A stretch of DNA of 42,920 nt. It comes from a virus. The DNA lies in the IMG/VR virus record IMGVR_UViG_3300045988_008560, positions 1 to 42,920 of that record; one strand, written 5' to 3'. The notes beneath the pieces were generated by a model. The model worked only from the letters and a program-made list of their open reading frames with translations. It made no database searches and was not told the DNA's origin. The position numbers were made by a program, and so were the translations under genes. Below are positions 1 to 42,920 of this stretch, one piece after another. Positions within the stretch are counted from its first letter, which is position 1. Every line of letters starts with the position of its first letter.

Positions 1-99
1 ATTTTTTTTGCGATACTATAAAGGTTTACTCTCTCGCTCGCCCTCGTCCCATGCAAGCTCATCCAAGCTGACGTGGTAATGATTCGCTATCAGCTTTAA
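1..99. repeat. 99-bp terminal direct repeat, identical to 42822..42920
   Basis: attttttttgcgatactataaagg...gattcgctatcagctttaa read at both ends; consistent with k-mer overlap of a circular assembly or true terminal redundancy. Confidence 0.9.
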
Positions 100-246
100 C
101 TGGCTGAGAGCCGGTTCATTTTCCCCGGTTTCGTACTTCCGCAGCGTATCATGTCCAATTCCGATCAACTCCGCTTTCACTCTCATACTTTTAGCAGGCC
201 GCTCAGATTCTCTCAATTTGCGCAGCCGCTCCGGGAATGTACTCAT
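16..246 (-). CDS. XRE/Cro-C1 family HTH transcriptional regulator
   Basis: ORF 16..303 trimmed to ATG 246 preceded by GAGGTG; MSTFPERLRKLRE...TLRKYETGENEPALSQLKLIANHYHVSLDEL is a classic XRE HTH. Confidence 0.85.
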   Translation of the reverse strand: MSTFPERLRKLRESERPAKSMRVKAELIGIGHDTLRKYETGENEPALSQLKLIANHYHVSLDELAWDEGERESKPL

Positions 247-259
247 GCTATCACCTCGG

Positions 260-457
260 TCATACGCACTCCCCAATCTTCCGCAGCAATGCCACCAGGT
301 CATAAAAACAATGCGGGTCTAACCCGGTCTCTTTCTTGATGCGATCAAACCTGTAGCCCGCCGTATTGCGGTGCATATAGACCTGCCGTGCAGCCTGCTC
401 CAGGTTCATGTTGTTTTCCGCATATGCCCTTAGCAGGGCTTTGTCATCGTTTGTCAT
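260..457 (-). CDS. PucR/CdaR-type HTH protein
   Basis: LEQAARQVYMHRNTAGYRFDRIKKETGLDP matches PucR C-terminal HTH pattern; ATG 457 follows GGAGGAGG. Confidence 0.7.
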   Translation of the reverse strand: MTNDDKALLRAYAENNMNLEQAARQVYMHRNTAGYRFDRIKKETGLDPHCFYDLVALLRKIGECV

Positions 458-458
458 G

Positions 459-800
459 TTACCTCCTCCCATATGTCACTTTCCGCAGCTCATGATACCG
501 CTCTGGGAACGGCCTTAGCTCCTGTTTGCCGCCGATGATCTGGGCCATCACCCGATCCATGTGCTCCTGCATCACGTCCGCCGCCGGGTCGTTGGAATTG
601 AGGGCGGGCGTGTACTCCTTTTGTGTCTGCTGCCACGCCTCCGTCAGGCGCATGATCCGGTCATACCCCCAGCCCTCCGTCTGGTGGAGGGTCATTTGCA
701 GGGTGTCGATCATGTACTGTGAGGTTAGCCGCTGGGCGGCGTCTACTTTCGCCTGGGCGAATTGCTCGGCAAAGGCAATCATGCCGGATTGTTTAGCCAT
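459..800 (-). CDS. hypothetical early protein
   Basis: 113-aa ORF in operon frame, tightly packed with neighbours. Confidence 0.75.
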   Translation of the reverse strand: MAKQSGMIAFAEQFAQAKVDAAQRLTSQYMIDTLQMTLHQTEGWGYDRIMRLTEAWQQTQKEYTPALNSNDPAADVMQEHMDRVMAQIIGGKQELRPFPERYHELRKVTYGRR

Positions 801-924
801 CAGCGCACTCCTTCCGCTCGATATAGCAGCTCAACTCGGGATCATCCGTATCACAACAGACACAGCACGGCTTTCCATCGCAAGAACTGGGCGGATAGTA
901 GAGACAGGATTCGCAGTTGTTCAT
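793..924 (-). CDS. small Cys-rich protein (43 aa), not in ORF track
   Basis: Hand translation MNNCESCLYYPPSSCDGKPCCVCCDTDDPELSCYIERKECADG; ATGA overlap with stop of 921..1217 gene. Confidence 0.4.
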   Translation of the reverse strand: MNNCESCLYYPPSSCDGKPCCVCCDTDDPELSCYIERKECADG

Positions 925-1217
925 GCGTCCTCCTTTCTCTCGCCGAAGCCACAAAAGAATGTCCTTGTGTCCAGCTCAAACGGCAAAAACGCGATGTTTG
1001 TTTTAGGGCAAAATGCGTACATATCTTTTCGATTCCACACGCACAAATGCTTGCAGTCCTTGCACCGCGTCACGACTACGGCATCAACGGTGGGAGCGTT
1101 ATCAATAGCATTATGGATAAGACGCAAAGCCGTGCCGCCAGTCACGCTCCATTCCTCATCGGATGGCTCGTAGGGTTTAAGATGGCCAAGCGCCCAATCA
1201 GCATCAATCAGCCTCAT
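921..1217 (-). CDS. hypothetical early protein
   Basis: ORF 921..1244 trimmed to ATG 1217 (MRLIDADWAL...) with GGAGG 8 nt upstream. Confidence 0.75.
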   Translation of the reverse strand: MRLIDADWALGHLKPYEPSDEEWSVTGGTALRLIHNAIDNAPTVDAVVVTRCKDCKHLCVWNRKDMYAFCPKTNIAFLPFELDTRTFFCGFGERKEDA

Positions 1218-1452
1218 GGTCAGCACCTCCGTCCTTATTCGCATTTTTCTTCCATTTAATATAGGAATCTCTATTCATGCGGTATTCATAGATCAGGCTT
1301 TCTGCTCGGAGGATATCCCTCCACTTATCACTTGCAGCTACCCAAGCCCAACCGGCGGCATAGATTACCAAGCTAAGAACAATCGCCACCAGCGCAACAC
1401 CGCCGACAATCATAAAGGCCGCGCCAATATTCACCATCACGGTATCTATCAT
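1204..1452 (-). CDS. small membrane protein
   Basis: NIGAAFMIVGGVALVAIVLSLVIYAAGWAWV is a long hydrophobic span. Confidence 0.7.
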   Translation of the reverse strand: MIDTVMVNIGAAFMIVGGVALVAIVLSLVIYAAGWAWVAASDKWRDILRAESLIYEYRMNRDSYIKWKKNANKDGGADHEAD

Positions 1453-1736
1453 TCGCTGTCACCTCCGTCCATCTTGGCCACCGCTACAAACTCAAGAACC
1501 GTGTCTACAATCGCCCTGTCAATTCGCGCCTGCAAACTGCATTTGTTTTCGAGCACAACCGGCATTTCAGATAAGGACTTGTTATAATAAGCCGTTTTGC
1601 GAACAACCCATTTGCCATTCCAAAAATCAATAGAATAGCCGCTGGATTTTGATGCCTCCATCTTTGCCGACTTTGCAGTTCCAGTTTTCACAAAGTAGCT
1701 TTCTCGTGTCACCCACGGATTCTTGTATATCTTCAT
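1449..1736 (-). CDS. hypothetical early protein
   Basis: 95-aa ORF, 4-nt overlaps with both neighbours. Confidence 0.75.
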   Translation of the reverse strand: MKIYKNPWVTRESYFVKTGTAKSAKMEASKSSGYSIDFWNGKWVVRKTAYYNKSLSEMPVVLENKCSLQARIDRAIVDTVLEFVAVAKMDGGDSE

Positions 1737-2182
1737 TCAGCACCTCCGTCCATCTTCGCCCCGCAGTTGGGGCAGTAGATATATTCGTTGTTAAAGGAAA
1801 TGCCTCCGCAGACGGAACAAGCCCATCCATACGGTGCGTGTTTTGGCAGTTCCCCAAAACCGGCATCCGACCACAACCCATGCACCACCGTGGCCACGTC
1901 GGAAGGCCGTACAGGATTCACTTCTTTTCCTTCTCCGATACATGTCAATGCTGCAAGGATACGGTCGCCATGATAATAGCTATGTCCTGCAATAACTCTG
2001 TAGATGTCGTGAAGTGATACTGCCTTAGCAGCAGGAATGCCGTAAAAATCCTCCGCCAAATCGTTATAGGCGTCTGCGTAGATTCCGCTTTCCCCACCAA
2101 GCTCTTCAAACGCTTTTTGACATTCTTCCGATTGCTCACGGATATAAGCGATTGCCGCTTCCCGCTTAATGTATTCAGCCAT
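1733..2182 (-). CDS. hypothetical protein with C-terminal zinc ribbon
   Basis: CSVCGG...YCPNCGAKM at C-terminus; coupled to neighbours. Confidence 0.75.
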   Translation of the reverse strand: MAEYIKREAAIAYIREQSEECQKAFEELGGESGIYADAYNDLAEDFYGIPAAKAVSLHDIYRVIAGHSYYHGDRILAALTCIGEGKEVNPVRPSDVATVVHGLWSDAGFGELPKHAPYGWACSVCGGISFNNEYIYCPNCGAKMDGGAE

Positions 2183-2378
2183 TTTCAGCCCTCCCGTAAA
2201 ATGCCTCTAAGTCATCCTGTGCCTTGTCCACAAAATCGGGGCAAGCTACGCACTCCGGCAATGGGGCATCCGTCATGGGGTCAACCCATCCGAGGCAGTA
2301 GATACGGTCTTTCTTGCCGTCGTTCCATTCGTGGGACGGACGCCCTCTCTTGCCAAAAGCGCACTTAACAGTTGCCAT
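2175..2378 (-). CDS. hypothetical early protein
   Basis: ORF 2175..2402 trimmed to MATVKCAFGK at 2378, just after stop of ASCH gene. Confidence 0.65.
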   Translation of the reverse strand: MATVKCAFGKRGRPSHEWNDGKKDRIYCLGWVDPMTDAPLPECVACPDFVDKAQDDLEAFYGRAENG

Positions 2379-2380
2379 TG

Positions 2381-2929
2381 TCAGACCTCCTCCACATAGC
2401 ACCAGCTCTGGGGCGGGCGCTTAATGTTACCGCCAAATTTTTTGCAGTCCGTGCATTCCCATGTGTATTCTGCATGGCAAGAATCGCACGGGTCAGTTGC
2501 ACGCTGGAACTCGCTTAGCTCCCGCGGCTGGTCATAGATCAGCAGGTCTGAGATGTGCCAGCCGTACAGCCACTTGCCGTTGGCATAATTCTGGAAATCT
2601 TCCGGGTGCATACACGCACGGTCAAGGTCAAAATCGTTCCAACGCGCGTAGTCCTCATGTCGGAACGAGAAAATCGTATCATCGTCATACTCATCGATTC
2701 GGTCACAGGTAAACTCTCCAATGACCTTGCCGCCGCCGTAAAACTGTGGCCTTGGATAGTCCGTCGCAATGAAGTCCTCGTGCGGATATTTTGGCAGCGT
2801 GCAATAGATATAGGCCTTAAACGGCGTTGGCAAATTTGGTCTGGTCTTTCTGACTTCGATGGTCTTTTCGCCGTTGGCGATCTTCTCCACCCACTTGGGG
2901 CGGATGCTGATAAGTACGGCTTTACTCAT
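2381..2929 (-). CDS. ASCH (PUA-like) domain protein
   Basis: MSKAVLISIRPKWVEKIANGEKTIEVRKTRP is the typical ASCH N-terminal beta-barrel signature. Confidence 0.7.
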   Translation of the reverse strand: MSKAVLISIRPKWVEKIANGEKTIEVRKTRPNLPTPFKAYIYCTLPKYPHEDFIATDYPRPQFYGGGKVIGEFTCDRIDEYDDDTIFSFRHEDYARWNDFDLDRACMHPEDFQNYANGKWLYGWHISDLLIYDQPRELSEFQRATDPCDSCHAEYTWECTDCKKFGGNIKRPPQSWCYVEEV

Positions 2930-3371
2930 CCTTTATCGCCTCCAATGCACGCTTCGCCTCCTCGCGGGTGAGGAATACGGTCTTGCCGATTTCATTAACC
3001 GGTACGCCGAAAATGGATTTATCAACAAACCCGGCTACGATATCCCATTCAATGAATGTACAAAACAATTCCACGCGAATTGCCTTTACTCGGTATTCGC
3101 TTATGGTTTTTCGACTTGTAACCTCATACACCGTATCTCCCGCCTTGCACGGTAGCACCGCCAGCCGACCGGCCTTGTCGGCCTTAATCCATTCTTTAAT
3201 CTTTTCAAGGCCATTCGCATGTATCCATATTGCTAATTCTGCGGTTTCTTGCACAAGTTCGGGTGTCAGCCCCGTGTCCTCGTAGGCGGCAAGGCGGTTT
3301 GCCGCTTCACCGCTTCCGCAATGATAAGACCAACACCCGTATTCTTCGTTCCAATAGGTCAATCGCTCCAT
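2922..3371 (-). CDS. hypothetical early protein
   Basis: ORF 2922..3416 trimmed to MERLTYWNEEYG (ATG 3371) preceded by GGAGGA. Confidence 0.75.
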   Translation of the reverse strand: MERLTYWNEEYGCWSYHCGSGEAANRLAAYEDTGLTPELVQETAELAIWIHANGLEKIKEWIKADKAGRLAVLPCKAGDTVYEVTSRKTISEYRVKAIRVELFCTFIEWDIVAGFVDKSIFGVPVNEIGKTVFLTREEAKRALEAIKDE

Positions 3372-3397
3372 CACATTTCCTCCATTCTGAGCCTTGC

Positions 3398-3664
3398 TCA
3401 CGGCTTGCCCTCCCACGGGGTCTCAAGCCATTTTTTAATTTCATGCCAATCTTCTGGCATCGTCGAAACACCAGAGAGGTTTTTCACGATGATATCCATC
3501 CGGAAATTGCACAGCACCCCGGCCAGCTCGTTGTCCGTCATGCTCCGGATCCGGTCGGCAATGGTAACGGGCCACGTGCGATACGGGCACTTTTCGATTG
3601 CGGCGCAGTTTTCAAAGTCATAGCCTATCTGCATGGGGCAGTTTTCACCGGTGCACTTTTTCAT
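3398..3664 (-). CDS. hypothetical Cys-containing early protein
   Basis: 88-aa ORF, 4-nt overlap with upstream gene. Confidence 0.75.
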   Translation of the reverse strand: MKKCTGENCPMQIGYDFENCAAIEKCPYRTWPVTIADRIRSMTDNELAGVLCNFRMDIIVKNLSGVSTMPEDWHEIKKWLETPWEGKP

Positions 3665-3927
3665 AATTTCACCTCCGGTATCCAGCGCCGTTCAAGCAGC
3701 TCCGCGCTTTTCTTGGCCAACAAGGCCGATGCCTCCCGAAGCTGCTCGTTCTGGCTCCGCAGCCACTCAATCTCCCTTTGCAAGGCCAAGATGTAGGTGT
3801 TTTGGTTGGCAATCCGGTCGGCTGCTTCTGTCAGATCATCGCCCAGCGTGATCGGCGTTTCCCACTCATTTGCCTGTGCCCATTCTGCGTGCTCACGCAG
3901 CGAATTTACGAGGTTTGTATCTCTCAT
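3661..3927 (-). CDS. hypothetical coiled-coil protein
   Basis: ILALQREIEWLRSQNEQLREASALLAKKSAELLE heptad-like helix; ATGA coupling. Confidence 0.75.
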   Translation of the reverse strand: MRDTNLVNSLREHAEWAQANEWETPITLGDDLTEAADRIANQNTYILALQREIEWLRSQNEQLREASALLAKKSAELLERRWIPEVKL

Positions 3928-5621
3928 AATTCATCCTTTCCGTATGGGAACAAAAAGCGCCCCATGTCTCCTGGTTTCTCTACCGTGCCGAACCGCCGTT
4001 TGGTCACTGCGATGGGAAACTCTTCAATCTCGCTGGCCCATAGGCACGTTCCGCGTCCGTTCAACTGCTCCCAGATCAGCGGGAAACCACCTATTCCATC
4101 GAACAAACTTGCCATAGTCGCGTCCCGCTCGTAGTTGCCGCACAGCCGTTTCAACAGCCATTTCCACGGCGGCAGGGCGATGGAGTTGCCCAGTGCCTTA
4201 TACCGGGGGCTGTCCGCGTCCTTATGGCGCTTGCCCTTGCTGTCCGTCCACTCGCCCAAGTCGGTCCAGTGGTCAGGGAATCCCTGAAGCCGTTCGCACT
4301 CCAACGGGGTCAGACGGCGAACAACACGGTTCTGCACCGGGTATGTCTCCGAATCCTCCCGGAAATCGCAGTTTGCTTTTGCCTTTAGCGTGTGTGCAAT
4401 ATCCGGTACAGCCGCTCCGCATACCAGCATATCGTTATAGGCATCCTGCCCATTATAGCTCCCTGCGTGTGCTCCGGGCGATAAAGTCCCGGTGGTTTTC
4501 TGGTACGTCAGCGGGATTTGGTTGCCGCCGGTTCCCATACGGGCTTGCAGACTGGGAGCTACCTCACCGCAGTCTCGGATGACATCGCAGGCGTGGCTCA
4601 TATCCAGAATGGCGCACGGCACATGGGCGTTGGCGTTCAGCGTGTGACAGGGCTTCCCAAAATCAGGAATACTCCCATTCTGCTTGCTGGTGATCTGCGT
4701 AGTGTCAAACGCCATGACCGCTGGTTGGTGCCAATGCTCCTGTGCTCTCAGCGTCCCGGAAACATCATGGCTCACGCCCATCATGCTACCGCCCTGATTG
4801 TTCAGGCACAGCACCGATTCCTGATTCTGGCCGCTGTTTTCTCCGGCTGGCAGCGTTGGCATCACACCGGCTTCGCTGTATACCCGCTTGCTCTGGCAAT
4901 CCCATGGGGTCAAGCAGTTTTGAAAAATCGTCTGGTCATTGCCGGTGCCAAGCGTACCGCTTTTCTCCGTCTGGACTAAGGCTCCTTTTCCTCCTCCGTC
5001 ACAGCCCCCCCTGATTCGGACTGCGCAAGCAGCACCGCTTTCAGCACCGGCGGAAGGTCTTTCCCCCTCCGCTCCGCTCTCCGCAGGATACCCTGACACG
5101 CTTTGCTGCTCAAACAATATTTCCCATGCGGTGTCGCCTCCAAAATCTGCGACAAGCGCGATTCTACGGCGACGTTGGGGGACTCCCCAGTGTTGCGCAT
5201 CGAGCACTCGCCACGCAACGCTCCATCGTCCTCCCATTTCATCGTGGTATCCCCCCCAGGTGTTCCAACCTTTTTCAGGCACTTCAATATCGGGGGCTTC
5301 CGGCTCTGCGACCCGGATGGCTTCTTCGAGGACGGCCGCAAAGTCTTTTCCTCCGTTGCTTGAGAAGGCTCCGGGAACATTTTCCCAGACCATATACCGA
5401 GGTCGCAGAAACTCACCTGTTCTCCCGCTTGCCATGTCATGTTCTCTCATCTCCTTCACGACCCTGATCTGTTCCATGTATAGGCCGGAGCGCGCCCCGG
5501 CCAGCCCTGTCCGCTTTCCGGCAATAGAAAGGTCCTGACACGGACTGCCGCCGATCACCACATCCACAACGGGGGCCTCCGCTCCATTGATCTTCGTTAT
5601 GTCACCAAGATGGAGCATCAT
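3924..5621 (-). CDS. DNA (cytosine-5) methyltransferase with circularly permuted motif order (III-X then I-II)
   Basis: From SD-linked ATGATG (5621/5618): LGDITK (III), GGSPCQDLS (IV), ENVPG (VI), QRRRR (VIII), long TRD, RRLTPLECERLQGFP (IX), RYKALGNSIALP (X), then MASLFDGIGGFP (I) and WASEIEEFP (II) in the last 63 aa. Confidence 0.85.
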   Translation of the reverse strand: MMLHLGDITKINGAEAPVVDVVIGGSPCQDLSIAGKRTGLAGARSGLYMEQIRVVKEMREHDMASGRTGEFLRPRYMVWENVPGAFSSNGGKDFAAVLEEAIRVAEPEAPDIEVPEKGWNTWGGYHDEMGGRWSVAWRVLDAQHWGVPQRRRRIALVADFGGDTAWEILFEQQSVSGYPAESGAEGERPSAGAESGAACAVRIRGGCDGGGKGALVQTEKSGTLGTGNDQTIFQNCLTPWDCQSKRVYSEAGVMPTLPAGENSGQNQESVLCLNNQGGSMMGVSHDVSGTLRAQEHWHQPAVMAFDTTQITSKQNGSIPDFGKPCHTLNANAHVPCAILDMSHACDVIRDCGEVAPSLQARMGTGGNQIPLTYQKTTGTLSPGAHAGSYNGQDAYNDMLVCGAAVPDIAHTLKAKANCDFREDSETYPVQNRVVRRLTPLECERLQGFPDHWTDLGEWTDSKGKRHKDADSPRYKALGNSIALPPWKWLLKRLCGNYERDATMASLFDGIGGFPLIWEQLNGRGTCLWASEIEEFPIAVTKRRFGTVEKPGDMGRFLFPYGKDEL

Positions 5622-5944
5622 TCCACCTCCGCAAGCCAGAATTTCTTCCGGCACTCCGGGCAACATCCAACGCCGGGGCAATTCCCACGCAATACTGCAT
5701 CCACTTCGCAGGGGGATATTTTAACGATCCCGGTATCTGGAAATATTGGCGCATTGGGAAACATCTCCAAAAACACGCTCTGGCGGGTTTTGATAGGGTG
5801 CTCGGCGGTCCACCGCTCGACAAACTTCACCGCCCATGTGTTATCTCCTGCTGTCCTGTAATCGTTGTAGCGCATTTTTTCTTCGGTAGACCCCCTTTTG
5901 CTGAGACGGTCAACCTTGTCCAAAAACTCCACAGCATCCATCAT
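5618..5944 (-). CDS. hypothetical early protein
   Basis: 108-aa ORF; its last codons carry the GGAGGTGG SD of the methyltransferase. Confidence 0.75.
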   Translation of the reverse strand: MMDAVEFLDKVDRLSKRGSTEEKMRYNDYRTAGDNTWAVKFVERWTAEHPIKTRQSVFLEMFPNAPIFPDTGIVKISPCEVDAVLRGNCPGVGCCPECRKKFWLAEVE

Positions 5945-6318
5945 TCTGCCTCCTCAATTTCCACGCGGATCGTATCTCCGCCCCAAAATTTGTGTTCCAC
6001 GGCACGGAACCATTTGCGGTTATCATCCGGCAAAATATAGCCTTTCATCGCGTCCACAAAGGCTTTGCCCAGCGCGCCGTGATTGTCAACGTCCAAATTG
6101 TCATTCCAGAAAAACGTCACCTTTACGGGGTAATTTACCAGGCATTTTGTAACACCTGCTTTGCGCATTGCCCAGTGGGCCAAGGTATGTAGCTCTTCCG
6201 CGTCCTTCTTCCGCTGTGACCAATGCTTACCGGCGTAATACGCGTTCAGGCCAAACCGCTTGTTCCACGCCGCTTTACCGCGTTTTGTTGCCGGATAGGG
6301 GATCTCAAATGCAATCAC
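5941..6318 (-). CDS. rusA: RusA-family Holliday junction resolvase
   Basis: GTG start; NLDVDNHGALGKAFVDAMKGYILPDDNRKW fits the RusA acidic catalytic pattern (D..N..K..D...DD). Confidence 0.7.
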   Translation of the reverse strand: MIAFEIPYPATKRGKAAWNKRFGLNAYYAGKHWSQRKKDAEELHTLAHWAMRKAGVTKCLVNYPVKVTFFWNDNLDVDNHGALGKAFVDAMKGYILPDDNRKWFRAVEHKFWGGDTIRVEIEEAE

Positions 6319-6452
6319 CGCTTCTCCCCCTTGCCATCGGTAATGACGCTGACCACCCGGACGCGGCCCAGAGGCTCCAGCAGCATGGCCACCGCCTCCT
6401 TCGTTCCCTGTGTGTCCTCGCCATCGTAAATGTCAATCACAAGCCGGATCAT
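6315..6452 (-). CDS. small hypothetical protein (45 aa), not in ORF track
   Basis: Hand translation MIRLVIDIYDGEDTQGTKEAVAMLLEPLGRVRVVSVITDGKGEKR; ATGA overlap upstream and GTGA overlap downstream. Confidence 0.4.
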   Translation of the reverse strand: MIRLVIDIYDGEDTQGTKEAVAMLLEPLGRVRVVSVITDGKGEKR

Positions 6453-7249
6453 GTTGCTTCTCCCATTCGCATTTGCTCAAATTCCGGCTTTTCAAACAGT
6501 GGTGCAAGCATTTCCCCCTTTGCCGCTTTGTAAAACGCCTTATCAACCTCAAAGCCGTAGGCATTGCGCCCTAACTCATATGCGGCCCGGAGCGTAGACC
6601 CGCTGCCAGCGCAAGGGTCAATCACCACATCGCCGGGATCCGTAAATACGGAAATCAGCTTTTTCAAGACACCAATCGGCTTCTGCGTTGGGTGTACCTT
6701 CGGATACTCGCTGCGCTTGTCACGCTCCCACGAGATCCAGTCAAATACCATGTGCCGCTCTCCGTCTGCCCCCACGTTGCGGAATTTCGGCAACTTGTCC
6801 CGGTAGAGGACAACGGCAAACTCCGTCGCGCCGACAATTTTCATGTTGGCCTTCAGCACTTGCGCCGAATAGTTTTTTACGAAAAACAAGGGGTAAGACT
6901 TCATAAACCCGTATTGCTTTCCGTACTCGATCACCGTCTGCATCTGCTCAAAGGCGCAGAATACGATCATGGCCGGTGCCTGCCCCTTTTCCTTCGGCTC
7001 CTTCCGCAGCATCCGGTTGCAGAAGTGCATATACTCCGCAATGCGAAAATTCCCGTCCGTGTGAAAAAAGCTCTGCTTCGCCAGCTTGCTTTCTCCGTTC
7101 TTGTTGTCACCGTCCTTGTACCACATAGGGTTAGAAGCGTATGCATCCGCACCGATGTTGTACGGAATATCCGCGATCACAAGTTGTGCTTTCGGTACAT
7201 TGTATCGCTTAAAATTTTGAAAATTATCGTGGTAAAGTTCACACTTCAT
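6449..7249 (-). CDS. N6-adenine/N4-cytosine DNA methyltransferase, beta-class motif order
   Basis: ORF trimmed to MKCELYHD (7249); catalytic VIADIPYN (DPPY variant) precedes HPTQKP and AdoMet motif VVIDPCAGSGST. Confidence 0.8.
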   Translation of the reverse strand: MKCELYHDNFQNFKRYNVPKAQLVIADIPYNIGADAYASNPMWYKDGDNKNGESKLAKQSFFHTDGNFRIAEYMHFCNRMLRKEPKEKGQAPAMIVFCAFEQMQTVIEYGKQYGFMKSYPLFFVKNYSAQVLKANMKIVGATEFAVVLYRDKLPKFRNVGADGERHMVFDWISWERDKRSEYPKVHPTQKPIGVLKKLISVFTDPGDVVIDPCAGSGSTLRAAYELGRNAYGFEVDKAFYKAAKGEMLAPLFEKPEFEQMRMGEAT

Positions 7250-7251
7250 CG

Positions 7252-7506
7252 TTATCCCCTCCTGAATTTTGGGCAGGCGCGGACGCTGAAAGATTTCTCT
7301 ACAAACTTCCCGCTGACCGTCCGTGTTGTGGCTATCGCATCCCATCCGGGGACCGGCTCAAACCGCGCCGACCACTCGCAGCCGCCGTATACATTAGCGC
7401 AGTCCCAACAAAGCTGCTGAGACTGGTACGTCACCTCCGGCGTCCTTGCCGCCTTCCATCTCCGGCACGGGCGCACCAGATCAGCCAGCTTAAAATCTCC
7501 CGCCAT
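7252..7506 (-). CDS. hypothetical Cys-rich protein
   Basis: Trimmed to MAGDFKLAD; start overlaps the upstream stop codon by 1 nt; CWDCANVYGGCEW. Confidence 0.7.
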   Translation of the reverse strand: MAGDFKLADLVRPCRRWKAARTPEVTYQSQQLCWDCANVYGGCEWSARFEPVPGWDAIATTRTVSGKFVEKSFSVRACPKFRRG

Positions 7507-8246
7507 CACACATACCCCCAAGCGTCCTCGCATTTGTTGCCGGGGCCTTTTGCCCCCTTACGGCCACCGCGATCCTGTTCTTTGGCAAGCCAGCGAGTAA
7601 TGAATCCGCGCACACCACGCGCCGTTTTCCGCTTCGCCGGGTTATTCAGGCACCATTCCCGCATCTCCCGCAACTGCTGTATCACGTCGACAGCAGGGTA
7701 CACGCCCGCCCATTCCTGGCATTGCTCCTGCGACACCGGATATTCAGTGCCGTCATTGAGGGGGATGGAAACCACCGGCGGGGATGCCGTTTTCGGCTCG
7801 CCGCCTACTTCTTCTGGATTCTGGATTCTGGATTCTGGATTCTGGATTGGATTACGGGCGCATTTGCTTTCACCTGCTTGCAATTGATTGCAATTGATTT
7901 CAGATGTAATCAATCCGTCAGCAGGTGCCGGGAATTTGCTTACTTTGTTCCTCACCGTCTGGTGCTCGCTCCAGTTTGGAAAACATAGGTACGGTTCTCC
8001 GTCAACTTCATAGAGGATCACAGAGCCTATGGTCGCCAATTCTGCAAGCGTCTTACTGATCGTTCCCTCAGTTACACCTTTTCTGCGGGGGAATACAAAG
8101 CCTTTGAGCAATTCCGGGTCTGCGCTGCCGCGCCCATAATCATCAACGTAAGTAATCAGATATGCCCACAATCGGAATTGGAAGTCCGACATCGCATTGA
8201 TGCTTTTGCTTGTCCGAATGCTATCCTTGATGATTCTGTTCGGCAT
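7506..8246 (-). CDS. putative replication initiator / replisome organizer
   Basis: Sits directly downstream of ssb in the early operon; contains internal DNA iterons; C-terminal NNPAKRKTARGVRGFITRWLAKEQ resembles DnaD-like phage initiators. Confidence 0.55.
   Translation of the reverse strand: MPNRIIKDSIRTSKSINAMSDFQFRLWAYLITYVDDYGRGSADPELLKGFVFPRRKGVTEGTISKTLAELATIGSVILYEVDGEPYLCFPNWSEHQTVRNKVSKFPAPADGLITSEINCNQLQAGESKCARNPIQNPESRIQNPEEVGGEPKTASPPVVSIPLNDGTEYPVSQEQCQEWAGVYPAVDVIQQLREMREWCLNNPAKRKTARGVRGFITRWLAKEQDRGGRKGAKGPGNKCEDAWGYV
7812..7846. repeat. (TTCTGGA)x5 perfect tandem heptamer inside the replication gene
   Basis: cttctggattctggattctggattctggattctggattgg read directly. Confidence 0.9.
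7880..7915. repeat. gcaattgatt x2 tandem repeat plus inverted copy (aatcaat)
   Basis: gcaattgattgcaattgatttcagatgtaatcaatc; each unit contains the palindrome caattg. Confidence 0.8.
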
Positions 8247-8258
8247 ATACCCACCGCC

Positions 8259-8663
8259 TTAGAACGGAAGGTCGCCGTCATCCTCGATCTCATTAAACCC
8301 ACCGGAGGGAGCCGGTGCGCAACCGGAGTTATCGCCGCCGTCCCGCTTGGAATCGCCAAAGTACACGCTGTCAGCCACGATCTCGGCGCTGCGGCGTTTA
8401 TTGCCGTCCTTGTCCGTCCAGTCACGCAGCTGCAAGCGGCCCTCTACCACGGCCATGCGGCCCCTTGAGAAATACTTGCTCACAAATTCGGCGGTGTTGC
8501 GCCATACCACCACGTCAATGAAATCCGTTTCCTTCTCGCCGGACTGGGACTTGAAATCCCGATCGACCGCCACGGTGAAGGATGCCACCGCCGTGCCGCT
8601 GTTAGTGCGGCGCAATTCAGGGTCACGGGTCATCCGGCCCATCACAATAATTCTGTTCAGCAT
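8259..8663 (-). CDS. ssb: single-stranded DNA-binding protein
   Basis: MLNRIIVMGRMTRDPELRRT...VVWRNTAEF OB-fold signature and acidic tail DDGDLPF. Confidence 0.95.
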   Translation of the reverse strand: MLNRIIVMGRMTRDPELRRTNSGTAVASFTVAVDRDFKSQSGEKETDFIDVVVWRNTAEFVSKYFSRGRMAVVEGRLQLRDWTDKDGNKRRSAEIVADSVYFGDSKRDGGDNSGCAPAPSGGFNEIEDDGDLPF

Positions 8664-8965
8664 GAAATAGCTCCCTTTCTGTAAATCATGTCCTCCCGGT
8701 TCCAATCCGGGTAAAATGCTTTCATGTGCGTCACCAGCCGCACGTAGATGCGCTCGCGGTCTCTTAATGGCCCCTCGTCATACAGGCGGTGGCAGAGGGG
8801 GCAGAGGGTCACAATGTTCTGTTCAATTCCCTTGCCCCCTTGGGATCGCCGTACCACATGGGCCACAGGCGCGCCTGCGGGAGACCCGCAGATCACGCAC
8901 TGGTGATTGTCCCGTGCCCATACCACAACTTTCACGGATTGCGGAATGGCCGTCGCCTTTGTCAT
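8657..8965 (-). CDS. HNH endonuclease
   Basis: CVICGS...HVVRRSQGG...NIVTLCPLCH; start set at ATGA overlap (8965), alternatives at 8974/8980. Confidence 0.8.
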   Translation of the reverse strand: MTKATAIPQSVKVVVWARDNHQCVICGSPAGAPVAHVVRRSQGGKGIEQNIVTLCPLCHRLYDEGPLRDRERIYVRLVTHMKAFYPDWNREDMIYRKGAISC

Positions 8966-9495
8966 TTTGTGCATCCCCATTCCTCCATCATCCCCGCCAG
9001 CTTGTCCGGAGGCAGGGTCTCAATGCCTTGCTCCTGGCAATCTTGAACGATTAAATCAATAAGCCTGGACATTTGCGCGGTATCGTAGGTGCTGGAACCG
9101 TAGTACAAAACCACCCTGACGCAGCCGGGGAGCTTGCTTGGCATGGTATCTGTCTGCCAGCCAAGCCCGTTATGCTCCCAACCGCTCTGGAGCTTGTCCG
9201 CTGCTTCCGCTGTCACGCACACCGTTTCGTTGTTCCCGCCGATTTCTCGGATATACCGTCGGTAGATTTCCGTTTTGGGAATCCGAAGCTTTTCAGCCAG
9301 CCGGTCAATCAACAGCCATGCGTAGGCGTTGGAATCGAGGCTCCGCTTCTCCCGGTGTTCCTTGATCTCCACGTCGTAGACCTTGCCGGGTTTCAGGCTG
9401 TCCAGTGTCCGCCGTGCGTCCTTGGTCTGGATGCAGAGCCAGTCCCCGGCACTGTCCATAGACCAGCGGAACGATGTGGCATTAACCTGCTGCAT
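8962..9495 (-). CDS. NinB/Orf-like recombination mediator
   Basis: Trimmed to MQQVNATS; KRSLDSNAYAWLLIDRL resembles the RSLDQN...W motif of lambda NinB; adjacent to ERF. Confidence 0.5.
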   Translation of the reverse strand: MQQVNATSFRWSMDSAGDWLCIQTKDARRTLDSLKPGKVYDVEIKEHREKRSLDSNAYAWLLIDRLAEKLRIPKTEIYRRYIREIGGNNETVCVTAEAADKLQSGWEHNGLGWQTDTMPSKLPGCVRVVLYYGSSTYDTAQMSRLIDLIVQDCQEQGIETLPPDKLAGMMEEWGCTK

Positions 9496-10138
9496 CGTTG
9501 GCCTCCTTGGCCTCGGATACGCACTTCTCGCACAGCGCATAGCCGTACAGTTCCTTCGCTCTCGCCGCCAGACGTGCCGCCTTCACCGTGGCCCTGCCGT
9601 CAAAGTAATCCATCACCTGACCGCCGCAGCGCTCACAGATAACGGTGGCATCGCCCTGCGGAGGCAATCTGTACCCTGGCTTCTGCCGCGTTGGGATCGC
9701 CGGTTCCTTCGGTCTGCTCGGCTCCGGCGTTTCCGCGTCCGGGTCCTTCATTTCCTCGGTGGGGATGCAGAATACCTGGAAAAACGCATACTTCATGGCA
9801 ATCGCCATCGCCTTGTTGCTGGCCTTGTCTCCGCTGTCCATGCCCTCACCGATCACCACCGCAGAAACGCTGGTGCCGTCCTCCGCGTAGAACGTGTATT
9901 TGACTTTCAGCATGGAATACAGCAGCGTACCGCCCTTGTTGGTCACACGATCCTCCCGTGACTGATCGATCACCTCCGGCACAACGAACACCTTGTGCTT
10001 GGACAGGATCGGCTGCAAAGCGTTCATCACATCGTCGATGCCGCGATACTTGAAGCCCTGCTGCTGGTTCTTCTTCTCCTTCCCAATCGCCGGAATTTCC
10101 TGCATGATCGCAGTAATGCTTTCAAAGATATTCATCAC
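9482..10138 (-). CDS. erf: ERF-family single-strand annealing protein
   Basis: EKKNQQQGFKYRGIDDVMNALQPILSKHKVFV and GDKASNKAMAIAMKYAFFQVF match ERF family signatures. Confidence 0.8.
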   Translation of the reverse strand: MMNIFESITAIMQEIPAIGKEKKNQQQGFKYRGIDDVMNALQPILSKHKVFVVPEVIDQSREDRVTNKGGTLLYSMLKVKYTFYAEDGTSVSAVVIGEGMDSGDKASNKAMAIAMKYAFFQVFCIPTEEMKDPDAETPEPSRPKEPAIPTRQKPGYRLPPQGDATVICERCGGQVMDYFDGRATVKAARLAARAKELYGYALCEKCVSEAKEANDAAG

Positions 10139-10617
10139 TTCACCCCCACGCTATAACCATTCACCAGCTCCGCGCCGGGGACGGCTTCTGTTTTCATGAT
10201 CTTGGCAAGCCCCGCCTTGCTGATGGTCGGCTCCGCATACTGGATACAGTCCTCGTGCGCATGGTCCTGCAGCCATGCCAAAACAGTGTCAGGGTCAGCC
10301 ACATTCACGCTGGTAGTCTTGCGGAAGTTCACCGCGCAGCGGGGGGATTCAAATTTCTGCCCCTGCAAGGCGTACGCCAGATAGTCCTTAAGGCGCTGGG
10401 CCTTGTTCTCCGCCGCCTTCTGCCGTTCGGCAAAGGCGAGCTTCTCAGCCTTGTAGGCAGCGGCATCCGCCACCAGATTCTTGTAATATAGCGCGATGTT
10501 CTCGATCTTCTGATCCCGTGCCATGCTCAGTTGGTCGAAGGCGCCAAAGTCGCTGACCTCGCCGGTCTCCGGGTCTACCAGGGCCGTAATGGCCGCATCA
10601 ATTTCGTAAAGGTTCAT
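10135..10617 (-). CDS. Siphovirus Gp157-like protein
   Basis: MNLYEIDAAITALVDPETGEV...KIENIALYYKNL...RLKDYL pattern typical of Gp157 family; upstream of recombinase. Confidence 0.55.
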   Translation of the reverse strand: MNLYEIDAAITALVDPETGEVSDFGAFDQLSMARDQKIENIALYYKNLVADAAAYKAEKLAFAERQKAAENKAQRLKDYLAYALQGQKFESPRCAVNFRKTTSVNVADPDTVLAWLQDHAHEDCIQYAEPTISKAGLAKIMKTEAVPGAELVNGYSVGVK

Positions 10618-10823
10618 TCTTCCCTCCTATATCTCGCAAACCGCACGGTCTCGCCGTAGCGGTTCTTCTGTGTGACCGTCTCCACGTCAAGCGCCACGCC
10701 GTCCCGCCGCAAGTCAGAGACCCGCGCCGTGAAATTGGCGATGCCGCACTCGCTCATGGCCTCGGCCCGTGTGATGCTGCCGTGTTCATCCAGATACTTC
10801 AAAATCCGCTCACACTGCGTCAT
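10614..10823 (-). CDS. winged-helix DNA-binding protein
   Basis: Trimmed to MTQCERILKYLDEHGSITRAEAMSECGIANFTARVSDLRRDG; SD GGAGGG. Confidence 0.6.
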   Translation of the reverse strand: MTQCERILKYLDEHGSITRAEAMSECGIANFTARVSDLRRDGVALDVETVTQKNRYGETVRFARYRREE

Positions 10824-10824
10824 A

Positions 10825-11034
10825 TCAGCCCTCCGGGATGTCGATGATCGCGATCCCCATGGCATGTGCCACGGTCTCCGGGTCGCTGTCCACCGCGTCC
10901 TTCATCCACTCCTTGAAGCACTCCGGGCAGTAGCACTCGCCGTTCACCAGGAACCCAGGGGCCACGTCATCGTAAAGGCCGGGGTCCATCACCGTGGAAC
11001 AGTGGGCGCACACCGGATATACCTTGCATCTCAT
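10825..11034 (-). CDS. hypothetical Cys-rich protein
   Basis: Trimmed to MRCKVYPVCAHC...CYCPEC; ATGA overlap with upstream gene. Confidence 0.65.
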   Translation of the reverse strand: MRCKVYPVCAHCSTVMDPGLYDDVAPGFLVNGECYCPECFKEWMKDAVDSDPETVAHAMGIAIIDIPEG

Positions 11035-11231
11035 TTCCACGCATCCCCTCTCTGCCACGCCTTCGTGGCGCTGTTCTGGCTGGTGTAACCGCCGGTCTTG
11101 GCCCCGCAGAACCCGCAGCGCACGTAATGCTTAAACGGTGCGTCCGTGGATTGCACCCGCTCACCGCTGTCCGTCCCGCACACCGGGCAAGGCCGCAGCG
11201 GCATCCGCTCTTTTCGATTCCTTGCGTTCAT
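11031..11231 (-). CDS. Lar-like restriction alleviation protein
   Basis: Trimmed to MNARNRKERMPLRPCPVCG...VRCGFCGAKTG...ATKAWQRG: two CxxCG knuckles and A..W.R tail as in Lar family. Confidence 0.55.
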   Translation of the reverse strand: MNARNRKERMPLRPCPVCGTDSGERVQSTDAPFKHYVRCGFCGAKTGGYTSQNSATKAWQRGDAWK

Positions 11232-11350
11232 CTCGCACTCACCACCATATACGACAGGGCAATCAATAACAGCGCCAGAAAGCACATGAAGCCCATCCAT
11301 GCGGAGGCATCCGTCTTCCGCTGCTCCCGCGTCCGTCTGTCACGCTTCAT
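11228..11350 (-). CDS. tiny membrane protein (40 aa), not in ORF track
   Basis: MKRDRRTREQRKTDASAWMGFMCFLALLLIALSYMVVSAR; ATGA overlap with Lar-like gene. Confidence 0.35.
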   Translation of the reverse strand: MKRDRRTREQRKTDASAWMGFMCFLALLLIALSYMVVSAR

Positions 11351-11444
11351 GCCGTCCCCTCCCCTCAATGAAATCCACGATCTTAAAGGGCCACGTAGCC
11401 GCATACGCCACGCCCAGGATCATAAAAAACAAACTCCAATCCAT
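11340..11444 (-). CDS. tiny membrane protein (34 aa), not in ORF track
   Basis: MDWSLFFMILGVAYAATWPFKIVDFIEGRGRHEA; start overlaps stop of 11444..11698 by 1 nt. Confidence 0.35.
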   Translation of the reverse strand: MDWSLFFMILGVAYAATWPFKIVDFIEGRGRHEA

Positions 11445-11698
11445 CACCGGCACCTCACTAACTGCGCCAACTCCTGCGCGTCAAATTTCAAAAGCTTGTC
11501 CAGCTTGTCCAGGTCATCCAGCGTCATGCGCGTTGTACCGCAGATTCGCTTGCTGACCCATGCGTCCGGCAGGCCCATAGCCCGTTCTATGCTCCGCTGG
11601 TTCCGGTATCCCCGTAAATGTGCCTTGCTTTCGATTAGGTTCCGGCGGAAGTCGATCCGCTCCTGCCGCATATCCCGATTCAACTTTACTTTCGGCAT
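11444..11698 (-). CDS. hypothetical early protein (basic, possibly DNA-binding)
   Basis: 84-aa ORF with GGAAAGGAAAA upstream of ATG. Confidence 0.7.
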   Translation of the reverse strand: MPKVKLNRDMRQERIDFRRNLIESKAHLRGYRNQRSIERAMGLPDAWVSKRICGTTRMTLDDLDKLDKLLKFDAQELAQLVRCR

Positions 11699-11766
11699 TG
11701 CATTTTCCTTTCCCCTGTGCTAAAATAGCCACAGGACACATATCTGAACCTAAGATTTGTTCCGCC

Positions 11767-11806
11767 GCCCTGCCCGGTCTGCTACACCGGGCGGGGCATT
11801 TTTTAT
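11767..11806 (+). terminator. 11-bp GC-rich hairpin followed by T6, oriented on the plus strand
   Basis: gccctgcccgg-tctgctaca-ccgggcggggc-attttttatt; no T tract in the minus orientation although it lies between minus-strand genes. Confidence 0.5.
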
Positions 11807-11964
11807 TCCACACGCCAGATTTCGTAGATGGTAACGCCATGCGACGCCATCTTTGCCGCAAATTTTACGGCCTGCGCCTCGGAAGTGAAACCATCGCTTG
11901 CGCCGCGCTGTCCCGCAACGCCGTTATCGTGGCAGATTGCCCAGTTCTCATTCATACGTGTCAT
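11803..11964 (-). CDS. hypothetical early protein (53 aa)
   Basis: ORF 11803..12093 trimmed to MTRMNENWAICHDNG with GGAGGGGAGGAAAG directly upstream. Confidence 0.65.
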   Translation of the reverse strand: MTRMNENWAICHDNGVAGQRGASDGFTSEAQAVKFAAKMASHGVTIYEIWRVE

Positions 11965-11987
11965 CTTTCCTCCCCTCCTGTTGTGTG

Positions 11988-12191
11988 TTAGTTCTCTTCG
12001 CTGGTCTTGAACAGTTCGTCCACCGTCACGCCGTACATCCTCGCCAGCTTCTTGTGGTACTTCCGTGCCGGTCGCCAGTCGCCCAGCTCCCAATGCGTCA
12101 CACAGGACAAATCAACATTCAGCTTCTTCGCTACCTGTGCACGGGTCAGGCTGGAACGTTCTCGCAGTTCTCTCAATGCCAAATCATGCAT
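11988..12191 (-). CDS. Cro-like XRE HTH regulator (first gene of early operon)
   Basis: MHDLALRELRERSSLTRAQVAKKLNVDLSCVTHWELG; divergent from CI-like gene; SD AAAGGAGG abuts the ATG so the exact start is uncertain. Confidence 0.75.
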   Translation of the reverse strand: MHDLALRELRERSSLTRAQVAKKLNVDLSCVTHWELGDWRPARKYHKKLARMYGVTVDELFKTSEEN

Positions 12192-12219
12192 CCTCCTTTC
12201 AATACCCGCCGAAACCTCA

Positions 12220-12234
12220 CGAATGTGAGAAATC
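12220..12234 (+). promoter_or_regulatory. candidate operator, copy 1 (CGAATGTGAGAAATC)
   Basis: 14/15 identical to 12405..12419; embedded in TCACGAATGTGA partial palindrome just left of the plus-strand -35. Confidence 0.4.
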
Positions 12235-12238
12235 ACGC

Positions 12239-12267
12239 TTGACACGACCCGGAAAGCGTATTACAAT
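12239..12267 (+). promoter_or_regulatory. consensus sigma-70-type promoter reading towards the CI-like gene
   Basis: TTGACA - 17 nt - TACAAT read directly. Confidence 0.6.
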
Positions 12268-12346
12268 GAAATCGCCAAAAGACATTGCAAAAGCCGCTTT
12301 TATGGGGGCTGGTTTTCGTGTACCCTTTTCCGGTGGGCTTAGGTAT

Positions 12347-12375
12347 ATGATACCTCACAAAATTTAACTTTGCAA
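12347..12375 (-). promoter_or_regulatory. candidate early (Cro) promoter on minus strand
   Basis: Reverse complement reads TTGCAA - 17 nt - TATCAT; it faces the plus-strand promoter. Confidence 0.4.
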
Positions 12376-12404
12376 TAGCGATTCCTAAATTTTTTTAACT
12401 TTGG

Positions 12405-12419
12405 CGAATGTGACAAATC
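12405..12419 (+). promoter_or_regulatory. candidate operator, copy 2 (CGAATGTGACAAATC)
   Basis: Direct repeat of 12220..12234, lies over the CI-like gene ribosome-binding region. Confidence 0.4.
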
Positions 12420-12431
12420 TGAGGTTTATTT

Positions 12432-12800
12432 ATGGACATTGTGTTGGAGCGCATATTAAGCCTTATCCCCAAGGGTCCAGATGGGAAATATGTGCATGGC
12501 GCAAAAACGAAATTTGCAAAGAAGATTGGATACAACGATGGCGCAATCGTTGCTATGTGGGAGAACGGAAGCAGCATTTCATACAATAAAAAGCTGTACC
12601 AAATAGCCGAAGAATACAATGTGTCCGTTGAATGGCTCCAGGGCAAAACGAAAGATAAGAGCATAAAAGAAACCCCCGATCCGAAGATCGAGGGTGTGGA
12701 CGATAAAATCGCGCAGTTTATCCGATCCGCATCTGCGGATGAATTAACTGAGATTTCACGCTATATTGAATATTTGAAAAGCAAGAGGAATAATGCATGA
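12432..12800 (+). CDS. CI-like phage repressor (HTH)
   Basis: KFAKKIGYNDGAIVAMWENGSSISYNKKLYQIAEEYNVSVEWLQG; divergent from Cro-like gene, same strand as integrase. Confidence 0.75.
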   Translation: MDIVLERILSLIPKGPDGKYVHGAKTKFAKKIGYNDGAIVAMWENGSSISYNKKLYQIAEEYNVSVEWLQGKTKDKSIKETPDPKIEGVDDKIAQFIRSASADELTEISRYIEYLKSKRNNA

Positions 12801-12855
12801 AACTGGGCCGCAGTCCAGTGGATGACAAATACAAAATAAACCAGGGGGGGCAAAA

Positions 12856-13419
12856 ATGCCTGTCGGTGATTTTATTAAAGCCCACGGCGTAAGTTTTTCA
12901 GTGGAAAGAAATGGTGAAAATGTATCCATTGAAAAAGGGCTGCCAAATTTCGATAAAATGCGCGGGAAAGATACTATCAATTTTCTCCCGACGGTCGATA
13001 TAAAAGAAGGCGATGCCCTGACTTTTCCTGACGGAAAAACGGTATATGTTTCCGAAATTTCAACAGAATCCCATAGCGGTACCGCAAATTTTCTAAACGT
13101 GTACTATCAGAAAACGCCTATCCGGGAAAATCCTTCTCATCAATCGCAGACAATTTTTAATATCGGCACCGTTACAAACTCGGTAATTGGTAATAACAAT
13201 TCTGTTTCTGTTTCTATCCAAGAGATGAAAGAGCGTGCCGAACGGGATGGTGGGAACGATAAGGAAGCCCTGCAAGAGATCATTTCTATTTTGGAAAAGA
13301 TCATTGCAGGGCAAGAAATGCCAAAGCAGGGGTTGTTAAGTAAATTCGGTGCTTGTATGGAACGAAACTCGTGGATAACGGGGGCTATTGCGTCCGCTTT
13401 AATTGGCTGGCTGATTTAA
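12856..13419 (+). CDS. hypothetical C-terminally membrane-anchored protein (candidate superinfection exclusion/abortive infection)
   Basis: SD GGGGGGG; Asn/Ser-rich IFNIGTVTNSVIGNNNSVSVSIQ, helical tail, hydrophobic NSWITGAIASALIGWLI; AT-rich; directly downstream of repressor. Confidence 0.7.
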   Translation: MPVGDFIKAHGVSFSVERNGENVSIEKGLPNFDKMRGKDTINFLPTVDIKEGDALTFPDGKTVYVSEISTESHSGTANFLNVYYQKTPIRENPSHQSQTIFNIGTVTNSVIGNNNSVSVSIQEMKERAERDGGNDKEALQEIISILEKIIAGQEMPKQGLLSKFGACMERNSWITGAIASALIGWLI

Positions 13420-13596
13420 GGCCACCTGAGTATCTGCGAAGCAACAATCAAGATTGAGCGTCAAGCGAACACTGCCATCGCTGTTTTGCTCCAAACAATA
13501 CGCTTTGACATTGCTAATCTCAACGTCGCCAATTTTTACGCTGTAATAGTTCCCAAAGCATGAAACAGCAATAGATTGCAAATCTTCTCTTCTCAT
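13399..13596 (-). CDS. hypothetical protein
   Basis: ORF 13399..13653 trimmed to MRREDLQS; last gene of a 4-ORF antisense-oriented mini-operon in the lysogeny module. Confidence 0.55.
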   Translation of the reverse strand: MRREDLQSIAVSCFGNYYSVKIGDVEISNVKAYCLEQNSDGSVRLTLNLDCCFADTQVALNQPAN

Positions 13597-13642
13597 AATG
13601 AACCTCCTTTTCATACGGTAATTAAACAATCTCCATCGGCGG

Positions 13643-13897
13643 CTATCGAACAAATCTTAACTCAAAAGGCGTAACATCATACCCGCCATCGGTTTCTTTC
13701 ACGCTTATATGGACAGCGTGGAATTGCGTATTTTGAGCAGCAACCTGATTGCTGGCACGAATGGCCTGATCCAGACAAGCCGGAAGATATTTTGCGCCAT
13801 CTGCGGAAAGTCCAGACGCACAGATTGCGTCCATGCAGCGGTTCACAGCGTCAACCATTTTGGTGTCTCTGTACCATGCAATCATAGCCTCTTTCAT
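13643..13897 (-). CDS. hypothetical protein
   Basis: Trimmed to MKEAMIAWY (ATG 13897) with AAGGAG 9 nt upstream. Confidence 0.65.
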   Translation of the reverse strand: MKEAMIAWYRDTKMVDAVNRCMDAICASGLSADGAKYLPACLDQAIRASNQVAAQNTQFHAVHISVKETDGGYDVTPFELRFVR

Positions 13898-14039
13898 TGG
13901 CTGTTTCTCCTTCAATAAATCTTAAAAGCTGTACCTTTTCTTCATACGAAAGCGCCAGCGCGACGCATACCAGTTTTTTGCGCAGTATCTCAACGTCTGC
14001 TCTGCTTATTGTATCACATTTTGCGTCGTTATACAACAT
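13851..14039 (-). CDS. hypothetical protein (overlaps next gene by 47 nt)
   Basis: 62-aa ORF MLYNDAKCDTISRADVEILRKKL...; unusually long overlap lowers confidence. Confidence 0.4.
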   Translation of the reverse strand: MLYNDAKCDTISRADVEILRKKLVCVALALSYEEKVQLLRFIEGETANERGYDCMVQRHQNG

Positions 14040-14181
14040 CTTGCGTCCCCCCGTTTGGCTCTAAGGCTATTTTTTGCTCCTCCTCTGCGAGGATGCGCTT
14101 AATCAGTGCGAGCGTTTCATCTTTCTGCTTCGGCGTTAGGATCAGATACAGCGCCGCCGCAGCTTGCACCTGTGCGTCCAT
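14029..14181 (-). CDS. small hypothetical protein (50 aa), not in ORF track
   Basis: MDAQVQAAAALYLILTPKQKDETLALIKRILAEEEQKIALEPNGGTQDVV; GAGGT 6 nt upstream. Confidence 0.4.
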   Translation of the reverse strand: MDAQVQAAAALYLILTPKQKDETLALIKRILAEEEQKIALEPNGGTQDVV

Positions 14182-14368
14182 ACTTCGACCTCATTTTCGG
14201 TATTCATCCCTATGTTCTACAACAGGTGTTTGATGCACGGCGCTGTGCAACAATTAAGAAATACTGTGGAGCGGCTTACGGCCGCAGGGTCACTTTTTAT
14301 TTTACTATATGTCGATTATTGCACTTTGTTCAGTCGAAAATACAATAACAGAGGGGAGAAAGTTTATC

Positions 14369-14617
14369 ATGATATGTCCAAATTGCGGAAGCGAAAATGT
14401 AACGATTGAAATTCAGCAGGTTTCGACCTCCACGAAAAAACACGGAAACGGAATTGGCGGGCATCTGAACAATGCCGCCCGCGGCGTGACTGCGTTTTGC
14501 ACTCTCGGCATATCTAATCTCGTTTGGAAAAAAAGCAAGGGGAACGAAAAGACTGTCGTTAAAAACGAAAAGATTTGTCTTTGCCAAAACTGCGGCAATT
14601 CCTGGGCTATTAGCTAA
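14369..14617 (+). CDS. double zinc-ribbon protein with central hydrophobic segment
   Basis: Trimmed to MICPNCGSENV ... GVTAFCTLGISNLVW ... CLCQNCGNSW; SD GAGGGGAG. Confidence 0.7.
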   Translation: MICPNCGSENVTIEIQQVSTSTKKHGNGIGGHLNNAARGVTAFCTLGISNLVWKKSKGNEKTVVKNEKICLCQNCGNSWAIS

Positions 14618-14622
14618 CCAAT

Positions 14623-14655
14623 GCCCCCGCCGCCTCTGCAACAAACGGCGGGGGC
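14623..14655 (+). terminator. 10-bp GC hairpin after the zinc-ribbon gene (no T tract)
   Basis: gcccccgccg-13 nt-cggcgggggc, followed by a second hairpin ggcaagcc/ggcttgcc at 14660..14686. Confidence 0.3.
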
Positions 14656-14829
14656 CGGAGGGCAAGCCTTGGGGGCATTGGCTTGCCGTGATGTAACCGT
14701 AACAGAAACAGGGTAGGTAGAGCAATTTTCAAATTCGGGTATTCGACACCTTCCGACAAATTGTTACAAAACCAAAATTGGTCTCTGCCTGTCCATATTT
14801 TGTCTGATTATGCAGGAGGGGGTATTTTT

Positions 14830-15264
14830 TTGACGATTCAGGAACTATGCAGAGAAAAAAAGAACGCGCTGGGCATGACGGCCCAGGACATTGCCGATGC
14901 TTCCGGTGTCCCCCTCTCCACCGTTAATAATTTCTTCGCCCATGCGTCCAAATCCCCGGCCCTTTATACCACAGCTGGTATCTGTGCGGCACTGGGGGTG
15001 TCTTTGGATGCATTTTTTGGTATTGGCGATCACTGTACCGCCACGGAAGAAACCTTGCAGGCGGAAAAGGACGGGCTGGAAAAGCGCCTGTCCAACAAGC
15101 GGGAGATGATTGACGTGCAAAACTATACCATTCACGTCATGGAAAAGGGTCTGCGGATTCGGAACTGCGTGATTTTGATTATGGGCATAGCAATTAGCCT
15201 GCTGTTGTGCTGGTGCGTATTTGTGGATATGCACGCCCTAAATATCGGTTTTTGGAGGGAATAA
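14830..15264 (+). CDS. membrane-anchored XRE-family HTH protein
   Basis: TTG start 7 nt after GGAGGGGG; LTIQELCREKKNALGMTAQDIADASGVPLSTVNNFF HTH, coiled segment, C-terminal TM CVILIMGIAISLLLCWCVFV; stop 1 nt before integrase start. Confidence 0.7.
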   Translation: MTIQELCREKKNALGMTAQDIADASGVPLSTVNNFFAHASKSPALYTTAGICAALGVSLDAFFGIGDHCTATEETLQAEKDGLEKRLSNKREMIDVQNYTIHVMEKGLRIRNCVILIMGIAISLLLCWCVFVDMHALNIGFWRE

Positions 15265-15265
15265 T

Positions 15266-16297
15266 ATGAAAATACCGAAGGCGGTAAAGCTGCCGTCCGG
15301 CTCATGGTATATCAACATCATGGTAGACGGAAAGCGTCTCTCCATCACGGCTCCGACCAAGCGAGAAGCTGAAAATGAAGCTGCCGCCATCAAGTCTGGT
15401 GCCAAAGCCGCCAAGATAAAAATAAGGTTCACCGTTGGAGAAGTAATCGATAGATACATCTCCAGCAAAGATACCGTTCTATCCCCTACTACGATCAATG
15501 GGTATAAAAAGCTCCGCAAATCCGTTTTCCAGGAAATCATGGATGATCCAGCGGATAGCATTTCGCAAGAGCGTGTACAACGGGCCGTCAATAAAATGGC
15601 TCGCTCCAAATCGCCTAAATACGTCCGCAATGCCTACGGGTTGTTCACCGCAGCAATGGCAGAATATTTCCCAGATCGGATGTTCCGCATTACGCTGCCA
15701 CAGAAGGAAGCTCCAAAAATCCAAATCCCTACCATGGACCAGATTCGGACACTGCATGAGGATTGCCGTGGAAAACAATTTGAGCTGCCGTTTCTGCTGG
15801 CCGTCTGGCTTGGCCTGAGAACATCGGAGATTCGCGGCCTGACATGGGATTGCATTGATGGGAATACGCTTATCATCAAGCAAGCACTCGTTGAAGGTGA
15901 AAACGGGCCTGAGTTAAAGCAACCGAAAACATACAGCGGAAACCGACGCTTGCAGGTCCCTCCGTACATAATGCACCTACTGGAGGAAACGCCGCGCACA
16001 GACGAATATATCGTGCACTACACCCGCAGCGCCATGTATAACCATTTAAGACGCGCTTGTATCCGCCATGATATCCCTCCATTCCGATTTCACGATCTGC
16101 GCCACGTCAACGCATCTGTAATGCTTGAACAGAACGTGCCAGACAAATACGCTATGGAGCGGATGGGACACGCCACAAACAATATGCTTAAAAACGTGTA
16201 TCAGCATACAATTAGCAAGAAATCAAAGCAGGTCGCAGATAACCTCGATCGCTATTTTGAAAAAGAATTACAGATAAAATTACAGATGAACAATTAA
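15266..16297 (+). CDS. int: tyrosine recombinase / phage integrase
   Basis: LGLRTSEIRGLTW (box I Arg) and RFHDLRHVNAS...MGHATNNMLKNVYQHT (HxxR..H..Y). Confidence 0.95.
   Translation: MKIPKAVKLPSGSWYINIMVDGKRLSITAPTKREAENEAAAIKSGAKAAKIKIRFTVGEVIDRYISSKDTVLSPTTINGYKKLRKSVFQEIMDDPADSISQERVQRAVNKMARSKSPKYVRNAYGLFTAAMAEYFPDRMFRITLPQKEAPKIQIPTMDQIRTLHEDCRGKQFELPFLLAVWLGLRTSEIRGLTWDCIDGNTLIIKQALVEGENGPELKQPKTYSGNRRLQVPPYIMHLLEETPRTDEYIVHYTRSAMYNHLRRACIRHDIPPFRFHDLRHVNASVMLEQNVPDKYAMERMGHATNNMLKNVYQHTISKKSKQVADNLDRYFEKELQIKLQMNN
16266..16290 (+). repeat. AATTACAGAT(A/G)AA direct repeats, left of attP core (inside the int 3' end)
   Basis: aattacagataaa + aaattacagatgaa; same motif recurs at 16475..16512. 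Confidence 0.6.
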
Positions 16298-16334
16298 AAA
16301 CTTTGTATTTCCAACGGTTGTAGCAGTTATTTGT

Positions 16335-16362
16335 GCGGGTTCGACTCCCGCCACTCGGACCA
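16335..16362 (+). other. attP core candidate: 3' end of a tRNA gene (T arm, acceptor 3' strand, CCA)
   Basis: GCGGG-TTCGACT-CCCGC-CACTCGG-A-CCA with no matching 5' half upstream; 38 nt after the integrase stop. Confidence 0.7.
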
Positions 16363-16363
16363 A

Positions 16364-16396
16364 CCCCGCAATCCTTGTGATTGCGGGGTTTTCTTT
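16364..16396 (+). terminator. intrinsic terminator following the tRNA fragment
   Basis: ccccgcaatc-cttgt-gattgcgggg-ttttcttt. Confidence 0.75.
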
Positions 16397-16474
16397 ATAT
16401 TTCAACGGGTTCAGCCATTTTAAAAGCAACAAGGCTTGACGTTTTTTTACATGAAAAAGCGCATTTTTACAATC

Positions 16475-16512
16475 AAATTACAGATGAAATTACAGATGAA
16501 ATTTAAAGATGA
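16475..16512 (+). repeat. ATTACAGATGAA x2 plus one degenerate copy, right of attP core (candidate arm-type sites)
   Basis: aaattacagatgaaattacagatgaaatttaaagatga. Confidence 0.6.
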
Positions 16513-16517
16513 TAAAG

Positions 16518-16550
16518 CGTCCCCCGCCTATACAGGCAGGGGACGTTTTT
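16518..16550. terminator. bidirectional terminator hairpin
   Basis: cgtcccccgcc-tataca-ggcaggggacg then ttttt on plus strand; begins right after the stop of 16549..16854 on minus strand. Confidence 0.65.
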
Positions 16551-16854
16551 AAAACGCTTCCAATTTCCGCATGACGCTATTATAAACCCGCTCGTTTACC
16601 ACTTTCAAGCTATCCATCAGCTCGTCCATGACTTCCCACGCACGGGCCGGGTCAACGTTAGACACCGCCCGGAGGAAATCGCTGTCAGGTGCGGGGGCCT
16701 CAGAATACGCCTCAACCATATGGCTTTCCCTTATCGGTTCCCGGTTCTGGTTTTGGATAATATACAGCGCCGCCAGCTTTTCATAGTTTGCCCAGCTGGA
16801 CTCCTCTGTTTCTAATCGGCTAATCCATAACGACAGTTCGCGTTCGTCGACCAT
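16549..16854 (-). CDS. hypothetical protein (accessory cassette gene 8)
   Basis: 101-aa acidic helical ORF, last gene before attP. Confidence 0.75.
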   Translation of the reverse strand: MVDERELSLWISRLETEESSWANYEKLAALYIIQNQNREPIRESHMVEAYSEAPAPDSDFLRAVSNVDPARAWEVMDELMDSLKVVNERVYNSVMRKLEAF

Positions 16855-16869
16855 GGGGGCATACCCCCT

Positions 16870-17253
16870 TTAGTCTCCAAGAGCATCCATGCAGCGGCGG
16901 ATTGCATCGCGGGCAGCGTCAGTATCAGCCTCCCGCATCATGTCCTCCAGTTGCATGCGCATCCGCTCCTGACTATTCCCACGGCTGTAGTGGCCCCGCA
17001 CATAATGGGTGCCGCGCCGCGCATAGGAATTCCCCCGGCCATAGGTGCCCCGGATGCTGGCGCCCCAGTCTCCATCACGGGAGTAGTCGCCGCCCTCAAA
17101 CATCTCAATTTTGTAGGTGTTTTTGATGGCACTGGTAATATCCCGGATGGCATCCAGATCAGCAGCATTTACGCCGCCCTTCTTAGCGGTTTCATCGTAG
17201 AGATCGTCCAATTCCTTGCACAGCATCTCCCGCAGATCATCATAATCTCGCAT
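16870..17253 (-). CDS. hypothetical protein with Arg/Gly/Tyr-rich centre (cassette gene 7)
   Basis: Trimmed to MRDYDDLREML...; GDYSRDGDWGASIRGTYGRGNSYARRGTHYVRGHYSRGNS. Confidence 0.75.
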   Translation of the reverse strand: MRDYDDLREMLCKELDDLYDETAKKGGVNAADLDAIRDITSAIKNTYKIEMFEGGDYSRDGDWGASIRGTYGRGNSYARRGTHYVRGHYSRGNSQERMRMQLEDMMREADTDAARDAIRRCMDALGD

Positions 17254-17266
17254 AGTCCGTCTCCTT

Positions 17267-17689
17267 TCACGACACACGGTCAACAGTCAGGTTGGAGTTG
17301 GCAAAGTTAATCGCCTGTGTGCTGGTATTTTCCATGGCCACCGTCAGGCAGCAGCCCCGAGGCACCTCCACAATGGCGCTGACAAAAATGTTAAAATAGT
17401 TCTCCACCGCCGCCGGGGTTACGGTAGCCGTGGCGCCGGTCAGCGGCTCGCCGTTGATAGCCAAAGCGGCGGTGATGGCCTCCACCGTGCCGCCGGTGGG
17501 AATGGCAATATTGCCGCCAAAAGCCACGCGGAAACGGGCCTTGCACTGGTTGGTCAGACCCCGCAGGGTAACGATGCCCGCGCCCTCACGGTGCACAATG
17601 CATGTCTTGCTGTTGACTGCTGTCTTGGTAAGTGGCACGTTTTGACCCGCTGCGACCTCAACAATGTTGGAGTTAGTATACTCAGCCAT
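17267..17689 (-). CDS. all-beta protein, possibly C1q/TNF-like (BclA C-terminal-domain-like) (cassette gene 6)
   Basis: 140 aa with alternating beta pattern ARFRVAFGGNIAIP...ALAINGEPLTGA...IFVSAIVEV...CLTVAMEN...NLTVDRV; fold assignment is my inference. Confidence 0.7.
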   Translation of the reverse strand: MAEYTNSNIVEVAAGQNVPLTKTAVNSKTCIVHREGAGIVTLRGLTNQCKARFRVAFGGNIAIPTGGTVEAITAALAINGEPLTGATATVTPAAVENYFNIFVSAIVEVPRGCCLTVAMENTSTQAINFANSNLTVDRVS

Positions 17690-17805
17690 AAAATCAATCC
17701 TTTCATATAACAGCGGCGGAGCTATTGCCCCGCCGCGTTGTTGTCAGTATCGGCATGGGGCCGATCATCCCGGTCATGCCGCCGGGAAGCTAAATTATGC
17801 AGTTG

Positions 17806-18537
17806 TCAGCAGCCGCAGCCACCGCAGCCGTTGTATGTGCCTGCTGCCCAGGGATTGCAGGACTGGTACGCCGGAATGGGCGTGGGCCGCAGCTGGGAGA
17901 TCAAGTAGTTGTTCTGTGCCGCCTGAGATGCGGCCAGCTTCAAACCCTGATTCTCGCTCTGGAGATCCTGCAACTTGCTCTGGGTCAGGAAATCGAGGAT
18001 TGCGCGGCTGTTGCTGTTGGCATTGTCGATGATATCCCGGGTGGCGTTCTGCACCGTGTTCCGGGTATCGCAAGCCTGAGCGGCCATGTCATAGCGCACG
18101 CCCTCGATGCTGCGCTGGGTGTTGCAGCAGCACTCAGCGGCCTGCATCTGCATGGCAGTCAACTGCTGCATGAGAGCCGCCTGCTGGTTGCTGCGGGAAA
18201 GCTCGGCCTGTGCAAAGCCGTTGGCCATCGCCATGTTGGTGCCGTTGACAAGCTGCGCCTGCTGGTAAAATCCGTCGCAAAGACCCTGATTTACACTGTC
18301 GATCTTGCGCTCGACATTGGCAAAGTCAGAGGTCAGCACATAGCCGTCGACCACGCCGCCGCCATTGCCGCCGTTGTTGCCCCAGCCGTTGCCGCCCCAG
18401 CCGCAAAAAACAAACAAAAACAGGATAATGATCCACCATGCACCGTCACCGCCCCAGCCAAAGCCGTTTCCGCTGCCGGAGGTGTTGGCGGGAGCCACAG
18501 GCATGGTCATCGTCGGCATACCGTCAGATAGAGACAT
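17806..18537 (-). CDS. membrane-anchored Gly-rich / coiled-coil / Cys-rich protein (cassette gene 5)
   Basis: SD AAAGGAGAG; GFGWGGDGAWWIIILFLFVFCGWGGNGWGNNGGNGGG, long Gln/Asn/Ala helix with CCC, C-terminal NGCGGCGC. Confidence 0.8.
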   Translation of the reverse strand: MSLSDGMPTMTMPVAPANTSGSGNGFGWGGDGAWWIIILFLFVFCGWGGNGWGNNGGNGGGVVDGYVLTSDFANVERKIDSVNQGLCDGFYQQAQLVNGTNMAMANGFAQAELSRSNQQAALMQQLTAMQMQAAECCCNTQRSIEGVRYDMAAQACDTRNTVQNATRDIIDNANSNSRAILDFLTQSKLQDLQSENQGLKLAASQAAQNNYLISQLRPTPIPAYQSCNPWAAGTYNGCGGCGC

Positions 18538-18588
18538 AATATCTCTCCTTTCAAAATTTTATCAATCAAATCGTGGCCACGATTTTGA

Positions 18589-18807
18589 TTACCGCAAAAA
18601 GCTCTCAAATTGCTTTGCCATTGCCTGCAGCTGGTTCAGCTGCTGCTGGCTCATTTTGCCGGATTGCAGCAGCTTTTCCACCTCCGCTTTTGGATCGCCC
18701 TGAAACGTGGCGCGGAACTGGTTAAATTGCTGCATGAGCCGCTGGAATTGGCCCATCGCCCCCGGCATCTGACCGCCGCCCATGGCCTTAAAAAACGGAT
18801 TAGCCAT
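18589..18807 (-). CDS. Gln-rich small protein (cassette gene 4)
   Basis: SD AAGGAGG 9 nt upstream; MANPFFKAMGGGQMPGAMGQFQRLMQQFNQF... Confidence 0.75.
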   Translation of the reverse strand: MANPFFKAMGGGQMPGAMGQFQRLMQQFNQFRATFQGDPKAEVEKLLQSGKMSQQQLNQLQAMAKQFESFLR

Positions 18808-19240
18808 CAGCGTCAGCCTCCTTTACTTTCTTCGCTGGCTTTTCTTTGCCCCGAATTTCGCCAACAATCGCTGCCAGACGGTCAAATTCCTCACGCGTGA
18901 CAAAATCCACGGCCTTAGCCTGCGGTGCGACAGGCGGCGTCTGAGAGCGCTCTACAAGGTCATAAATTTTAAGGGTCGGTTTGCCGCTGGCGTCCGCCTG
19001 CTTGAGATACACGGTGGGAGCCGTGCTGTCCCACAGCGCCACGGCGGCGTTGGGCGCAATCATCCAGTTTCGGGCCTCCTGTTCCCCACTGACCCACTGG
19101 ACACCGCTCTGCGCCATCGGATTCTGCGGGGGCTGCGGTGCCATCATTGGAGGCATCTGCTGTTGGCGGAGTTGTGCCAGGTTATCCGGCATAGGCTGTG
19201 CGTAATAGGGATTTTGCCAGCCGTAAGGTGTGTATGCCAT
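18800..19240 (-). CDS. Pro/Gln-rich protein (cassette gene 3)
   Basis: Trimmed to MAYTPYGWQNPYY (ATG 19240) 9 nt after AAGGAGG. Confidence 0.75.
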   Translation of the reverse strand: MAYTPYGWQNPYYAQPMPDNLAQLRQQQMPPMMAPQPPQNPMAQSGVQWVSGEQEARNWMIAPNAAVALWDSTAPTVYLKQADASGKPTLKIYDLVERSQTPPVAPQAKAVDFVTREEFDRLAAIVGEIRGKEKPAKKVKEADADG

Positions 19241-19241
19241 G

Positions 19242-19637
19242 TCAATCATCCTCCTTGACCCAGTAATATAAGATTGTCTCGTTGCTACTGTCCCAACTAT
19301 CCCAGATTACCCCGTCCTGTACGCAGACAACGTGGCCGGACAGCGCTAAAATATACGTCCCTGCCGGGTGTTGCTCCGCAAATTGGCCCACCGTGTAGCA
19401 ATCCGGACAGGTGTCCGGCACGATGTACCGCCGATATCCGATGCTGCGGAGATACCGCCCCCAACAGGCGTTAGCCGACGGCATATCACCATCCAGATAC
19501 CCTTGGATACAGAGCCGCAAATAAATTTCGCCCCAATCTTTGCCGGTAGCCTTGACGATTGCCCGCACGGTGCAATCCCCCACATTTTTCCCGCAGGGGT
19601 TGGGGTTGAAATACTTATACATATTCCCGGCGGTCAT
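19242..19637 (-). CDS. putative papain-fold Cys-His enzyme (cassette gene 2)
   Basis: NPCGKNVGDCTVRAI (Cys), LALSGHVVCV (His), WDSWD (Asp) in the order of a Cys-His-Asp triad; start 19637 or 19622. Confidence 0.6.
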   Translation of the reverse strand: MTAGNMYKYFNPNPCGKNVGDCTVRAIVKATGKDWGEIYLRLCIQGYLDGDMPSANACWGRYLRSIGYRRYIVPDTCPDCYTVGQFAEQHPAGTYILALSGHVVCVQDGVIWDSWDSSNETILYYWVKEDD

Positions 19638-19785
19638 CGTAGAGCAATTCGTTTGCTCTTACCAATTCAGCCAGCCCTTCTTCATCATCCTGTGCCGCGT
19701 ATTTATAACAAATATCTGTGGCGCTGGATTCGCTCATTCCGCACGCCCGCAGACGGTCAATGTATTCTCTACCAGTTGTAATCAC
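19615..19785 (-). CDS. small hypothetical protein (cassette gene 1)
   Basis: GTG start 6 nt after GGGAGGGG; VITTGREYIDRLRACGMSESS... Confidence 0.55.
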   Translation of the reverse strand: MITTGREYIDRLRACGMSESSATDICYKYAAQDDEEGLAELVRANELLYDDRREYV

Positions 19786-19867
19786 GGAGAACCCCTCCCT
19801 TGCTCTGCTTTCATGGTAAATCAAAAAACTCCATTCAAAGTGGCAGGAAAAGGGCAGAAAAGTGCGC

Positions 19868-19898
19868 AAAAAAGACGCGGTTCAAAGTGAACCGCGTC
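19868..19898 (-). terminator. intrinsic terminator after the sigma-like gene
   Basis: Minus strand reads gacgcggttc-acttt-gaaccgcgtc-tttttt (10-bp perfect stem plus T6). Confidence 0.85.
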
Positions 19899-19900
19899 TC

Positions 19901-20143
19901 TCAACGTGTAGTATAGATTTCATCTTGCAATTTCTGGTAAGCAGAGCGCCGTAGTCGCTTCACGGTGTCCACGCTCACATAAAGCTGCTCCGCTACCTGT
20001 AGGCAACTCCGGCCGTGGACGTCCACTGCCAGCACCGCCGTCTCCTCGTCAGAAGGCAGCCCGACCCGCCGGACGGCCTCCTCCGCTCTGGTGGGGGCCA
20101 TTGATGACAACAGCGCCCGGATCGCCTTGTGTTGAGTATCCAT
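19901..20143 (-). CDS. sigma-70 region-4-like / late transcription regulator
   Basis: HGRSCLQVAEQLYVSVDTVKRLRRSAYQKL is a region-4 type HTH; start uncertain (20143 or 20173), the only strong SD serves an out-of-frame ATGATG at 20195. Confidence 0.6.
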   Translation of the reverse strand: MDTQHKAIRALLSSMAPTRAEEAVRRVGLPSDEETAVLAVDVHGRSCLQVAEQLYVSVDTVKRLRRSAYQKLQDEIYTTR

Positions 20144-20213
20144 GGTATATCCAGACTTGCAGAGCGCGGCCATGCCGCGTGGATGTTGCCATCATCTGTG
20201 CCTCCTCTCAAAA

Positions 20214-20759
20214 TTAAATCAACGCCAGCAGCTTTTTAAGCTGCGCCTCGGTCAGCTTTGTCCCGCCCAGCTTGATGGCTGCCGGGAACTCGTATGTCTT
20301 GTCCACCCCATTGATCTTGATGCCACTCACGTCATCCTGCAACGGATAGCCCCCATACAGTTTTACCTTGTACAGGACAAAAGTCGGATACTTGACGGCG
20401 TTGTCGCGATAGTCCGGGATGTTGTAGATCGTGATCCGCAGCCGGTCAAAGTAAGATGCTCCGGCATAGAGGGAGTACGGGATCGCCGGATGGTAGATGA
20501 TATCATGACCCGGCCACCCCAGACTGTTATAGCTATTTCCCGGCGTCTCGTACTGCGTCATCCACGCCTGCGTTGACTGCTTCCGTTTCTCGTACTTGAT
20601 GTGGTATCGTCCGCCTTGCCCGGATGCGTACATATACAGCAGGTTGATGTACACATAAGATACCGGGGTCATCGTCATGCGGAAATAGATGGGGTTGCTG
20701 GTGTCGTCTGCCGGGTCCACAAATTTGGAGATCGCGAGTTGGCCTTGATAGGTGCCGCC
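20214..20759 (-). CDS. C-terminal (putative receptor/carbohydrate-binding) part of the collagen-like fibre, downstream of an in-frame TGA
   Basis: Same frame as 20760..21488; 13 sense codons between the TGA and the GTG at 20720 that the ORF track uses; no SD in front of that GTG. Confidence 0.6.
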   Translation of the reverse strand, partial: GGTYQGQLAISKFVDPADDTSNPIYFRMTMTPVSYVYINLLYMYASGQGGRYHIKYEKRKQSTQAWMTQYETPGNSYNSLGWPGHDIIYHPAIPYSLYAGASYFDRLRITIYNIPDYRDNAVKYPTFVLYKVKLYGGYPLQDDVSGIKINGVDKTYEFPAAIKLGGTKLTEAQLKKLLALI

Positions 20760-21488
20760 TCAAAGGGTGGCGTGGTCGTTATCGCTGACCTCAAACGGCT
20801 CCCACGTCTCGCCCAAGTCCTTGCTGATCTCATACTGCACGTTTGCCTTGGGCAGAAAATCAGACTTACAGCCAAACTCAGGAGCCAATGCCGCCAGCTC
20901 AAAGAGTGACGGTGTGCCAAGGTTGCTGTAAAATTGGTTGTATACCGGGGAGATCATCCGCCCGTTGGCGTCGCTGGTGGCCTTGGTAGCATTGCTGATC
21001 TTTTGCCCCGGGAACTGATTCAGCACGTCCGCCACAAAGGCGCTTCGCTCCTCAGCGGTGTAGTAGTCCACGCCTGCCTCCGGCGTGTGCCCCGGCGCTC
21101 CCTGCGGGCCAGTTGCACCTTGCGGCCCCTGTTCGCCCTGTGGGCCTTGGGGGCCTGCTGGACCGGTCTCGCCCGTTGGCCCCTGCGCGCCTTGCGGGCC
21201 GGTATCACCGGTGTCTCCCTTCGGCCCCTGCGGGCCGGTAGGTCCTGCGGGTCCTTGGGGGCCTGTCGCGCCGTCAAACTCTCCGGCATCCGCTCGGCGA
21301 CGGATGTCTGCGGCAGTCTCACTGGCATACTGTGCTGCCTGGTTTGCCGCTGCCGTGGCCTTCTCTACTGCCGCAATGTCGGCATCCTGGCCCCGGAGGG
21401 TGGCCCCTTGAGCAGCCAGCCCCACCGGAGTGGGGCTATCCGCCGATAGTGCTGCCACAGTAGGATACTGGATGTGCAGCTCAAGCAT
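20760..21488 (-). CDS. collagen-like (G-X-Y repeat) fibre protein, N-terminal part
   Basis: [61 protein letters not shown]. Confidence 0.85.
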
Positions 21489-21804
21489 CGCCTAACACCT
21501 CCTGCCGGGTGAAGAGCGTGGGCATCATGTAGATGCGCCCGATCTGCACGTCCGGCATGTAGTCGCTGCCGTTGAGCTTGACCCGTGCGTCCAGCTGGAT
21601 TTCGGCGTTGGGGTCAAAGGCAAACGTCTGTTCCGGCGTCCATGTGATATACACGATATTTCCTTTTAAAGTGGCTTCATCCGATGGATACGCCACCTTG
21701 CGGACCACCTCCCCCTGCTGGAATTTGAGCTGGATGCTCTCCACCAGCCCGGGGTCTATCCCGCTGACTCTGATGGGCAGCAGGCAGTTGTTTCCTTGCT
21801 TCAT
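21481..21804 (-). CDS. hypothetical protein preceding the collagen-like fibre
   Basis: ORF 21481..22035 trimmed to [15 protein letters not shown] (21804), just after the endolysin stop. Confidence 0.7.
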
Positions 21805-21817
21805 GCCGCTCCTCCTC

Positions 21818-22882
21818 TCACCCGTTCCAGTCGGCCTTAGTCTCCCGGACGTCGATGTGGGTAAAACTCTTGTAGACGCCCACCCCGCCCCAATCGGGCA
21901 TAAGCGTCCTTGCAAACGCCGCCACAGCCTCCGGCGTCTGCCCCTTGACCACAATATCCGCCGCCGTGCCGTAGCAGTGCTGGCTGTGTGCCGCGCCGCC
22001 CTCTTTGACGTTGTACTGCGGCGTCCGATACCCACTGTTAATGGCCACAGCCGCGCCGAAGCGACTTCGTATGCTCTGCAAAACCATCACCAGCCGGGGG
22101 GCTACCAGCACGGTGTCGGAGCCGTCTTTGCAGGCAAATTCTTCCACTGTAAAGTTTGTGGACAGCTTCTTGCCGCCGTCCTTCGCCTTACTGTAGGCAT
22201 TGATCTCTACGCTCATAGGTTTTTCTCCTTCCGACTCGAATGCGTCGCCGCTCTTGTACTTCCACATAAGGAAAAAGGGAATGATCCGCCCGTCACCGGT
22301 GAAGCCATTGCCGTCGCTGTCCATAAAGCAGGTAGACCCGCCGCCGTCCATCATAATGGCATTGTCCCAACCAGAACTATACAGTAGGTCCCGCAGCTGT
22401 TCCGGTTTCCGGCGGTCCCGGCTGACGTAATAGGCAAAGCGCCCGTCTTTCGTCCCGATGGCCGTCCTGGCTGCGGAATATCCCATATCGCTTCCGTAAT
22501 TCATGGGGCTAATCTTCTTTCCGGCAATAATGGCGTGGACACACTCCATGTAGTTAGCATCGCTGTTGGGCACCGTGCGCACCCCAAAATCCTCCGGCGT
22601 GTTCCAGCTGATGGCCCACGCCCGGTAATTCGGAGCCTTCCGTACCTCGCCGTCCGCCTTTAGATGACAGGCGGGCCGTAGTGCCTTTGCCTTGCGCAAA
22701 GGATACCCCTTTTTCTTGGCCTGCTTTTCCCACAGGAAGATGGCGGCGTTGCAAATGCAGTCCCCGCCCGCCTCCGCCAGCATCTTCTTCAGATTGGTCG
22801 TGGTGGAGTGCAGGCGCTTGGTATTGAAGTAAATCTTAATCCACTGTAGGTCGGAGAGCGGGACAGTGCCCGCCCTGGTCAT
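21818..22882 (-). CDS. two-domain endolysin: phosphodiester-glycosidase (NAGPA-like) plus peptidase M15
   Basis: ARTAIGTKDGRFAYYV...NAIMMDGGGST (NAGPA-like) and SGYRTPQYN...HSQHCYGTAADI...THIDVR (M15 zinc site). Confidence 0.8.
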   Translation of the reverse strand: MTRAGTVPLSDLQWIKIYFNTKRLHSTTTNLKKMLAEAGGDCICNAAIFLWEKQAKKKGYPLRKAKALRPACHLKADGEVRKAPNYRAWAISWNTPEDFGVRTVPNSDANYMECVHAIIAGKKISPMNYGSDMGYSAARTAIGTKDGRFAYYVSRDRRKPEQLRDLLYSSGWDNAIMMDGGGSTCFMDSDGNGFTGDGRIIPFFLMWKYKSGDAFESEGEKPMSVEINAYSKAKDGGKKLSTNFTVEEFACKDGSDTVLVAPRLVMVLQSIRSRFGAAVAINSGYRTPQYNVKEGGAAHSQHCYGTAADIVVKGQTPEAVAAFARTLMPDWGGVGVYKSFTHIDVRETKADWNG

Positions 22883-23067
22883 TCCTTGTCCTCCCGGACC
22901 CGCTGGGTGCCAAAATAGAAGGCAATGACCGTGGTAAAGATAGTCAGGAACTCCGTCCCGGAAATGCTGCCCCGCAGCGCCAGCACCGTAAATACAACCG
23001 TCAGAACGATTGTCACGATGCTCTTGACCGTCAGCAGGTTCCCAAGCCTCTTTTTCAATGTCTCCAT
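22879..23067 (-). CDS. holin
   Basis: 62 aa, two TM helices (IVTIVLTVVFTVLAL, FLTIFTTVIAFYFG), charged C-terminus, ATGA-coupled to endolysin. Confidence 0.8.
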   Translation of the reverse strand: METLKKRLGNLLTVKSIVTIVLTVVFTVLALRGSISGTEFLTIFTTVIAFYFGTQRVREDKE

Positions 23068-23070
23068 GTT

Positions 23071-23346
23071 TTACCCCTTTCTGATGGGAAGCTCGTCCAC
23101 TTCTTCCATCACTGTGTTTAAATGTCCGTTGCCGCCCAGCGCCTTATAGGCCCGGTGCATATCCTGCAACGTCTCTTTGTCCGACAGGCTTACGCTGCCC
23201 GCCTGAATGTACCGGTTGCCTAAATACCGCACCCGGTCGATCATCAGCACTTTCAGCGCCTCCATAATGGCGTCTTGCCGGTCATCCTTGGCCCACTTCC
23301 GTTGCAGAATGGCAAGAATAATGGCAGTCACGCCGGAGCTTGTCAC
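23071..23346 (-). CDS. hypothetical protein with N-terminal TM (possible holin partner)
   Basis: MTSSGVTAIILAILQRKW..., immediately upstream of holin. Confidence 0.6.
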   Translation of the reverse strand: MTSSGVTAIILAILQRKWAKDDRQDAIMEALKVLMIDRVRYLGNRYIQAGSVSLSDKETLQDMHRAYKALGGNGHLNTVMEEVDELPIRKG

Positions 23347-23423
23347 TGCGCTGATTACAATTTGTATTGCTTCGATTGCCCCCAGCCCCTTTATTTATAT
23401 AATTCCGACTTCGTTTCGTGCAG

Positions 23424-23513
23424 TTAAAACCAGGGCCACTGCCGCTCACAGATGGGGCAGACCTGCCGCCCCTCCGGGACAATGGCCCCACAGCATACGC
23501 AGCGGTCAGGCAT
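23424..23513 (-). CDS. tiny zinc-ribbon protein (29 aa), not in ORF track
   Basis: MPDRCVCCGAIVPEGRQVCPICERQWPWF; overlaps the stop of the upstream gene. Confidence 0.35.
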   Translation of the reverse strand: MPDRCVCCGAIVPEGRQVCPICERQWPWF

Positions 23514-23670
23514 TGGCATCCGCCGTGCCGCCGTACTCGGCGGGCACCATCTCCGGTAAGCCGCACTCGTTGATGAGGATGTCCGCCACCTGTGCTTTCA
23601 GCTTGGCCGGAACCTTGTCAAATTCCGTCTTTCCGAGAATCACTCTCTGTGCAAACAACATAGCCATCAT
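23506..23670 (-). CDS. small fibre-associated protein
   Basis: Trimmed to MMAMLFAQRVILGKTEFDKVPAKLKAQVADILI with AGGAG 8 nt upstream. Confidence 0.7.
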   Translation of the reverse strand: MMAMLFAQRVILGKTEFDKVPAKLKAQVADILINECGLPEMVPAEYGGTADANA

Positions 23671-23728
23671 GTCTCTTGCTCCTTTCGATAGTAAAAAATA
23701 TAGGTTTAGGGCGGCATCCGCCCAAAAC

Positions 23729-24040
23729 TCACGCATAGACTACTGACGCCATCTCGGCGATGCAGTCCTCATAGAAAGACTGCTGCTCCGTCAGGGCAGA
23801 CACCTGCTGTTTCAGTAGCTTGTTCTCCGCCGCCAGCTCGTCATTGGTAGGCGGGATAACAGGCTCCGGCTCGCCATCATCCTCAATGGTGTACTCGCCA
23901 TTGTAGGCTTCCGCCTTGGCGATTTGCTCATTGGCCTCGCTCCATCCCAGCGTGACAGCGGAAAAAACCTGTTGAATGTCCGGCTTGTCCTCTGTCCCGT
24001 GGTTGACCTCGGTGCAGAGTTGATATTTAATAACTTTCAT
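23729..24040 (-). CDS. hypothetical fibre-associated protein
   Basis: 103-aa acidic ORF with coiled coil NDELAAENKLLKQQVSALTEQQ. Confidence 0.75.
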   Translation of the reverse strand: MKVIKYQLCTEVNHGTEDKPDIQQVFSAVTLGWSEANEQIAKAEAYNGEYTIEDDGEPEPVIPPTNDELAAENKLLKQQVSALTEQQSFYEDCIAEMASVVYA

Positions 24041-24052
24041 GATGTCTCCTCC

Positions 24053-25432
24053 TTATGTGTCTGGCTTGGTGTACCAAATCTGTGCATTTGCCGTCCGGTC
24101 TGAAAGGTCTTTAGGAGTGTTGAAGATAATCTGTGTGGTAGAGGCGTAGACCGTGCAATAATCGACATCACTATACCAATACGGTAGACTGTCCTTATAC
24201 CCAGCAGTGCAGTTAGCCGCACAGCGCAGCATGTATTCCACAGTAGCACCGTGATTTACAGTTTTGCGTGTGGCGTTTGGCAGAGCGCCACAGTCAACCA
24301 GTTTTGTATACACCGGCTTGCCCAGATACCGCTCCGTGGTGCGGTACTCGACGCCAAGGTCCATCGGAACTTTTACAAACTCCCATGCGCCCCACGTCTC
24401 TGAAAGCGCGTAACGTGTTCGCATCCAGTAGCGTGTATCTGTACTACTTGGGAAAAAGAATTGTGTATGGCATCTGTCATTACAGATATGAAGCACAGCA
24501 CCACTTTGTCCGTATGGATAGTTGCCGATTGTCTCGTCCGGATTGTAGTAAAAGTAGATTCCGTTCTTATCAATTGCATCTAATACGGCCCGCGATGCAA
24601 TGTATTTCCCAGTATTTTCTCCTAACCCGTACCCGCCGGGGGCAGCGTTGATATTCCCCCTCGCCTGGGTTTTCTGTGCGTCCGTCAGGCTCTGCGCCGC
24701 GTCATAGCGGACCGCGCCTTGTACGGTGTTCGCCCCGATGTTCGCCCGGGCCTGCGCTTTCTGCTCGTCGGTGAGGCTCTGCGCCGCGTCGTAGCGGACA
24801 AAGTTGCTGGAACCGCCCACGGGGCCGGGCGGGCCTTGCTTCCCCTCAGGTCCCTGTTTTCCCTCGGGGCCTTGAATACCCTGCTTCCCCTCCGGGCCTT
24901 GAAGATTGCCGTTGCCCACCCACTTGCCGTGGACGGAATCCCAGATGTAGATGTTGTACGGAGGCGCAGTGCCCACGCCGTACACGTCACCGGCCTTGGG
25001 ATTTGGGACGGCTGCCTTGAGGGCGTCCAGCGTATCAAAGTAGCCAAGAATGGCGAAGCTGGAACCGGCCTCGCCGGGATCGCCCTTGACGCCATTTTTG
25101 CCGGGAGGGCCAATGGGGCCTTTGATGGACGTTAGCGTGGTCAACGTGAAGGCATACACCCAGTTGGCCGTGCCCTTGAGGTACACCTTTCCGTAGTCCG
25201 CGGAGGACGTGCTGTCCGGCAGGATCAGGACGAACTGGCCGCGTTGGACGTCAGTGCCGGTGAAGTCCTGGTTCATCTCGGCCACGCTCTTGTACTCTTT
25301 TGTGATGCCAACCGGCACACCGGCGGACGCCAGCCGCGCATCGATCTCCTCGCCGGAGTAGGCGGATGTGTAATAGTCTTGCAGCTTGGAGAATATCTCC
25401 TCCAAAACTGCGACTCTCTGTTCAATCGTCAT
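24053..25432 (-). CDS. tail fibre with short collagen-like segments and 29-aa repeats
   Basis: ATG 25432 7 nt after GAGGTG; GPIGPPGKNGVKGDPGEAG, GPEGKQGIQGPEGKQGPEGKQGPPGP; VRYDAAQSLTD(E/A)QK repeated (DNA repeat at 24684 and 24771, 87-bp spacing). Confidence 0.85.
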   Translation of the reverse strand: MTIEQRVAVLEEIFSKLQDYYTSAYSGEEIDARLASAGVPVGITKEYKSVAEMNQDFTGTDVQRGQFVLILPDSTSSADYGKVYLKGTANWVYAFTLTTLTSIKGPIGPPGKNGVKGDPGEAGSSFAILGYFDTLDALKAAVPNPKAGDVYGVGTAPPYNIYIWDSVHGKWVGNGNLQGPEGKQGIQGPEGKQGPEGKQGPPGPVGGSSNFVRYDAAQSLTDEQKAQARANIGANTVQGAVRYDAAQSLTDAQKTQARGNINAAPGGYGLGENTGKYIASRAVLDAIDKNGIYFYYNPDETIGNYPYGQSGAVLHICNDRCHTQFFFPSSTDTRYWMRTRYALSETWGAWEFVKVPMDLGVEYRTTERYLGKPVYTKLVDCGALPNATRKTVNHGATVEYMLRCAANCTAGYKDSLPYWYSDVDYCTVYASTTQIIFNTPKDLSDRTANAQIWYTKPDT

Positions 25433-25442
25433 TGGAATCACC

Positions 25443-27572
25443 TCACACGATGAAAAGTTTGTTTAGGCGGTCAAAGAACAGCCCGCCGCCACGCTGGACC
25501 AACGGCCCGGATTTGATGGTTTTCTTCTTCCCGTAAAACAGAATGATGCAGCCGGGCTTTCCTTTGCCGCCGGAGCTGCCGGAGCCGCCGTGCTGCAAAT
25601 CGCCGGAGAAGTTAAGCACCTGATGTTGCGTGGACGGGGGCGTTGGAGACATGGAAATACTGCAACTGCCGATTCCGCCAGCGCCGCCGCCACCGTGTCC
25701 GGCTCCGCCGCCATCGCCGTAATTTTCGCCGTCAGCTCCGGAGACGGCCGATGCGCCGGGTGCGCTGCCTACAATTCTGATGTTGGGGATAAATGTCGGC
25801 ATGCCGACCGAAAAACGGGACGGGTCCCATGTGACTTCTGTCCCCATGGCCGCGCCGGGGCCACCGATACCCTGATGCTTGAAAGTCTGCGTATAGCGGA
25901 TGTTGTTCTCGGTCATCCTCATGGTGTATTCCTCCGCTTGAGAGCCGTAGCCGCCCTTGTAGCCAGCCACAGACCTTCCGGATTTGCCGGGAGCGCCGCC
26001 GTCACCGCCATCATAGCCAACCGCACCCTGCCGGGCATAGGTTTTTCCAGTGACATCATCGTAGTAGCCATTGGGTGACGCAGAGCCTTCCGCGCTGGAG
26101 TGGCTTCCGAATACGGCCTCGCCGTTCTGGCTGGTGGCGTAGGAAAAGCTTATGCCGGGGGTGATATCCATGGTGATCTGGAAAATCTTGCCGCCAGAGC
26201 CGGGAGAACCGGCCTTGCCGCCTTTCCCGGCGGACGCGCTGGGAAAGGAGCCGGAGCAGGTGTTTGGGATCGTCTGACCCGTGAGCATCACGCCCTCGCC
26301 ATTCTGCCCGGCAGTGCCGTCCTGCCCGTCTCCGATCAGGACCGCCGTCACCGCTTCGGCGCCTTCCGGCGGCGTCCACGTGCCCGATCCGGTCAGCAGG
26401 ACCCGCTCGCTGAAATATTCGGCCTGCTCCGGCTGTGCCGGGGTAAATCCCACCAATGCTTCCATGCTGCTTTTAAGCGTCGCGCTCATTGTGGTGTCCA
26501 GAGACTGTATACACGCAAAAACCATCTTCTTGTCATACGGATGATATACGCTTACCACATGTCCCGGTTTCTCGTGTCCGCTTACAATGTCATTGGTGAT
26601 AGTCTCGCGGCATCTGTAATAGTCCGCAAGACGCTTCGCCACGGCGTAGGAATTCACCAGAGATACCAGTGTGGCATCCGTAACCGACTTCACGTTTTCC
26701 GCCGCGCCTGCCGTCACAGGCTGAGTGATTAAGCGGGTGTTGTGGATATACGCCTTGCCAGTCAGTGCGCCAGTGCCAGCGGAGATCTTGGCGTAGTTCG
26801 CTCCGCTTTCCAGAATGGTAAAGCCGGTTGCGGAGAGGGAGTGCATCGGCTCGGAGAATGTGATGATATCGCCATTCTGCGCCGTGCCGGAGAATAGCTC
26901 CTTTACTTCCGTTCCCGCAACGTATTGATGCTCCGTTACCGTCACGGCAGAGATAGGTGAATCGTATTTCACGGTTCCCCCGGTGTAAGATCGGTCGACA
27001 TCAATCAACGATGCCGTACCGTCCCACAATGGTTCAATTCTCAAAACACCGTTCAGGTCTGTGCGGAGATAGGCCCCAATGGCGAAAAGCACTTGTGCGA
27101 GGTTGTCTCGTGCAGAGCGTTCTTTCCCATCCGCATAAGGAAGCCAGCCGTAAAGTTTAACTCCGGCATATACACTTTTTATCAGCGAAGGGATGTTGCC
27201 GCAGATTTCTTTTACAACCTCTTCCACGGTCTGGCCTGTGTAAATGCCGCCAGCGTGCACCATGCCGGTAAGCGCGCCCATAGGAGACCTCCCTGTAAGT
27301 TGATAAGTGACAGGCCCGATACGAGAAACGCCACTGCTCACAAATCTTGCCTTGATTTCTCCGTCCCTGTAAACAACGATTGGGGTGTTATTCGGAAGCG
27401 CAGAAAGCTGTGTGCCTATTGTTTTAGTGCAAACCTCTACGCTGACCGTATCGAACGAAAGGCTGCTTTCATCCAATGCAACTTCTTGAAAAGACGAGCA
27501 GTAGTCTAACCGCATATCGTCCTTAGACGCATCCCGGTCAAATTGATAAGGGCCGATCATTGCATAATCCAT
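25443..27572 (-). CDS. tail tip / baseplate protein (Tal-like) with Gly-rich C-terminal region
   Basis: 709 aa in the Tal position after TMP and distal tail gene; GDGGGAGHGGGGAGGIG...GGSGSSGGKGKPG. Confidence 0.7.
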   Translation of the reverse strand: MDYAMIGPYQFDRDASKDDMRLDYCSSFQEVALDESSLSFDTVSVEVCTKTIGTQLSALPNNTPIVVYRDGEIKARFVSSGVSRIGPVTYQLTGRSPMGALTGMVHAGGIYTGQTVEEVVKEICGNIPSLIKSVYAGVKLYGWLPYADGKERSARDNLAQVLFAIGAYLRTDLNGVLRIEPLWDGTASLIDVDRSYTGGTVKYDSPISAVTVTEHQYVAGTEVKELFSGTAQNGDIITFSEPMHSLSATGFTILESGANYAKISAGTGALTGKAYIHNTRLITQPVTAGAAENVKSVTDATLVSLVNSYAVAKRLADYYRCRETITNDIVSGHEKPGHVVSVYHPYDKKMVFACIQSLDTTMSATLKSSMEALVGFTPAQPEQAEYFSERVLLTGSGTWTPPEGAEAVTAVLIGDGQDGTAGQNGEGVMLTGQTIPNTCSGSFPSASAGKGGKAGSPGSGGKIFQITMDITPGISFSYATSQNGEAVFGSHSSAEGSASPNGYYDDVTGKTYARQGAVGYDGGDGGAPGKSGRSVAGYKGGYGSQAEEYTMRMTENNIRYTQTFKHQGIGGPGAAMGTEVTWDPSRFSVGMPTFIPNIRIVGSAPGASAVSGADGENYGDGGGAGHGGGGAGGIGSCSISMSPTPPSTQHQVLNFSGDLQHGGSGSSGGKGKPGCIILFYGKKKTIKSGPLVQRGGGLFFDRLNKLFIV

Positions 27573-27581
27573 AAGCCCTCC

Positions 27582-27980
27582 TTACCGCGTGATTTGCGGT
27601 GCGATGGGGATGAAATGGATTTCAATTTCACCCCAATAATTGATTCCATTTTCAACCTTTTCAATATCGTGCGATGCGCTGGTGTAGTACGCGCGATAGG
27701 AAATAGTTGTGTTGCCGTCCGCAGCTTCAAGCAAAACAGAATCGTCAACGGAATGGGATTTGAGATAGTTCCAGAACGCATCGTAGCTTCTGTAATCGTC
27801 CCCTCTGCGGAAAACGGTCACCTTATGCCCAATGTACGTCCCCAGAACATCGCGGATCATCCGGCCTGTGTCTTTCGATCTCCCAGCGTTCTCCCCATCG
27901 AGAACGCTGAAATTTTCGTTGTACTTGGAGATCGCGACATTCACATCAAATGAAGTCCCGTTAATTTTGATGTAATTCAT
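27582..27980 (-). CDS. putative distal tail protein (short)
   Basis: ATG 27980 (MNYIKINGTSFD) directly downstream of TMP; only 133 aa, so assignment is by position. Confidence 0.5.
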   Translation of the reverse strand: MNYIKINGTSFDVNVAISKYNENFSVLDGENAGRSKDTGRMIRDVLGTYIGHKVTVFRRGDDYRSYDAFWNYLKSHSVDDSVLLEAADGNTTISYRAYYTSASHDIEKVENGINYWGEIEIHFIPIAPQITR

Positions 27981-27991
27981 ACCCACCGCCT

Positions 27992-30412
27992 TTAGGTCAC
28001 TTTAATGCCGACGCGCTGCGTCTGGTCCTTGTTCAGCTTGAAGATAATGCGGCCCAATTCCTGTTCGCCGATCTTAAGGATCGCCGTCTGATTGCCACCG
28101 CCATACTGCGCCATGCCACGGGCCACCGCTGCCTCGATGGCAGATTCAGGAGCTTCAATGTTGTTCCCCTGCTTCTGGTCACCCAGTACTGCTAAAAACT
28201 CACGGTTCGGGGGAATCACTGCGCCGGTCGCCAAACGGGGAACGGATGCGGAATTGATGGCAGGTGTGCGGACGTTACCGCCGCCTGTAAATGCATTTTT
28301 GATGCTCCTCATTGCATTAGAAGCCCAAGATTTCACGCTTTCAAACGCTGACTTCAAACCATTGAGCAACCCATCAATAATGTTTTTGCCAAGGTCTTGC
28401 CAATATTCAACGGTGAAATACTTTGCAACACTTGATTGCCACCAAGATTTTATACTTTCCCACGTTTCGCTTAATTTTTCTTTCAGATAGTCCCAGTTGA
28501 GTGCCACCACAGAGCCAAGTCCAGCCGCTCCGGTTACGATCATTCTCAAACCGAGAGGGATACCAACTCCGGTAAACACAAGGATTACGCCCAAGACAAG
28601 CAAAGCGCCGCTTATCATAGCCGTGATTGCTCCGATGGGGCCACCCAGCAGATTTGTTATTGTATCCCAGTTTGCAATCACCGTTGCCGCAAGACCGGCA
28701 GCTCCGGCAATAAGTAATCCAATCCCGAGAGGAAGTGCGACTCCGCTGAATACTAAGACTGCGCCGATAACCAATAGTGCGCTGCTAACCACGGCAACAA
28801 CGCCGCCAATAGCGCCTTGCAGCAAGGTTTTAATTGTATCCCAATTCGCCGCAACCGTAGTCGCAAGCCCAATTGCGCCAGCAACCATTAGCCCTAAACC
28901 GAGCGGAACACTTGCACCGCTAAACGCCAAGATTGCACCCAAAACCAACAACGCGCCAGAAAGCAGGCCAACAACGGCTCCAACAGGGCCTTGCAGTGCT
29001 TCTTTAATTGTATCCCAATTTGCCGCAATGACCGTTGCCATCCCAGCAGCACCAACAGCCATTAGCGCAAGGCCAAGCGGGATGTTCGCGCCGGAAAACA
29101 GAATCACTGCACCGATTACGAGTAGCGCAAAACTCAAAAGAGCAACAACGGCTCCGATTGGGCCTTGCAGCATCTTTTTAACAGTATCCCAATTAGCTGC
29201 AACAACAGACGCAAGACCGATTGCTCCAGCAACCATCAACCCCAAGCCCAATGGTATGTTTGCTCCGGAGAACAAAATAATTGCACCGATGGCAAGCAAC
29301 GCAACCGACAGGATCGCAGTAACAACCCCGATTGGGCCTTGCAGCAGTTTTGCGATTGCCCCCCAGTCTGTCTTTACAGCACCCCAGATCGCCGCAGCGC
29401 CTAAAGCCATCAGGGTAATGCCACCCGGAATATTAGCGCCGGAAAACGTTAAAATTGCGCCGATGGCAAGCAAAAGCGCGCCGGTAAATAGTTCCATGAT
29501 TGCGCTAAGTTGATCGTTTATTCCCGTTGTAAAATCCGGCCCATTTTTGGCCTTGTCATCGCTGCCGGAAAGCTTATTGATTTCGTCAAAAGATGCTAAA
29601 GATTTACTTGTTTTCTTTGCAGCTTTCCCGGTTTTATCCATTGCACTGCTTTCTTCGTATAGATTCTCAGCAGCTTCCGCAGATGCTTCTGCCGTTGTCC
29701 CAAATATTTTTGAAACAAGGTCGGAAATTGTATTGACTATACGCGTCAGCACATTTACAAAAACAGTAAACGCAGGGATAAGCACATTCAAAATGGGCTG
29801 TGCTAAAACCAGCAAAGCACCTTTTAACTTTGAAACTGCCTTCATGGCCTTTTCGTTTGTTTGAATGGCACTCCACATATAATCTTTCAATGCGCGAAGT
29901 GCCTTTGTGATGAGCGTAAAAACAAAAACGCGTCGAGCAAGGCCCTTGATGCGGTTGGTGAATTTTTCCATCTGCTTTGCCGCTTCTTGGGCTGCGGGTG
30001 ACATCCCCTGAGTGTGTCTTTTGGCTCCCGCGAGCTGTGCAGAAAGTTCTCCCGCCCGGGTGCTCATTCGTTCAAGGCTTCGGGTATCTTTGGCGATGGA
30101 CGTATCCATTGCCTCAACCTTTTTTTGCACACCGTCCCATTCTTTTTGCAATGATGCTACTGTCTGCTCCTGCTCCTTTATAGAGCTGGATGTAAAAAAC
30201 GCATCGCCGCTTTTCATATAGTCCAGTTTCGCCTTTGCGTCATCGAGAACAGCCGCTAATTGTTTTGATTGCTCAACCAGTGGCATCTGCTCTTGCTTTT
30301 TATCGCTGATTTTTTCATTGAGCGAATCTATTTTTTTAGTAAGCCGGTTTAATTCAGTCTGCGCTTGTTTGTCATCAACATCCGCCTTGATAATAACGGA
30401 ACCATCCGCCAT
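27992..30412 (-). CDS. tape measure protein
   Basis: 806 aa, N-terminal coiled coil, central hydrophobic Gly/Ala-rich repeats, located between chaperone genes and tail-tip genes. Confidence 0.9.
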   Translation of the reverse strand: MADGSVIIKADVDDKQAQTELNRLTKKIDSLNEKISDKKQEQMPLVEQSKQLAAVLDDAKAKLDYMKSGDAFFTSSSIKEQEQTVASLQKEWDGVQKKVEAMDTSIAKDTRSLERMSTRAGELSAQLAGAKRHTQGMSPAAQEAAKQMEKFTNRIKGLARRVFVFTLITKALRALKDYMWSAIQTNEKAMKAVSKLKGALLVLAQPILNVLIPAFTVFVNVLTRIVNTISDLVSKIFGTTAEASAEAAENLYEESSAMDKTGKAAKKTSKSLASFDEINKLSGSDDKAKNGPDFTTGINDQLSAIMELFTGALLLAIGAILTFSGANIPGGITLMALGAAAIWGAVKTDWGAIAKLLQGPIGVVTAILSVALLAIGAIILFSGANIPLGLGLMVAGAIGLASVVAANWDTVKKMLQGPIGAVVALLSFALLVIGAVILFSGANIPLGLALMAVGAAGMATVIAANWDTIKEALQGPVGAVVGLLSGALLVLGAILAFSGASVPLGLGLMVAGAIGLATTVAANWDTIKTLLQGAIGGVVAVVSSALLVIGAVLVFSGVALPLGIGLLIAGAAGLAATVIANWDTITNLLGGPIGAITAMISGALLVLGVILVFTGVGIPLGLRMIVTGAAGLGSVVALNWDYLKEKLSETWESIKSWWQSSVAKYFTVEYWQDLGKNIIDGLLNGLKSAFESVKSWASNAMRSIKNAFTGGGNVRTPAINSASVPRLATGAVIPPNREFLAVLGDQKQGNNIEAPESAIEAAVARGMAQYGGGNQTAILKIGEQELGRIIFKLNKDQTQRVGIKVT
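28470..29500. repeat. about 5.5 tandem copies of a 174-bp (58-aa) unit inside the tape measure gene
   Basis: (T/A)GTATCCCA recurs at 28661, 28835, 29009, 29183 (period 174); protein unit GANIPLGLGLMVAGAIGLASVVAANWDTVKKMLQGPIGAVVALLSFALLVIGAVILFS. Confidence 0.9.
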
Positions 30413-30434
30413 GCAATCACCCTCTTTCTATTGC

Positions 30435-30463
30435 TTGAAATGTGCAATTTTATATGTTATATT
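30435..30463 (+). promoter_or_regulatory. promoter of the opposite-strand moron
   Basis: TTGAAA - 17 nt - TATATT in the AT-rich gap after the TMP start. Confidence 0.55.
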
Positions 30464-30492
30464 GGATAAAATAATTGTTAAGGAGTGATATA

Positions 30493-31158
30493 ATGAGCCT
30501 TTTTAGCAAAAACAAAAGCAACATCAAGTCCGCAAAGCTCCTTGGCGTTAGGCAGGCGGAAGAAACTTTGTTGTTTCATACATCAAACTTTTCTCTTTAT
30601 AGTTTTTTTGTCGAATATGCAGACGGGACTACCGCTGTAATTGAATGTACGCCAACTCCCCCAACAGGGAACAAGAAAAAGGAAAAAGAATTGTTCGATA
30701 AGTTGATTGCAATTTCCAACCAAACAAGCCAGAGTAAAAGTGCTGATACGCAAACAAGCGGGTCAATTTTGGATGAATTGCAAAAACTAAAAGATTTGCA
30801 TGATTCCGGTATAATTCCAGATGAATTATTCCAAAAGAGATCGGAATCCTTGGTGGAGAAAATGTCAAATTTGGTAAATGCCGCCGATCCAAACTCGCCA
30901 AACTTTTATGTGGAGCGTGAACGCCCTCGTTCAGTCATAGAGGGGAAATCGATTTTAATTATCGATGGAGAAAAAACAGGGCATAATTTGGACGCGCCCG
31001 TTTCTCTCCGCCTCGATTTTGGGTCCCACACAATTTCAATCGCTCGCGGATGTGTTTCAAGTCAAAAATTTAAGCTGAACGTTTGCGAGTCAAAAACATA
31101 TAAATTGACTTTTGATCCTAAAACAGTCAGCATTGATGCAGAATTGGTAGAAAAATAA
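30493..31158 (+). CDS. SHOCT-domain protein (moron on the opposite strand within the tail operon)
   Basis: ATG 30493 7 nt after AAGGAG; ILDELQKLKDLHDSGIIPDELFQKRSESLVEKM fits the SHOCT motif; AT-rich relative to flanks. Confidence 0.75.
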   Translation: MSLFSKNKSNIKSAKLLGVRQAEETLLFHTSNFSLYSFFVEYADGTTAVIECTPTPPTGNKKKEKELFDKLIAISNQTSQSKSADTQTSGSILDELQKLKDLHDSGIIPDELFQKRSESLVEKMSNLVNAADPNSPNFYVERERPRSVIEGKSILIIDGEKTGHNLDAPVSLRLDFGSHTISIARGCVSSQKFKLNVCESKTYKLTFDPKTVSIDAELVEK

Positions 31159-31170
31159 GCCACCAATCAG

Positions 31171-31194
31171 CCGCCCTCTCCGGAGGGCGGTTTT
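31171..31194 (+). terminator. intrinsic terminator of the moron
   Basis: ccgccctc-tccg-gagggcgg-tttt. Confidence 0.8.
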
Positions 31195-31742
31195 CATATC
31201 CACTTGCTGATAACGTCCTCGTCCTGTTCCGTATACTGCCGCTTGAAGTCAACCAGGTGCCGGTTCTGCTTGTAAAACTCCTGTTCGCTTTTATCCAGTT
31301 TCTTCCCCTTTGCCTTTTTGTTGCGGATTCCCACAACCTGGGCAAAAGTGCAATCCCCGATTTCCTGATATGCGGATACCCACGTCCACCAGTGCAGATA
31401 CTCAACAGATCTGACTTCTTGTCCCAGAACGCGGTTGACTGGGGCAACGATCAGGGGAAAGTCCTGCTGCCAATCCATCAGCTTTGGCCCACGCTTTTCT
31501 TCACGCTGCTCTTCGCCGCAGTTGATGAATTTTGCGCATTGCTTGATTGCTTCCTCGTAGTCGCTCTGCGGCATTTCCGCAAAGTCTGGATAGAAAATGT
31601 CAAGCATGGCTTCGGCCTTTTCTTCCTCCGACAACTCAGCGTCAGACAGTGCCTCAATGATCGTTAGGATATCGCGATAGTCAGAGCGTATCTGGTACTC
31701 AGCGCCGTTTACCTCTACGGCAGTCGGCAGATCGTACCTCAT
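31194..31742 (-). CDS. Gp15-family tail assembly protein
   Basis: YQIRSDYRDILTIIEALSDAELSEEEKAEAMLDIFYPDF resembles bacteriophage Gp15 family; the last minus-strand gene before the TMP, separated from it by the plus-strand moron. Confidence 0.6.
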   Translation of the reverse strand: MRYDLPTAVEVNGAEYQIRSDYRDILTIIEALSDAELSEEEKAEAMLDIFYPDFAEMPQSDYEEAIKQCAKFINCGEEQREEKRGPKLMDWQQDFPLIVAPVNRVLGQEVRSVEYLHWWTWVSAYQEIGDCTFAQVVGIRNKKAKGKKLDKSEQEFYKQNRHLVDFKRQYTEQDEDVISKWI

Positions 31743-32158
31743 TTGTGGTACTTCTTAGTGTACTTGCTCACGCGGGGGTTGGTGGCTTTCTGTTCACGGG
31801 CAAAGGTGGTGTCAACCTCATCCATGATGGCAAGCATCAGGTTCGCCCACACCGGCAGGCCGTCCGCCAGCGCGTATACGTTCATCTCGCCGAACAGGGC
31901 AGAGCAAATGTCAAAGCCGAACACATCGTTGATGATCTCACGCATTTCCTCGTCCATCTTCCGGGCGGTTTCAAAAACTTCCCGCTTGTTGGCAGTCTTT
32001 TCCACCTCTGCCTTGTACGCATCCTGCTTCTTGTCGAGGATATCAAAGGCATTAAACAGCTTTTCCACAAAGGCGCTGTCGGTGGGGTTAAAGGAGAATT
32101 CGCATTTTCCGTTGATGTTGTAGGTAACTAAACCGGTATCGAAAATCAGGTCTTTCAT
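31739..32158 (-). CDS. tail assembly chaperone
   Basis: 139-aa acidic protein between the major tail gene and the Gp15-like gene; ATGA-coupled. Confidence 0.6.
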   Translation of the reverse strand: MKDLIFDTGLVTYNINGKCEFSFNPTDSAFVEKLFNAFDILDKKQDAYKAEVEKTANKREVFETARKMDEEMREIINDVFGFDICSALFGEMNVYALADGLPVWANLMLAIMDEVDTTFAREQKATNPRVSKYTKKYHK

Positions 32159-32174
32159 AATAGCCTCCGAAATT

Positions 32175-32205
32175 GGGGCGGGTTTGCGCCCGCCCCTTTG
32201 TTTTT
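32175..32205. terminator. GC hairpin between major tail and chaperone genes (T tract only on plus strand)
   Basis: ggggcggg-tttgcg-cccgcccc-tttgttttt; on the minus strand it is followed by only aattt and then the SD of the next gene. Confidence 0.45.
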
Positions 32206-32725
32206 AAGCCCCTGCCGTAAAGGTCACGCCACTGGTATCCTTGGTAATGGTGCCCAGCGTACGATTGCCGCCGTAGGTGATCTCACTCGTGATGTTGAGC
32301 GTACCGCCGCCGTCGCCGCCGATTCCCGTCACGGCAATAGCACAGGAATCATATCGCTCGGCAAACTTCGCCTCGCCGGACGTAGCATAGAAGTGTCCAA
32401 TCATCATATCCTGATTGGCAAGAGCCTGCGCGTCATGATCCTTGACGGCAAGGTTCCACATCTTCACCGCAGCAGCGTCACCAGAATCCATAGGGATGGG
32501 ATCAAAGGTCTGGGAAATAACGGGCTTCTTCATGGTGGTGAAGGTGTTGCCCAGGATGTCCTGTTTGCTCTCCTGACCCCAATCCATCTCTTCGCTGGAA
32601 TCCTCCACGCGCTTACCGATGGCGCTCCAAGTGGGAGCTTCCTTAGAGCCGGTATTTAGATACGCGATCAAAAGCTCGCGGTCAATGGTCTGACCTTCGG
32701 GCGTCGCAAAAGTTAAATCTGCCAT
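32204..32725 (-). CDS. major tail protein
   Basis: 173 aa, position upstream of chaperones, followed by a hairpin. Confidence 0.75.
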   Translation of the reverse strand: MADLTFATPEGQTIDRELLIAYLNTGSKEAPTWSAIGKRVEDSSEEMDWGQESKQDILGNTFTTMKKPVISQTFDPIPMDSGDAAAVKMWNLAVKDHDAQALANQDMMIGHFYATSGEAKFAERYDSCAIAVTGIGGDGGGTLNITSEITYGGNRTLGTITKDTSGVTFTAGA

Positions 32726-33189
32726 TATATATTCACCTCGTAAATCAGTTTTAGCGGGACCATGTAGTCCTCGTATTGGTCGCTTGTCGCGCCGAGATAC
32801 GATGCAAACGCAGAAGTCTCAACGCGGAGGGCGCGCCTGCCCTCTCCAATGTCCGGTCGCTGCATCTGCGCCCAGTCCGCAAATTTGTTCAGCACTTCAA
32901 CCGCCTTCAAGCGTGTATCGTCGCTCTTGCCGGGTGGTGCGATCTGGTAATGGATTTCAAACGAATACTTCGCCTGATATCCACCGCAGATATACTTCTT
33001 GGTAATAACGGCTCCCTGAACGGAGGAAAGCGCCATGCCTACCGTTTTTGCCGCGAAATACTCGTACTTGATCAGATCCACATTCTCCGGAATACCGGGA
33101 AAGCGGTTCGACCAAATCAGCATCAGGCGGTCAAGGTCTGCCTTTTCGCTGCTGGATGCCAGCATTACAGGTTTTTCTTTAGAGATCAC
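32725..33189 (-). CDS. tail completion / head-tail joining protein
   Basis: 154-aa ORF (GTG 33189, alternative ATG 33165) between the connector genes and the major tail gene. Confidence 0.55.
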   Translation of the reverse strand: MISKEKPVMLASSSEKADLDRLMLIWSNRFPGIPENVDLIKYEYFAAKTVGMALSSVQGAVITKKYICGGYQAKYSFEIHYQIAPPGKSDDTRLKAVEVLNKFADWAQMQRPDIGEGRRALRVETSAFASYLGATSDQYEDYMVPLKLIYEVNI

Positions 33190-33589
33190 GCTTCACCGCC
33201 TTTTCTGCTACACGCACCCACTTCTCCATGTTCTGCGCCTTGGATGCTTCAAACCAATGGGAGCAAGTCCCGGTTCTGTGGAAAATCAAATTCTTTTCCG
33301 GCACCGCCGGAACCTTCGTAACGCCTTTCCGCGCATAAGAGCTTCCGGTCAGCGGGTCAACGTACAGTTTGCCGTAGTACAAATATCTGGCATACGGACC
33401 TGGATAAACAACCGTGTTTCCCGTTACCCTTGTACGCGTTCTAAGAGAGCCTGTGAGCATAGGCACGAACGGAGCGGTATCTTTTGCGACCTGCACCGCC
33501 AGAACGTGTTCTGCGCGATTACAGCCCTTGGAAACGGCCTCTTTTACAGCGTCCATGCCGTCCGTCTGAACGGAAAATTTCAACGCCAT
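33179..33589 (-). CDS. head-tail joining (minor capsid family) protein
   Basis: Trimmed to MALKFSVQTDGMDAVKEAV...; its 5' 219 nt is duplicated at 42175..42393. Confidence 0.6.
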   Translation of the reverse strand: MALKFSVQTDGMDAVKEAVSKGCNRAEHVLAVQVAKDTAPFVPMLTGSLRTRTRVTGNTVVYPGPYARYLYYGKLYVDPLTGSSYARKGVTKVPAVPEKNLIFHRTGTCSHWFEASKAQNMEKWVRVAEKAVKRDL

Positions 33590-33631
33590 ATTACACGCAT
33601 CCGACCTGCCAGTGCTGCATATCAACGCTGC
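33371..33631. repeat. 261-bp segment duplicated (about 94% identity) at 42175..42435
   Basis: Hand alignment, no indels, 15 substitutions counted; spans the junction of genes 33591..34040 and 33179..33589. Confidence 0.85.
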
Positions 33632-34040
33632 CGAAATCTTTCTCGTCAACCTTGGTCACGGTGTAGCAGTTATCTTGAGCCAGCGCCACGGTTTCGTTAT
33701 CCGTCACAAACTCGCCTTTGATGAAAAACGTTGTACCGCCATTTCCTTTAACGGAAAGCGTCCATAGTCCGGATTTGTCCTCCGCTGCGTAAAACCGCTG
33801 CGGACCGGCATAGGTTTTTGCCTTGCCAGTAAAGCCGTCCACCGCTTTTACGCCGAATGGAATGTAGAGATCAACCGCATCCGCTCCCTCAAGCCCGCTC
33901 TCGCGCACGTTAACAGCTTTAGATGCTTGCAGCATTACGCCACGAAGTACGGTCACATACAGCTTTTGCGTTTCCTGAAACGTCTCCTTGTCGGTTTCTT
34001 TGACCGGATTGTAGATTGTTACAGTGTGGGGAGCGTACAT
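33591..34040 (-). CDS. head closure / minor capsid family protein
   Basis: Trimmed to MYAPHTVTIYNPVKE; position between connector and tail-joining genes. Confidence 0.55.
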   Translation of the reverse strand: MYAPHTVTIYNPVKETDKETFQETQKLYVTVLRGVMLQASKAVNVRESGLEGADAVDLYIPFGVKAVDGFTGKAKTYAGPQRFYAAEDKSGLWTLSVKGNGGTTFFIKGEFVTDNETVALAQDNCYTVTKVDEKDFGSVDMQHWQVGCV

Positions 34041-34459
34041 GATCCGCACCCCCTCCCTCGGTACAGCAAGCCAGTGTGGGCGAGATACTCCATGCAGGTC
34101 TCTGCGAGCAGCTTTCTTTCCCCATCCGTAGCGTTCAGCGCAGAAACGGCAGATTCGCCGCCGATCGCCAGTGTGCGGGAATAACCGCCCACCGTCTCGC
34201 TTTTGACTTCTGCGTCATTAGCGGCAGCAGTCGCCAGGTTCTTCATTGCAAGCGCCTGCGCAGCTTCGATAACCGCGTACTTGTCAACCAGCGCACAGCA
34301 GCACATCTTTACCGCATCCAGATCCGCGTTGTCCTTGGCTCGGTTCTGCGTGAAATAATCGAGGAAGGAGCTGGCCCGGACAGCCAGACGCGGAAAATCC
34401 CCACTGCTTACAGTGCCCATATAGACACCGGAGTAGTATGTGTAATCAGCGTATGTCAA
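34019..34459 (-). CDS. head-tail connector (gp6-like) protein
   Basis: TTG start after AAGGAG; TYADYTYYSGVYMG...FPRLAVRASSFLDYFTQNR pattern typical of gp6-like connectors. Confidence 0.6.
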   Translation of the reverse strand: MTYADYTYYSGVYMGTVSSGDFPRLAVRASSFLDYFTQNRAKDNADLDAVKMCCCALVDKYAVIEAAQALAMKNLATAAANDAEVKSETVGGYSRTLAIGGESAVSALNATDGERKLLAETCMEYLAHTGLLYRGRGCGSCTLPTL

Positions 34460-34479
34460 TTGGGTCAGCTCCTTTCAAA

Positions 34480-35694
34480 TCAGCCAGAAACAGTGACAGT
34501 AGCAGTGCCGGTCTTTGTGCCGTCCTGCTTGGACTTGGCGGTAACGGTAATACTGTCCTTGGTTTCGGTAGCGGAGACAGTCAGGACGCCCTCATCACTG
34601 ATTTTGCTCTTGGTTCCATCCTGAGACCATTCAACCTCGCCGTTGATGATGCCCTCACCGTCAACCTTGGCGGTAAACAGCTTGCTTTCGCCCTTCTTTA
34701 CGGTGGCGGTAGCAGGGGACACAGCAACGGTGGAGATAGCACCGCCCTTGCCGTAAACGGAGAAGGGGAACGGGTTCACCTTTTCTGCGTTGTAAGCGTT
34801 GATGGGGTTTGCAATCTCCCAGCCAAGACGCATGACAGCGCGCAGTGCGACCATATCGTTCTGCATGAGGTTGTAGACGATGTCCTTCGTGGCGGGGTCC
34901 TGAATCACGCCTTCGGTAAAGACCTTGAAGGTCATATCCTGGCGAATGGCATAAACGAGCTGGCTCCAATCGCCGACGATCATCTGCGCCTGCGCAGGGT
35001 CGAACGCGCCGTTCATGGGGAAGTACATATCCATACCGTCAAGGCCGTATCTGGTAGCGCCCTGCATATCGGTCTTGAAGATGGGCTGGCCAGTGGTGTC
35101 TTTCAGGCCGCGCAGCTTGCCGCGCATCTGGATTGCAGACATTACGCCATTAGGATTAAAGCCGTCCAGCTCGACCTTGGAAATCAAGCCGCCTTCGCCC
35201 ATAATGTCATCGAACACGCTATCGCTCACAGGGACACCGTTGCCAGCAGCAATGGCAGCAGGGACAACTCCTTCACGCCAAGTGCCGGGCTTATTCGTGC
35301 CAAACAGGATAGCGGAATCAATGACCTTGCCAAAAGCCTCGGTCAGTCTGGGCTTAACCTCGCCCCAGATGTCATAGTCAGCGTCATCGAGTGCAGCCTC
35401 GGGGATGGGGACGATAACTGCGATTTCCTCGGCATACAACTTCTTCTTGTCCCATGCCATCTTAGTGGTCTGCTTGAATGCCTCACCAGAGCCACTGTCA
35501 GAAGCTTCGCCGTTGACAAAGTACGCAGAGGGAAGGGCGTCAAGCACGTTGATGGTCTGCGTCTTGCTGGACATATTTGCCAGTCTGCGGCCCATGCGCA
35601 GAACGGCAGATTCAGCGATAGCGCCCTGCATGATCTCGCGGGTTACGGGTTCCGGGATCAGGCCAGAAAGTGCGGAACGATCAATACTTGCCAT
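34480..35694 (-). CDS. major capsid protein with C-terminal Ig-like (Big_2-type) domain
   Basis: 404 aa after scaffold gene; C-terminus TVAVSPATATVKKGESKLFTAKV...ITVTAKSKQDGTKTGTATVTVSG is Ig-like. Confidence 0.85.
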   Translation of the reverse strand: MASIDRSALSGLIPEPVTREIMQGAIAESAVLRMGRRLANMSSKTQTINVLDALPSAYFVNGEASDSGSGEAFKQTTKMAWDKKKLYAEEIAVIVPIPEAALDDADYDIWGEVKPRLTEAFGKVIDSAILFGTNKPGTWREGVVPAAIAAGNGVPVSDSVFDDIMGEGGLISKVELDGFNPNGVMSAIQMRGKLRGLKDTTGQPIFKTDMQGATRYGLDGMDMYFPMNGAFDPAQAQMIVGDWSQLVYAIRQDMTFKVFTEGVIQDPATKDIVYNLMQNDMVALRAVMRLGWEIANPINAYNAEKVNPFPFSVYGKGGAISTVAVSPATATVKKGESKLFTAKVDGEGIINGEVEWSQDGTKSKISDEGVLTVSATETKDSITVTAKSKQDGTKTGTATVTVSG

Positions 35695-35712
35695 GTTATA
35701 TTCTCCTTTTTG

Positions 35713-36210
35713 TTACTTGAGTGCGCCGCGAATCAGATTGTTCATCGCGGCATTGGTGTCAGTTTTCTTTTCACCGCCGCCAACGGCAGCGGACCAGTCA
35801 ATTTTTACGCCATCCTGAAACGCGGACGGATCGGCGCTGACTTGTTCCTCGTGCCATTTGTCAAACCCATCAAGCGCGCCGTCTTTGATCTCAAGATGCT
35901 TTGCTTTCAGGTCTGCCAAATATGCCTTCTCGGCAGCTTTAGAGCTAAACTTCACGCCTTTCTCAAAAAGCGTTTTACGGATAACGTCTGCGTAGTCATA
36001 ATCGGCAATCTTGGACTTGTAGCCCTCGATCTCCTTTTTGAGTGCGTCCGTTTCCGCGTTGCCGTTTGCTAAAAACTGCTTGTTTTTTTCCACTTCCGCG
36101 TCCAGCTTGCTCTGAACAGTCGAAAGCGCCTTTGTGATTCGCCTGTCGAACTCCGCCTTATAGGTGGGGTCAGCCAGTATTTCATCAAAAGTCTTAATTT
36201 CGTCTGCCAT
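35713..36210 (-). CDS. scaffolding protein
   Basis: 165-aa charged, helical protein directly upstream of the capsid gene. Confidence 0.75.
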   Translation of the reverse strand: MADEIKTFDEILADPTYKAEFDRRITKALSTVQSKLDAEVEKNKQFLANGNAETDALKKEIEGYKSKIADYDYADVIRKTLFEKGVKFSSKAAEKAYLADLKAKHLEIKDGALDGFDKWHEEQVSADPSAFQDGVKIDWSAAVGGGEKKTDTNAAMNNLIRGALK

Positions 36211-36322
36211 TTTTTATTCTCCTTTATTCCACAGCGTCATTCCCCACTGCGTATTACAACAAAAGAGCCAACCACCGAGAAAACCTCAGTCGTTGGCTCC
36301 TATTGCCCTTTCCCGTGCCCAA

Positions 36323-36454
36323 TTACGCGGGAGTTGAATATTTGATTGTTTTCTTGACCTCTAACACGATGTACCCGTCACCCTTGCGCCGGATCTCTGC
36401 GTCATTGCCGCGCCGGATAATAGCCTCGATGGCCTGCATCAGTTTATCATCCAT
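36323..36454 (-). CDS. small hypothetical protein (43 aa), not in ORF track
   Basis: MDDKLMQAIEAIIRRGNDAEIRRKGDGYIVLEVKKTIKYSTPA; TAATG overlap with upstream gene. Confidence 0.4.
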   Translation of the reverse strand: MDDKLMQAIEAIIRRGNDAEIRRKGDGYIVLEVKKTIKYSTPA

Positions 36455-36753
36455 TAGCCTACCCCGATTTCTTTCAAATATGATTCATACTCATAGGGGA
36501 CGCCAATATCATAATTCTTGTAGTAATGCAGGAACTCATACGGAAAGGTGAATTTACCGTCCCAAAACATACCTGCGTGAAGTTCTTCGCCAGTAAACAT
36601 ATCAGAACTGGGCAGCGATGTCAGCCCGGCATCGAGGGAGGAAATGTGGCTTAAAATCGCTTCTTTTGGGATACTATTTTTGTATTTCTTATAGTCTTCA
36701 AAATTCTCAATAGAATTCTTGTATGGCAATCCTTTAAAAAAACCGAAATCCAT
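36454..36753 (-). CDS. AT-rich small protein, candidate immunity partner of the MuF C-terminal domain
   Basis: 99 aa, starts 1 nt after the MuF stop; Tyr/Phe/Lys-rich, composition unlike neighbouring head genes. Confidence 0.7.
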   Translation of the reverse strand: MDFGFFKGLPYKNSIENFEDYKKYKNSIPKEAILSHISSLDAGLTSLPSSDMFTGEELHAGMFWDGKFTFPYEFLHYYKNYDIGVPYEYESYLKEIGVG

Positions 36754-36754
36754 G

Positions 36755-38524
36755 TCACTTTCTCCTTCCTCTTTGATTTGGGGTAAACGTCAAAATATTT
36801 CCTTCCCCATGCGTTCCTACTTTCAGTACGCCAGCACCGGAAATAAAAAGCACATCGTCTGGGGCTTTTACTTCAACGCCAAGTGCATTTGCCAGCTCTT
36901 CTGCGAAGCAATAATCGTTTTCCATGCGTGCGCCTGTGCTACAAGATAGCAAACGAACTTTCTGGCCGTTCCACCCCTTACTATGCCGAATGACTGCGGC
37001 AAGTAAGCGCGGTGACATATTGAGTTCTTTTGTGCCAAATCCGACTGCCGTCTGGCTTCCGTGCATAGCGACGTCAAAATACGTTTTAAGAGGTTTTACC
37101 ATTTTAACGTTTTCATTCAGCGGGTCACTGTCCGGGAAGCAAGCAAAGCCATTTTCCAGCTTTATTGTACGTCTTTTCACAATAGAATTCAAGTTATCTC
37201 TTGCGTCTGCGCCGAAAAACTTGAGAGTGTCGCTATCGTCTTTAGCGTTAGACGCTGCCACTTCCGCCCGATGCGTTTTCATGGCATTTGCCATTTTTAA
37301 CATTGCATCATCCGTGAAATAGACGCGCATCCGCTCCGGTTGCTCCGGCAGGCCAGCTTCCGCGCTGAACGCCTTGTATTTGGCGTTTAACCGCCGTAGC
37401 CGTATGTTTACCGCAGTCTCATCTTCATGCAATCCTGCGGCCTTGTAGGCGGCTTTTTCGCGCTTTAGCTTTCTAACGGTCCGCTCAATGCGGCGCTGCA
37501 TCTGGGTTGCCTCGTATGCCGTGTAATCCTTGCCATCAAACGTGCATCCATGGCCATCATCGATGTGTTCCAACTGTTCATCCGTGTAAGTGCGCTCGGA
37601 CACGCCCTCAACCCACGGGAACCGCCTGTGGCGGCAGTTGGCCCCTTCCAGACCGTCAACAGTGCCCAGGCCGCAAACGTCATAAATGCTCGGATAAATG
37701 TCTCCGGCACGGACGCTGTAAACACGTCCTTGCCAATCCTTATGTGATGACCACGGTGAAGGTCCCGGCTTATCTCGTGCGCCAACATGGGCCGAAACTT
37801 CAAAGTAGGGTGTATCCAGATATTCTGCGGATTGCTCCGTATACTTGGCGCAGATTTGAGATACGCCGGTCATTACGGCTCTTCGCACGGCAACATCGAC
37901 ATGATCCCGATGGCCACTTTCGTAGTCAACCACTTTTAGACCGCTGTCCGCAAGTTCCTTCACAGCCGTTTTAATCGCCTGATTGTAGTTGATTGCTCCG
38001 CTTTGCACCTGCAACGCTGCGCTGTCAAGTGCCCATTGGTACGCTTTGGCAGGTGGGAGCATTGTACGCCCAGCGTCCACCAAGAAGCCCATGGATGCGG
38101 TCAGATTGTGGAATGTATCAAGTGTCTGCGTCCTAATCGCCGCCACTTCCGCAGCGTCAACCAGTGTCTCAGGCTTGGTGATATGCGCAAGGTCAATCAT
38201 ATCGGTGTAATACTGTTGGTTCCTTGCGACCACATCGCCCAGCAGCTTGTCCAGCTTAGTTTTGCTGATGCCGGAAGTCTCGTGGATTGCTTTCTTGATT
38301 TCCTTAAGGTCGATGCCGTGGGACCGTAGCGCCCGAATGTCCTGCACCGTGACCTCGTTCAGTTCATCCGCAGCTTTCAGCCGGGAGCAGATTTCATCCA
38401 GCAATACGAGTTCAAGTGCCCGGAACAGTTCTGCCAGATCCTCTGGGAGCGCATCAAGTAGTTCCGGGGTAAATGGATACCGGCTCATTTTTCGCAACCC
38501 CAAAAGTCCCAGTATTTTCTCCAA
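36755..38524 (-). CDS. MuF/SPP1 gp7-like head morphogenesis protein with about 150-aa C-terminal extension
   Basis: Follows portal; core region YFEVSAHVGARDKPGPSPWSSHKDWQGRVYS...GLEGANCRHRRFPW typical of MuF-like proteins; extension DVAMHGSQTAVGF...KVRLLSCSTG; start TTG 38524 or ATG 38488. Confidence 0.75.
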   Translation of the reverse strand: MEKILGLLGLRKMSRYPFTPELLDALPEDLAELFRALELVLLDEICSRLKAADELNEVTVQDIRALRSHGIDLKEIKKAIHETSGISKTKLDKLLGDVVARNQQYYTDMIDLAHITKPETLVDAAEVAAIRTQTLDTFHNLTASMGFLVDAGRTMLPPAKAYQWALDSAALQVQSGAINYNQAIKTAVKELADSGLKVVDYESGHRDHVDVAVRRAVMTGVSQICAKYTEQSAEYLDTPYFEVSAHVGARDKPGPSPWSSHKDWQGRVYSVRAGDIYPSIYDVCGLGTVDGLEGANCRHRRFPWVEGVSERTYTDEQLEHIDDGHGCTFDGKDYTAYEATQMQRRIERTVRKLKREKAAYKAAGLHEDETAVNIRLRRLNAKYKAFSAEAGLPEQPERMRVYFTDDAMLKMANAMKTHRAEVAASNAKDDSDTLKFFGADARDNLNSIVKRRTIKLENGFACFPDSDPLNENVKMVKPLKTYFDVAMHGSQTAVGFGTKELNMSPRLLAAVIRHSKGWNGQKVRLLSCSTGARMENDYCFAEELANALGVEVKAPDDVLFISGAGVLKVGTHGEGNILTFTPNQRGRRK

Positions 38525-38530
38525 ATCCCA

Positions 38531-39961
38531 TTACTCGACCTCCGTTTCTTCCTCGGTCACCATGTCCTGCATCTTTGGTAGCGATGCCTTTGCGGTGGCT
38601 TCGTCCTCATTCATGTATTTTGCCCGGAATTCCCAAGCGTTCATGATCCCTGCGTTGAGCATTTGCAGGTCACGGGCAAATTCGCTCTGCTTGTCCTCAA
38701 TGATGGAATCATCAAAATCAATGCTGATTTCAACATTTTCATCAAGCCCTGCGCCCAACGCCTTATTACCAAGTCGCAGAAGGACCCTGCAAAGCTCAAC
38801 CAGAGCACTTTCCAAAATGACTTCATGCTTTTTGATCGTGCGGAACATGGTACTATTCTCGCTGATTACCTGCGTGGCTGTTGCCACGCTGCCGCCATTA
38901 AACCGATAATAGGTTTCGCCAAACCCGCATTTGCTGGAAAGCATATTAAGATGGTCTTGCAGGCCGACATTCAGCGCAGCCGTCCTCAGCTCCGGCGCAA
39001 CGGTCTCAACAACGCTCCCCTGCTGTGTATCTTCCGGGAGAAGGTAAAACCGCCTGTCATTGTCATCCAGTGTCGGTTCACCGTCTTCATACTTTGTCGC
39101 TGACATTTTGACCATCATCATCATGGGGCCGTTTTCAAACTCATTGACGTAGCAATCATACGCAGTATCAACGCCGCGAAGGACATCAATGGAATTTGCA
39201 AAAACGGAAATGCCAACAGGCAGAAGATAATTGAAGTTGTTTGCAATGTTCGGCTTGTCAATTACAAACTGCCGTTTATTGCTTCCGGTATATACCACAG
39301 GGGGGATGCGCTCAAACCCGGGAACATTCTTCAAATCTTCATCGGACAACTGTTCGTTCTGGTATCGGTAAATTCGGTTTTCGATTACATACGTCCCATC
39401 ATTCGCTCTGCGGTGGATCTGAAAATACACATAATCTTTTCCGCCTCGCGTAACCCTGGAAGTAAAAGCGCAATCATAAATAAAGCCGTTCTGCCATGCA
39501 AGTGGGTAAATGTCATGCATCGTGGCATAATCAATCGCAATGCTGGACGCGTCACCGGGGATGATCTCTCCGGAATCCGTCACGCCCTGCCCCGTCACGC
39601 GGGGTATATATGCCACCGTCCCCAGTGCGGATTTCATCTCCTGCATCTCATTAGCTTTAACGGTGAAATTGTTCTCCGCCAAAACGCGATCAATGAAATC
39701 CTGTTCTTTTTTGCCCTCAAGCGTGATTTTGACTTTTTCGTTCATGAGCAGGTTCGCCCAGTCCTCGCAGACCTTTTTCCCCATACTAAGCGTTGCTCTA
39801 TTGTGTTTAGTCCACTTGTGGCCGTTATATCTGCGGTACTGGTGGAAGCCCTTCACTTTACCAACGTACCATGATTCCCACAGATCAACTTGCCCATAAA
39901 ACTCTTCAGAGATCGTTGTATAGCCAAGCTCTTTTAACTTTTGGATAACTGCACTGCTCAT
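38531..39961 (-). CDS. portal protein (SPP1 gp6 family)
   Basis: 476 aa after terL; N-terminal EEFYGQVDLWESWYVGKVKGFHQYRRYNG pattern of SPP1-type portals. Confidence 0.85.
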   Translation of the reverse strand: MSSAVIQKLKELGYTTISEEFYGQVDLWESWYVGKVKGFHQYRRYNGHKWTKHNRATLSMGKKVCEDWANLLMNEKVKITLEGKKEQDFIDRVLAENNFTVKANEMQEMKSALGTVAYIPRVTGQGVTDSGEIIPGDASSIAIDYATMHDIYPLAWQNGFIYDCAFTSRVTRGGKDYVYFQIHRRANDGTYVIENRIYRYQNEQLSDEDLKNVPGFERIPPVVYTGSNKRQFVIDKPNIANNFNYLLPVGISVFANSIDVLRGVDTAYDCYVNEFENGPMMMMVKMSATKYEDGEPTLDDNDRRFYLLPEDTQQGSVVETVAPELRTAALNVGLQDHLNMLSSKCGFGETYYRFNGGSVATATQVISENSTMFRTIKKHEVILESALVELCRVLLRLGNKALGAGLDENVEISIDFDDSIIEDKQSEFARDLQMLNAGIMNAWEFRAKYMNEDEATAKASLPKMQDMVTEEETEVE

Positions 39962-41196
39962 GCAATAACTCCCATTCTGCGGCTGACAGGCTCAAGCGCA
40001 TACCGAGTCGCGTCAATCAGGTGGTTGTTCGCGTCTGGGTATCCGCTGATAATGTCACCGTCTTTGTTTCGTTCGTATTCGTATCCAACAAATTCATCGT
40101 AAGCGTGCGGTGTGCGTCGCCTATCAATAACAATCGTTCTCCGCTGCAAAAACTTCATGCCATATTCCACAGAGCCGGGGCCTTTGACCGCTTCATACGC
40201 AGGTAGCCCCATTGCGCGGAGATCAGCAACGCTCTTTGGCTCGGCGCTGTCGCAGATCGTTCTAATGTTGTTATATCCGCGCTGCTTAATCATGGTCGCG
40301 CTTTGCTCGTTGGATAATTTGTTTTGGTAAATCTCGTCCAGCAGATAAATGGTCTCTCGCGCCCGATTATAATGCAGCCGGATAAAAGCAAACGGGTCTG
40401 GGAACCAGCCGAAGTCCACTCCCTGATAGATGCGGTCGAAACTCTTGACTTCTTCATCGGTAATCTCCCGCAGTTCCAGCTTGTCAAACACATTTCCGCC
40501 GGTCCCTACCGGTATACCGAGATATTCGTGCTGATATGCTCGCTCGTCCGTCTCTTTCAGGTGTTCCGCTTCTGCAAGGAACTGTTCTCCCAACCACTCA
40601 GGCGGTGCTTGCAGATATGTTGATTTGTGGCACAGCCGGTCAGCGCGTTCTTCTAAGCTGTCCTTGTTCGCCCAGTTATCGCGCGAGATCGGCGGGTTAT
40701 AACTCTCGAAGTTCCAGAACACCGATCCGCCACGCATGGTGGACTGTAAAATGGTTCGGATTTCCGCGCGACCGGCAAACTGGTCTTTCTCTTCAAAGTG
40801 CGTCACGGCAATGTAGCCAAACGGCACCTTGATAGACTTGATCTTCATCGGATCATCAGCGCCGCGAAACATGATCTTCTGGCCTGTCGGCTTATAGATC
40901 AGCTCCATCGGGGATAGTTTCGCTTCCCAATACGCCGCCATGCCCAGCTCGCCGATTGCCCAGATATACTGAGCATACACGCTATCGCGGATCGTGTTTG
41001 CTACCTTGCGCAGCACAAGCGCGTGCGTTCCCGGATTGCCAACCAGCAGAAGCGGAACGATAATTGATACTGTGGAGGATTTCAGCGAGCCGCGCCCGCC
41101 GCTAAAATCATAGTGCGTGTGACCATGATGAAAAATGTCACGCGCCACGCTGTAAAATGCAGGGCCGATTTTATCCGACAGGTGGATTTCAGACAT
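39958..41196 (-). CDS. terL: terminase large subunit (PBSX-type)
   Basis: Trimmed to MSEIHLSD; Walker A-like FSGGRGSLKSS; C-terminal nuclease region. Confidence 0.9.
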   Translation of the reverse strand: MSEIHLSDKIGPAFYSVARDIFHHGHTHYDFSGGRGSLKSSTVSIIVPLLLVGNPGTHALVLRKVANTIRDSVYAQYIWAIGELGMAAYWEAKLSPMELIYKPTGQKIMFRGADDPMKIKSIKVPFGYIAVTHFEEKDQFAGRAEIRTILQSTMRGGSVFWNFESYNPPISRDNWANKDSLEERADRLCHKSTYLQAPPEWLGEQFLAEAEHLKETDERAYQHEYLGIPVGTGGNVFDKLELREITDEEVKSFDRIYQGVDFGWFPDPFAFIRLHYNRARETIYLLDEIYQNKLSNEQSATMIKQRGYNNIRTICDSAEPKSVADLRAMGLPAYEAVKGPGSVEYGMKFLQRRTIVIDRRRTPHAYDEFVGYEYERNKDGDIISGYPDANNHLIDATRYALEPVSRRMGVIA

Positions 41197-41602
41197 CAAT
41201 GACCACCTTGACCGCATCTGTAGTCAATTTTGTTTCGTTGACTTCACGCCATCCAAAGTTGCATCCAAGACTGAATTTCGCGCCGTTTGCCCCGTCCTTA
41301 TCGTACAGACGGGTTTCAGCATATTCCTCGCACCGGGACTTCGCGCGCGTAACCGTGTCCGCGAACTCTGGCCGCGCCTGATAATCGATCAGCGCTTGTC
41401 TGCCCGTAAACCCCAACGCCAACGCAAGCCCCGTTATCGTGGGCGGCTTCTGCCCTATCAGAATGACGTTGCCGTATTTATCCATCAGCGGCTGTCCATC
41501 GTCGCCAATAATCGGTTCCCCTTTGCAGCTCTCAAAATAAGCGTCAATGGCTTTTTGCATTTTCTTTACGCTTTTCCATTTCCTTGGCGCTCCGCCAGCC
41601 AT
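41189..41602 (-). CDS. terS: terminase small subunit
   Basis: PPTITGLALALGFTGRQALIDY...AKSRCEEYAE...GAKFSLGCNFGW typical small-terminase HTH; SD AAGGGAG. Confidence 0.85.
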   Translation of the reverse strand: MAGGAPRKWKSVKKMQKAIDAYFESCKGEPIIGDDGQPLMDKYGNVILIGQKPPTITGLALALGFTGRQALIDYQARPEFADTVTRAKSRCEEYAETRLYDKDGANGAKFSLGCNFGWREVNETKLTTDAVKVVIDV

Positions 41603-41766
41603 ACGCTCACTCCCTTTCGCCTTACTCGCTTAATGTCAAAATCGGGAATATGCAACCGTGCCTTATCCATCAATCTTTCACAAGCCGTTGACTTCTCCGA
41701 TTGTCGTAAAAACTTTTTTACGCTTGAAGCAGTCACAACAAAAGACGCGTTTCCCCCTTTTGCCAT
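41566..41766 (-). CDS. possible small basic protein upstream of terS
   Basis: 66-aa ORF with GGGGGGAG only 2 nt before the ATG and a 37-nt overlap with terS; weak. Confidence 0.3.
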   Translation of the reverse strand: MAKGGNASFVVTASSVKKFLRQSEKSTACERLMDKARLHIPDFDIKRVRRKGVSVWLAERQGNGKA

Positions 41767-42160
41767 AACTCCCCCCTGTTTTGCTACCGGCCCCCACCCC
41801 TTGGCCTTACATAGCAGACTTTACCCGCCCCGAGGGGCTACAACGCCGCCCACATTGGGCGTTATTCTCTCCATTTGAGTTGCTTACACAATTAGCCGTA
41901 CAGAACCGGGCAAGCATACTACCCTACACAACGGCCTTGCCCAAGGGCAGCCGTTACCTCACCACTTCCGCATACCTTTCGATGAACACGCCTCGGAGTT
42001 CGCTCTGCATGGTTCTGTACGCGCTAACCACGGAACTTTTCAGCCCTGCGCCGGTATGTCGGTCGCATCCGTTTCTTTTACACAAGCCGGTGCCAGCCAA
42101 ATAAAATTATTCAACCCGCCGCTTTCATACAGCGCACAGGCAAGCCCCTTGTAGCGGTCT
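41767..42160 (-). ncRNA. candidate large structured RNA (family unknown)
   Basis: No ORF of 60 codons or more on the coding strand, stops in all frames, G-rich on minus strand, many GNRA-like motifs, 11-bp long-range helix 41897..41907 / 42011..42021 and several local hairpins. Confidence 0.4.
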
Positions 42161-42393
42161 TACCCTTCCACGGTGCCGCAATACAGATATCTGGCATACG
42201 GCTCTGGATAAACAACCGTGTTTCCCGTTACCCTTGTGTGCGTTCTAAGAGAGCCTGTGAGCATAGGTACAAACGGAGCGGTATCTTTTGCGACCTGCAC
42301 CGCCAGAACGTGTTCTGCGCGATCACAGCCCTTGGAAACAGCCTCTTTTACAGCGTCCATGCCGTCCGTCTGAACGGAAAATTTCAACGCCAT
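42160..42393 (-). pseudogene. truncated, diverged second copy of the head-tail joining gene 33179..33589
   Basis: MALKFSVQTDGMDAVKEAVSKGCDRAEHVLAVQVAKDTAPFVPMLTGSLRTHTRVTGNTVVYPEPYARYLYCGTVEG then stop; keeps a GGAGGTG SD. Confidence 0.7.
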
Positions 42394-42435
42394 GTCACAC
42401 ACCTCCGACCTGCCAGTGCTGCATATCAACGCTGC
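42175..42435. repeat. second copy of the 261-bp duplication (see 33371..33631)
   Basis: Same orientation as copy 1; includes the last 12 codons of the upstream gene homologue (SVDMQHWQVGGV stop). Confidence 0.85.
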
Positions 42436-42617
42436 GGTTTTGGAGACCGCCTCGCCAGCCTTGGAACATTCGCCCCTATGTTTGTCTGTCTTTCCAGACT
42501 GTCACCGCTGCGTGTCGGCTGCCTGCGGTTGGCCCCCATAGGTACACGTTTCTGTTGCCCTGCTGCGCCCATCTCCGGGCAACCCGTTTGTGATTGTACT
42601 TCTCACGGCGCTGGATG

Positions 42618-42689
42618 TGGTGCAGACGGCAGGACTTGAACCTGCGCATACCTCCTGGCGCGGTGCTCTGCCAACTGAGCTACGTCTGC
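42618..42689 (-). tRNA. tRNA-like element with non-canonical, shortened anticodon region (possible pseudo-tRNA)
   Basis: GCAGACG-TA-GCTC-AGTTGGCA-GAGC-A-[CCGCGCCAGGAGGTATGC]-GCAGG-TTCAAGT-CCTGC-CGTCTGC-A-CCA; 72 nt including CCA, 4 nt short of a standard tRNA. Confidence 0.5.
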
Positions 42690-42821
42690 ATATCCCCGGC
42701 ATCCGCCGGGGTCAGGAGGAAAGAAAGGATGGATGGAAAGAATGAGGATACGGATATAACCCCGCACCCTCATTCTGACACATATTTTTCTACGCTTGCC
42801 CCGAATTGGGGGCAAAGGCCA

Positions 42822-42920
42822 ATTTTTTTTGCGATACTATAAAGGTTTACTCTCTCGCTCGCCCTCGTCCCATGCAAGCTCATCCAAGCTGACGTGGTAA
42901 TGATTCGCTATCAGCTTTAA
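42822..42920. repeat. 99-bp terminal direct repeat, identical to 1..99
   Basis: Read directly. Confidence 0.9.

Follow-up and report, generated by a model that had tools for sequence, protein, structure and literature searches.

The window, by which we mean the whole 42,920-nt stretch of DNA analysed (IMG/VR virus record IMGVR_UViG_3300045988_008560), carries a gene for a DNA (cytosine-5) methyltransferase in which the conserved motifs are circularly permuted, together with a second ORF, designated ORF B, lying in another frame within it (Table 1). The ATGATG start of the methyltransferase (5621-5616) overlaps the TGA of an upstream ORF (5618..5944), and its stop, as read from the sequence, overlaps the start of the downstream gene. 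Database relatives start at either one of the two Met residues. The encoded protein was identical or nearly identical to DAF99661.1, DAG05422.1, and UniRef100_A0A8S5VFG5.

Table 1. Features of the permuted methyltransferase gene and of ORF B in the window
Feature	Coordinates	Strand	Remarks
Circularly permuted C5 DNA methyltransferase CDS	3924..5621	-	565 aa; TGA stop at 3924-3926
Shine-Dalgarno GGAGG	5626..5630	-	4 nt before first ATG (5621-5619), 7 nt before second (5618-5616); read from sequence
N-terminal part of catalytic domain, residues 1-160	5142..5621	-	III (GDITK), IV (GGSPCQDLS, catalytic Cys28), VI (ENV), VIII (QRRRR); PF00145 profile positions 46-129
Variable region, residues 154-434	4320..5162	-	Linker, then seven cassettes of ~30-45 aa with [ST]L core; putative tandem target-recognition domains
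Motifs IX and X and C-terminal helix, residues 435-502	4116..4319	-	IX (RRLTPLECERLQGFP), X (RYKALGNSIALP); PF00145 profile positions 272-318
Relocated AdoMet-binding segment, residues 503-565	3927..4115	-	Old initiator Met503, I (FDGIGG), II (WASEIEEFP), tail GTVEKPGDMGRFLFPYGKDEL
ORF B	4976..5440	-	154 aa and TAG stop; +1 frame relative to methyltransferase; spans VI-VIII and linker
AAGGAG	5451..5456	-	10 nt before ORF B ATG (5440-5438); KE codons in methyltransferase frame; read from sequence
G7 homopolymer, codon 122	5251..5257	-	Hot spot of switch from frame A (methyltransferase) to frame B in relatives
G7 homopolymer, codon 204	5005..5011	-	Just before ORF B stop; point of fusion of B with the TRD half in relatives

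Motifs were located by regular-expression search on protein P0002, which matched the query end to end with 100% identity in BLASTP. Their order in the 565-aa protein was III-IV-VI-VIII-TRD-IX-X-I-II, with III (LGDITK) at residues 5-10, IV (SPCQ) at 26-29, VI (ENV) at 80-82, VIII (QRRRR) at 149-153, IX (RRLTPLE) at 435-441, X (GNS) at 478-480, I (LFDGIGG) at 506-512, and II (WASEIE) at 528-533. In a phmmer alignment with M.HhaI, query residues 504-549, 6-60, 134-158, and 426-452 matched HhaI residues 15-56, 59-113, 146-170, and 264-289, respectively, and the break fell between HhaI residues 56 and 59. The protein matched Pfam PF00145 in four stretches with 126.9 bits (cut-off 22) and TIGR00675 with 122.7 bits (cut-off 100.65); the 63-aa tail alone matched PF00145 profile positions 4-44 (E=2.2e-4). 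BLASTP against a canonical-order homologue aligned residues 2-375 with 43-469 (2e-88), 423-491 with 564-623 (3e-17), and 503-556 with 1-52 (5e-11). The catalytic Pro-Cys (IV), ENV (VI), QxRxR (VIII), FxGxG (I), the acidic residue of II, and the GN of X were all present. The window protein is thus a DNA (cytosine-5) methyltransferase by homology, and not by a linear I-to-X topology. As inferred from sequence alone, the C-terminal helix after motif X would now act as the linker to motif I.

None of the window's six reading frames held a further motif I or II, and a Pfam search with the upstream ORF gave no match. With termini between II and III and the old termini joined, the enzyme is a Class B circular permutant in the nomenclature of PMC5944983. 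It does not meet the feature of the zeta class (class F), in which the N-terminus lies in the variable region and IX-X precede I-VIII, since it starts at motif III. A previous sequence-only reading had proposed motifs III-X followed by I-II, a breakpoint between II and III, and a stop-to-start fusion at ERDAT-MASLFDG. All three held, the motif order in the alignments with M.HhaI, PF00145, and the canonical-order homologue; the order of the PF00145 segments confirmed the permutation, with no motif I-II at the N-terminus or upstream. That reading missed the conserved second frame inside the gene.

The same architecture is common to a large family and is not a single occurrence. The permuted order was present in all 120 of the closest database proteins (57-100% identity), and among the 150 closest 50%-identity clusters, 144 had motif I in the last 85 residues, with motif X directly upstream of it in 123 of these. 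Scans of IMG/VR yielded 378 relatives with a first query and 184 with a second, the two sets overlapping. All 80 loci kept from the first scan were collinear with the query from about residue 2 to 545-565, and most of the roughly 160 loci from both scans carried the permuted order in one ORF. The permuted order also recurs in prophages of many Clostridia, 336 stretches having been located among species-representative genomes from Oscillospiraceae, Ruminococcaceae, Christensenellales, Lachnospiraceae, and other groups, and the cultured Faecalibacterium phages FP_Toutatis and Lelie also carry a permuted enzyme. The order came from many samples, persisted as identity fell to about 40-50%, and had unrelated genes to either side.

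One possible explanation is an assembly artefact, in which the assembler would have collapsed or wrongly joined a normal or tandemly duplicated gene; the window is a contig from a metagenome, without available reads. Against this, isolate genomes, cultured phages, and hundreds of independent contigs show the same order, at divergence to about 40-50% identity, and in the window the gene overlaps both neighbours, its start the stop upstream and its stop the start downstream. Because the permuted order recurs, we judge this explanation already refuted, and an artefact is all but excluded.

Another possibility is that the gene is a decayed relic no longer methylating DNA, as several relatives are frameshifted (FP_Toutatis, L038, L039, L044, and L061) or have a stop after the catalytic Cys. 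About one third (27 by our own count) of the 80 loci closest in IMG/VR have a 4-nt insertion right after the Cys codon. Relatives starting MVHLVRQDLS had suggested loss of the catalytic Cys by an intron or deletion, which was rejected as the DNA shows this 4-nt TAGA insertion after the Cys codon; in the PC-TAG-A lineage, GGTGGTTCACCTTGTTAGACAGGA is a candidate frameshift site. Some relatives are split into two ORFs, so that a single chain is not universal.

The window copy itself is one intact ORF of 565 codons with every catalytic and AdoMet-binding residue present. C28, E80, R150-153, F507, G509, G511, G512, E531, and N479 were invariant in 51 homologues. Outside the ORF B overlap, amino-acid identity was 0.72-0.81 with a same-codon fraction of only 0.37-0.48, and third codon positions were the most variable (0.28/0.15/0.62); the methyltransferase frame is under purifying selection, with synonymous sites saturated. 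Engineered enzymes of the same topology are, moreover, fully active (PMC5944983). A relic is therefore very unlikely on these points.

The variable region between VIII and IX was 281 aa long (about 270 aa in the sequence-only reading) and contained seven shuffled "TL" cassettes. Among relatives, cassettes were gained or lost entire, at about 40 aa for each TL unit (r=0.80, n=120). The previous suggestion that the large TRD hints at multispecificity held as to its multi-TRD character; that one enzyme has several target sequences is inferred only from cassette number and shuffling, without methylome data. The Bacillus subtilis phages SPR, phi3T, rho11s, and H2, studied in the Trautner laboratory, encode orphan multispecific C5 enzymes with tandem T-L-core domains that can be deleted or swapped. 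Judged by architecture alone, the window enzyme resembles these in being phage-encoded with several putative tandem T-L domains; unlike it, they have the canonical motif order.

ORF B has a conserved C-terminal domain, LSQILE..KY.LS.KACQGILRRAERRGK.LP, and its start Met is at least 90% conserved. Suppression of synonymous sites was strongest in the least conserved parts of frame A, codon periodicity changed over to frame B within the overlap, and in L088 the B domain was conserved though displaced from motif VIII. On these three grounds, the view that ORF B is a mere "shadow" of frame-A motifs (W.GK corresponding to VWEN and ESPNVAVESRLSQILE to GVPQRRRRIALVADFGG) was rejected. ORF B is under purifying selection of its own, and it is likely, though inferred from sequence alone, to be a genuine translated gene. 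Canonical-order relatives also carry it; therefore, ORF B predates the permutation.

Searches of Pfam and NCBIfam with ORF B gave no match. Against the PDB, Foldseek found nothing below E=2.6 and a profile search of PDB sequences nothing relevant, and in PHROGs there was only a weak match to phrog_16143 (E=4.6e-4). The AlphaFold2 model had a mean pLDDT of 59.6, with only residues ~100-140, a small helical unit, predicted confidently.

Some database proteins contain ORF B sequence fused to other parts of the enzyme. That the B-TRD and III-VI-B-tail fusions are designed isoforms was mostly rejected, as many switch frame at scattered G7, C5, and A5 runs and elsewhere. A search for the loci of one B-fused representative (P0135) found ordinary single-chain genes only. 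Most of the fused proteins are indel variants or sequencing errors, and a minority coherent split forms, in which B is the N-terminal part of a TRD-IX-X-I-II polypeptide (L118, L120, L135, L141, L198, and L200). A bolder reading is that the locus is a dual-coding module and not a simple gene, B serving the enzyme as subunit, assembly factor, or regulator, much like the beta polypeptide of M.EcoHK31I; single-base slips at the two G7 tracts would switch the locus among three states, namely a single-chain enzyme with B free, an enzyme split into alpha and B-beta, and off. We lean against this full reading, which includes the functional partnership.

A related explanation is that the active enzyme is a complex, either a dimer domain-swapped through the I-II segment or an assembly requiring the ORF B product as a subunit. 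In its favour are the conservation and separate selection of ORF B, the position of B in the natural split relatives, and the precedent of the C5 enzyme M.EcoHK31I, in whose alpha gene another frame encodes the beta polypeptide, itself needed for activity (PMC2836561). However, frame A holds all ten canonical motifs, B resembles no methyltransferase motif, Pfam family, or solved structure, and B-to-TRD fusions arise trivially by 1-nt indels because both frames share the same DNA. M.EcoHK31I beta also differs in carrying motif IX and sitting in the variable region, whereas ORF B has no known motif and overlaps VI-VIII. The split enzyme M.AquI is, with M.EcoHK31I, a comparison for this locus. 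We regard an obligate complex as unlikely and favour the single-chain enzyme.

The origin of the single-chain permuted form was considered by comparison with canonical-order relatives, which share 34-42% overall identity with the window enzyme. They include enzymes of clostridial prophages, for instance those in [Clostridium] clostridioforme AGR2157, Anaerotaenia torta DSM 100431, and Desulfosporosinus metallidurans (L215, L209, and L210), which belong to the same sequence family and share with the window enzyme 50% identity over I-II, the WASEIE.FP motif II, the linker after VIII, multi-cassette regions, and ORF B; they differ in the I-to-X order and the intact II-III link. Where the permuted start reads M-LHLGDITKI, canonical relatives read VTKIRFPEM-LHVGDITKL. 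The permuted start Met thus aligns with a conserved internal Met (FP-E/D-M-x-H-V-GDITK), residue 2 of the window protein being placed at canonical Met43 in BLASTP. The old initiator Met is kept at the X-to-I joint (T-M-A/G-SLFDGIGG).

Canonical residues 43-52 are represented twice in the permuted protein, possibly as a duplication scar. The tail reads RF-GTVEKP-GDMGRF, with the same spacing as canonical RF-PEMLHV-GDITKL, and GTVEKPGDMGRFLFPYGKDEL may be a relic of motif III. The previous proposal of GDMGRF as such a relic held only in part, since it rests on two identical residues and matching spacing; it is plausible and not proven. L093 and P0268 share the X-to-I joint but are cut at VIII|TRD, giving the order TRD-IX-X-I-II-III-VIII. 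In the route we propose, the permuted arrangement would have arisen once in this family, by in-frame fusion of two tandem copies, stop to start; trimming would then have shortened the 5' copy as far as the conserved internal Met that immediately precedes motif III, and the 3' copy to a point just inside motif III. Tandem duplication with trimming, also put forward in the sequence-only reading, is supported by the matching start Met, the retained joint Met, and the tail spacing seen against the canonical-order relatives.

Natural permutants are known among C5 enzymes. M.BssHII, M.Alw26I, M2.Eco31I, M.Esp3I, M2.BsaI, and others make up 27 in REBASE, all broken in the variable region (PMC5944983). 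M.BssHII, the one permuted enzyme known to the previous reading, is thus not the only one; the claim of that reading that the BssHII breakpoint differs from that of the window enzyme held. These zeta-class enzymes, named class F by Samokhina and Alexeevski (bioRxiv 10.1101/2023.12.13.571470), have X followed by I, as does the window enzyme, but their termini lie in the variable region (IX-X-I-VIII) and not between II and III. L093 and P0268 of the present family do show the BssHII-like order. Plant DRM enzymes are also permuted, DRM2 having VI-X before I-V; this is a natural C5 permutation like that of the window enzyme but eukaryotic and with another breakpoint. DRM2 appeared merely as a weak PDB match for the window protein.

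The closest counterparts in topology are laboratory constructs. Among the engineered permutants of M.MpeI and M.SssI, those starting between II and III had the highest activity, about that of the wild type for M.MpeI, and when M.HaeIII was put through directed evolution with duplication and truncation, active variants emerged that begin at the same place, some with redundant peptides (PMC5944983). Permutants of all three enzymes have the new N-terminus between II and III or within III and the old termini joined, and some cpM.HaeIII variants keep redundant peptides like the tail of the window enzyme. They differ in being constructs of small monospecific enzymes, whereas the window enzyme belongs to a natural, widespread, multi-cassette phage family. 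No description of a natural II|III permutant was found in the literature searched, subscription journals being outside its scope. The window topology matches that of the most active engineered permutants and, within that literature, was known earlier only from laboratory-made enzymes.

Motif order, family-wide conservation, purifying selection, and the joints are shown by the data. The gene product is very likely a functional DNA (cytosine-5) methyltransferase, naturally permuted and made as a single chain, from a temperate siphophage of gut Clostridia; the fold, activity, multispecificity, and role of the enzyme are inferred. The whole-enzyme AlphaFold2 model was unusable (pLDDT 30.8) because the alignment was shallow (51 close homologues). 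In the proposed enzyme, the chain would start at III and run through the catalytic loops IV, VI, and VIII and the mosaic array of seven cassettes to IX and X, from which the former C-terminal helix would lead straight into the old Met, the motif I glycine loop, and the motif II acidic residue. The Rossmann fold that binds AdoMet would receive its first strand-helix-strand from the relocated I-II segment, located at the chain's end. Such an enzyme would most likely methylate several different short sequences on phage DNA, and the methylation would protect this DNA from host restriction.

C5 DNA methyltransferases are a textbook case of rigid motif order, and the natural prokaryotic exceptions in the literature searched all break in the variable region (PMC5944983; bioRxiv 10.1101/2023.12.13.571470). 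The present family adds a second natural breakpoint, II|III, the most permissive site according to engineering and directed evolution (PMC5944983). It keeps marks consistent with "permutation by duplication", namely canonical relatives, a fused joint with its Met, a possible scar, a sister permutant, and split forms; since these marks survive, the family is a rare natural test-bed for new protein topologies. Annotations treat hundreds of genes from gut phages as ordinary methyltransferases or fragments of them, and topology-based classifiers would mis-sort the present family. The shuffled TRD cassettes form a natural library for specificity engineering. If translated, ORF B would be a large overprinted gene inside a conserved enzyme core and may reveal a partner of phage methyltransferases.

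The minus-strand ORF read from sequence alone as a cytosine-5 (C5) DNA methyltransferase gene with permuted motif order was present as described (table). Its ATGATG start, preceded by GGAGG, shares bases with the TGA that ends the upstream ORF, and its own TGA likewise shares bases with the ATG of the next ORF downstream. Pfam PF00145 matched the product with 126.9 bits, split over four stretches, and TIGR00675 scored 122.7 bits. In a phmmer search against solved structures, M.HhaI was aligned in permuted order, and the C-terminal 63 residues on their own matched PF00145 profile positions 4-44 (E=2.2e-4). The permutation would have been refuted had motifs I-II turned up N-terminally or in another ORF; this was not the case, because a six-frame motif scan of the whole window revealed no second motif I or II and the upstream ORF had no family match.

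Coordinates of features in the window (nt) and aligned segments of WIN, its methyltransferase protein (residues)
Feature	Position	Strand	Remarks
Methyltransferase ORF	3924..5621	-	565-aa product
GGAGG	5630-5626		upstream of ATGATG
Upstream ORF	5618..5944		
Downstream ORF	3661..3927		
ORF B	4976..5440	-	154 aa, +1 frame; overlaps motifs VI-VIII and following linker
G7 run 1	5251-5257	-	Gly-Gly in both reading frames
G7 run 2	5005-5011	-	Gly-Gly in both reading frames
RusA	5941-6318		
Second methyltransferase	6449-7345	-	N6_N4_Mtase family (PF01555, E=5e-24)
Integrase	15266-16297	+	
Motifs III-IV	WIN 6-60		HhaI 59-113, phmmer
Motif VIII	WIN 134-158		HhaI 146-170, phmmer
Motif IX	WIN 426-452		HhaI 264-289, phmmer
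Motifs I-II	WIN 504-549		HhaI 15-56, phmmer
C. clostridioforme enzyme 43-469	WIN 2-375		BLASTP, 2e-88
C. clostridioforme enzyme 564-623	WIN 423-491		BLASTP, 3e-17
C. clostridioforme enzyme 1-52	WIN 503-556		BLASTP, 5e-11

The window amounts to an essentially complete genome of a temperate siphophage (42.9 kb), with genes for terminase, portal, major head protein, tape measure, endolysin, integrase, RusA, NinB and a replication initiator. Nearly all genes other than integrase are on the minus strand. A second methyltransferase gene lies about 0.8 kb upstream, and the phage thus has at least two DNA methyltransferases in the replication/recombination module, next to RusA. The nearest cultured relatives of the permuted gene are in Faecalibacterium phages.

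A search of relatives for the same architecture showed that the order recurs family-wide and that the window gene is no accident. The permuted order was common to all 120 top-scoring homologues in the database (57-100% identity, 469-729 aa). Exhaustive searching with the 63-aa I-II segment alone yielded 517 clusters (50% identity level) at E<=1e-10. Of the 150 top-ranking clusters, 144 have motif I within 85 residues of the C-terminus, and 123 have motif X directly upstream of motif I. Two IMG/VR scans gave overlapping sets of 378 (window query) and 184 (second query) relatives, most loci of both having the permuted order in a single ORF; all 80 loci retained from the first scan were collinear with the query from about residue 2 to 545-565. 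Species-representative genomes contained 336 stretches, the majority in prophages of Oscillospiraceae (Acutalibacter, Oscillibacter, Dysosmobacter, Intestinibacillus), Ruminococcaceae, Christensenellales and Lachnospiraceae, and two isolated Faecalibacterium phages, FP_Toutatis and Lelie, also carry the permuted enzyme. Such recurrence across database proteins, IMG/VR loci, prophages and isolated phages leaves almost no room for an assembly artefact as the source of the order. The window protein is already public (DAF99661.1, DAG05422.1, UniRef100_A0A8S5VFG5), annotated as a plain cytosine methyltransferase.

Purifying selection acts on the methyltransferase gene. Across 51 homologues, the residues for catalysis and cofactor binding were invariant. 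Outside the overlap with ORF B, amino-acid identity was 0.72-0.81, with the same codon at only 0.37-0.48 of identical residues, and codon-position variability was 0.28/0.15/0.62, the classical pattern. A decaying or relic gene is therefore highly improbable, given invariant catalytic residues and a protein conserved while codons vary; enzyme activity is inferred, there being no activity data.

Gene callers frequently break up the methyltransferase gene. In locus L005 (3323-4687), ORF B and a 3′ piece were called in place of an intact 454-aa methyltransferase, and in FP_Toutatis (L002, 3001-4412) two methyltransferase CDSs are annotated owing to a frameshift at a G run. In locus L004 (1-3222), the 5′ end (motifs III-IV) is lost and replaced by three tandem opposite-strand tyrosine-recombinase genes, apparently a mobile-element insertion.

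After the linker, the variable region comprises seven cassettes, whose [ST]L cores are SGTLGTG, MPTLPAG, SGTLRAQ, CHTLNAN, APSLQAR, TGTLSPG and AHTLKAK. Close relatives differ combinatorially by whole cassettes, and the region lengthens by about 40 aa with each TL unit (r=0.80, n=120). Multispecific Bacillus phage enzymes have tandem target-recognising domains, which the cassettes resemble by analogy. The multispecificity hinted at by the sequence-only reading held in part: the cassette array and its shuffling were found, and the specificities are inferred only.

An AAGGAG precedes the ATG of ORF B by 10 nt. Conservation of the ORF extends to about 250 related loci. These include canonical-order relatives (16 of 19 loci, manual count), so ORF B is older than the permutation. 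Frame B is open for about 145-180 codons in 81 of 86 sequences examined, most with a common start position, and stays open in just 0.35-15% of synonymous-codon shuffles of frame A (the methyltransferase frame) in each of nine lineages. Where frame-A residues agreed, codon choice was also identical in 0.70 of cases inside the overlap vs 0.42-0.48 outside, and the excess was seen in 36/36 lineage pairs. For residues 151-200, this fraction was 0.84-0.91 (0.77 with canonical relatives) at a frame-A identity of only about 0.45-0.55, and the most variable position is the third of frame B, since frame-A codon-position variability was 0.43/0.28/0.32. Codon periodicity thus shifts to frame B at the C-terminal domain of ORF B. 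In locus L088, an insertion moves the B domain (LS.ILE..KY.LS.KAC.GILRRA.RGK.LP) off motif VIII, and the domain is conserved nonetheless. Judged by openness, shuffles, codon suppression, periodicity, L088 and canonical relatives, B is probably a real coding frame, its translation being inferred. No relatives of ORF B were found in Pfam, NCBIfam or PDB; its structure model was confident for a small C-terminal helical unit only and gave no Foldseek match. For a second frame that is functional within the gene of a C5 enzyme, M.EcoHK31I beta is a precedent (PMC2836561).

Split alpha/beta forms occur in L095, L118, L120, L135, L141, L198, L200 and L227, where a one-base change joins B in frame with TRD-IX-X-I-II and frame A stops after motif VIII. 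ORF 1 then contains motifs III-VIII, and the overlapping ORF 2 the B sequence followed by TRD-IX-X-I-II, reminiscent of heterodimeric M.AquI. Many other database B "fusions" change frame at scattered homopolymers and are likely indels or errors. Frame-switching relatives often switch at the two G7 runs, the first being G8 or G9 in 3 of 5 frameshifted loci (FP_Toutatis, L038, L039); either phase variation or merely an indel/error hot spot is conceivable.

In about one-third of the 80 closest IMG/VR loci (27, manual count; L001 3934-4030, L010, L012-L015, L019, L045, L049 and others), TAGA is inserted directly after the catalytic Cys codon, giving GGSPC-stop, after which QDLS follows in the +1 frame. 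Three N-terminal variants that have otherwise diverged share an identical 24-nt core, GGTGGTTCACCTTGTTAGACAGGA, with the remaining gene intact. The insertion may reflect a programmed +1 frameshift, a split that is tolerated or a young pseudogene lineage.

Permuted C5 enzymes as such are already known. A 2018 REBASE survey listed 27 natural ones, every break being in the variable region (PMC5944983), whereas the window enzyme breaks between II and III. A December 2025 classification contains only canonical and Eco31I-type m5C topologies (bioRxiv 10.1101/2023.12.13.571470), and no natural II|III permutant was described in the open-access literature searched (subscription journals were not covered); within these limits, the break appears to be undescribed for natural enzymes. 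Of ten topologies engineered, the M.MpeI and M.SssI permutants whose new N-terminus fell between II and III showed the highest activity, and M.HaeIII evolution by duplication and truncation gave active variants also starting there (PMC5944983). That the relocated tail completes the Rossmann fold is likely, an inference resting on homology and these engineered precedents because the AlphaFold2 model of the whole enzyme was unusable (pLDDT 30.8); activity is untested.

Canonical order is kept in more distant relatives (34-42% identity), such as those of [Clostridium] clostridioforme AGR2157, Anaerotaenia torta DSM 100431, Desulfosporosinus, Desulfitobacterium and Lutispora, whose N-terminal sequence is M..LGSLFDGIGGFPL...WASEIEPFPIEVTKIRFPEM-LHVGDITKL.... 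BLASTP against the C. clostridioforme enzyme gave three segments, from which three readings follow. The permuted enzyme starts at the internal Met that is conserved in the II-III linker, and the joint Met (...ERDAT-M-ASLFDG) is the former initiator. Canonical residues 43-52 may be present twice, as the working N-terminus MLHLGDITKI and a degenerate tail VEKPGDMGRF, spaced identically after "RF" to the canonical; identity is thin, and most family members terminate just after VTK.RF. With these reservations, the doubling could be a scar of tandem-copy fusion then trimming. That origin, proposed by the sequence-only reading, is supported by the alignment, its relic part resting on the thin identity.

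A sister form with another, BssHII-like permutation was found in L093 (IMGVR_UViG_2061766007_000057, 2941-4164) and the P0268 protein cluster. One 407-aa ORF has the order TRD-IX-X-I-II-III-IV-VI-VIII, cut between VIII and the variable region, with the II-III link intact as in canonical enzymes and the same X-to-I joint (YDYDPT-MASLFDGIGG) as the window family. Because the two topologies have one joint in common, they fit a single fusion event, after which different trimmings would have produced both.

Follow-up and report, generated by a model that had tools for sequence, protein, structure and literature searches.

In the phages lambda and T4, the side fibres of the former and the Hoc and Soc proteins of the latter are dispensable in the laboratory. 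The eight-gene cassette described here matches no characterised system, and it lies in a stretch of 42,920 nucleotides of virus DNA (IMG/VR record IMGVR_UViG_3300045988_008560), the whole of which is referred to as the window. Neither a lysogenic-conversion island nor an essential virion module, the cassette is a separately regulated phage operon of the accessory kind. The original prediction had placed eight minus-strand ORFs at 16549-19785, all of which are present, and together they form a real, terminator-delimited and independent unit, the surroundings of which are as follows:

22879-23067: holin gene, upstream of the cassette
21818-22882: endolysin gene, upstream of the cassette
20760-21488: collagen-like fibre gene, upstream of the cassette
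19901-20143, minus strand: g0, small helix-turn-helix (HTH) protein, 80 aa from Met11 (ORF open from 20173)
19868-19898, minus strand: intrinsic terminator downstream of g0, at the end of the late operon (-24.3 kcal/mol, z -5.76, then UUUUUU)
19786-19867, minus strand: regulatory region with phased T-tracts, followed by a -10-like element (TACCAT) and by the ribosome-binding site of g1
19615-19785, minus strand: g1, GTG start, 56 aa, acidic helical
19242-19637, minus strand: g2, 131 aa, likely start 19622
18800-19249 (19240 for the 146-aa form), minus strand: g3
18589-18807, minus strand: g4, 72 aa
17806-18537, minus strand: g5, 243 aa
17713-17736, minus strand: GC-rich hairpin in the g5-g6 spacer (-23.3 kcal/mol, z -5.05)
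17267-17689, minus strand: g6, 140 aa
16870-17253, minus strand: g7, 127 aa
16549-16854, minus strand: g8, 101 aa
16518-16545: bidirectional terminator hairpin at the cassette end (-25.0 kcal/mol on the minus and -24.8 kcal/mol on the plus strand, U-run on the plus strand)
16335-16362, plus strand: stretch resembling a tRNA/tmRNA 3' end (T-arm, acceptor, CCA), as read from the sequence
15266-16297, plus strand: integrase gene, downstream of the cassette, adjoining the att-like site

Translational coupling had been supposed for all eight ORFs, and overlaps are indeed found for g1/g2, g2/g3 and g3/g4, whereas the remaining pairs are spaced (g6/g7 and g7/g8 by 13-15 nt, g4/g5 by 51 nt, g5/g6 by 116 nt). 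The hairpin in the last-mentioned spacer is a possible attenuator or mRNA-stability element. A clear Shine-Dalgarno sequence precedes each of the genes g3 to g8, and g1 has a GGGAGG-like site. The ORFs are more than chance, as each of them has homologues that keep the same order in other phage genomes or related prophages. GC and GC3 of the cassette equal those of the rest of the phage, including the late genes, and its composition is not foreign.

Both predicted terminators were found, the one after g0 as a strong hairpin with a U-run and the one at the cassette end as a hairpin that folds well on both strands. The last gene ahead of the former is g0, which had been taken for a region-4-like protein, and it does match Sigma70_r4_2 of Pfam (E 2e-5), with 24.6 bits slightly under the cut-off of 25.7, as well as GerE (1.4e-4), while its sigma-70 matches in NCBIfam are confined to the C-terminal region. 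With this sigma-70 region-4 or LuxR/GerE-like HTH, g0 is a candidate for the regulator of the cassette. Homologues of g0 precede the cassette in phage CPD1 and in six of the compared loci (L006, L007, L009, L011, L012, L013), in many other lineages g3 is preceded by small HTH genes of the same type that look unrelated to g0, and in low-GC lineages the region upstream of g3 contains a small HTH gene and a terminator as well as a promoter of the TATAAT type and a structured leader. In the window, three CTTTT tracts, phased by about 11 nt, lie at 19837-19874; the pattern CTTTTN{5,7}CTTTTN{5,8}CTTT is unique within the window (0.02 expected), and the same layout is found upstream of the cassette in L006, L007, L011 and L012.

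The hallmark of the cassette is g5 (phrog_16490), for which at least 7998 homologues and 1744 clusters at 50 % identity were obtained. Its acidic tail, roughly 30 aa long, is followed by a hydrophobic anchor of 13-18 aa with Gly-rich stretches on either side, by a helical domain that is rich in Gln, Asn and Ala and contains a CCC cluster, and by a C-terminal tail of the type RPxPxPAY...GCGC, and the original description of the protein (Gly-rich, with a hydrophobic segment, CCC and a C-terminal CGGCGC) was correct. Among 109 representatives, the CCC cluster is found in 93 %, the N-tail contains on average 0.5 K/R versus 2.9 D/E, and the conserved hydrophobic segment lies near residue 31, with a Kyte-Doolittle mean of 2.0-3.3; hardly any charge is found on the C-terminal side of the anchor. 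By these features, g5 looks like a membrane protein. It had been proposed that the cassette encodes a secreted or membrane-associated assembly and no enzyme pathway, of which the membrane association fits best, whereas secretion is unlikely because g5 is the only cassette protein with a hydrophobic segment and signal peptides are absent from all of them, including the partners of g5.

The protein g6 (phrog_20016) is, according to its AF2 model (pLDDT 88.4), a standalone BclA-C or C1q/TNF-like beta-jellyroll, and presumably a trimer. In Foldseek searches against the PDB, the best neighbours were the C-terminal domain of F-BclA, ExsFA/BxpB and BclA (E 4e-7 to 3e-6, TM 0.67-0.76), followed by TNF-family ligands and phage fibre knobs. 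Cysteines are conserved at Cys30, Cys49 and Cys113-Cys114. Standalone phage proteins of 130-145 aa that resemble g6 are contained in BFVD, some of them titled 'BclA protein', and in a mixed collection of module proteins of other lineages, two gave a match to BclA_C of Pfam (E 6.4e-5).

The homologues of g2 (n=1478) begin at Met6 (19622), and the protein belongs to a family of unknown function (phrog_3754). Cys22, His102 and Asp113 are invariant across divergent members and follow the papain order, and in the AF2 model (pLDDT 91.5) the Cys is placed at a helix N-terminus with the His and Asp on adjacent strands. The claimed papain-fold enzyme is thus supported in its residues and their placement, but not by a significant PDB match, neither in fold nor in sequence. 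A small thiol peptidase with papain-like Cys-His-Asp arrangement is the putative assignment, and the triad would be equally compatible with a transglutaminase-like activity.

The other proteins have the compositions originally noted (Pro/Gln-rich, Gln-rich, all-beta for g6, an Arg/Gly/Tyr core, acidic helical). The family alignment of g3 (phrog_21718) displays a Tyr/Pro/Gln-rich N-terminus and a conserved central block, which may be a small beta domain, followed by a helix and by a tail rich in Lys and acidic residues. The Met/Gln-rich, helical g4 (phrog_22984) is possibly a chaperone or partner of g5, and g5 of the Bacteroides type has an N-terminal extension to which a g4-like motif shows weak alignment (hhalign 31-38 %, E 3-5e-4, as compared with 0 % for controls). 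An acidic helix, an Arg/Gly/Tyr-rich disordered core and a second helix make up g7 (weak match to phrog_28802), and g8 is acidic helical with homologues in close relatives and in CPD1 (CPD1_042). No family match was found for g1 in Pfam and PHROG-type profile searches, and its homologues occupy the same position in L006, L009, L011, L012 and L013. Seven of the eight proteins lack a family match in Pfam, NCBIfam, PADLOC or the PDB, and, as had been stated before for virion and lysis signatures, no virion, lysis or defence family is recognised in any of the eight by Pfam, NCBIfam, PHROG and PADLOC searches.

Judged by homology, the core genes are found again in a variety of phages of Clostridia from the gut, and they travel together. 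Among 45 loci of the Clostridia type, g5 occurs with g3 in 43, with a g4-like gene in 41, with a beta-rich protein in 42, with a g7-like gene in 40 and with a peptidase in 41 (32 of the Cys and 9 of the HExxH type). In 81 loci of the Bacteroides/crAss type, it is found with a beta-rich protein (79), an HExxH peptidase (71) and a protein that can be read as a beta-rich N-terminal half plus coiled coil (75). Common to both types is thus an architecture of anchor, small beta-rich protein, barrel-plus-helix protein and small peptidase of either the Cys or the HExxH kind, a relationship exists between the HExxH proteins of both types (hhalign 75-77 %), and the set is kept while the order changes, for example to g3-g4-g5-g6-g7-g2. 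An occurrence of the genes independently of each other was not seen in the loci compared. With g5 present in crAss-like phages, Bacteroides phage C3_41T2LP and gut viruses of methanogenic archaea (Methanomassiliicoccales), the module is not specific to a host envelope, and as crAss-like phages are a group not believed to form lysogens, it is also not specific to lysogeny.

The module was seen only within phages or prophages, where its place in the order of the phage genes is fixed. Holin and endolysin genes, or tail genes, immediately precede it in the window, Dulem virus 33, bajarodcaudo virus 5, L021, L037, L043, cr116_1 and vir215, and this is so regardless of a following integrase; by gene order, the module appears linked to the late/lysis region. 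In C3_41T2LP it follows replication genes and not lysis genes, and in CPD1 it lies between lysis and replication genes, so that its timing could be early and not late. Of the module region in vB_CpeS-17DYC, the phages phiCP39-O, 26F, 13O, 34O and 9O cover only 57-59 % (93-95 % identity), and a g5 match was obtained in none of the five. The genome of phiCP39-O lacks g3, g4, g5, the beta protein and the N-terminal part of g8, and a truncated g8 remnant marks the deletion. The module is dispensable in phages of this type. As it has been cleanly deleted in viable, near-identical C. perfringens phages, it is accessory.

What the cassette does can be explained in several ways, and a membrane-anchored, peptidase-matured assembly that acts around release or exclusion is the tentative choice, with chances well below even. 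The late operon would end with g0 and its terminator, and g0 or another factor would drive the phased-T-tract promoter. The core of the assembly would be g5, whose acidic N-tail and hydrophobic anchor, possibly shielded by g4 before insertion, would enter the cytoplasmic membrane, probably with the N-terminus out and the C-terminus in. The Gln/Asn-rich helical domain, CCC cluster and Pro/Tyr/Cys tail would then be cytoplasmic and oligomerise, and oligomerised g5 could recruit g6 together with g3, g7 and g8, which are of low complexity. One of the components may be matured or armed by a small peptidase, which is g2 in this phage and an HExxH mini-metallopeptidase in other lineages. The likely purpose would be a change of membrane or envelope near release, affecting timing or completeness of lysis, or the exclusion of superinfecting phages. 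Topology, contacts, expression timing, peptidase substrate and biological role are all inferred. Against this reading it counts that neither homology nor experiment ties the module to any membrane process, that the topology argument is based on charge bias only while one flank of the anchor is nearly uncharged, and that with the canonical holin and endolysin in the window an extra lysis function is a priori not needed. A TNF-like trimer with low-complexity adaptors has no known precedent in lysis or exclusion systems.

The original view was that of a lysogenic-conversion or defence locus, deduced from the att-proximal position. The position as such is correct, as the stretch at 16335-16362, which aligns with positions 347-363 of the Rfam tmRNA model (E 0.012) and contains no complete tRNA, is the probable attP core, and in an integrated prophage the cassette abuts host DNA. 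The deduction fails, however, because GC and GC3 are phage-like, the module holds the same position without an integrase, C. perfringens phages that were isolated from wastewater or described as lytic carry it with replication genes following, and PADLOC has no match among the eight proteins. Conversion by a prophage-expressed locus that modifies the host surface, which in spore-forming Clostridia could mean an exosporium- or coat-like layer of BxpB/ExsFA-like g6 and Cys-rich and Tyr/Gln-rich proteins under a GerE-like regulator, is thus improbable. It would agree with the exosporium proteins as best neighbours of g6, the GerE match of g0, the separate terminators and regulatory region and the moron-like presence or absence among near-identical phages, but g5 with an analogous partner set is also found in crAss-like and other phages of Bacteroides, which form no spores, and g5 even in archaeal viruses, and surface display without signal peptides would need lysis or an unknown route. 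Still less probable is an anti-phage defence or abortive infection system, in which the peptidase would arm g5 as an effector that disrupts membranes, analogous to a bacterial gasdermin plus protease, with the other proteins as sensors. The pairing of membrane protein and peptidase is kept despite non-orthologous replacement of the latter, and both the accessory distribution among close relatives and the location at the prophage end would suit defence, but an NTPase, a nuclease and a nucleotide-signalling component are all absent from the cassette, the module was found only at its fixed place in phages and prophages, and in crAss-like phages it lies within the late region.

The main rival to the membrane assembly is an optional virion appendage, which is rather unlikely. 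The shaft would be the g5 coiled coil and the distal knob the TNF-like g6, cross-linked by cysteines once the virion has left the anaerobic cell, with g3, g4, g7 and g8 as adaptors or assembly chaperones and the peptidase as maturation enzyme. The combination of a coiled coil and a TNF-like knob is classic for viral fibres, the fold of g6 also matches fibre and spike knobs of phages (phi812 central spike, cyanophage A4 tail complex, A-1(L) short fibre), g5, g6 and the alternative beta-rich proteins all have conserved cysteines, and the module directly follows tail-fibre genes in L043 and the collagen-like fibre gene in the window. Homologues of g5 have been labelled 'outer capsid protein/viral fiber' or 'spike protein' elsewhere, but these labels probably reflect only the coiled-coil and Gly-rich composition. 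Every g5 has the strongly hydrophobic segment, which is not known from soluble fibres, the genes lie outside the structural block, after a terminator, and have a regulator and a promoter of their own, none of the eight proteins of the window falls into the structural category of PHROG, and the neighbours of the module in cr116_1 match neither the modelled virion proteins of crAss001 nor other PDB chains. The core is conserved in phages isolated as lytic, as would be the case for virion parts, but no ordinary virion component was identified in it. If it is an appendage nevertheless, its dispensability would be like that of the lambda side fibres or of Hoc and Soc in T4.

The window is a temperate siphophage of the Clostridia type with a GC content of about 53 %, and relatives of it are contained in MAGs from Clostridia, among them Oscillospiraceae and Ruminococcus bicirculans.

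Landmark genes of the window phage
34480-35694, minus strand: major capsid protein, with terminase and portal before it in reading order
27992-30412, minus strand: tape measure, with the distal tail proteins next
24053-25441, minus strand: collagen-like fibre
22879-23067, minus strand: two-TM holin of 62 aa, overlapping the start of the endolysin gene
21818-22882, minus strand: endolysin
20760-21488, minus strand: second collagen-like protein, 242 aa
19901-20143, minus strand: g0, a small HTH gene
16549-19785, minus strand: the cassette, ORFs g1 (first) to g8 (last)
15266-16297, plus strand: integrase; the repressor-type genes are also on the plus strand

Past a 168-aa protein the order is g0, the cassette, an att-like site and then the plus-strand integrase and repressor-type genes. 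The stretch 20214-21804, originally described as a second fibre locus, comprises the collagen-like 242-aa protein, the 168-aa protein, which has no family match, and a probable 107-aa gene (21481-21804). As g0 follows directly after the endolysin in relatives such as locus L009, this stretch was apparently inserted between the two genes in the lineage of the window phage.

All eight ORFs of the cassette lie where the original prediction had placed them, and the hairpins on both sides are strong, i.e. the terminator after g0 (19868-19898; -24.3 kcal/mol, z -5.8, with a U-run) and the bidirectional hairpin after g8 (16518-16545). Translational coupling throughout, which had also been proposed, is too strong a claim: g1/g2, g2/g3 and g3/g4 overlap, but g4/g5 are separated by 51 nt and g5/g6 by 116 nt with a hairpin of -23 kcal/mol; the gaps g6/g7 and g7/g8 measure 13-15 nt. 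Each of g3 to g8 has a clear Shine-Dalgarno sequence and g1 a GGGAGG-like one. The GC-rich hairpin in the g5-g6 spacer (17713-17736, minus strand) has a weak U tract, and it may divide the cassette into the expression units g1-g5 and g6-g8. GC (0.52-0.60) and GC3 (0.63-0.77) of the cassette are inside the range of the late genes, except for g1 (56 aa; GC 0.47, GC3 0.44). Downstream, positions 16335-16362 resemble the 3' end of a tRNA or tmRNA (GGTTCGACTCCCGCCACTCGGACCA), as expected of an attP core; Rfam aligned this sequence to the tmRNA 3' end with an E of 0.012, and since ARAGORN found no complete tRNA or tmRNA gene there, the phage could integrate at either ssrA or a tRNA. In the integrated prophage L132, the cassette is the final phage block and is followed by host genes (FtsK, BacA and others).

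The genes of the cassette travel together. In Dulem virus 33 and eight related prophage contigs g2 to g8 are syntenic, usually with g0 upstream, and other lineages of Clostridia phages have retained the set in an altered order (g3, g4-like, g5, g6, g7, g2). The hallmark protein g5 has at least 7998 homologues in a 90 %-identity database, forming 1744 clusters at 50 % identity, and is among the commoner unexplained phage proteins sampled. Its partners were counted in 126 g5-carrying loci, 45 of the Clostridia type and 81 of the Bacteroides/crAss type.

Partners of g5 (Clostridia-type loci; Bacteroides/crAss-type loci)
g3: 43/45; 0/81
g4-like (Met/Gln-rich): 41/45; 0/81
Small beta-rich protein: 42/45 (32 of the g6 type, 10 of an unrelated Cys-rich type); 79/81 (two further families)
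g7-like: 40/45; 0/81
Protein with beta-rich N-terminal half and coiled coil (as read from sequence): 0/45; 75/81
Small peptidase: 41/45 (32 of the g2 type, 9 HExxH); 71/81 (HExxH)

The HExxH proteins of both types of loci are related to each other, and a fusion is hinted at by a weak alignment between g4-like proteins and the N-terminal extension of Bacteroides-type g5. Using hhalign, no relation was found between the g5 neighbours of cr116_1 and g1-g4, g6-g8 or g0, and phmmer with these neighbours against the PDB gave no crAss001 virion protein. Homology to g6 was not detected for the alternative beta-rich proteins (of the CPD1_040/bajarodcaudo, C3_41T2LP and cr116_1 types). On the whole, the module is one conserved architecture in which two components have been replaced non-orthologously.

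Most Clostridia-type genomes have the module directly after the endolysin and holin genes or after tail-fibre genes, and an integrase, early or convergent genes may come next. In cr116_1 it is found in the late region, between the lysis/small-terminase genes and a gene just upstream of the capsid gene that we read as scaffold, and in Bacteroides phage C3_41T2LP it is preceded by recombination genes. Moreover, g5 is encoded in Methanomassiliicoccales viruses, between tail/DGR genes and the integrase. Downstream of the archaeal g5 of one of these, vir215, the bacterial partner genes were not seen; two genes are present there (L129, 8289-10006), one for a 396-aa protein that, by eye, seems to carry a signal peptide, repeats in its interior and a membrane anchor at the C-terminus, the other for a 156-aa protein with several hydrophobic segments.

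Phages of C. perfringens exist with and without the module. CPD1, XP41-N3, vB_CpeS-17DYC, HMD-PC1, PMQ04 and CPQ4 carry it; phiCP39-O, 26F, 13O, 34O and 9O cover 57-59 % of the 10.4-kb module region of vB_CpeS-17DYC at 93-95 % identity, and a match to g5 is absent from all five. In phiCP39-O, no match was obtained with the CPD1 versions of g3, g4, g5, homing endonuclease and beta protein, nor with residues 1-39 of the CPD1 homologue of g8, and the g0-like, ferritin-like and Gam-like neighbours are retained with 97-99 % protein identity, together with a g8 remnant (93 %). Since the module-deleted phages were obtained as isolates and sequenced as such, infectious virions can be made without the module, and an essential virion module is excluded, because a viable close relative, phiCP39-O, has no g3, g4, g5 and beta protein. 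Pairs of phages with and without the module (CPD1 or vB_CpeS-17DYC versus phiCP39-O) occur naturally in a cultivable host. In C. perfringens phages the module has a ferritin-like gene at its distal end (CPD1_043, L002 7334-7861; phiCP39-O gp45, L131 6310-6837), which is kept even when the module is lost. In bajarodcaudo virus 5 (L004, 7167-8165) the ferritin-like protein constitutes the C-terminal half of a fusion with an Asn/Ser-rich region (hhalign 87.6 %).

The g5 protein starts with an acidic tail of about 30 aa, followed by a very hydrophobic segment of 13-18 aa with Gly/Trp/Asn-rich flanks, a Gln/Asn/Ala-rich helical region with a CCC cluster (found in 93 % of 109 representatives), and an RPxPxPAY...GCGC tail at the end. 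Elsewhere, the proteins are recorded as hypothetical, 'spike protein/glycoprotein' or 'outer capsid protein/viral fiber', and we regard the latter two labels as misleading. The best PDB matches of the g5 profile were HEF2 (E 9e-4) and many HA2 chains, with a Gly-rich hydrophobic peptide and the subsequent long helix aligned. Homology to these was rejected, as Gly runs and coiled-coil composition drive the score and an engineered Gly linker scores equally; the similar architecture probably explains the spike labels in crAss-like genomes. None of the lysis families in Pfam and PHROG matched g5, and a function as the phage's holin was set aside, as the canonical 62-aa two-TM holin is present. Also set aside were a double-glycine leader cut by g2, as the GG is not conserved, and a type IV pilin-like signal, as neither a charged leader nor a Glu at +5 was seen. 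Likely homing endonucleases (CxCDCGN...SCGC and IDRIDN..GY.P.NCRW motifs) are inserted immediately next to g5, in the g4-g5 or the g5-g6 interval (L001 5280-5831, minus strand, the only copy annotated 'endonuclease'; L002 5044-5667; L007 9118-9780; L011 8816-9655; L012 1757-2614, minus strand), and their independent insertion in several lineages suggests that g5 is a favoured homing target.

With respect to the partners, the predicted all-beta nature of g6 was borne out by a structure search: the confident AlphaFold (AF2) model (pLDDT 88.4) had 138 Foldseek matches in the PDB at E<=1e-3 and is a ten-strand jellyroll that can be superposed on the BclA C-terminal domain and TNF ligands. First in rank are the tip domain of F-BclA, ExsFA/BxpB and BclA (E 4e-7 to 3e-6, TM 0.67-0.76), then ligands of the TNF family, C1q-like proteins and some fibre knobs of phages, and many standalone phage proteins of 130-145 aa in BFVD share the fold. 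The g6 protein of the window did not match BclA_C (Pfam PF18573) at E<=0.1, and two proteins of a mixed set of 34 module proteins from other lineages, which the output leaves unnamed, did so with an E of 6.4e-5. As a bare 140-aa domain, g6 has no GXY repeats and no N-terminal collagen-like stalk as in BclA.

For g2, a papain-fold enzyme had been predicted, and the part of this that stands is the triad: 36 close and 15 divergent sequences all have Cys22, His102 and Asp113, and in the AF2 model (pLDDT 91.5) DSSP places the Cys at the N-terminus of a helix (22-31) and His and Asp at adjacent strands (103-107 and 110-113). The fold assignment as such was not substantiated, since the best Foldseek hit in the PDB had an E of 0.35 with nothing at E<=1e-3, the papain-fold proteins Josephin-2, Tae4 and TssM appeared only in the non-significant list (E about 0.8-1.1), and sequence and profile searches of Pfam, NCBIfam and PDB gave no significant match. 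From sequence and model, g2 is therefore treated as a putative enzyme working like a small thiol peptidase, with the family unassigned.

None of g1 to g8 has a match above threshold in Pfam, NCBIfam or PADLOC, in the latter not even at E<=0.1. Five of the eight belong to PHROGs of function unknown (3754, 21718, 22984, 16490 and 20016), and in the PDB, g2, g3, g5 and g6 found compositional matches at most, both by sequence and by profile. In the alignment, g3 starts with a Tyr/Pro/Gln-rich region; its centre is a conserved block, which we would take for a small beta domain, and a helix and a charged tail follow; g4 (72 aa) is Met/Gln-rich, g7 consists of a helix, an Arg/Gly/Tyr-rich core and another helix, and g1 and g8 are acidic helical proteins. 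Chance ORFs are excluded, and a microvirus-like H/G/J gene set was set aside, as there is neither a capsid nor a Rep gene.

The gene upstream of the cassette, g0, with 20143 as its likeliest start, had been regarded as sigma-like, and this applies in a restricted sense. It resembles a region-4-only or LuxR/GerE-type HTH protein slightly below the Pfam cut-offs (Sigma70_r4_2 with 24.6 bits at a cut-off of 25.7; also Sigma70_r4 and GerE), but it is not a complete sigma factor: the protein has 80-90 aa, the matches are confined to its C-terminal 45 residues, which align to the sigma models over their final 50 positions, and region 2 for core binding and -10 recognition is missing. In many lineages such a small region-4-type HTH gene lies upstream of g3, and after it there usually come a terminator, a promoter of the TATAAT type and a long hairpin with a U-run in the leader. 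In the HTH-g3 space of low-GC relatives (L021 9090-9260, L024 7029-7175, L030 4405-4585, L032 9121-9260, L040, L042, L046) this hairpin is long and conserved, with the SD-like GAAAGGAGA paired to a downstream CU-rich arm before the U-run, and by its sequence it looks like an attenuator or an antitermination target. In the window, three CTTTT tracts with a phasing of about 11 nt (19837-19874, minus strand) are found between the g0 terminator and g1, and at this place only (expected 0.02). Phased tracts also lie upstream of the cassette in relatives (L006 ~1990-2030, L007 ~6790-6840, L011 ~6725-6790, L012 ~385-420), followed by TACGAT or TACCAT, and they are a candidate for an activator site or a promoter with bent DNA, which g0 perhaps recognises. 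In L132, a gene for a 46-aa ribbon-helix-helix protein (Arc/RHH_5; 7650-7790) lies between endolysin and cassette, and the Pfam annotation shows no gene of the region-4 kind, which suggests that the regulator may be exchangeable.

In the literature searched, neither an account of the module nor virion proteomics of a carrier phage was found, and the module is filed under no known kind of system. The original prediction had favoured lysogenic conversion, defence or surface modification on account of the att-proximal position, and the cassette indeed lies between late genes and attachment site, has its own transcription signals and abuts host genes in L132. However, its base composition and codon usage are not distinct from the phage backbone, and the module is not confined to temperate phages; a lysogeny-restricted moron is excluded, and a spore-specific function was set aside, as g5 occurs with an analogous partner set in Bacteroides phages. 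With several observations running against it, lysogenic conversion or spore-surface modification is improbable. An anti-phage defence role would suit the same position, but here, too, several observations speak against it, a catalogued defence system is excluded, and we consider this role the most improbable one.

This leaves two readings to be weighed. The module could encode an optional virion fibre that is cross-linkable by cysteines and carries a TNF-like knob, in line with the fold of g6, and this is a doubtful yet serious explanation. Alternatively, it could form a membrane-anchored cytoplasmic assembly that is made from its own promoter, matured by the peptidase, and acts on the membrane around release or exclusion, for which we infer topology, protein contacts, timing and peptidase substrate. 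We tentatively prefer such a membrane assembly over the optional fibre, because the hydrophobic anchor is universal in g5, because g5 has a Met/Gln-rich partner that may be fused to it in other lineages, because the module is separately regulated behind a terminator and adjoins lysis genes, and because its hosts share only a cytoplasmic membrane. It is a bolder and unlikely proposal that the g5 module is a hitherto unrecognised, protease-armed, membrane-acting egress (or exclusion) system common to tailed viruses of Clostridia, Bacteroidota and methanogenic archaea. In such an egress system, the Met/Gln-rich partner and the Cys-rich C-terminal tail would keep g5 inactive until a dedicated mini-peptidase of the Cys or Zn type frees it very late in infection, the freed g5 would breach or remodel the cytoplasmic membrane, and the jellyroll and low-complexity proteins would set the timing. 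We know of no release mechanism that has been worked out for tailed archaeal viruses, and the egress reading, if true, would provide a candidate.

What is added here is the fixed partner set of g5 (jellyroll or other beta-rich protein, barrel-plus-helix protein, mini-peptidase) with its own regulator, its span across host phyla and even domains, and a loss that is not lethal to the phage, by which a list of hypothetical proteins has become a defined and testable system. If the module acts on the membrane at release or exclusion, this is a new step in phage biology, and as an optional fibre it would be a determinant of behaviour in the gut that is widespread; in both cases the annotation that att-proximal cassettes of this kind receive by default, lysogenic-conversion cargo, is corrected.

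In comparison with known systems, the cassette shares with phage morons and lysogenic-conversion cassettes between lysis genes and attR the prophage position, its own terminators and the presence or absence among close relatives. It differs from them in that it has no compositional signature, keeps the same place in the gene order of genomes in which no integrase follows, and consists of eight co-evolving genes without a recognisable host-directed function. The order and placement of Cys, His and Asp in g2 are those of papain-fold thiol enzymes (NlpC/P60, C39-like peptidases, transglutaminase-like proteins), but g2 is with about 125 aa smaller than known members and has no sequence match in Pfam or PDB. 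The fold of g6 is that of the BclA C-terminal domain, ExsFA/BxpB and F-BclA from the Bacillus exosporium and endospore appendages, and like ExsFA/BxpB, g6 is a standalone protein of about 140 aa that is made in the cytoplasm; the identity is just 11-15 %, however, the collagen stalk is absent, the gene is phage-encoded next to genes of a membrane protein and a peptidase, and an unrelated beta-rich protein replaces g6 in related modules. With class I viral fusion subunits (influenza HA2, HEF2), g5 has no more in common than an analogous architecture. The hosts of the module include monoderm bacteria, in which spanins are not needed. T4-type class III holin T and the i-spanin Rz, which we take to have a single N-terminal membrane anchor and a large helical or Cys-containing domain, resemble g5 with its short N-terminal tail, one hydrophobic segment and large C-terminal domain with conserved cysteines, and the g5 gene lies beside lysis genes; g5 differs from both in that it has no sequence or profile similarity to them, its predicted orientation is possibly opposite, and a separate canonical holin is encoded in the window.

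Follow-up and report, generated by a model that had tools for sequence, protein, structure and literature searches.

Large structured RNAs of unknown function are rare in bacteria and phages, and OLE, GOLLD, ROOL and raiA have each opened new biology, of which RNA-only nanocages are the latest case. ROOL has a length of about 580 nt. The small stable RNAs of the T4 tRNA cluster and MALAT1/mascRNA have ends that are set by tRNA-like structures, through RNase P and 3' maturation enzymes. ROOL and GOLLD are both phage RNAs found near tRNA islands, and the linker of GOLLD can hold tRNAs (PMC12286853). ROOL occurs in phages and prophages of Firmicutes; it measures several hundred nucleotides, contains numerous helices and loop-loop contacts that covary and has no ORF, and neither a protein partner nor a function is known for it (PMC12286853). 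The expression of GOLLD rises during lysis, and the covarying kissing loops of ROOL and GOLLD proved to be bridges between the subunits of RNA nanocages (PMC12286853). Concerning shorter RNAs, the csRNAs predicted from IMG/VR by Fremin et al. 2023 include motifs that resemble tRNAs and others that lie upstream of terminase genes, and the four highlighted ones are 64-86 nt long (PMC10690425).

The locus compared with these systems lies on the minus strand of the window, that is, the whole 42,920-nt stretch of viral DNA analysed here. A sequence-only reading had proposed a large structured RNA beside a tRNA-like element, and the proposal is supported: homologues exist, the minus-strand helices covary and the link to tRNAs recurs in about 160 loci. 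The block represents a real and well-delimited class of large structured RNA of human-gut phages, which is apparently undescribed. As in the large ornate phage ncRNAs, it is phage-encoded and adjacent to tRNA genes, exceeds 300 nt, combines multiple covarying helices with loop contacts (about 10 helices and a kissing loop) and contains no conserved ORF. ROOL and GOLLD are the closest known systems by genomic niche and character; the likeness is judged to be one of kind, not of family. The element resembles ROOL as a phage RNA beside tRNAs with many covarying helices, a covarying loop-loop contact and no ORF, but it is shorter (about 325-410 nt), has another helix layout, is joined to the 3' CCA of a tRNA without an intervening base and in most cases lies immediately before terS. 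It resembles GOLLD in lying within tRNA arrays, in having one universal and one variable part and in having tRNAs embedded beside or inside it; however, it is less than half as large, and its 5' part is conserved and its 3' part optional, whereas GOLLD is reversed (conserved 3' half). Like the tRNA-punctuated RNAs it may have its ends set by flanking tRNAs, an analogy suggested by the CCA junction, but the T4 and MALAT1 RNAs are much smaller or eukaryotic. With the csRNAs it shares the source collection (IMG/VR) and the gut-phage setting, but it is longer than the four highlighted examples.

Extent, distribution and neighbours of the element

The features of the locus are the following, in minus-strand order:

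42621..42689, minus strand: tRNA-like gene with an encoded CCA and a shortened anticodon arm (Rfam tRNA model, 52.1 bits)
41778..42190, minus strand: whole structured RNA element, long form of about 410 nt, delimited by conservation edges, identity of relatives and covarying helices
41770-41776, minus strand: ribosome-binding site, which opens directly after the RNA and precedes the 66-aa ORF
41566-41766, minus strand: 66-aa ORF, beginning directly after the RNA, with terS and then terL downstream
41189-41602, minus strand: terS (GP3_package)
39958-41217, minus strand: terL (Terminase_3)

The full order on this strand is the tRNA-like gene, a spacer, an 89-aa ORF, the RNA block, the 66-aa ORF, terS, terL and the portal gene. 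The tRNA-like gene at 42621-42689 was not called by ARAGORN. The window is a circular assembly, in which bases 1-99 recur at 42822-42920 (99-nt terminal overlap). What lies upstream of the tRNA is therefore the set of minus-strand early genes from the window start, and the nearest of them is that of an HTH regulator. Scanning of minus strand 41603-42920, which covers the RNA and its upstream flank, revealed no terminator and no sigma-70-like promoter, and the sole promoter-like match of the minus strand is at 41535-41508, inside terS. No reverse transcriptase, IscB or intron ORF was found near the element. The claim that the rest of the genome has almost no intergenic space was overstated, since further gaps of 250-380 nt remain after a crude tiling with ORFs.

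The RNA is read in the direction of falling coordinates, from 42190 to 41778. In an alignment of 99 distinct 800-nt flanks, relatives have an identity of 0.6-1.0 across approximately 41777-42186 and of 0.07-0.38 on either side of it. The block, first placed at 41767-42160, is indeed a discrete unit, but its true 5' edge is about 30 nt past that end, near 42190. The absence of a minus-strand ORF of at least 60 codons in 41767-42160 was confirmed (the largest are of 48, 39 and 36 aa), and the G-richness noticed on this strand holds for the family core, which is 33% G and 23% C. The universal part of the element is about 325 nt, and the form with a 3' domain, as in the window, about 410 nt.

We used a core 20-mer, taken from a perfectly conserved stretch within the joiner between P4 and P5, to find relatives; it is present in at least 120 IMG/VR gut-phage contigs. 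A degenerate pattern added 42 further new IMG/VR loci, which form a divergent clade and are found mostly in phages of 55-120 kb, and in total more than 160 viral contigs carry the element. The pairwise identity of more than 100 relatives to the window copy is 54-95%. In a blastn search against GenBank phages, two faecal phage scaffolds match over the block only (73-75% identical), and a scan of one genome per prokaryotic species revealed the element in three MAGs only (Oscillospiraceae, Oscillibacter and Eubacteriales). A fourth prokaryotic match, in a Planctomycetia MAG (L123), is a chance 21-nt match and was rejected. Its carriers are phages that infect Oscillospiraceae and related gut Clostridia. 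The sequence-only reading had allowed for a region absent or unconserved in relatives and free of compensatory substitutions; both homologues and compensations were found.

The 5' start of the RNA coincides exactly with the end of a canonical T-arm, acceptor strand and CCA in 86 of 117 loci, and about 29 more contain at the same spot a tRNA-shaped module of about 100 nt with an ACCA end; a tRNA or tRNA-like CCA end thereby abuts the RNA in about 115 of the 117. The identity of the preceding tRNA varies (Trp, Gly, Met, Ser, Thr, Ile, Asn, Leu, Phe and Lys) and the junction stays CCA. On the other side it is bounded either by another tRNA or by its own 3' domain, which then lies shortly upstream of terS/terL: 80 loci have the 3' domain, 28 an immediate downstream tRNA, and none has both. 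In those 28 loci the tRNA begins right after helix P5, and the core of about 325 nt is flanked by tRNAs on both sides, without an adjacent protein gene. Where the 3' domain is present, it ends 5-30 nt ahead of a ribosome-binding site and start codon. Most loci have terS and terL, or a methylase and then terS and terL, directly after the element; the downstream genes comprise five terS families and three terL families, or a DNA methylase in between. One subtype is followed instead by tRNAs, HU and a NifS-like gene. The core is near-invariant whatever gene follows.

Helices and loop-loop pairing

The structural features, listed from the 5' end of the RNA, are as follows:

42142..42190, minus strand: 5' variable region (P1 area), from alignments; three sequence versions in the family
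42114..42141, minus strand: P2 hairpin, 10 bp with one bulge; 98.5% paired
42124-42130, minus strand: loop L2 of P2, 7 nt (GUAUGAA)
42085..42098, minus strand: P3 hairpin GGCUG-GCAC-CGGCU; 96.9% paired, 2 pairs changed on both sides
42047..42067, minus strand: P4 hairpin UGCG-A-CCG / CGG-CGCA; near-invariant stem, six of seven pairs without any variation
42054-42059, minus strand: loop L4 of P4, 6 nt (ACAUAC); pairs with L2 as a kissing loop
42028..42046, minus strand: joiner GGGCUGAAAAGUUCCGUGG; near-invariant, 16 of 19 positions identical in all 34 aligned sequences
42007..42032, minus strand: P5, 5' strand, from own-partner duplex energies in 5 sequence families
41956..42005, minus strand: apical multiloop of P5, from the alignment
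41930..41955, minus strand: P6, bulged hairpin of 6 + 4 bp; 99.3% paired in 44 distinct sequences
41924-41929, minus strand: conserved GUGUAG, which follows P6
41887..41915, minus strand: P5, 3' strand, complementary to the 5' strand; a sixth version in a divergent MAG copy (L126)
41778..41886, minus strand: 3' domain; 95.6% paired, against 31-54% when slid
41847-41861, minus strand: P7, helix of the 3' domain
41827-41838, minus strand: P8, helix of the 3' domain
41811-41816 with 41782-41787, minus strand: P9, helix of the 3' domain
41803-41806 with 41789-41792, minus strand: P10, bearing the G-rich loop AAGGGGUGGG

Based on these features, the predicted fold is compact and consists of a near-invariant 5' core in which the loops of P2 and P4 are paired, the long helix P5 capped by a conserved multiloop and P6, and, in loci with a protein gene downstream, a 3' domain of four helices. 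Local hairpins are plausible in the P1 area, whose versions act as only two or three haplotypes. The core helices P2, P3 and P4 are 98.9% paired, compared with 29-46% when the partners are slid. One base pair of P2 is seen in five standard types (GC, GU, UA, CG and AU), and in the divergent clade the whole P2 stem is rewritten with its complementarity kept. Much of the 5' core is invariant, so that several of the pairs drawn there, in P4 and the joiner, are putative. A pairing of the 5' end with the GUGGYGUGGU stretch, suggested by RNAalifold, has one-sided changes only and crosses P5; it was left out.

The loop-loop pairing of L2 and L4 was singled out as the most telling structural result. 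The two loops are complementary and about 80 nt apart. Among the first 123 instances, 60 have GUAUG:CAUAC and 63 have GUACG:CGUAC, with no C:A combination, and each of the two states occurs in several P5 subtypes and with several 5' variants. The MAG copy L126 and the 42 loci of the divergent clade have GUGCA:UGCAC, which adds three more compensated positions, and one locus has GCGCG:UGCGC. The pairing is kept through four sequence states, with no discordant case among about 167 sequences; two additional IMG/VR scans for more kissing-loop states found none. This covariation is compatible alike with intramolecular and intermolecular pairing. The sequence-only reading had paired one arm of P4 with P3 (42048..42054 with 42087..42093), which did not hold: the arms sit in separate hairpins, and the G-T wobble of the plus strand becomes C-A on the transcribed strand.

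P5 is a helix of 20-25 bp, which is found in five mutually incompatible, self-complementary sequence versions, in addition to the sixth of L126. Across the five families, the duplex energy with the own partner is -27 to -38 kcal/mol versus -12 to -24 with swapped partners, and the shuffle z-scores are -2.9 to -5.0. The 11 bp that had been paired by hand between 41897..41907 and 42011..42021 are real and belong to this covarying helix. Its multiloop contains a small hairpin (41996-42005; 79.5% paired, one compensatory pair), a conserved CCGAGGC (41990-41996), a subtype-specific insert and the G/U-rich GGAAGUGGUGAGGU. The bulged hairpin proposed at 41930..41955 likewise proved genuine and corresponds to P6. 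Four of its pairs are changed on both sides (UA/AU 25:19, GC/AU 25:19, UA/CG 35:9 and GC/AU 30:10), and sliding the partner by 1-3 columns lowers the paired fraction to 24-58%.

Concerning the 3' domain, other subtypes have a second sequence version with the same helices. The hairpin first drawn as 41842-41847 with 41858-41863 is in the right place, but its register is off: the comparison supports a pairing of 41847-41851 with 41857-41861 (89.6% paired, 3 compensatory pairs), and the 3' partner first chosen is absent in one subtype. No partner was found for the pyrimidine that varies within the G-rich P10 loop.

Alternative readings and proposed role

All counted helices taken together are 96.8% paired when read on the minus strand and 87.4% on the plus strand, 211 cells being G-U (many of the sequences are related and come from one large gut dataset, and cell counts overstate the independent events). 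Because pairing is better there and these cells are G-U, the RNA is assigned to the minus strand, that of the tRNA and the genes. Single-sequence folding gives z-scores of -0.60 on the minus and -3.08 on the plus strand; as evidence for the strand such scores point to the wrong one, are uninformative for a G-rich RNA and were set aside. The case for structure is one of sequence comparison, not of thermodynamics.

Could the block instead be coding DNA or a decayed gene? One candidate is the 107-aa ORF on the plus strand (41781-42104), the other a leftover that would extend the truncated minor-head ORF. The 107-aa ORF covers most of the block, so that the description of the region as ORF-free stands for the minus but not for the plus strand; 63 of 127 unique cores have an antisense frame free of stops, against 19% of shuffles, and a genuine gene fragment adjoins the element. 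However, the frame is not conserved among relatives: the open antisense frame varies (frames 1, 2 and 0 in 35, 23 and 4 cores, with one core open in two), 64 of the 127 cores have none, and on the RNA strand stops occur in all frames in 122 of 127. Subtypes differ in length by numbers of nucleotides that are not divisible by three, the substitutions cluster in pairs that compensate each other and the 107-aa ORF has no Pfam match, while the minor-head duplicate stops at 42174 and no relative has it here. This reading is almost certainly wrong. A role at the level of DNA, as pac/cos or another recognition site of terminase or integrase with incidental hairpins, would suit the position, since pac and cos sites often lie directly upstream of terS, as the element does, and the plus strand folds better than its shuffles (z = -3.08). 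The element is not specific to one terminase type, though: it precedes five unrelated terS and three terL families and is also found in tRNA arrays distant from terminase genes, which is at odds with the option, already raised in the sequence-only reading, of a simple pac/cos region. Its pairing is strand-asymmetric (the 211 G-U cells are A-C on the opposite strand) and the loop-loop covariation has no rationale at the DNA level. The assembly is circular, so that the window ends are uninformative on packaging, and the positions of the element within contigs are arbitrary. Independence of the neighbours, strand asymmetry and loop-loop covariation together make a DNA site extremely unlikely.

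That the element is a divergent member of a described class (ROOL, GOLLD, HEARO, RNase P, tmRNA, T-box or group I/II intron) has in its favour the phage-borne context beside tRNAs, which is that of ROOL and GOLLD, and short motifs, GGUAAAGUC and a UGGU before a hairpin, which we take to resemble RNase P or T-box strings. Against it, Rfam 15 detected only the tRNA in the whole window at gathering thresholds, and none of its 4227 models matched anything else in 41400-42920 on both strands with permissive filters (E<=10). In 20 homologous loci (E<=5) only tRNAs were found, bar one sub-threshold match, of DUF3800-VIII (36 bits versus a cut-off of 40.2), on the variable hairpin that replaces P7 in a single locus (L024). 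The models of ROOL (RF03087) and GOLLD (RF01998) have no match in the window or in the 20 loci, nor were those of HEARO/IscB omega-RNA, group I/II introns, RNase P RNA, tmRNA, T-box, 6S and SRP matched. The hint at ROOL and GOLLD was therefore apt for the genomic setting but not for the family, and the earlier remark that no family could be assigned by eye is borne out at E<=10. Individual resemblances were also followed up. An RNase P-like reading (ACAGAG.GCAA, AAGGCCAA, GGUAAAGUC) was rejected, as ACAGAG.GCAA proved to belong to P5, whose 3' strand it forms in one subtype, and the RNase P models gave no match. T-box-like pairing of UGGN with the NCCA of the fused tRNA was rejected since, for both UGGN motifs, the discriminator base (A/G) does not covary with the fourth base. 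A tmRNA or two-piece tmRNA was discarded because neither ARAGORN nor Rfam detected one and because the tRNAs found upstream are complete and have many different identities. Membership in a described class is very unlikely, and a literature search by topic and sequence string (the supplementary sequences of PMC10690425 not covered) revealed no description of the element.

The reading that we favour, with moderate confidence, is that of an uncatalogued large structured ncRNA, which would be released by tRNA processing, be stable and act in trans in late infection. The RNA would be co-transcribed with the tRNAs, in a transcript running on into terS and terL, and host tRNA maturation would excise it by 3' trimming of the upstream tRNA and by RNase P at the downstream tRNA; we infer both steps from the CCA junction, the flanking tRNAs, the mutual exclusion of 3' domain and downstream tRNA and the lack of a terminator or promoter in the scanned region. 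The 3' end would come from the downstream tRNA or from the 3' domain, and the latter might have a function for the downstream mRNA, either as well or in place of this one. The stable RNA may then accumulate and act in trans in late infection, its near-invariant core, locked by the kissing loop, binding a conserved partner, which could be a host factor or copies of itself. Among the observations counted against this reading, the RNA runs without a terminator into the next ribosome-binding site in 80 loci, including the window, which would suit a cis-acting leader equally well, and the minus-strand folding energy is unremarkable (z = -0.60).

In the main rival reading, the RNA would be a 5' leader that acts in cis on the packaging operon. 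It would remain attached to the terS/terL mRNA and control the stability of this mRNA once the tRNAs are processed, its translation, or the read-through of terminators in the long late operon; the processive antitermination RNAs put of HK022 and the Bacillus EAR element provide the model. The leader is a possible reading, though a clearly less probable one. The terminase genes, alone or after a methylase, lie directly downstream in most loci, there is no minus-strand terminator between the RNA and terS, and an HTH regulator gene is just upstream in the window and in a related locus (L001). The strongest point in favour of a leader is the 3' domain, which stops 5-30 nt short of the next ribosome-binding site and start codon and is found only where a protein gene follows, never where a tRNA follows. 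Against a leader stand the 28 loci in which a complete core lies between tRNAs with no protein gene adjoining, the near-invariance of the core regardless of the gene that follows, and the exact abutment to the CCA of many tRNAs, which suggests a defined mature 5' end. To our knowledge, the known antitermination RNAs are also far smaller and simpler.

A bolder form of the trans-acting reading, drawn by analogy with ROOL and GOLLD and rather doubtful, is that the element represents a third independent class of self-assembling phage RNA. L2:L4 would then be an intermolecular bridge, and a homo-oligomer might hold or shield tRNAs or another host component during late infection and packaging. The element is abundant in human-gut phages, and its compact fold of 325-410 nt suits cryo-EM and chemical probing; owing to the fusion to a tRNA CCA end, its processing logic is unusually explicit. 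It is also repeatedly associated with the beginning of the packaging operon. These properties make it a tractable system for asking why phages pair large RNAs with tRNA arrays, and whether the RNAs have a part in tRNA biology, in counter-defence or in the assembly of virions. In addition, a region that is now blank in hundreds of gut virome contigs receives an annotation.

The rearranged copy of the window

In the window, two further features lie between the tRNA-like gene and the body of the RNA:

42434..42479, minus strand: 5' fragment of a tRNA-Trp(cca), 46 nt, 100% identical to the intact tRNA-Trp of several relatives (L017, L058, L061, L070 and others)
42174..42435, minus strand: inserted 262-nt diverged minor-head duplicate, with 94% nucleotide identity to the original at 33370-33631

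The insert (42174-42435) matches PF11114 and phrog_556, and no relative carries a minor-head duplicate at this position. Its insertion creates the chimeric 89-aa ORF (42160-42429), which matches the N-terminal two thirds of Pfam Minor_capsid_2 and has its stop codon inside the RNA. A second block at 42436..42617, which had been described as similar in character to the first, is not part of the element: it consists of the truncated tRNA-Trp (5' 46 nt) and the spacer between the tRNAs. In relatives the intact tRNA-Trp abuts the RNA; here the insert replaced its 3' half and approximately the first ten nucleotides of the RNA, so that the corresponding start of the 5' variable region is an insertion junction. 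From this comparison, a recombination event is taken to have separated the RNA from its tRNA in the window, leaving the body of the RNA otherwise intact. With its tRNA junction destroyed, the window copy may be processed differently or be decaying.

Sequence divergence and the 3' domain of the RNA

The structured RNA is also found in a divergent form, located within the tRNA arrays of larger phages; in these copies, the sequences of helices P2 and P5 have been replaced, and the kissing loop (L2:L4) also reads differently. The family clearly extends beyond the reach of exact-word scans.

L127-L168, IMG/VR contigs of 55-120 kb: divergent clade
JAZKXO010000120.1 (Eubacteriales MAG), 3448-3731, minus strand: divergent copy L126

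Variation is also seen in the 3' domain (P7-P10). In locus L024 alone, a hairpin with a sub-threshold Rfam match stands in for P7, which suggests that hairpins are swapped as modules between phage RNAs. The loop of P10 is conserved and purine-rich; it reads AAGGGGYGGG, and AGUGGUGGGA where the 3' domain is of its second version. The loop lies 25-40 nt upstream of the start codon of the following gene and looks like a Shine-Dalgarno sequence; the search for a covarying partner gave none. It could also form G-tracts in combination with GGGGCGGG nearby.

L024, 4347-4410, plus strand: match to DUF3800-VIII scoring 36.0 bits (cut-off, 40.2 bits)
Window, 41793-41802, and relatives: conserved P10 loop, 10 nt
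Window, 41781-42104, plus strand, and the equivalent region in relatives: antisense stop-free stretch

On the antisense strand of the core, one frame lacks stops in 50% of cores, compared with 19% of shuffles. This open frame differs between relatives, and antisense openness is therefore probably a by-product of the RNA composition.

Aberrant tRNAs and a tRNA-shaped module

The tRNA-like gene in the window has normal acceptor, D and T arms and an encoded CCA, whereas its anticodon arm and variable loop together comprise 18 nt instead of the expected ~22. Rfam scores it as a tRNA, but ARAGORN calls none at this position. Comparable aberrant tRNAs are seen repeatedly in related loci, and ARAGORN prints a two-base 'anticodon' for them.

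Window, 42621-42689, minus strand: tRNA-like gene (Rfam tRNA, 52 bits)
L003, about 4246-4345, plus strand: conserved tRNA-shaped module, ~100 nt

The tRNA-shaped module is present in ~29 of the loci carrying the RNA (among them L005, L014, L024, L044 and L112); in L042 it lies downstream of the RNA. In it, an acceptor-like stem of 7 bp (GCGGCAU/AUGCCGU) and a 3' end ACCA are combined with a T-arm-like hairpin whose 7-nt loop is non-canonical, and the D and anticodon arms are replaced by two GC-rich hairpins. It has no match in Rfam, and could be either a processing signal or another uncharacterized RNA.

Neighbouring genes and genome ends

Between the tRNAs and the RNA, the window carries a 262-nt copy of part of a minor-head gene, 94% identical to the original; its insertion produced a chimeric 89-aa ORF (42160-42429). 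All relatives lack the copy at this position. Since its identity to the orthologous gene of L044 (94.7%) is on par with that to the window's own original, the copy may derive from a related phage.

Window, 42174-42435: minor-head gene duplicate (copy)
Window, 33370-33631: original of the duplicate (Minor_capsid_2/phrog_556)
Window, 16-303, minus strand: small Xre-type HTH regulator gene
L001, 3752-3970, minus strand: small Xre-type HTH regulator gene
Window, 1-99 and 42822-42920: exact direct terminal repeat, 99 nt

In both the window and L001, which are otherwise dissimilar phages, an Xre-type HTH gene directly precedes the tRNA/RNA unit. Its product could regulate this transcription unit. 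With its terminal repeat, the window represents a genome of 42,821 bp that was assembled as a circle and has an arbitrary start point.
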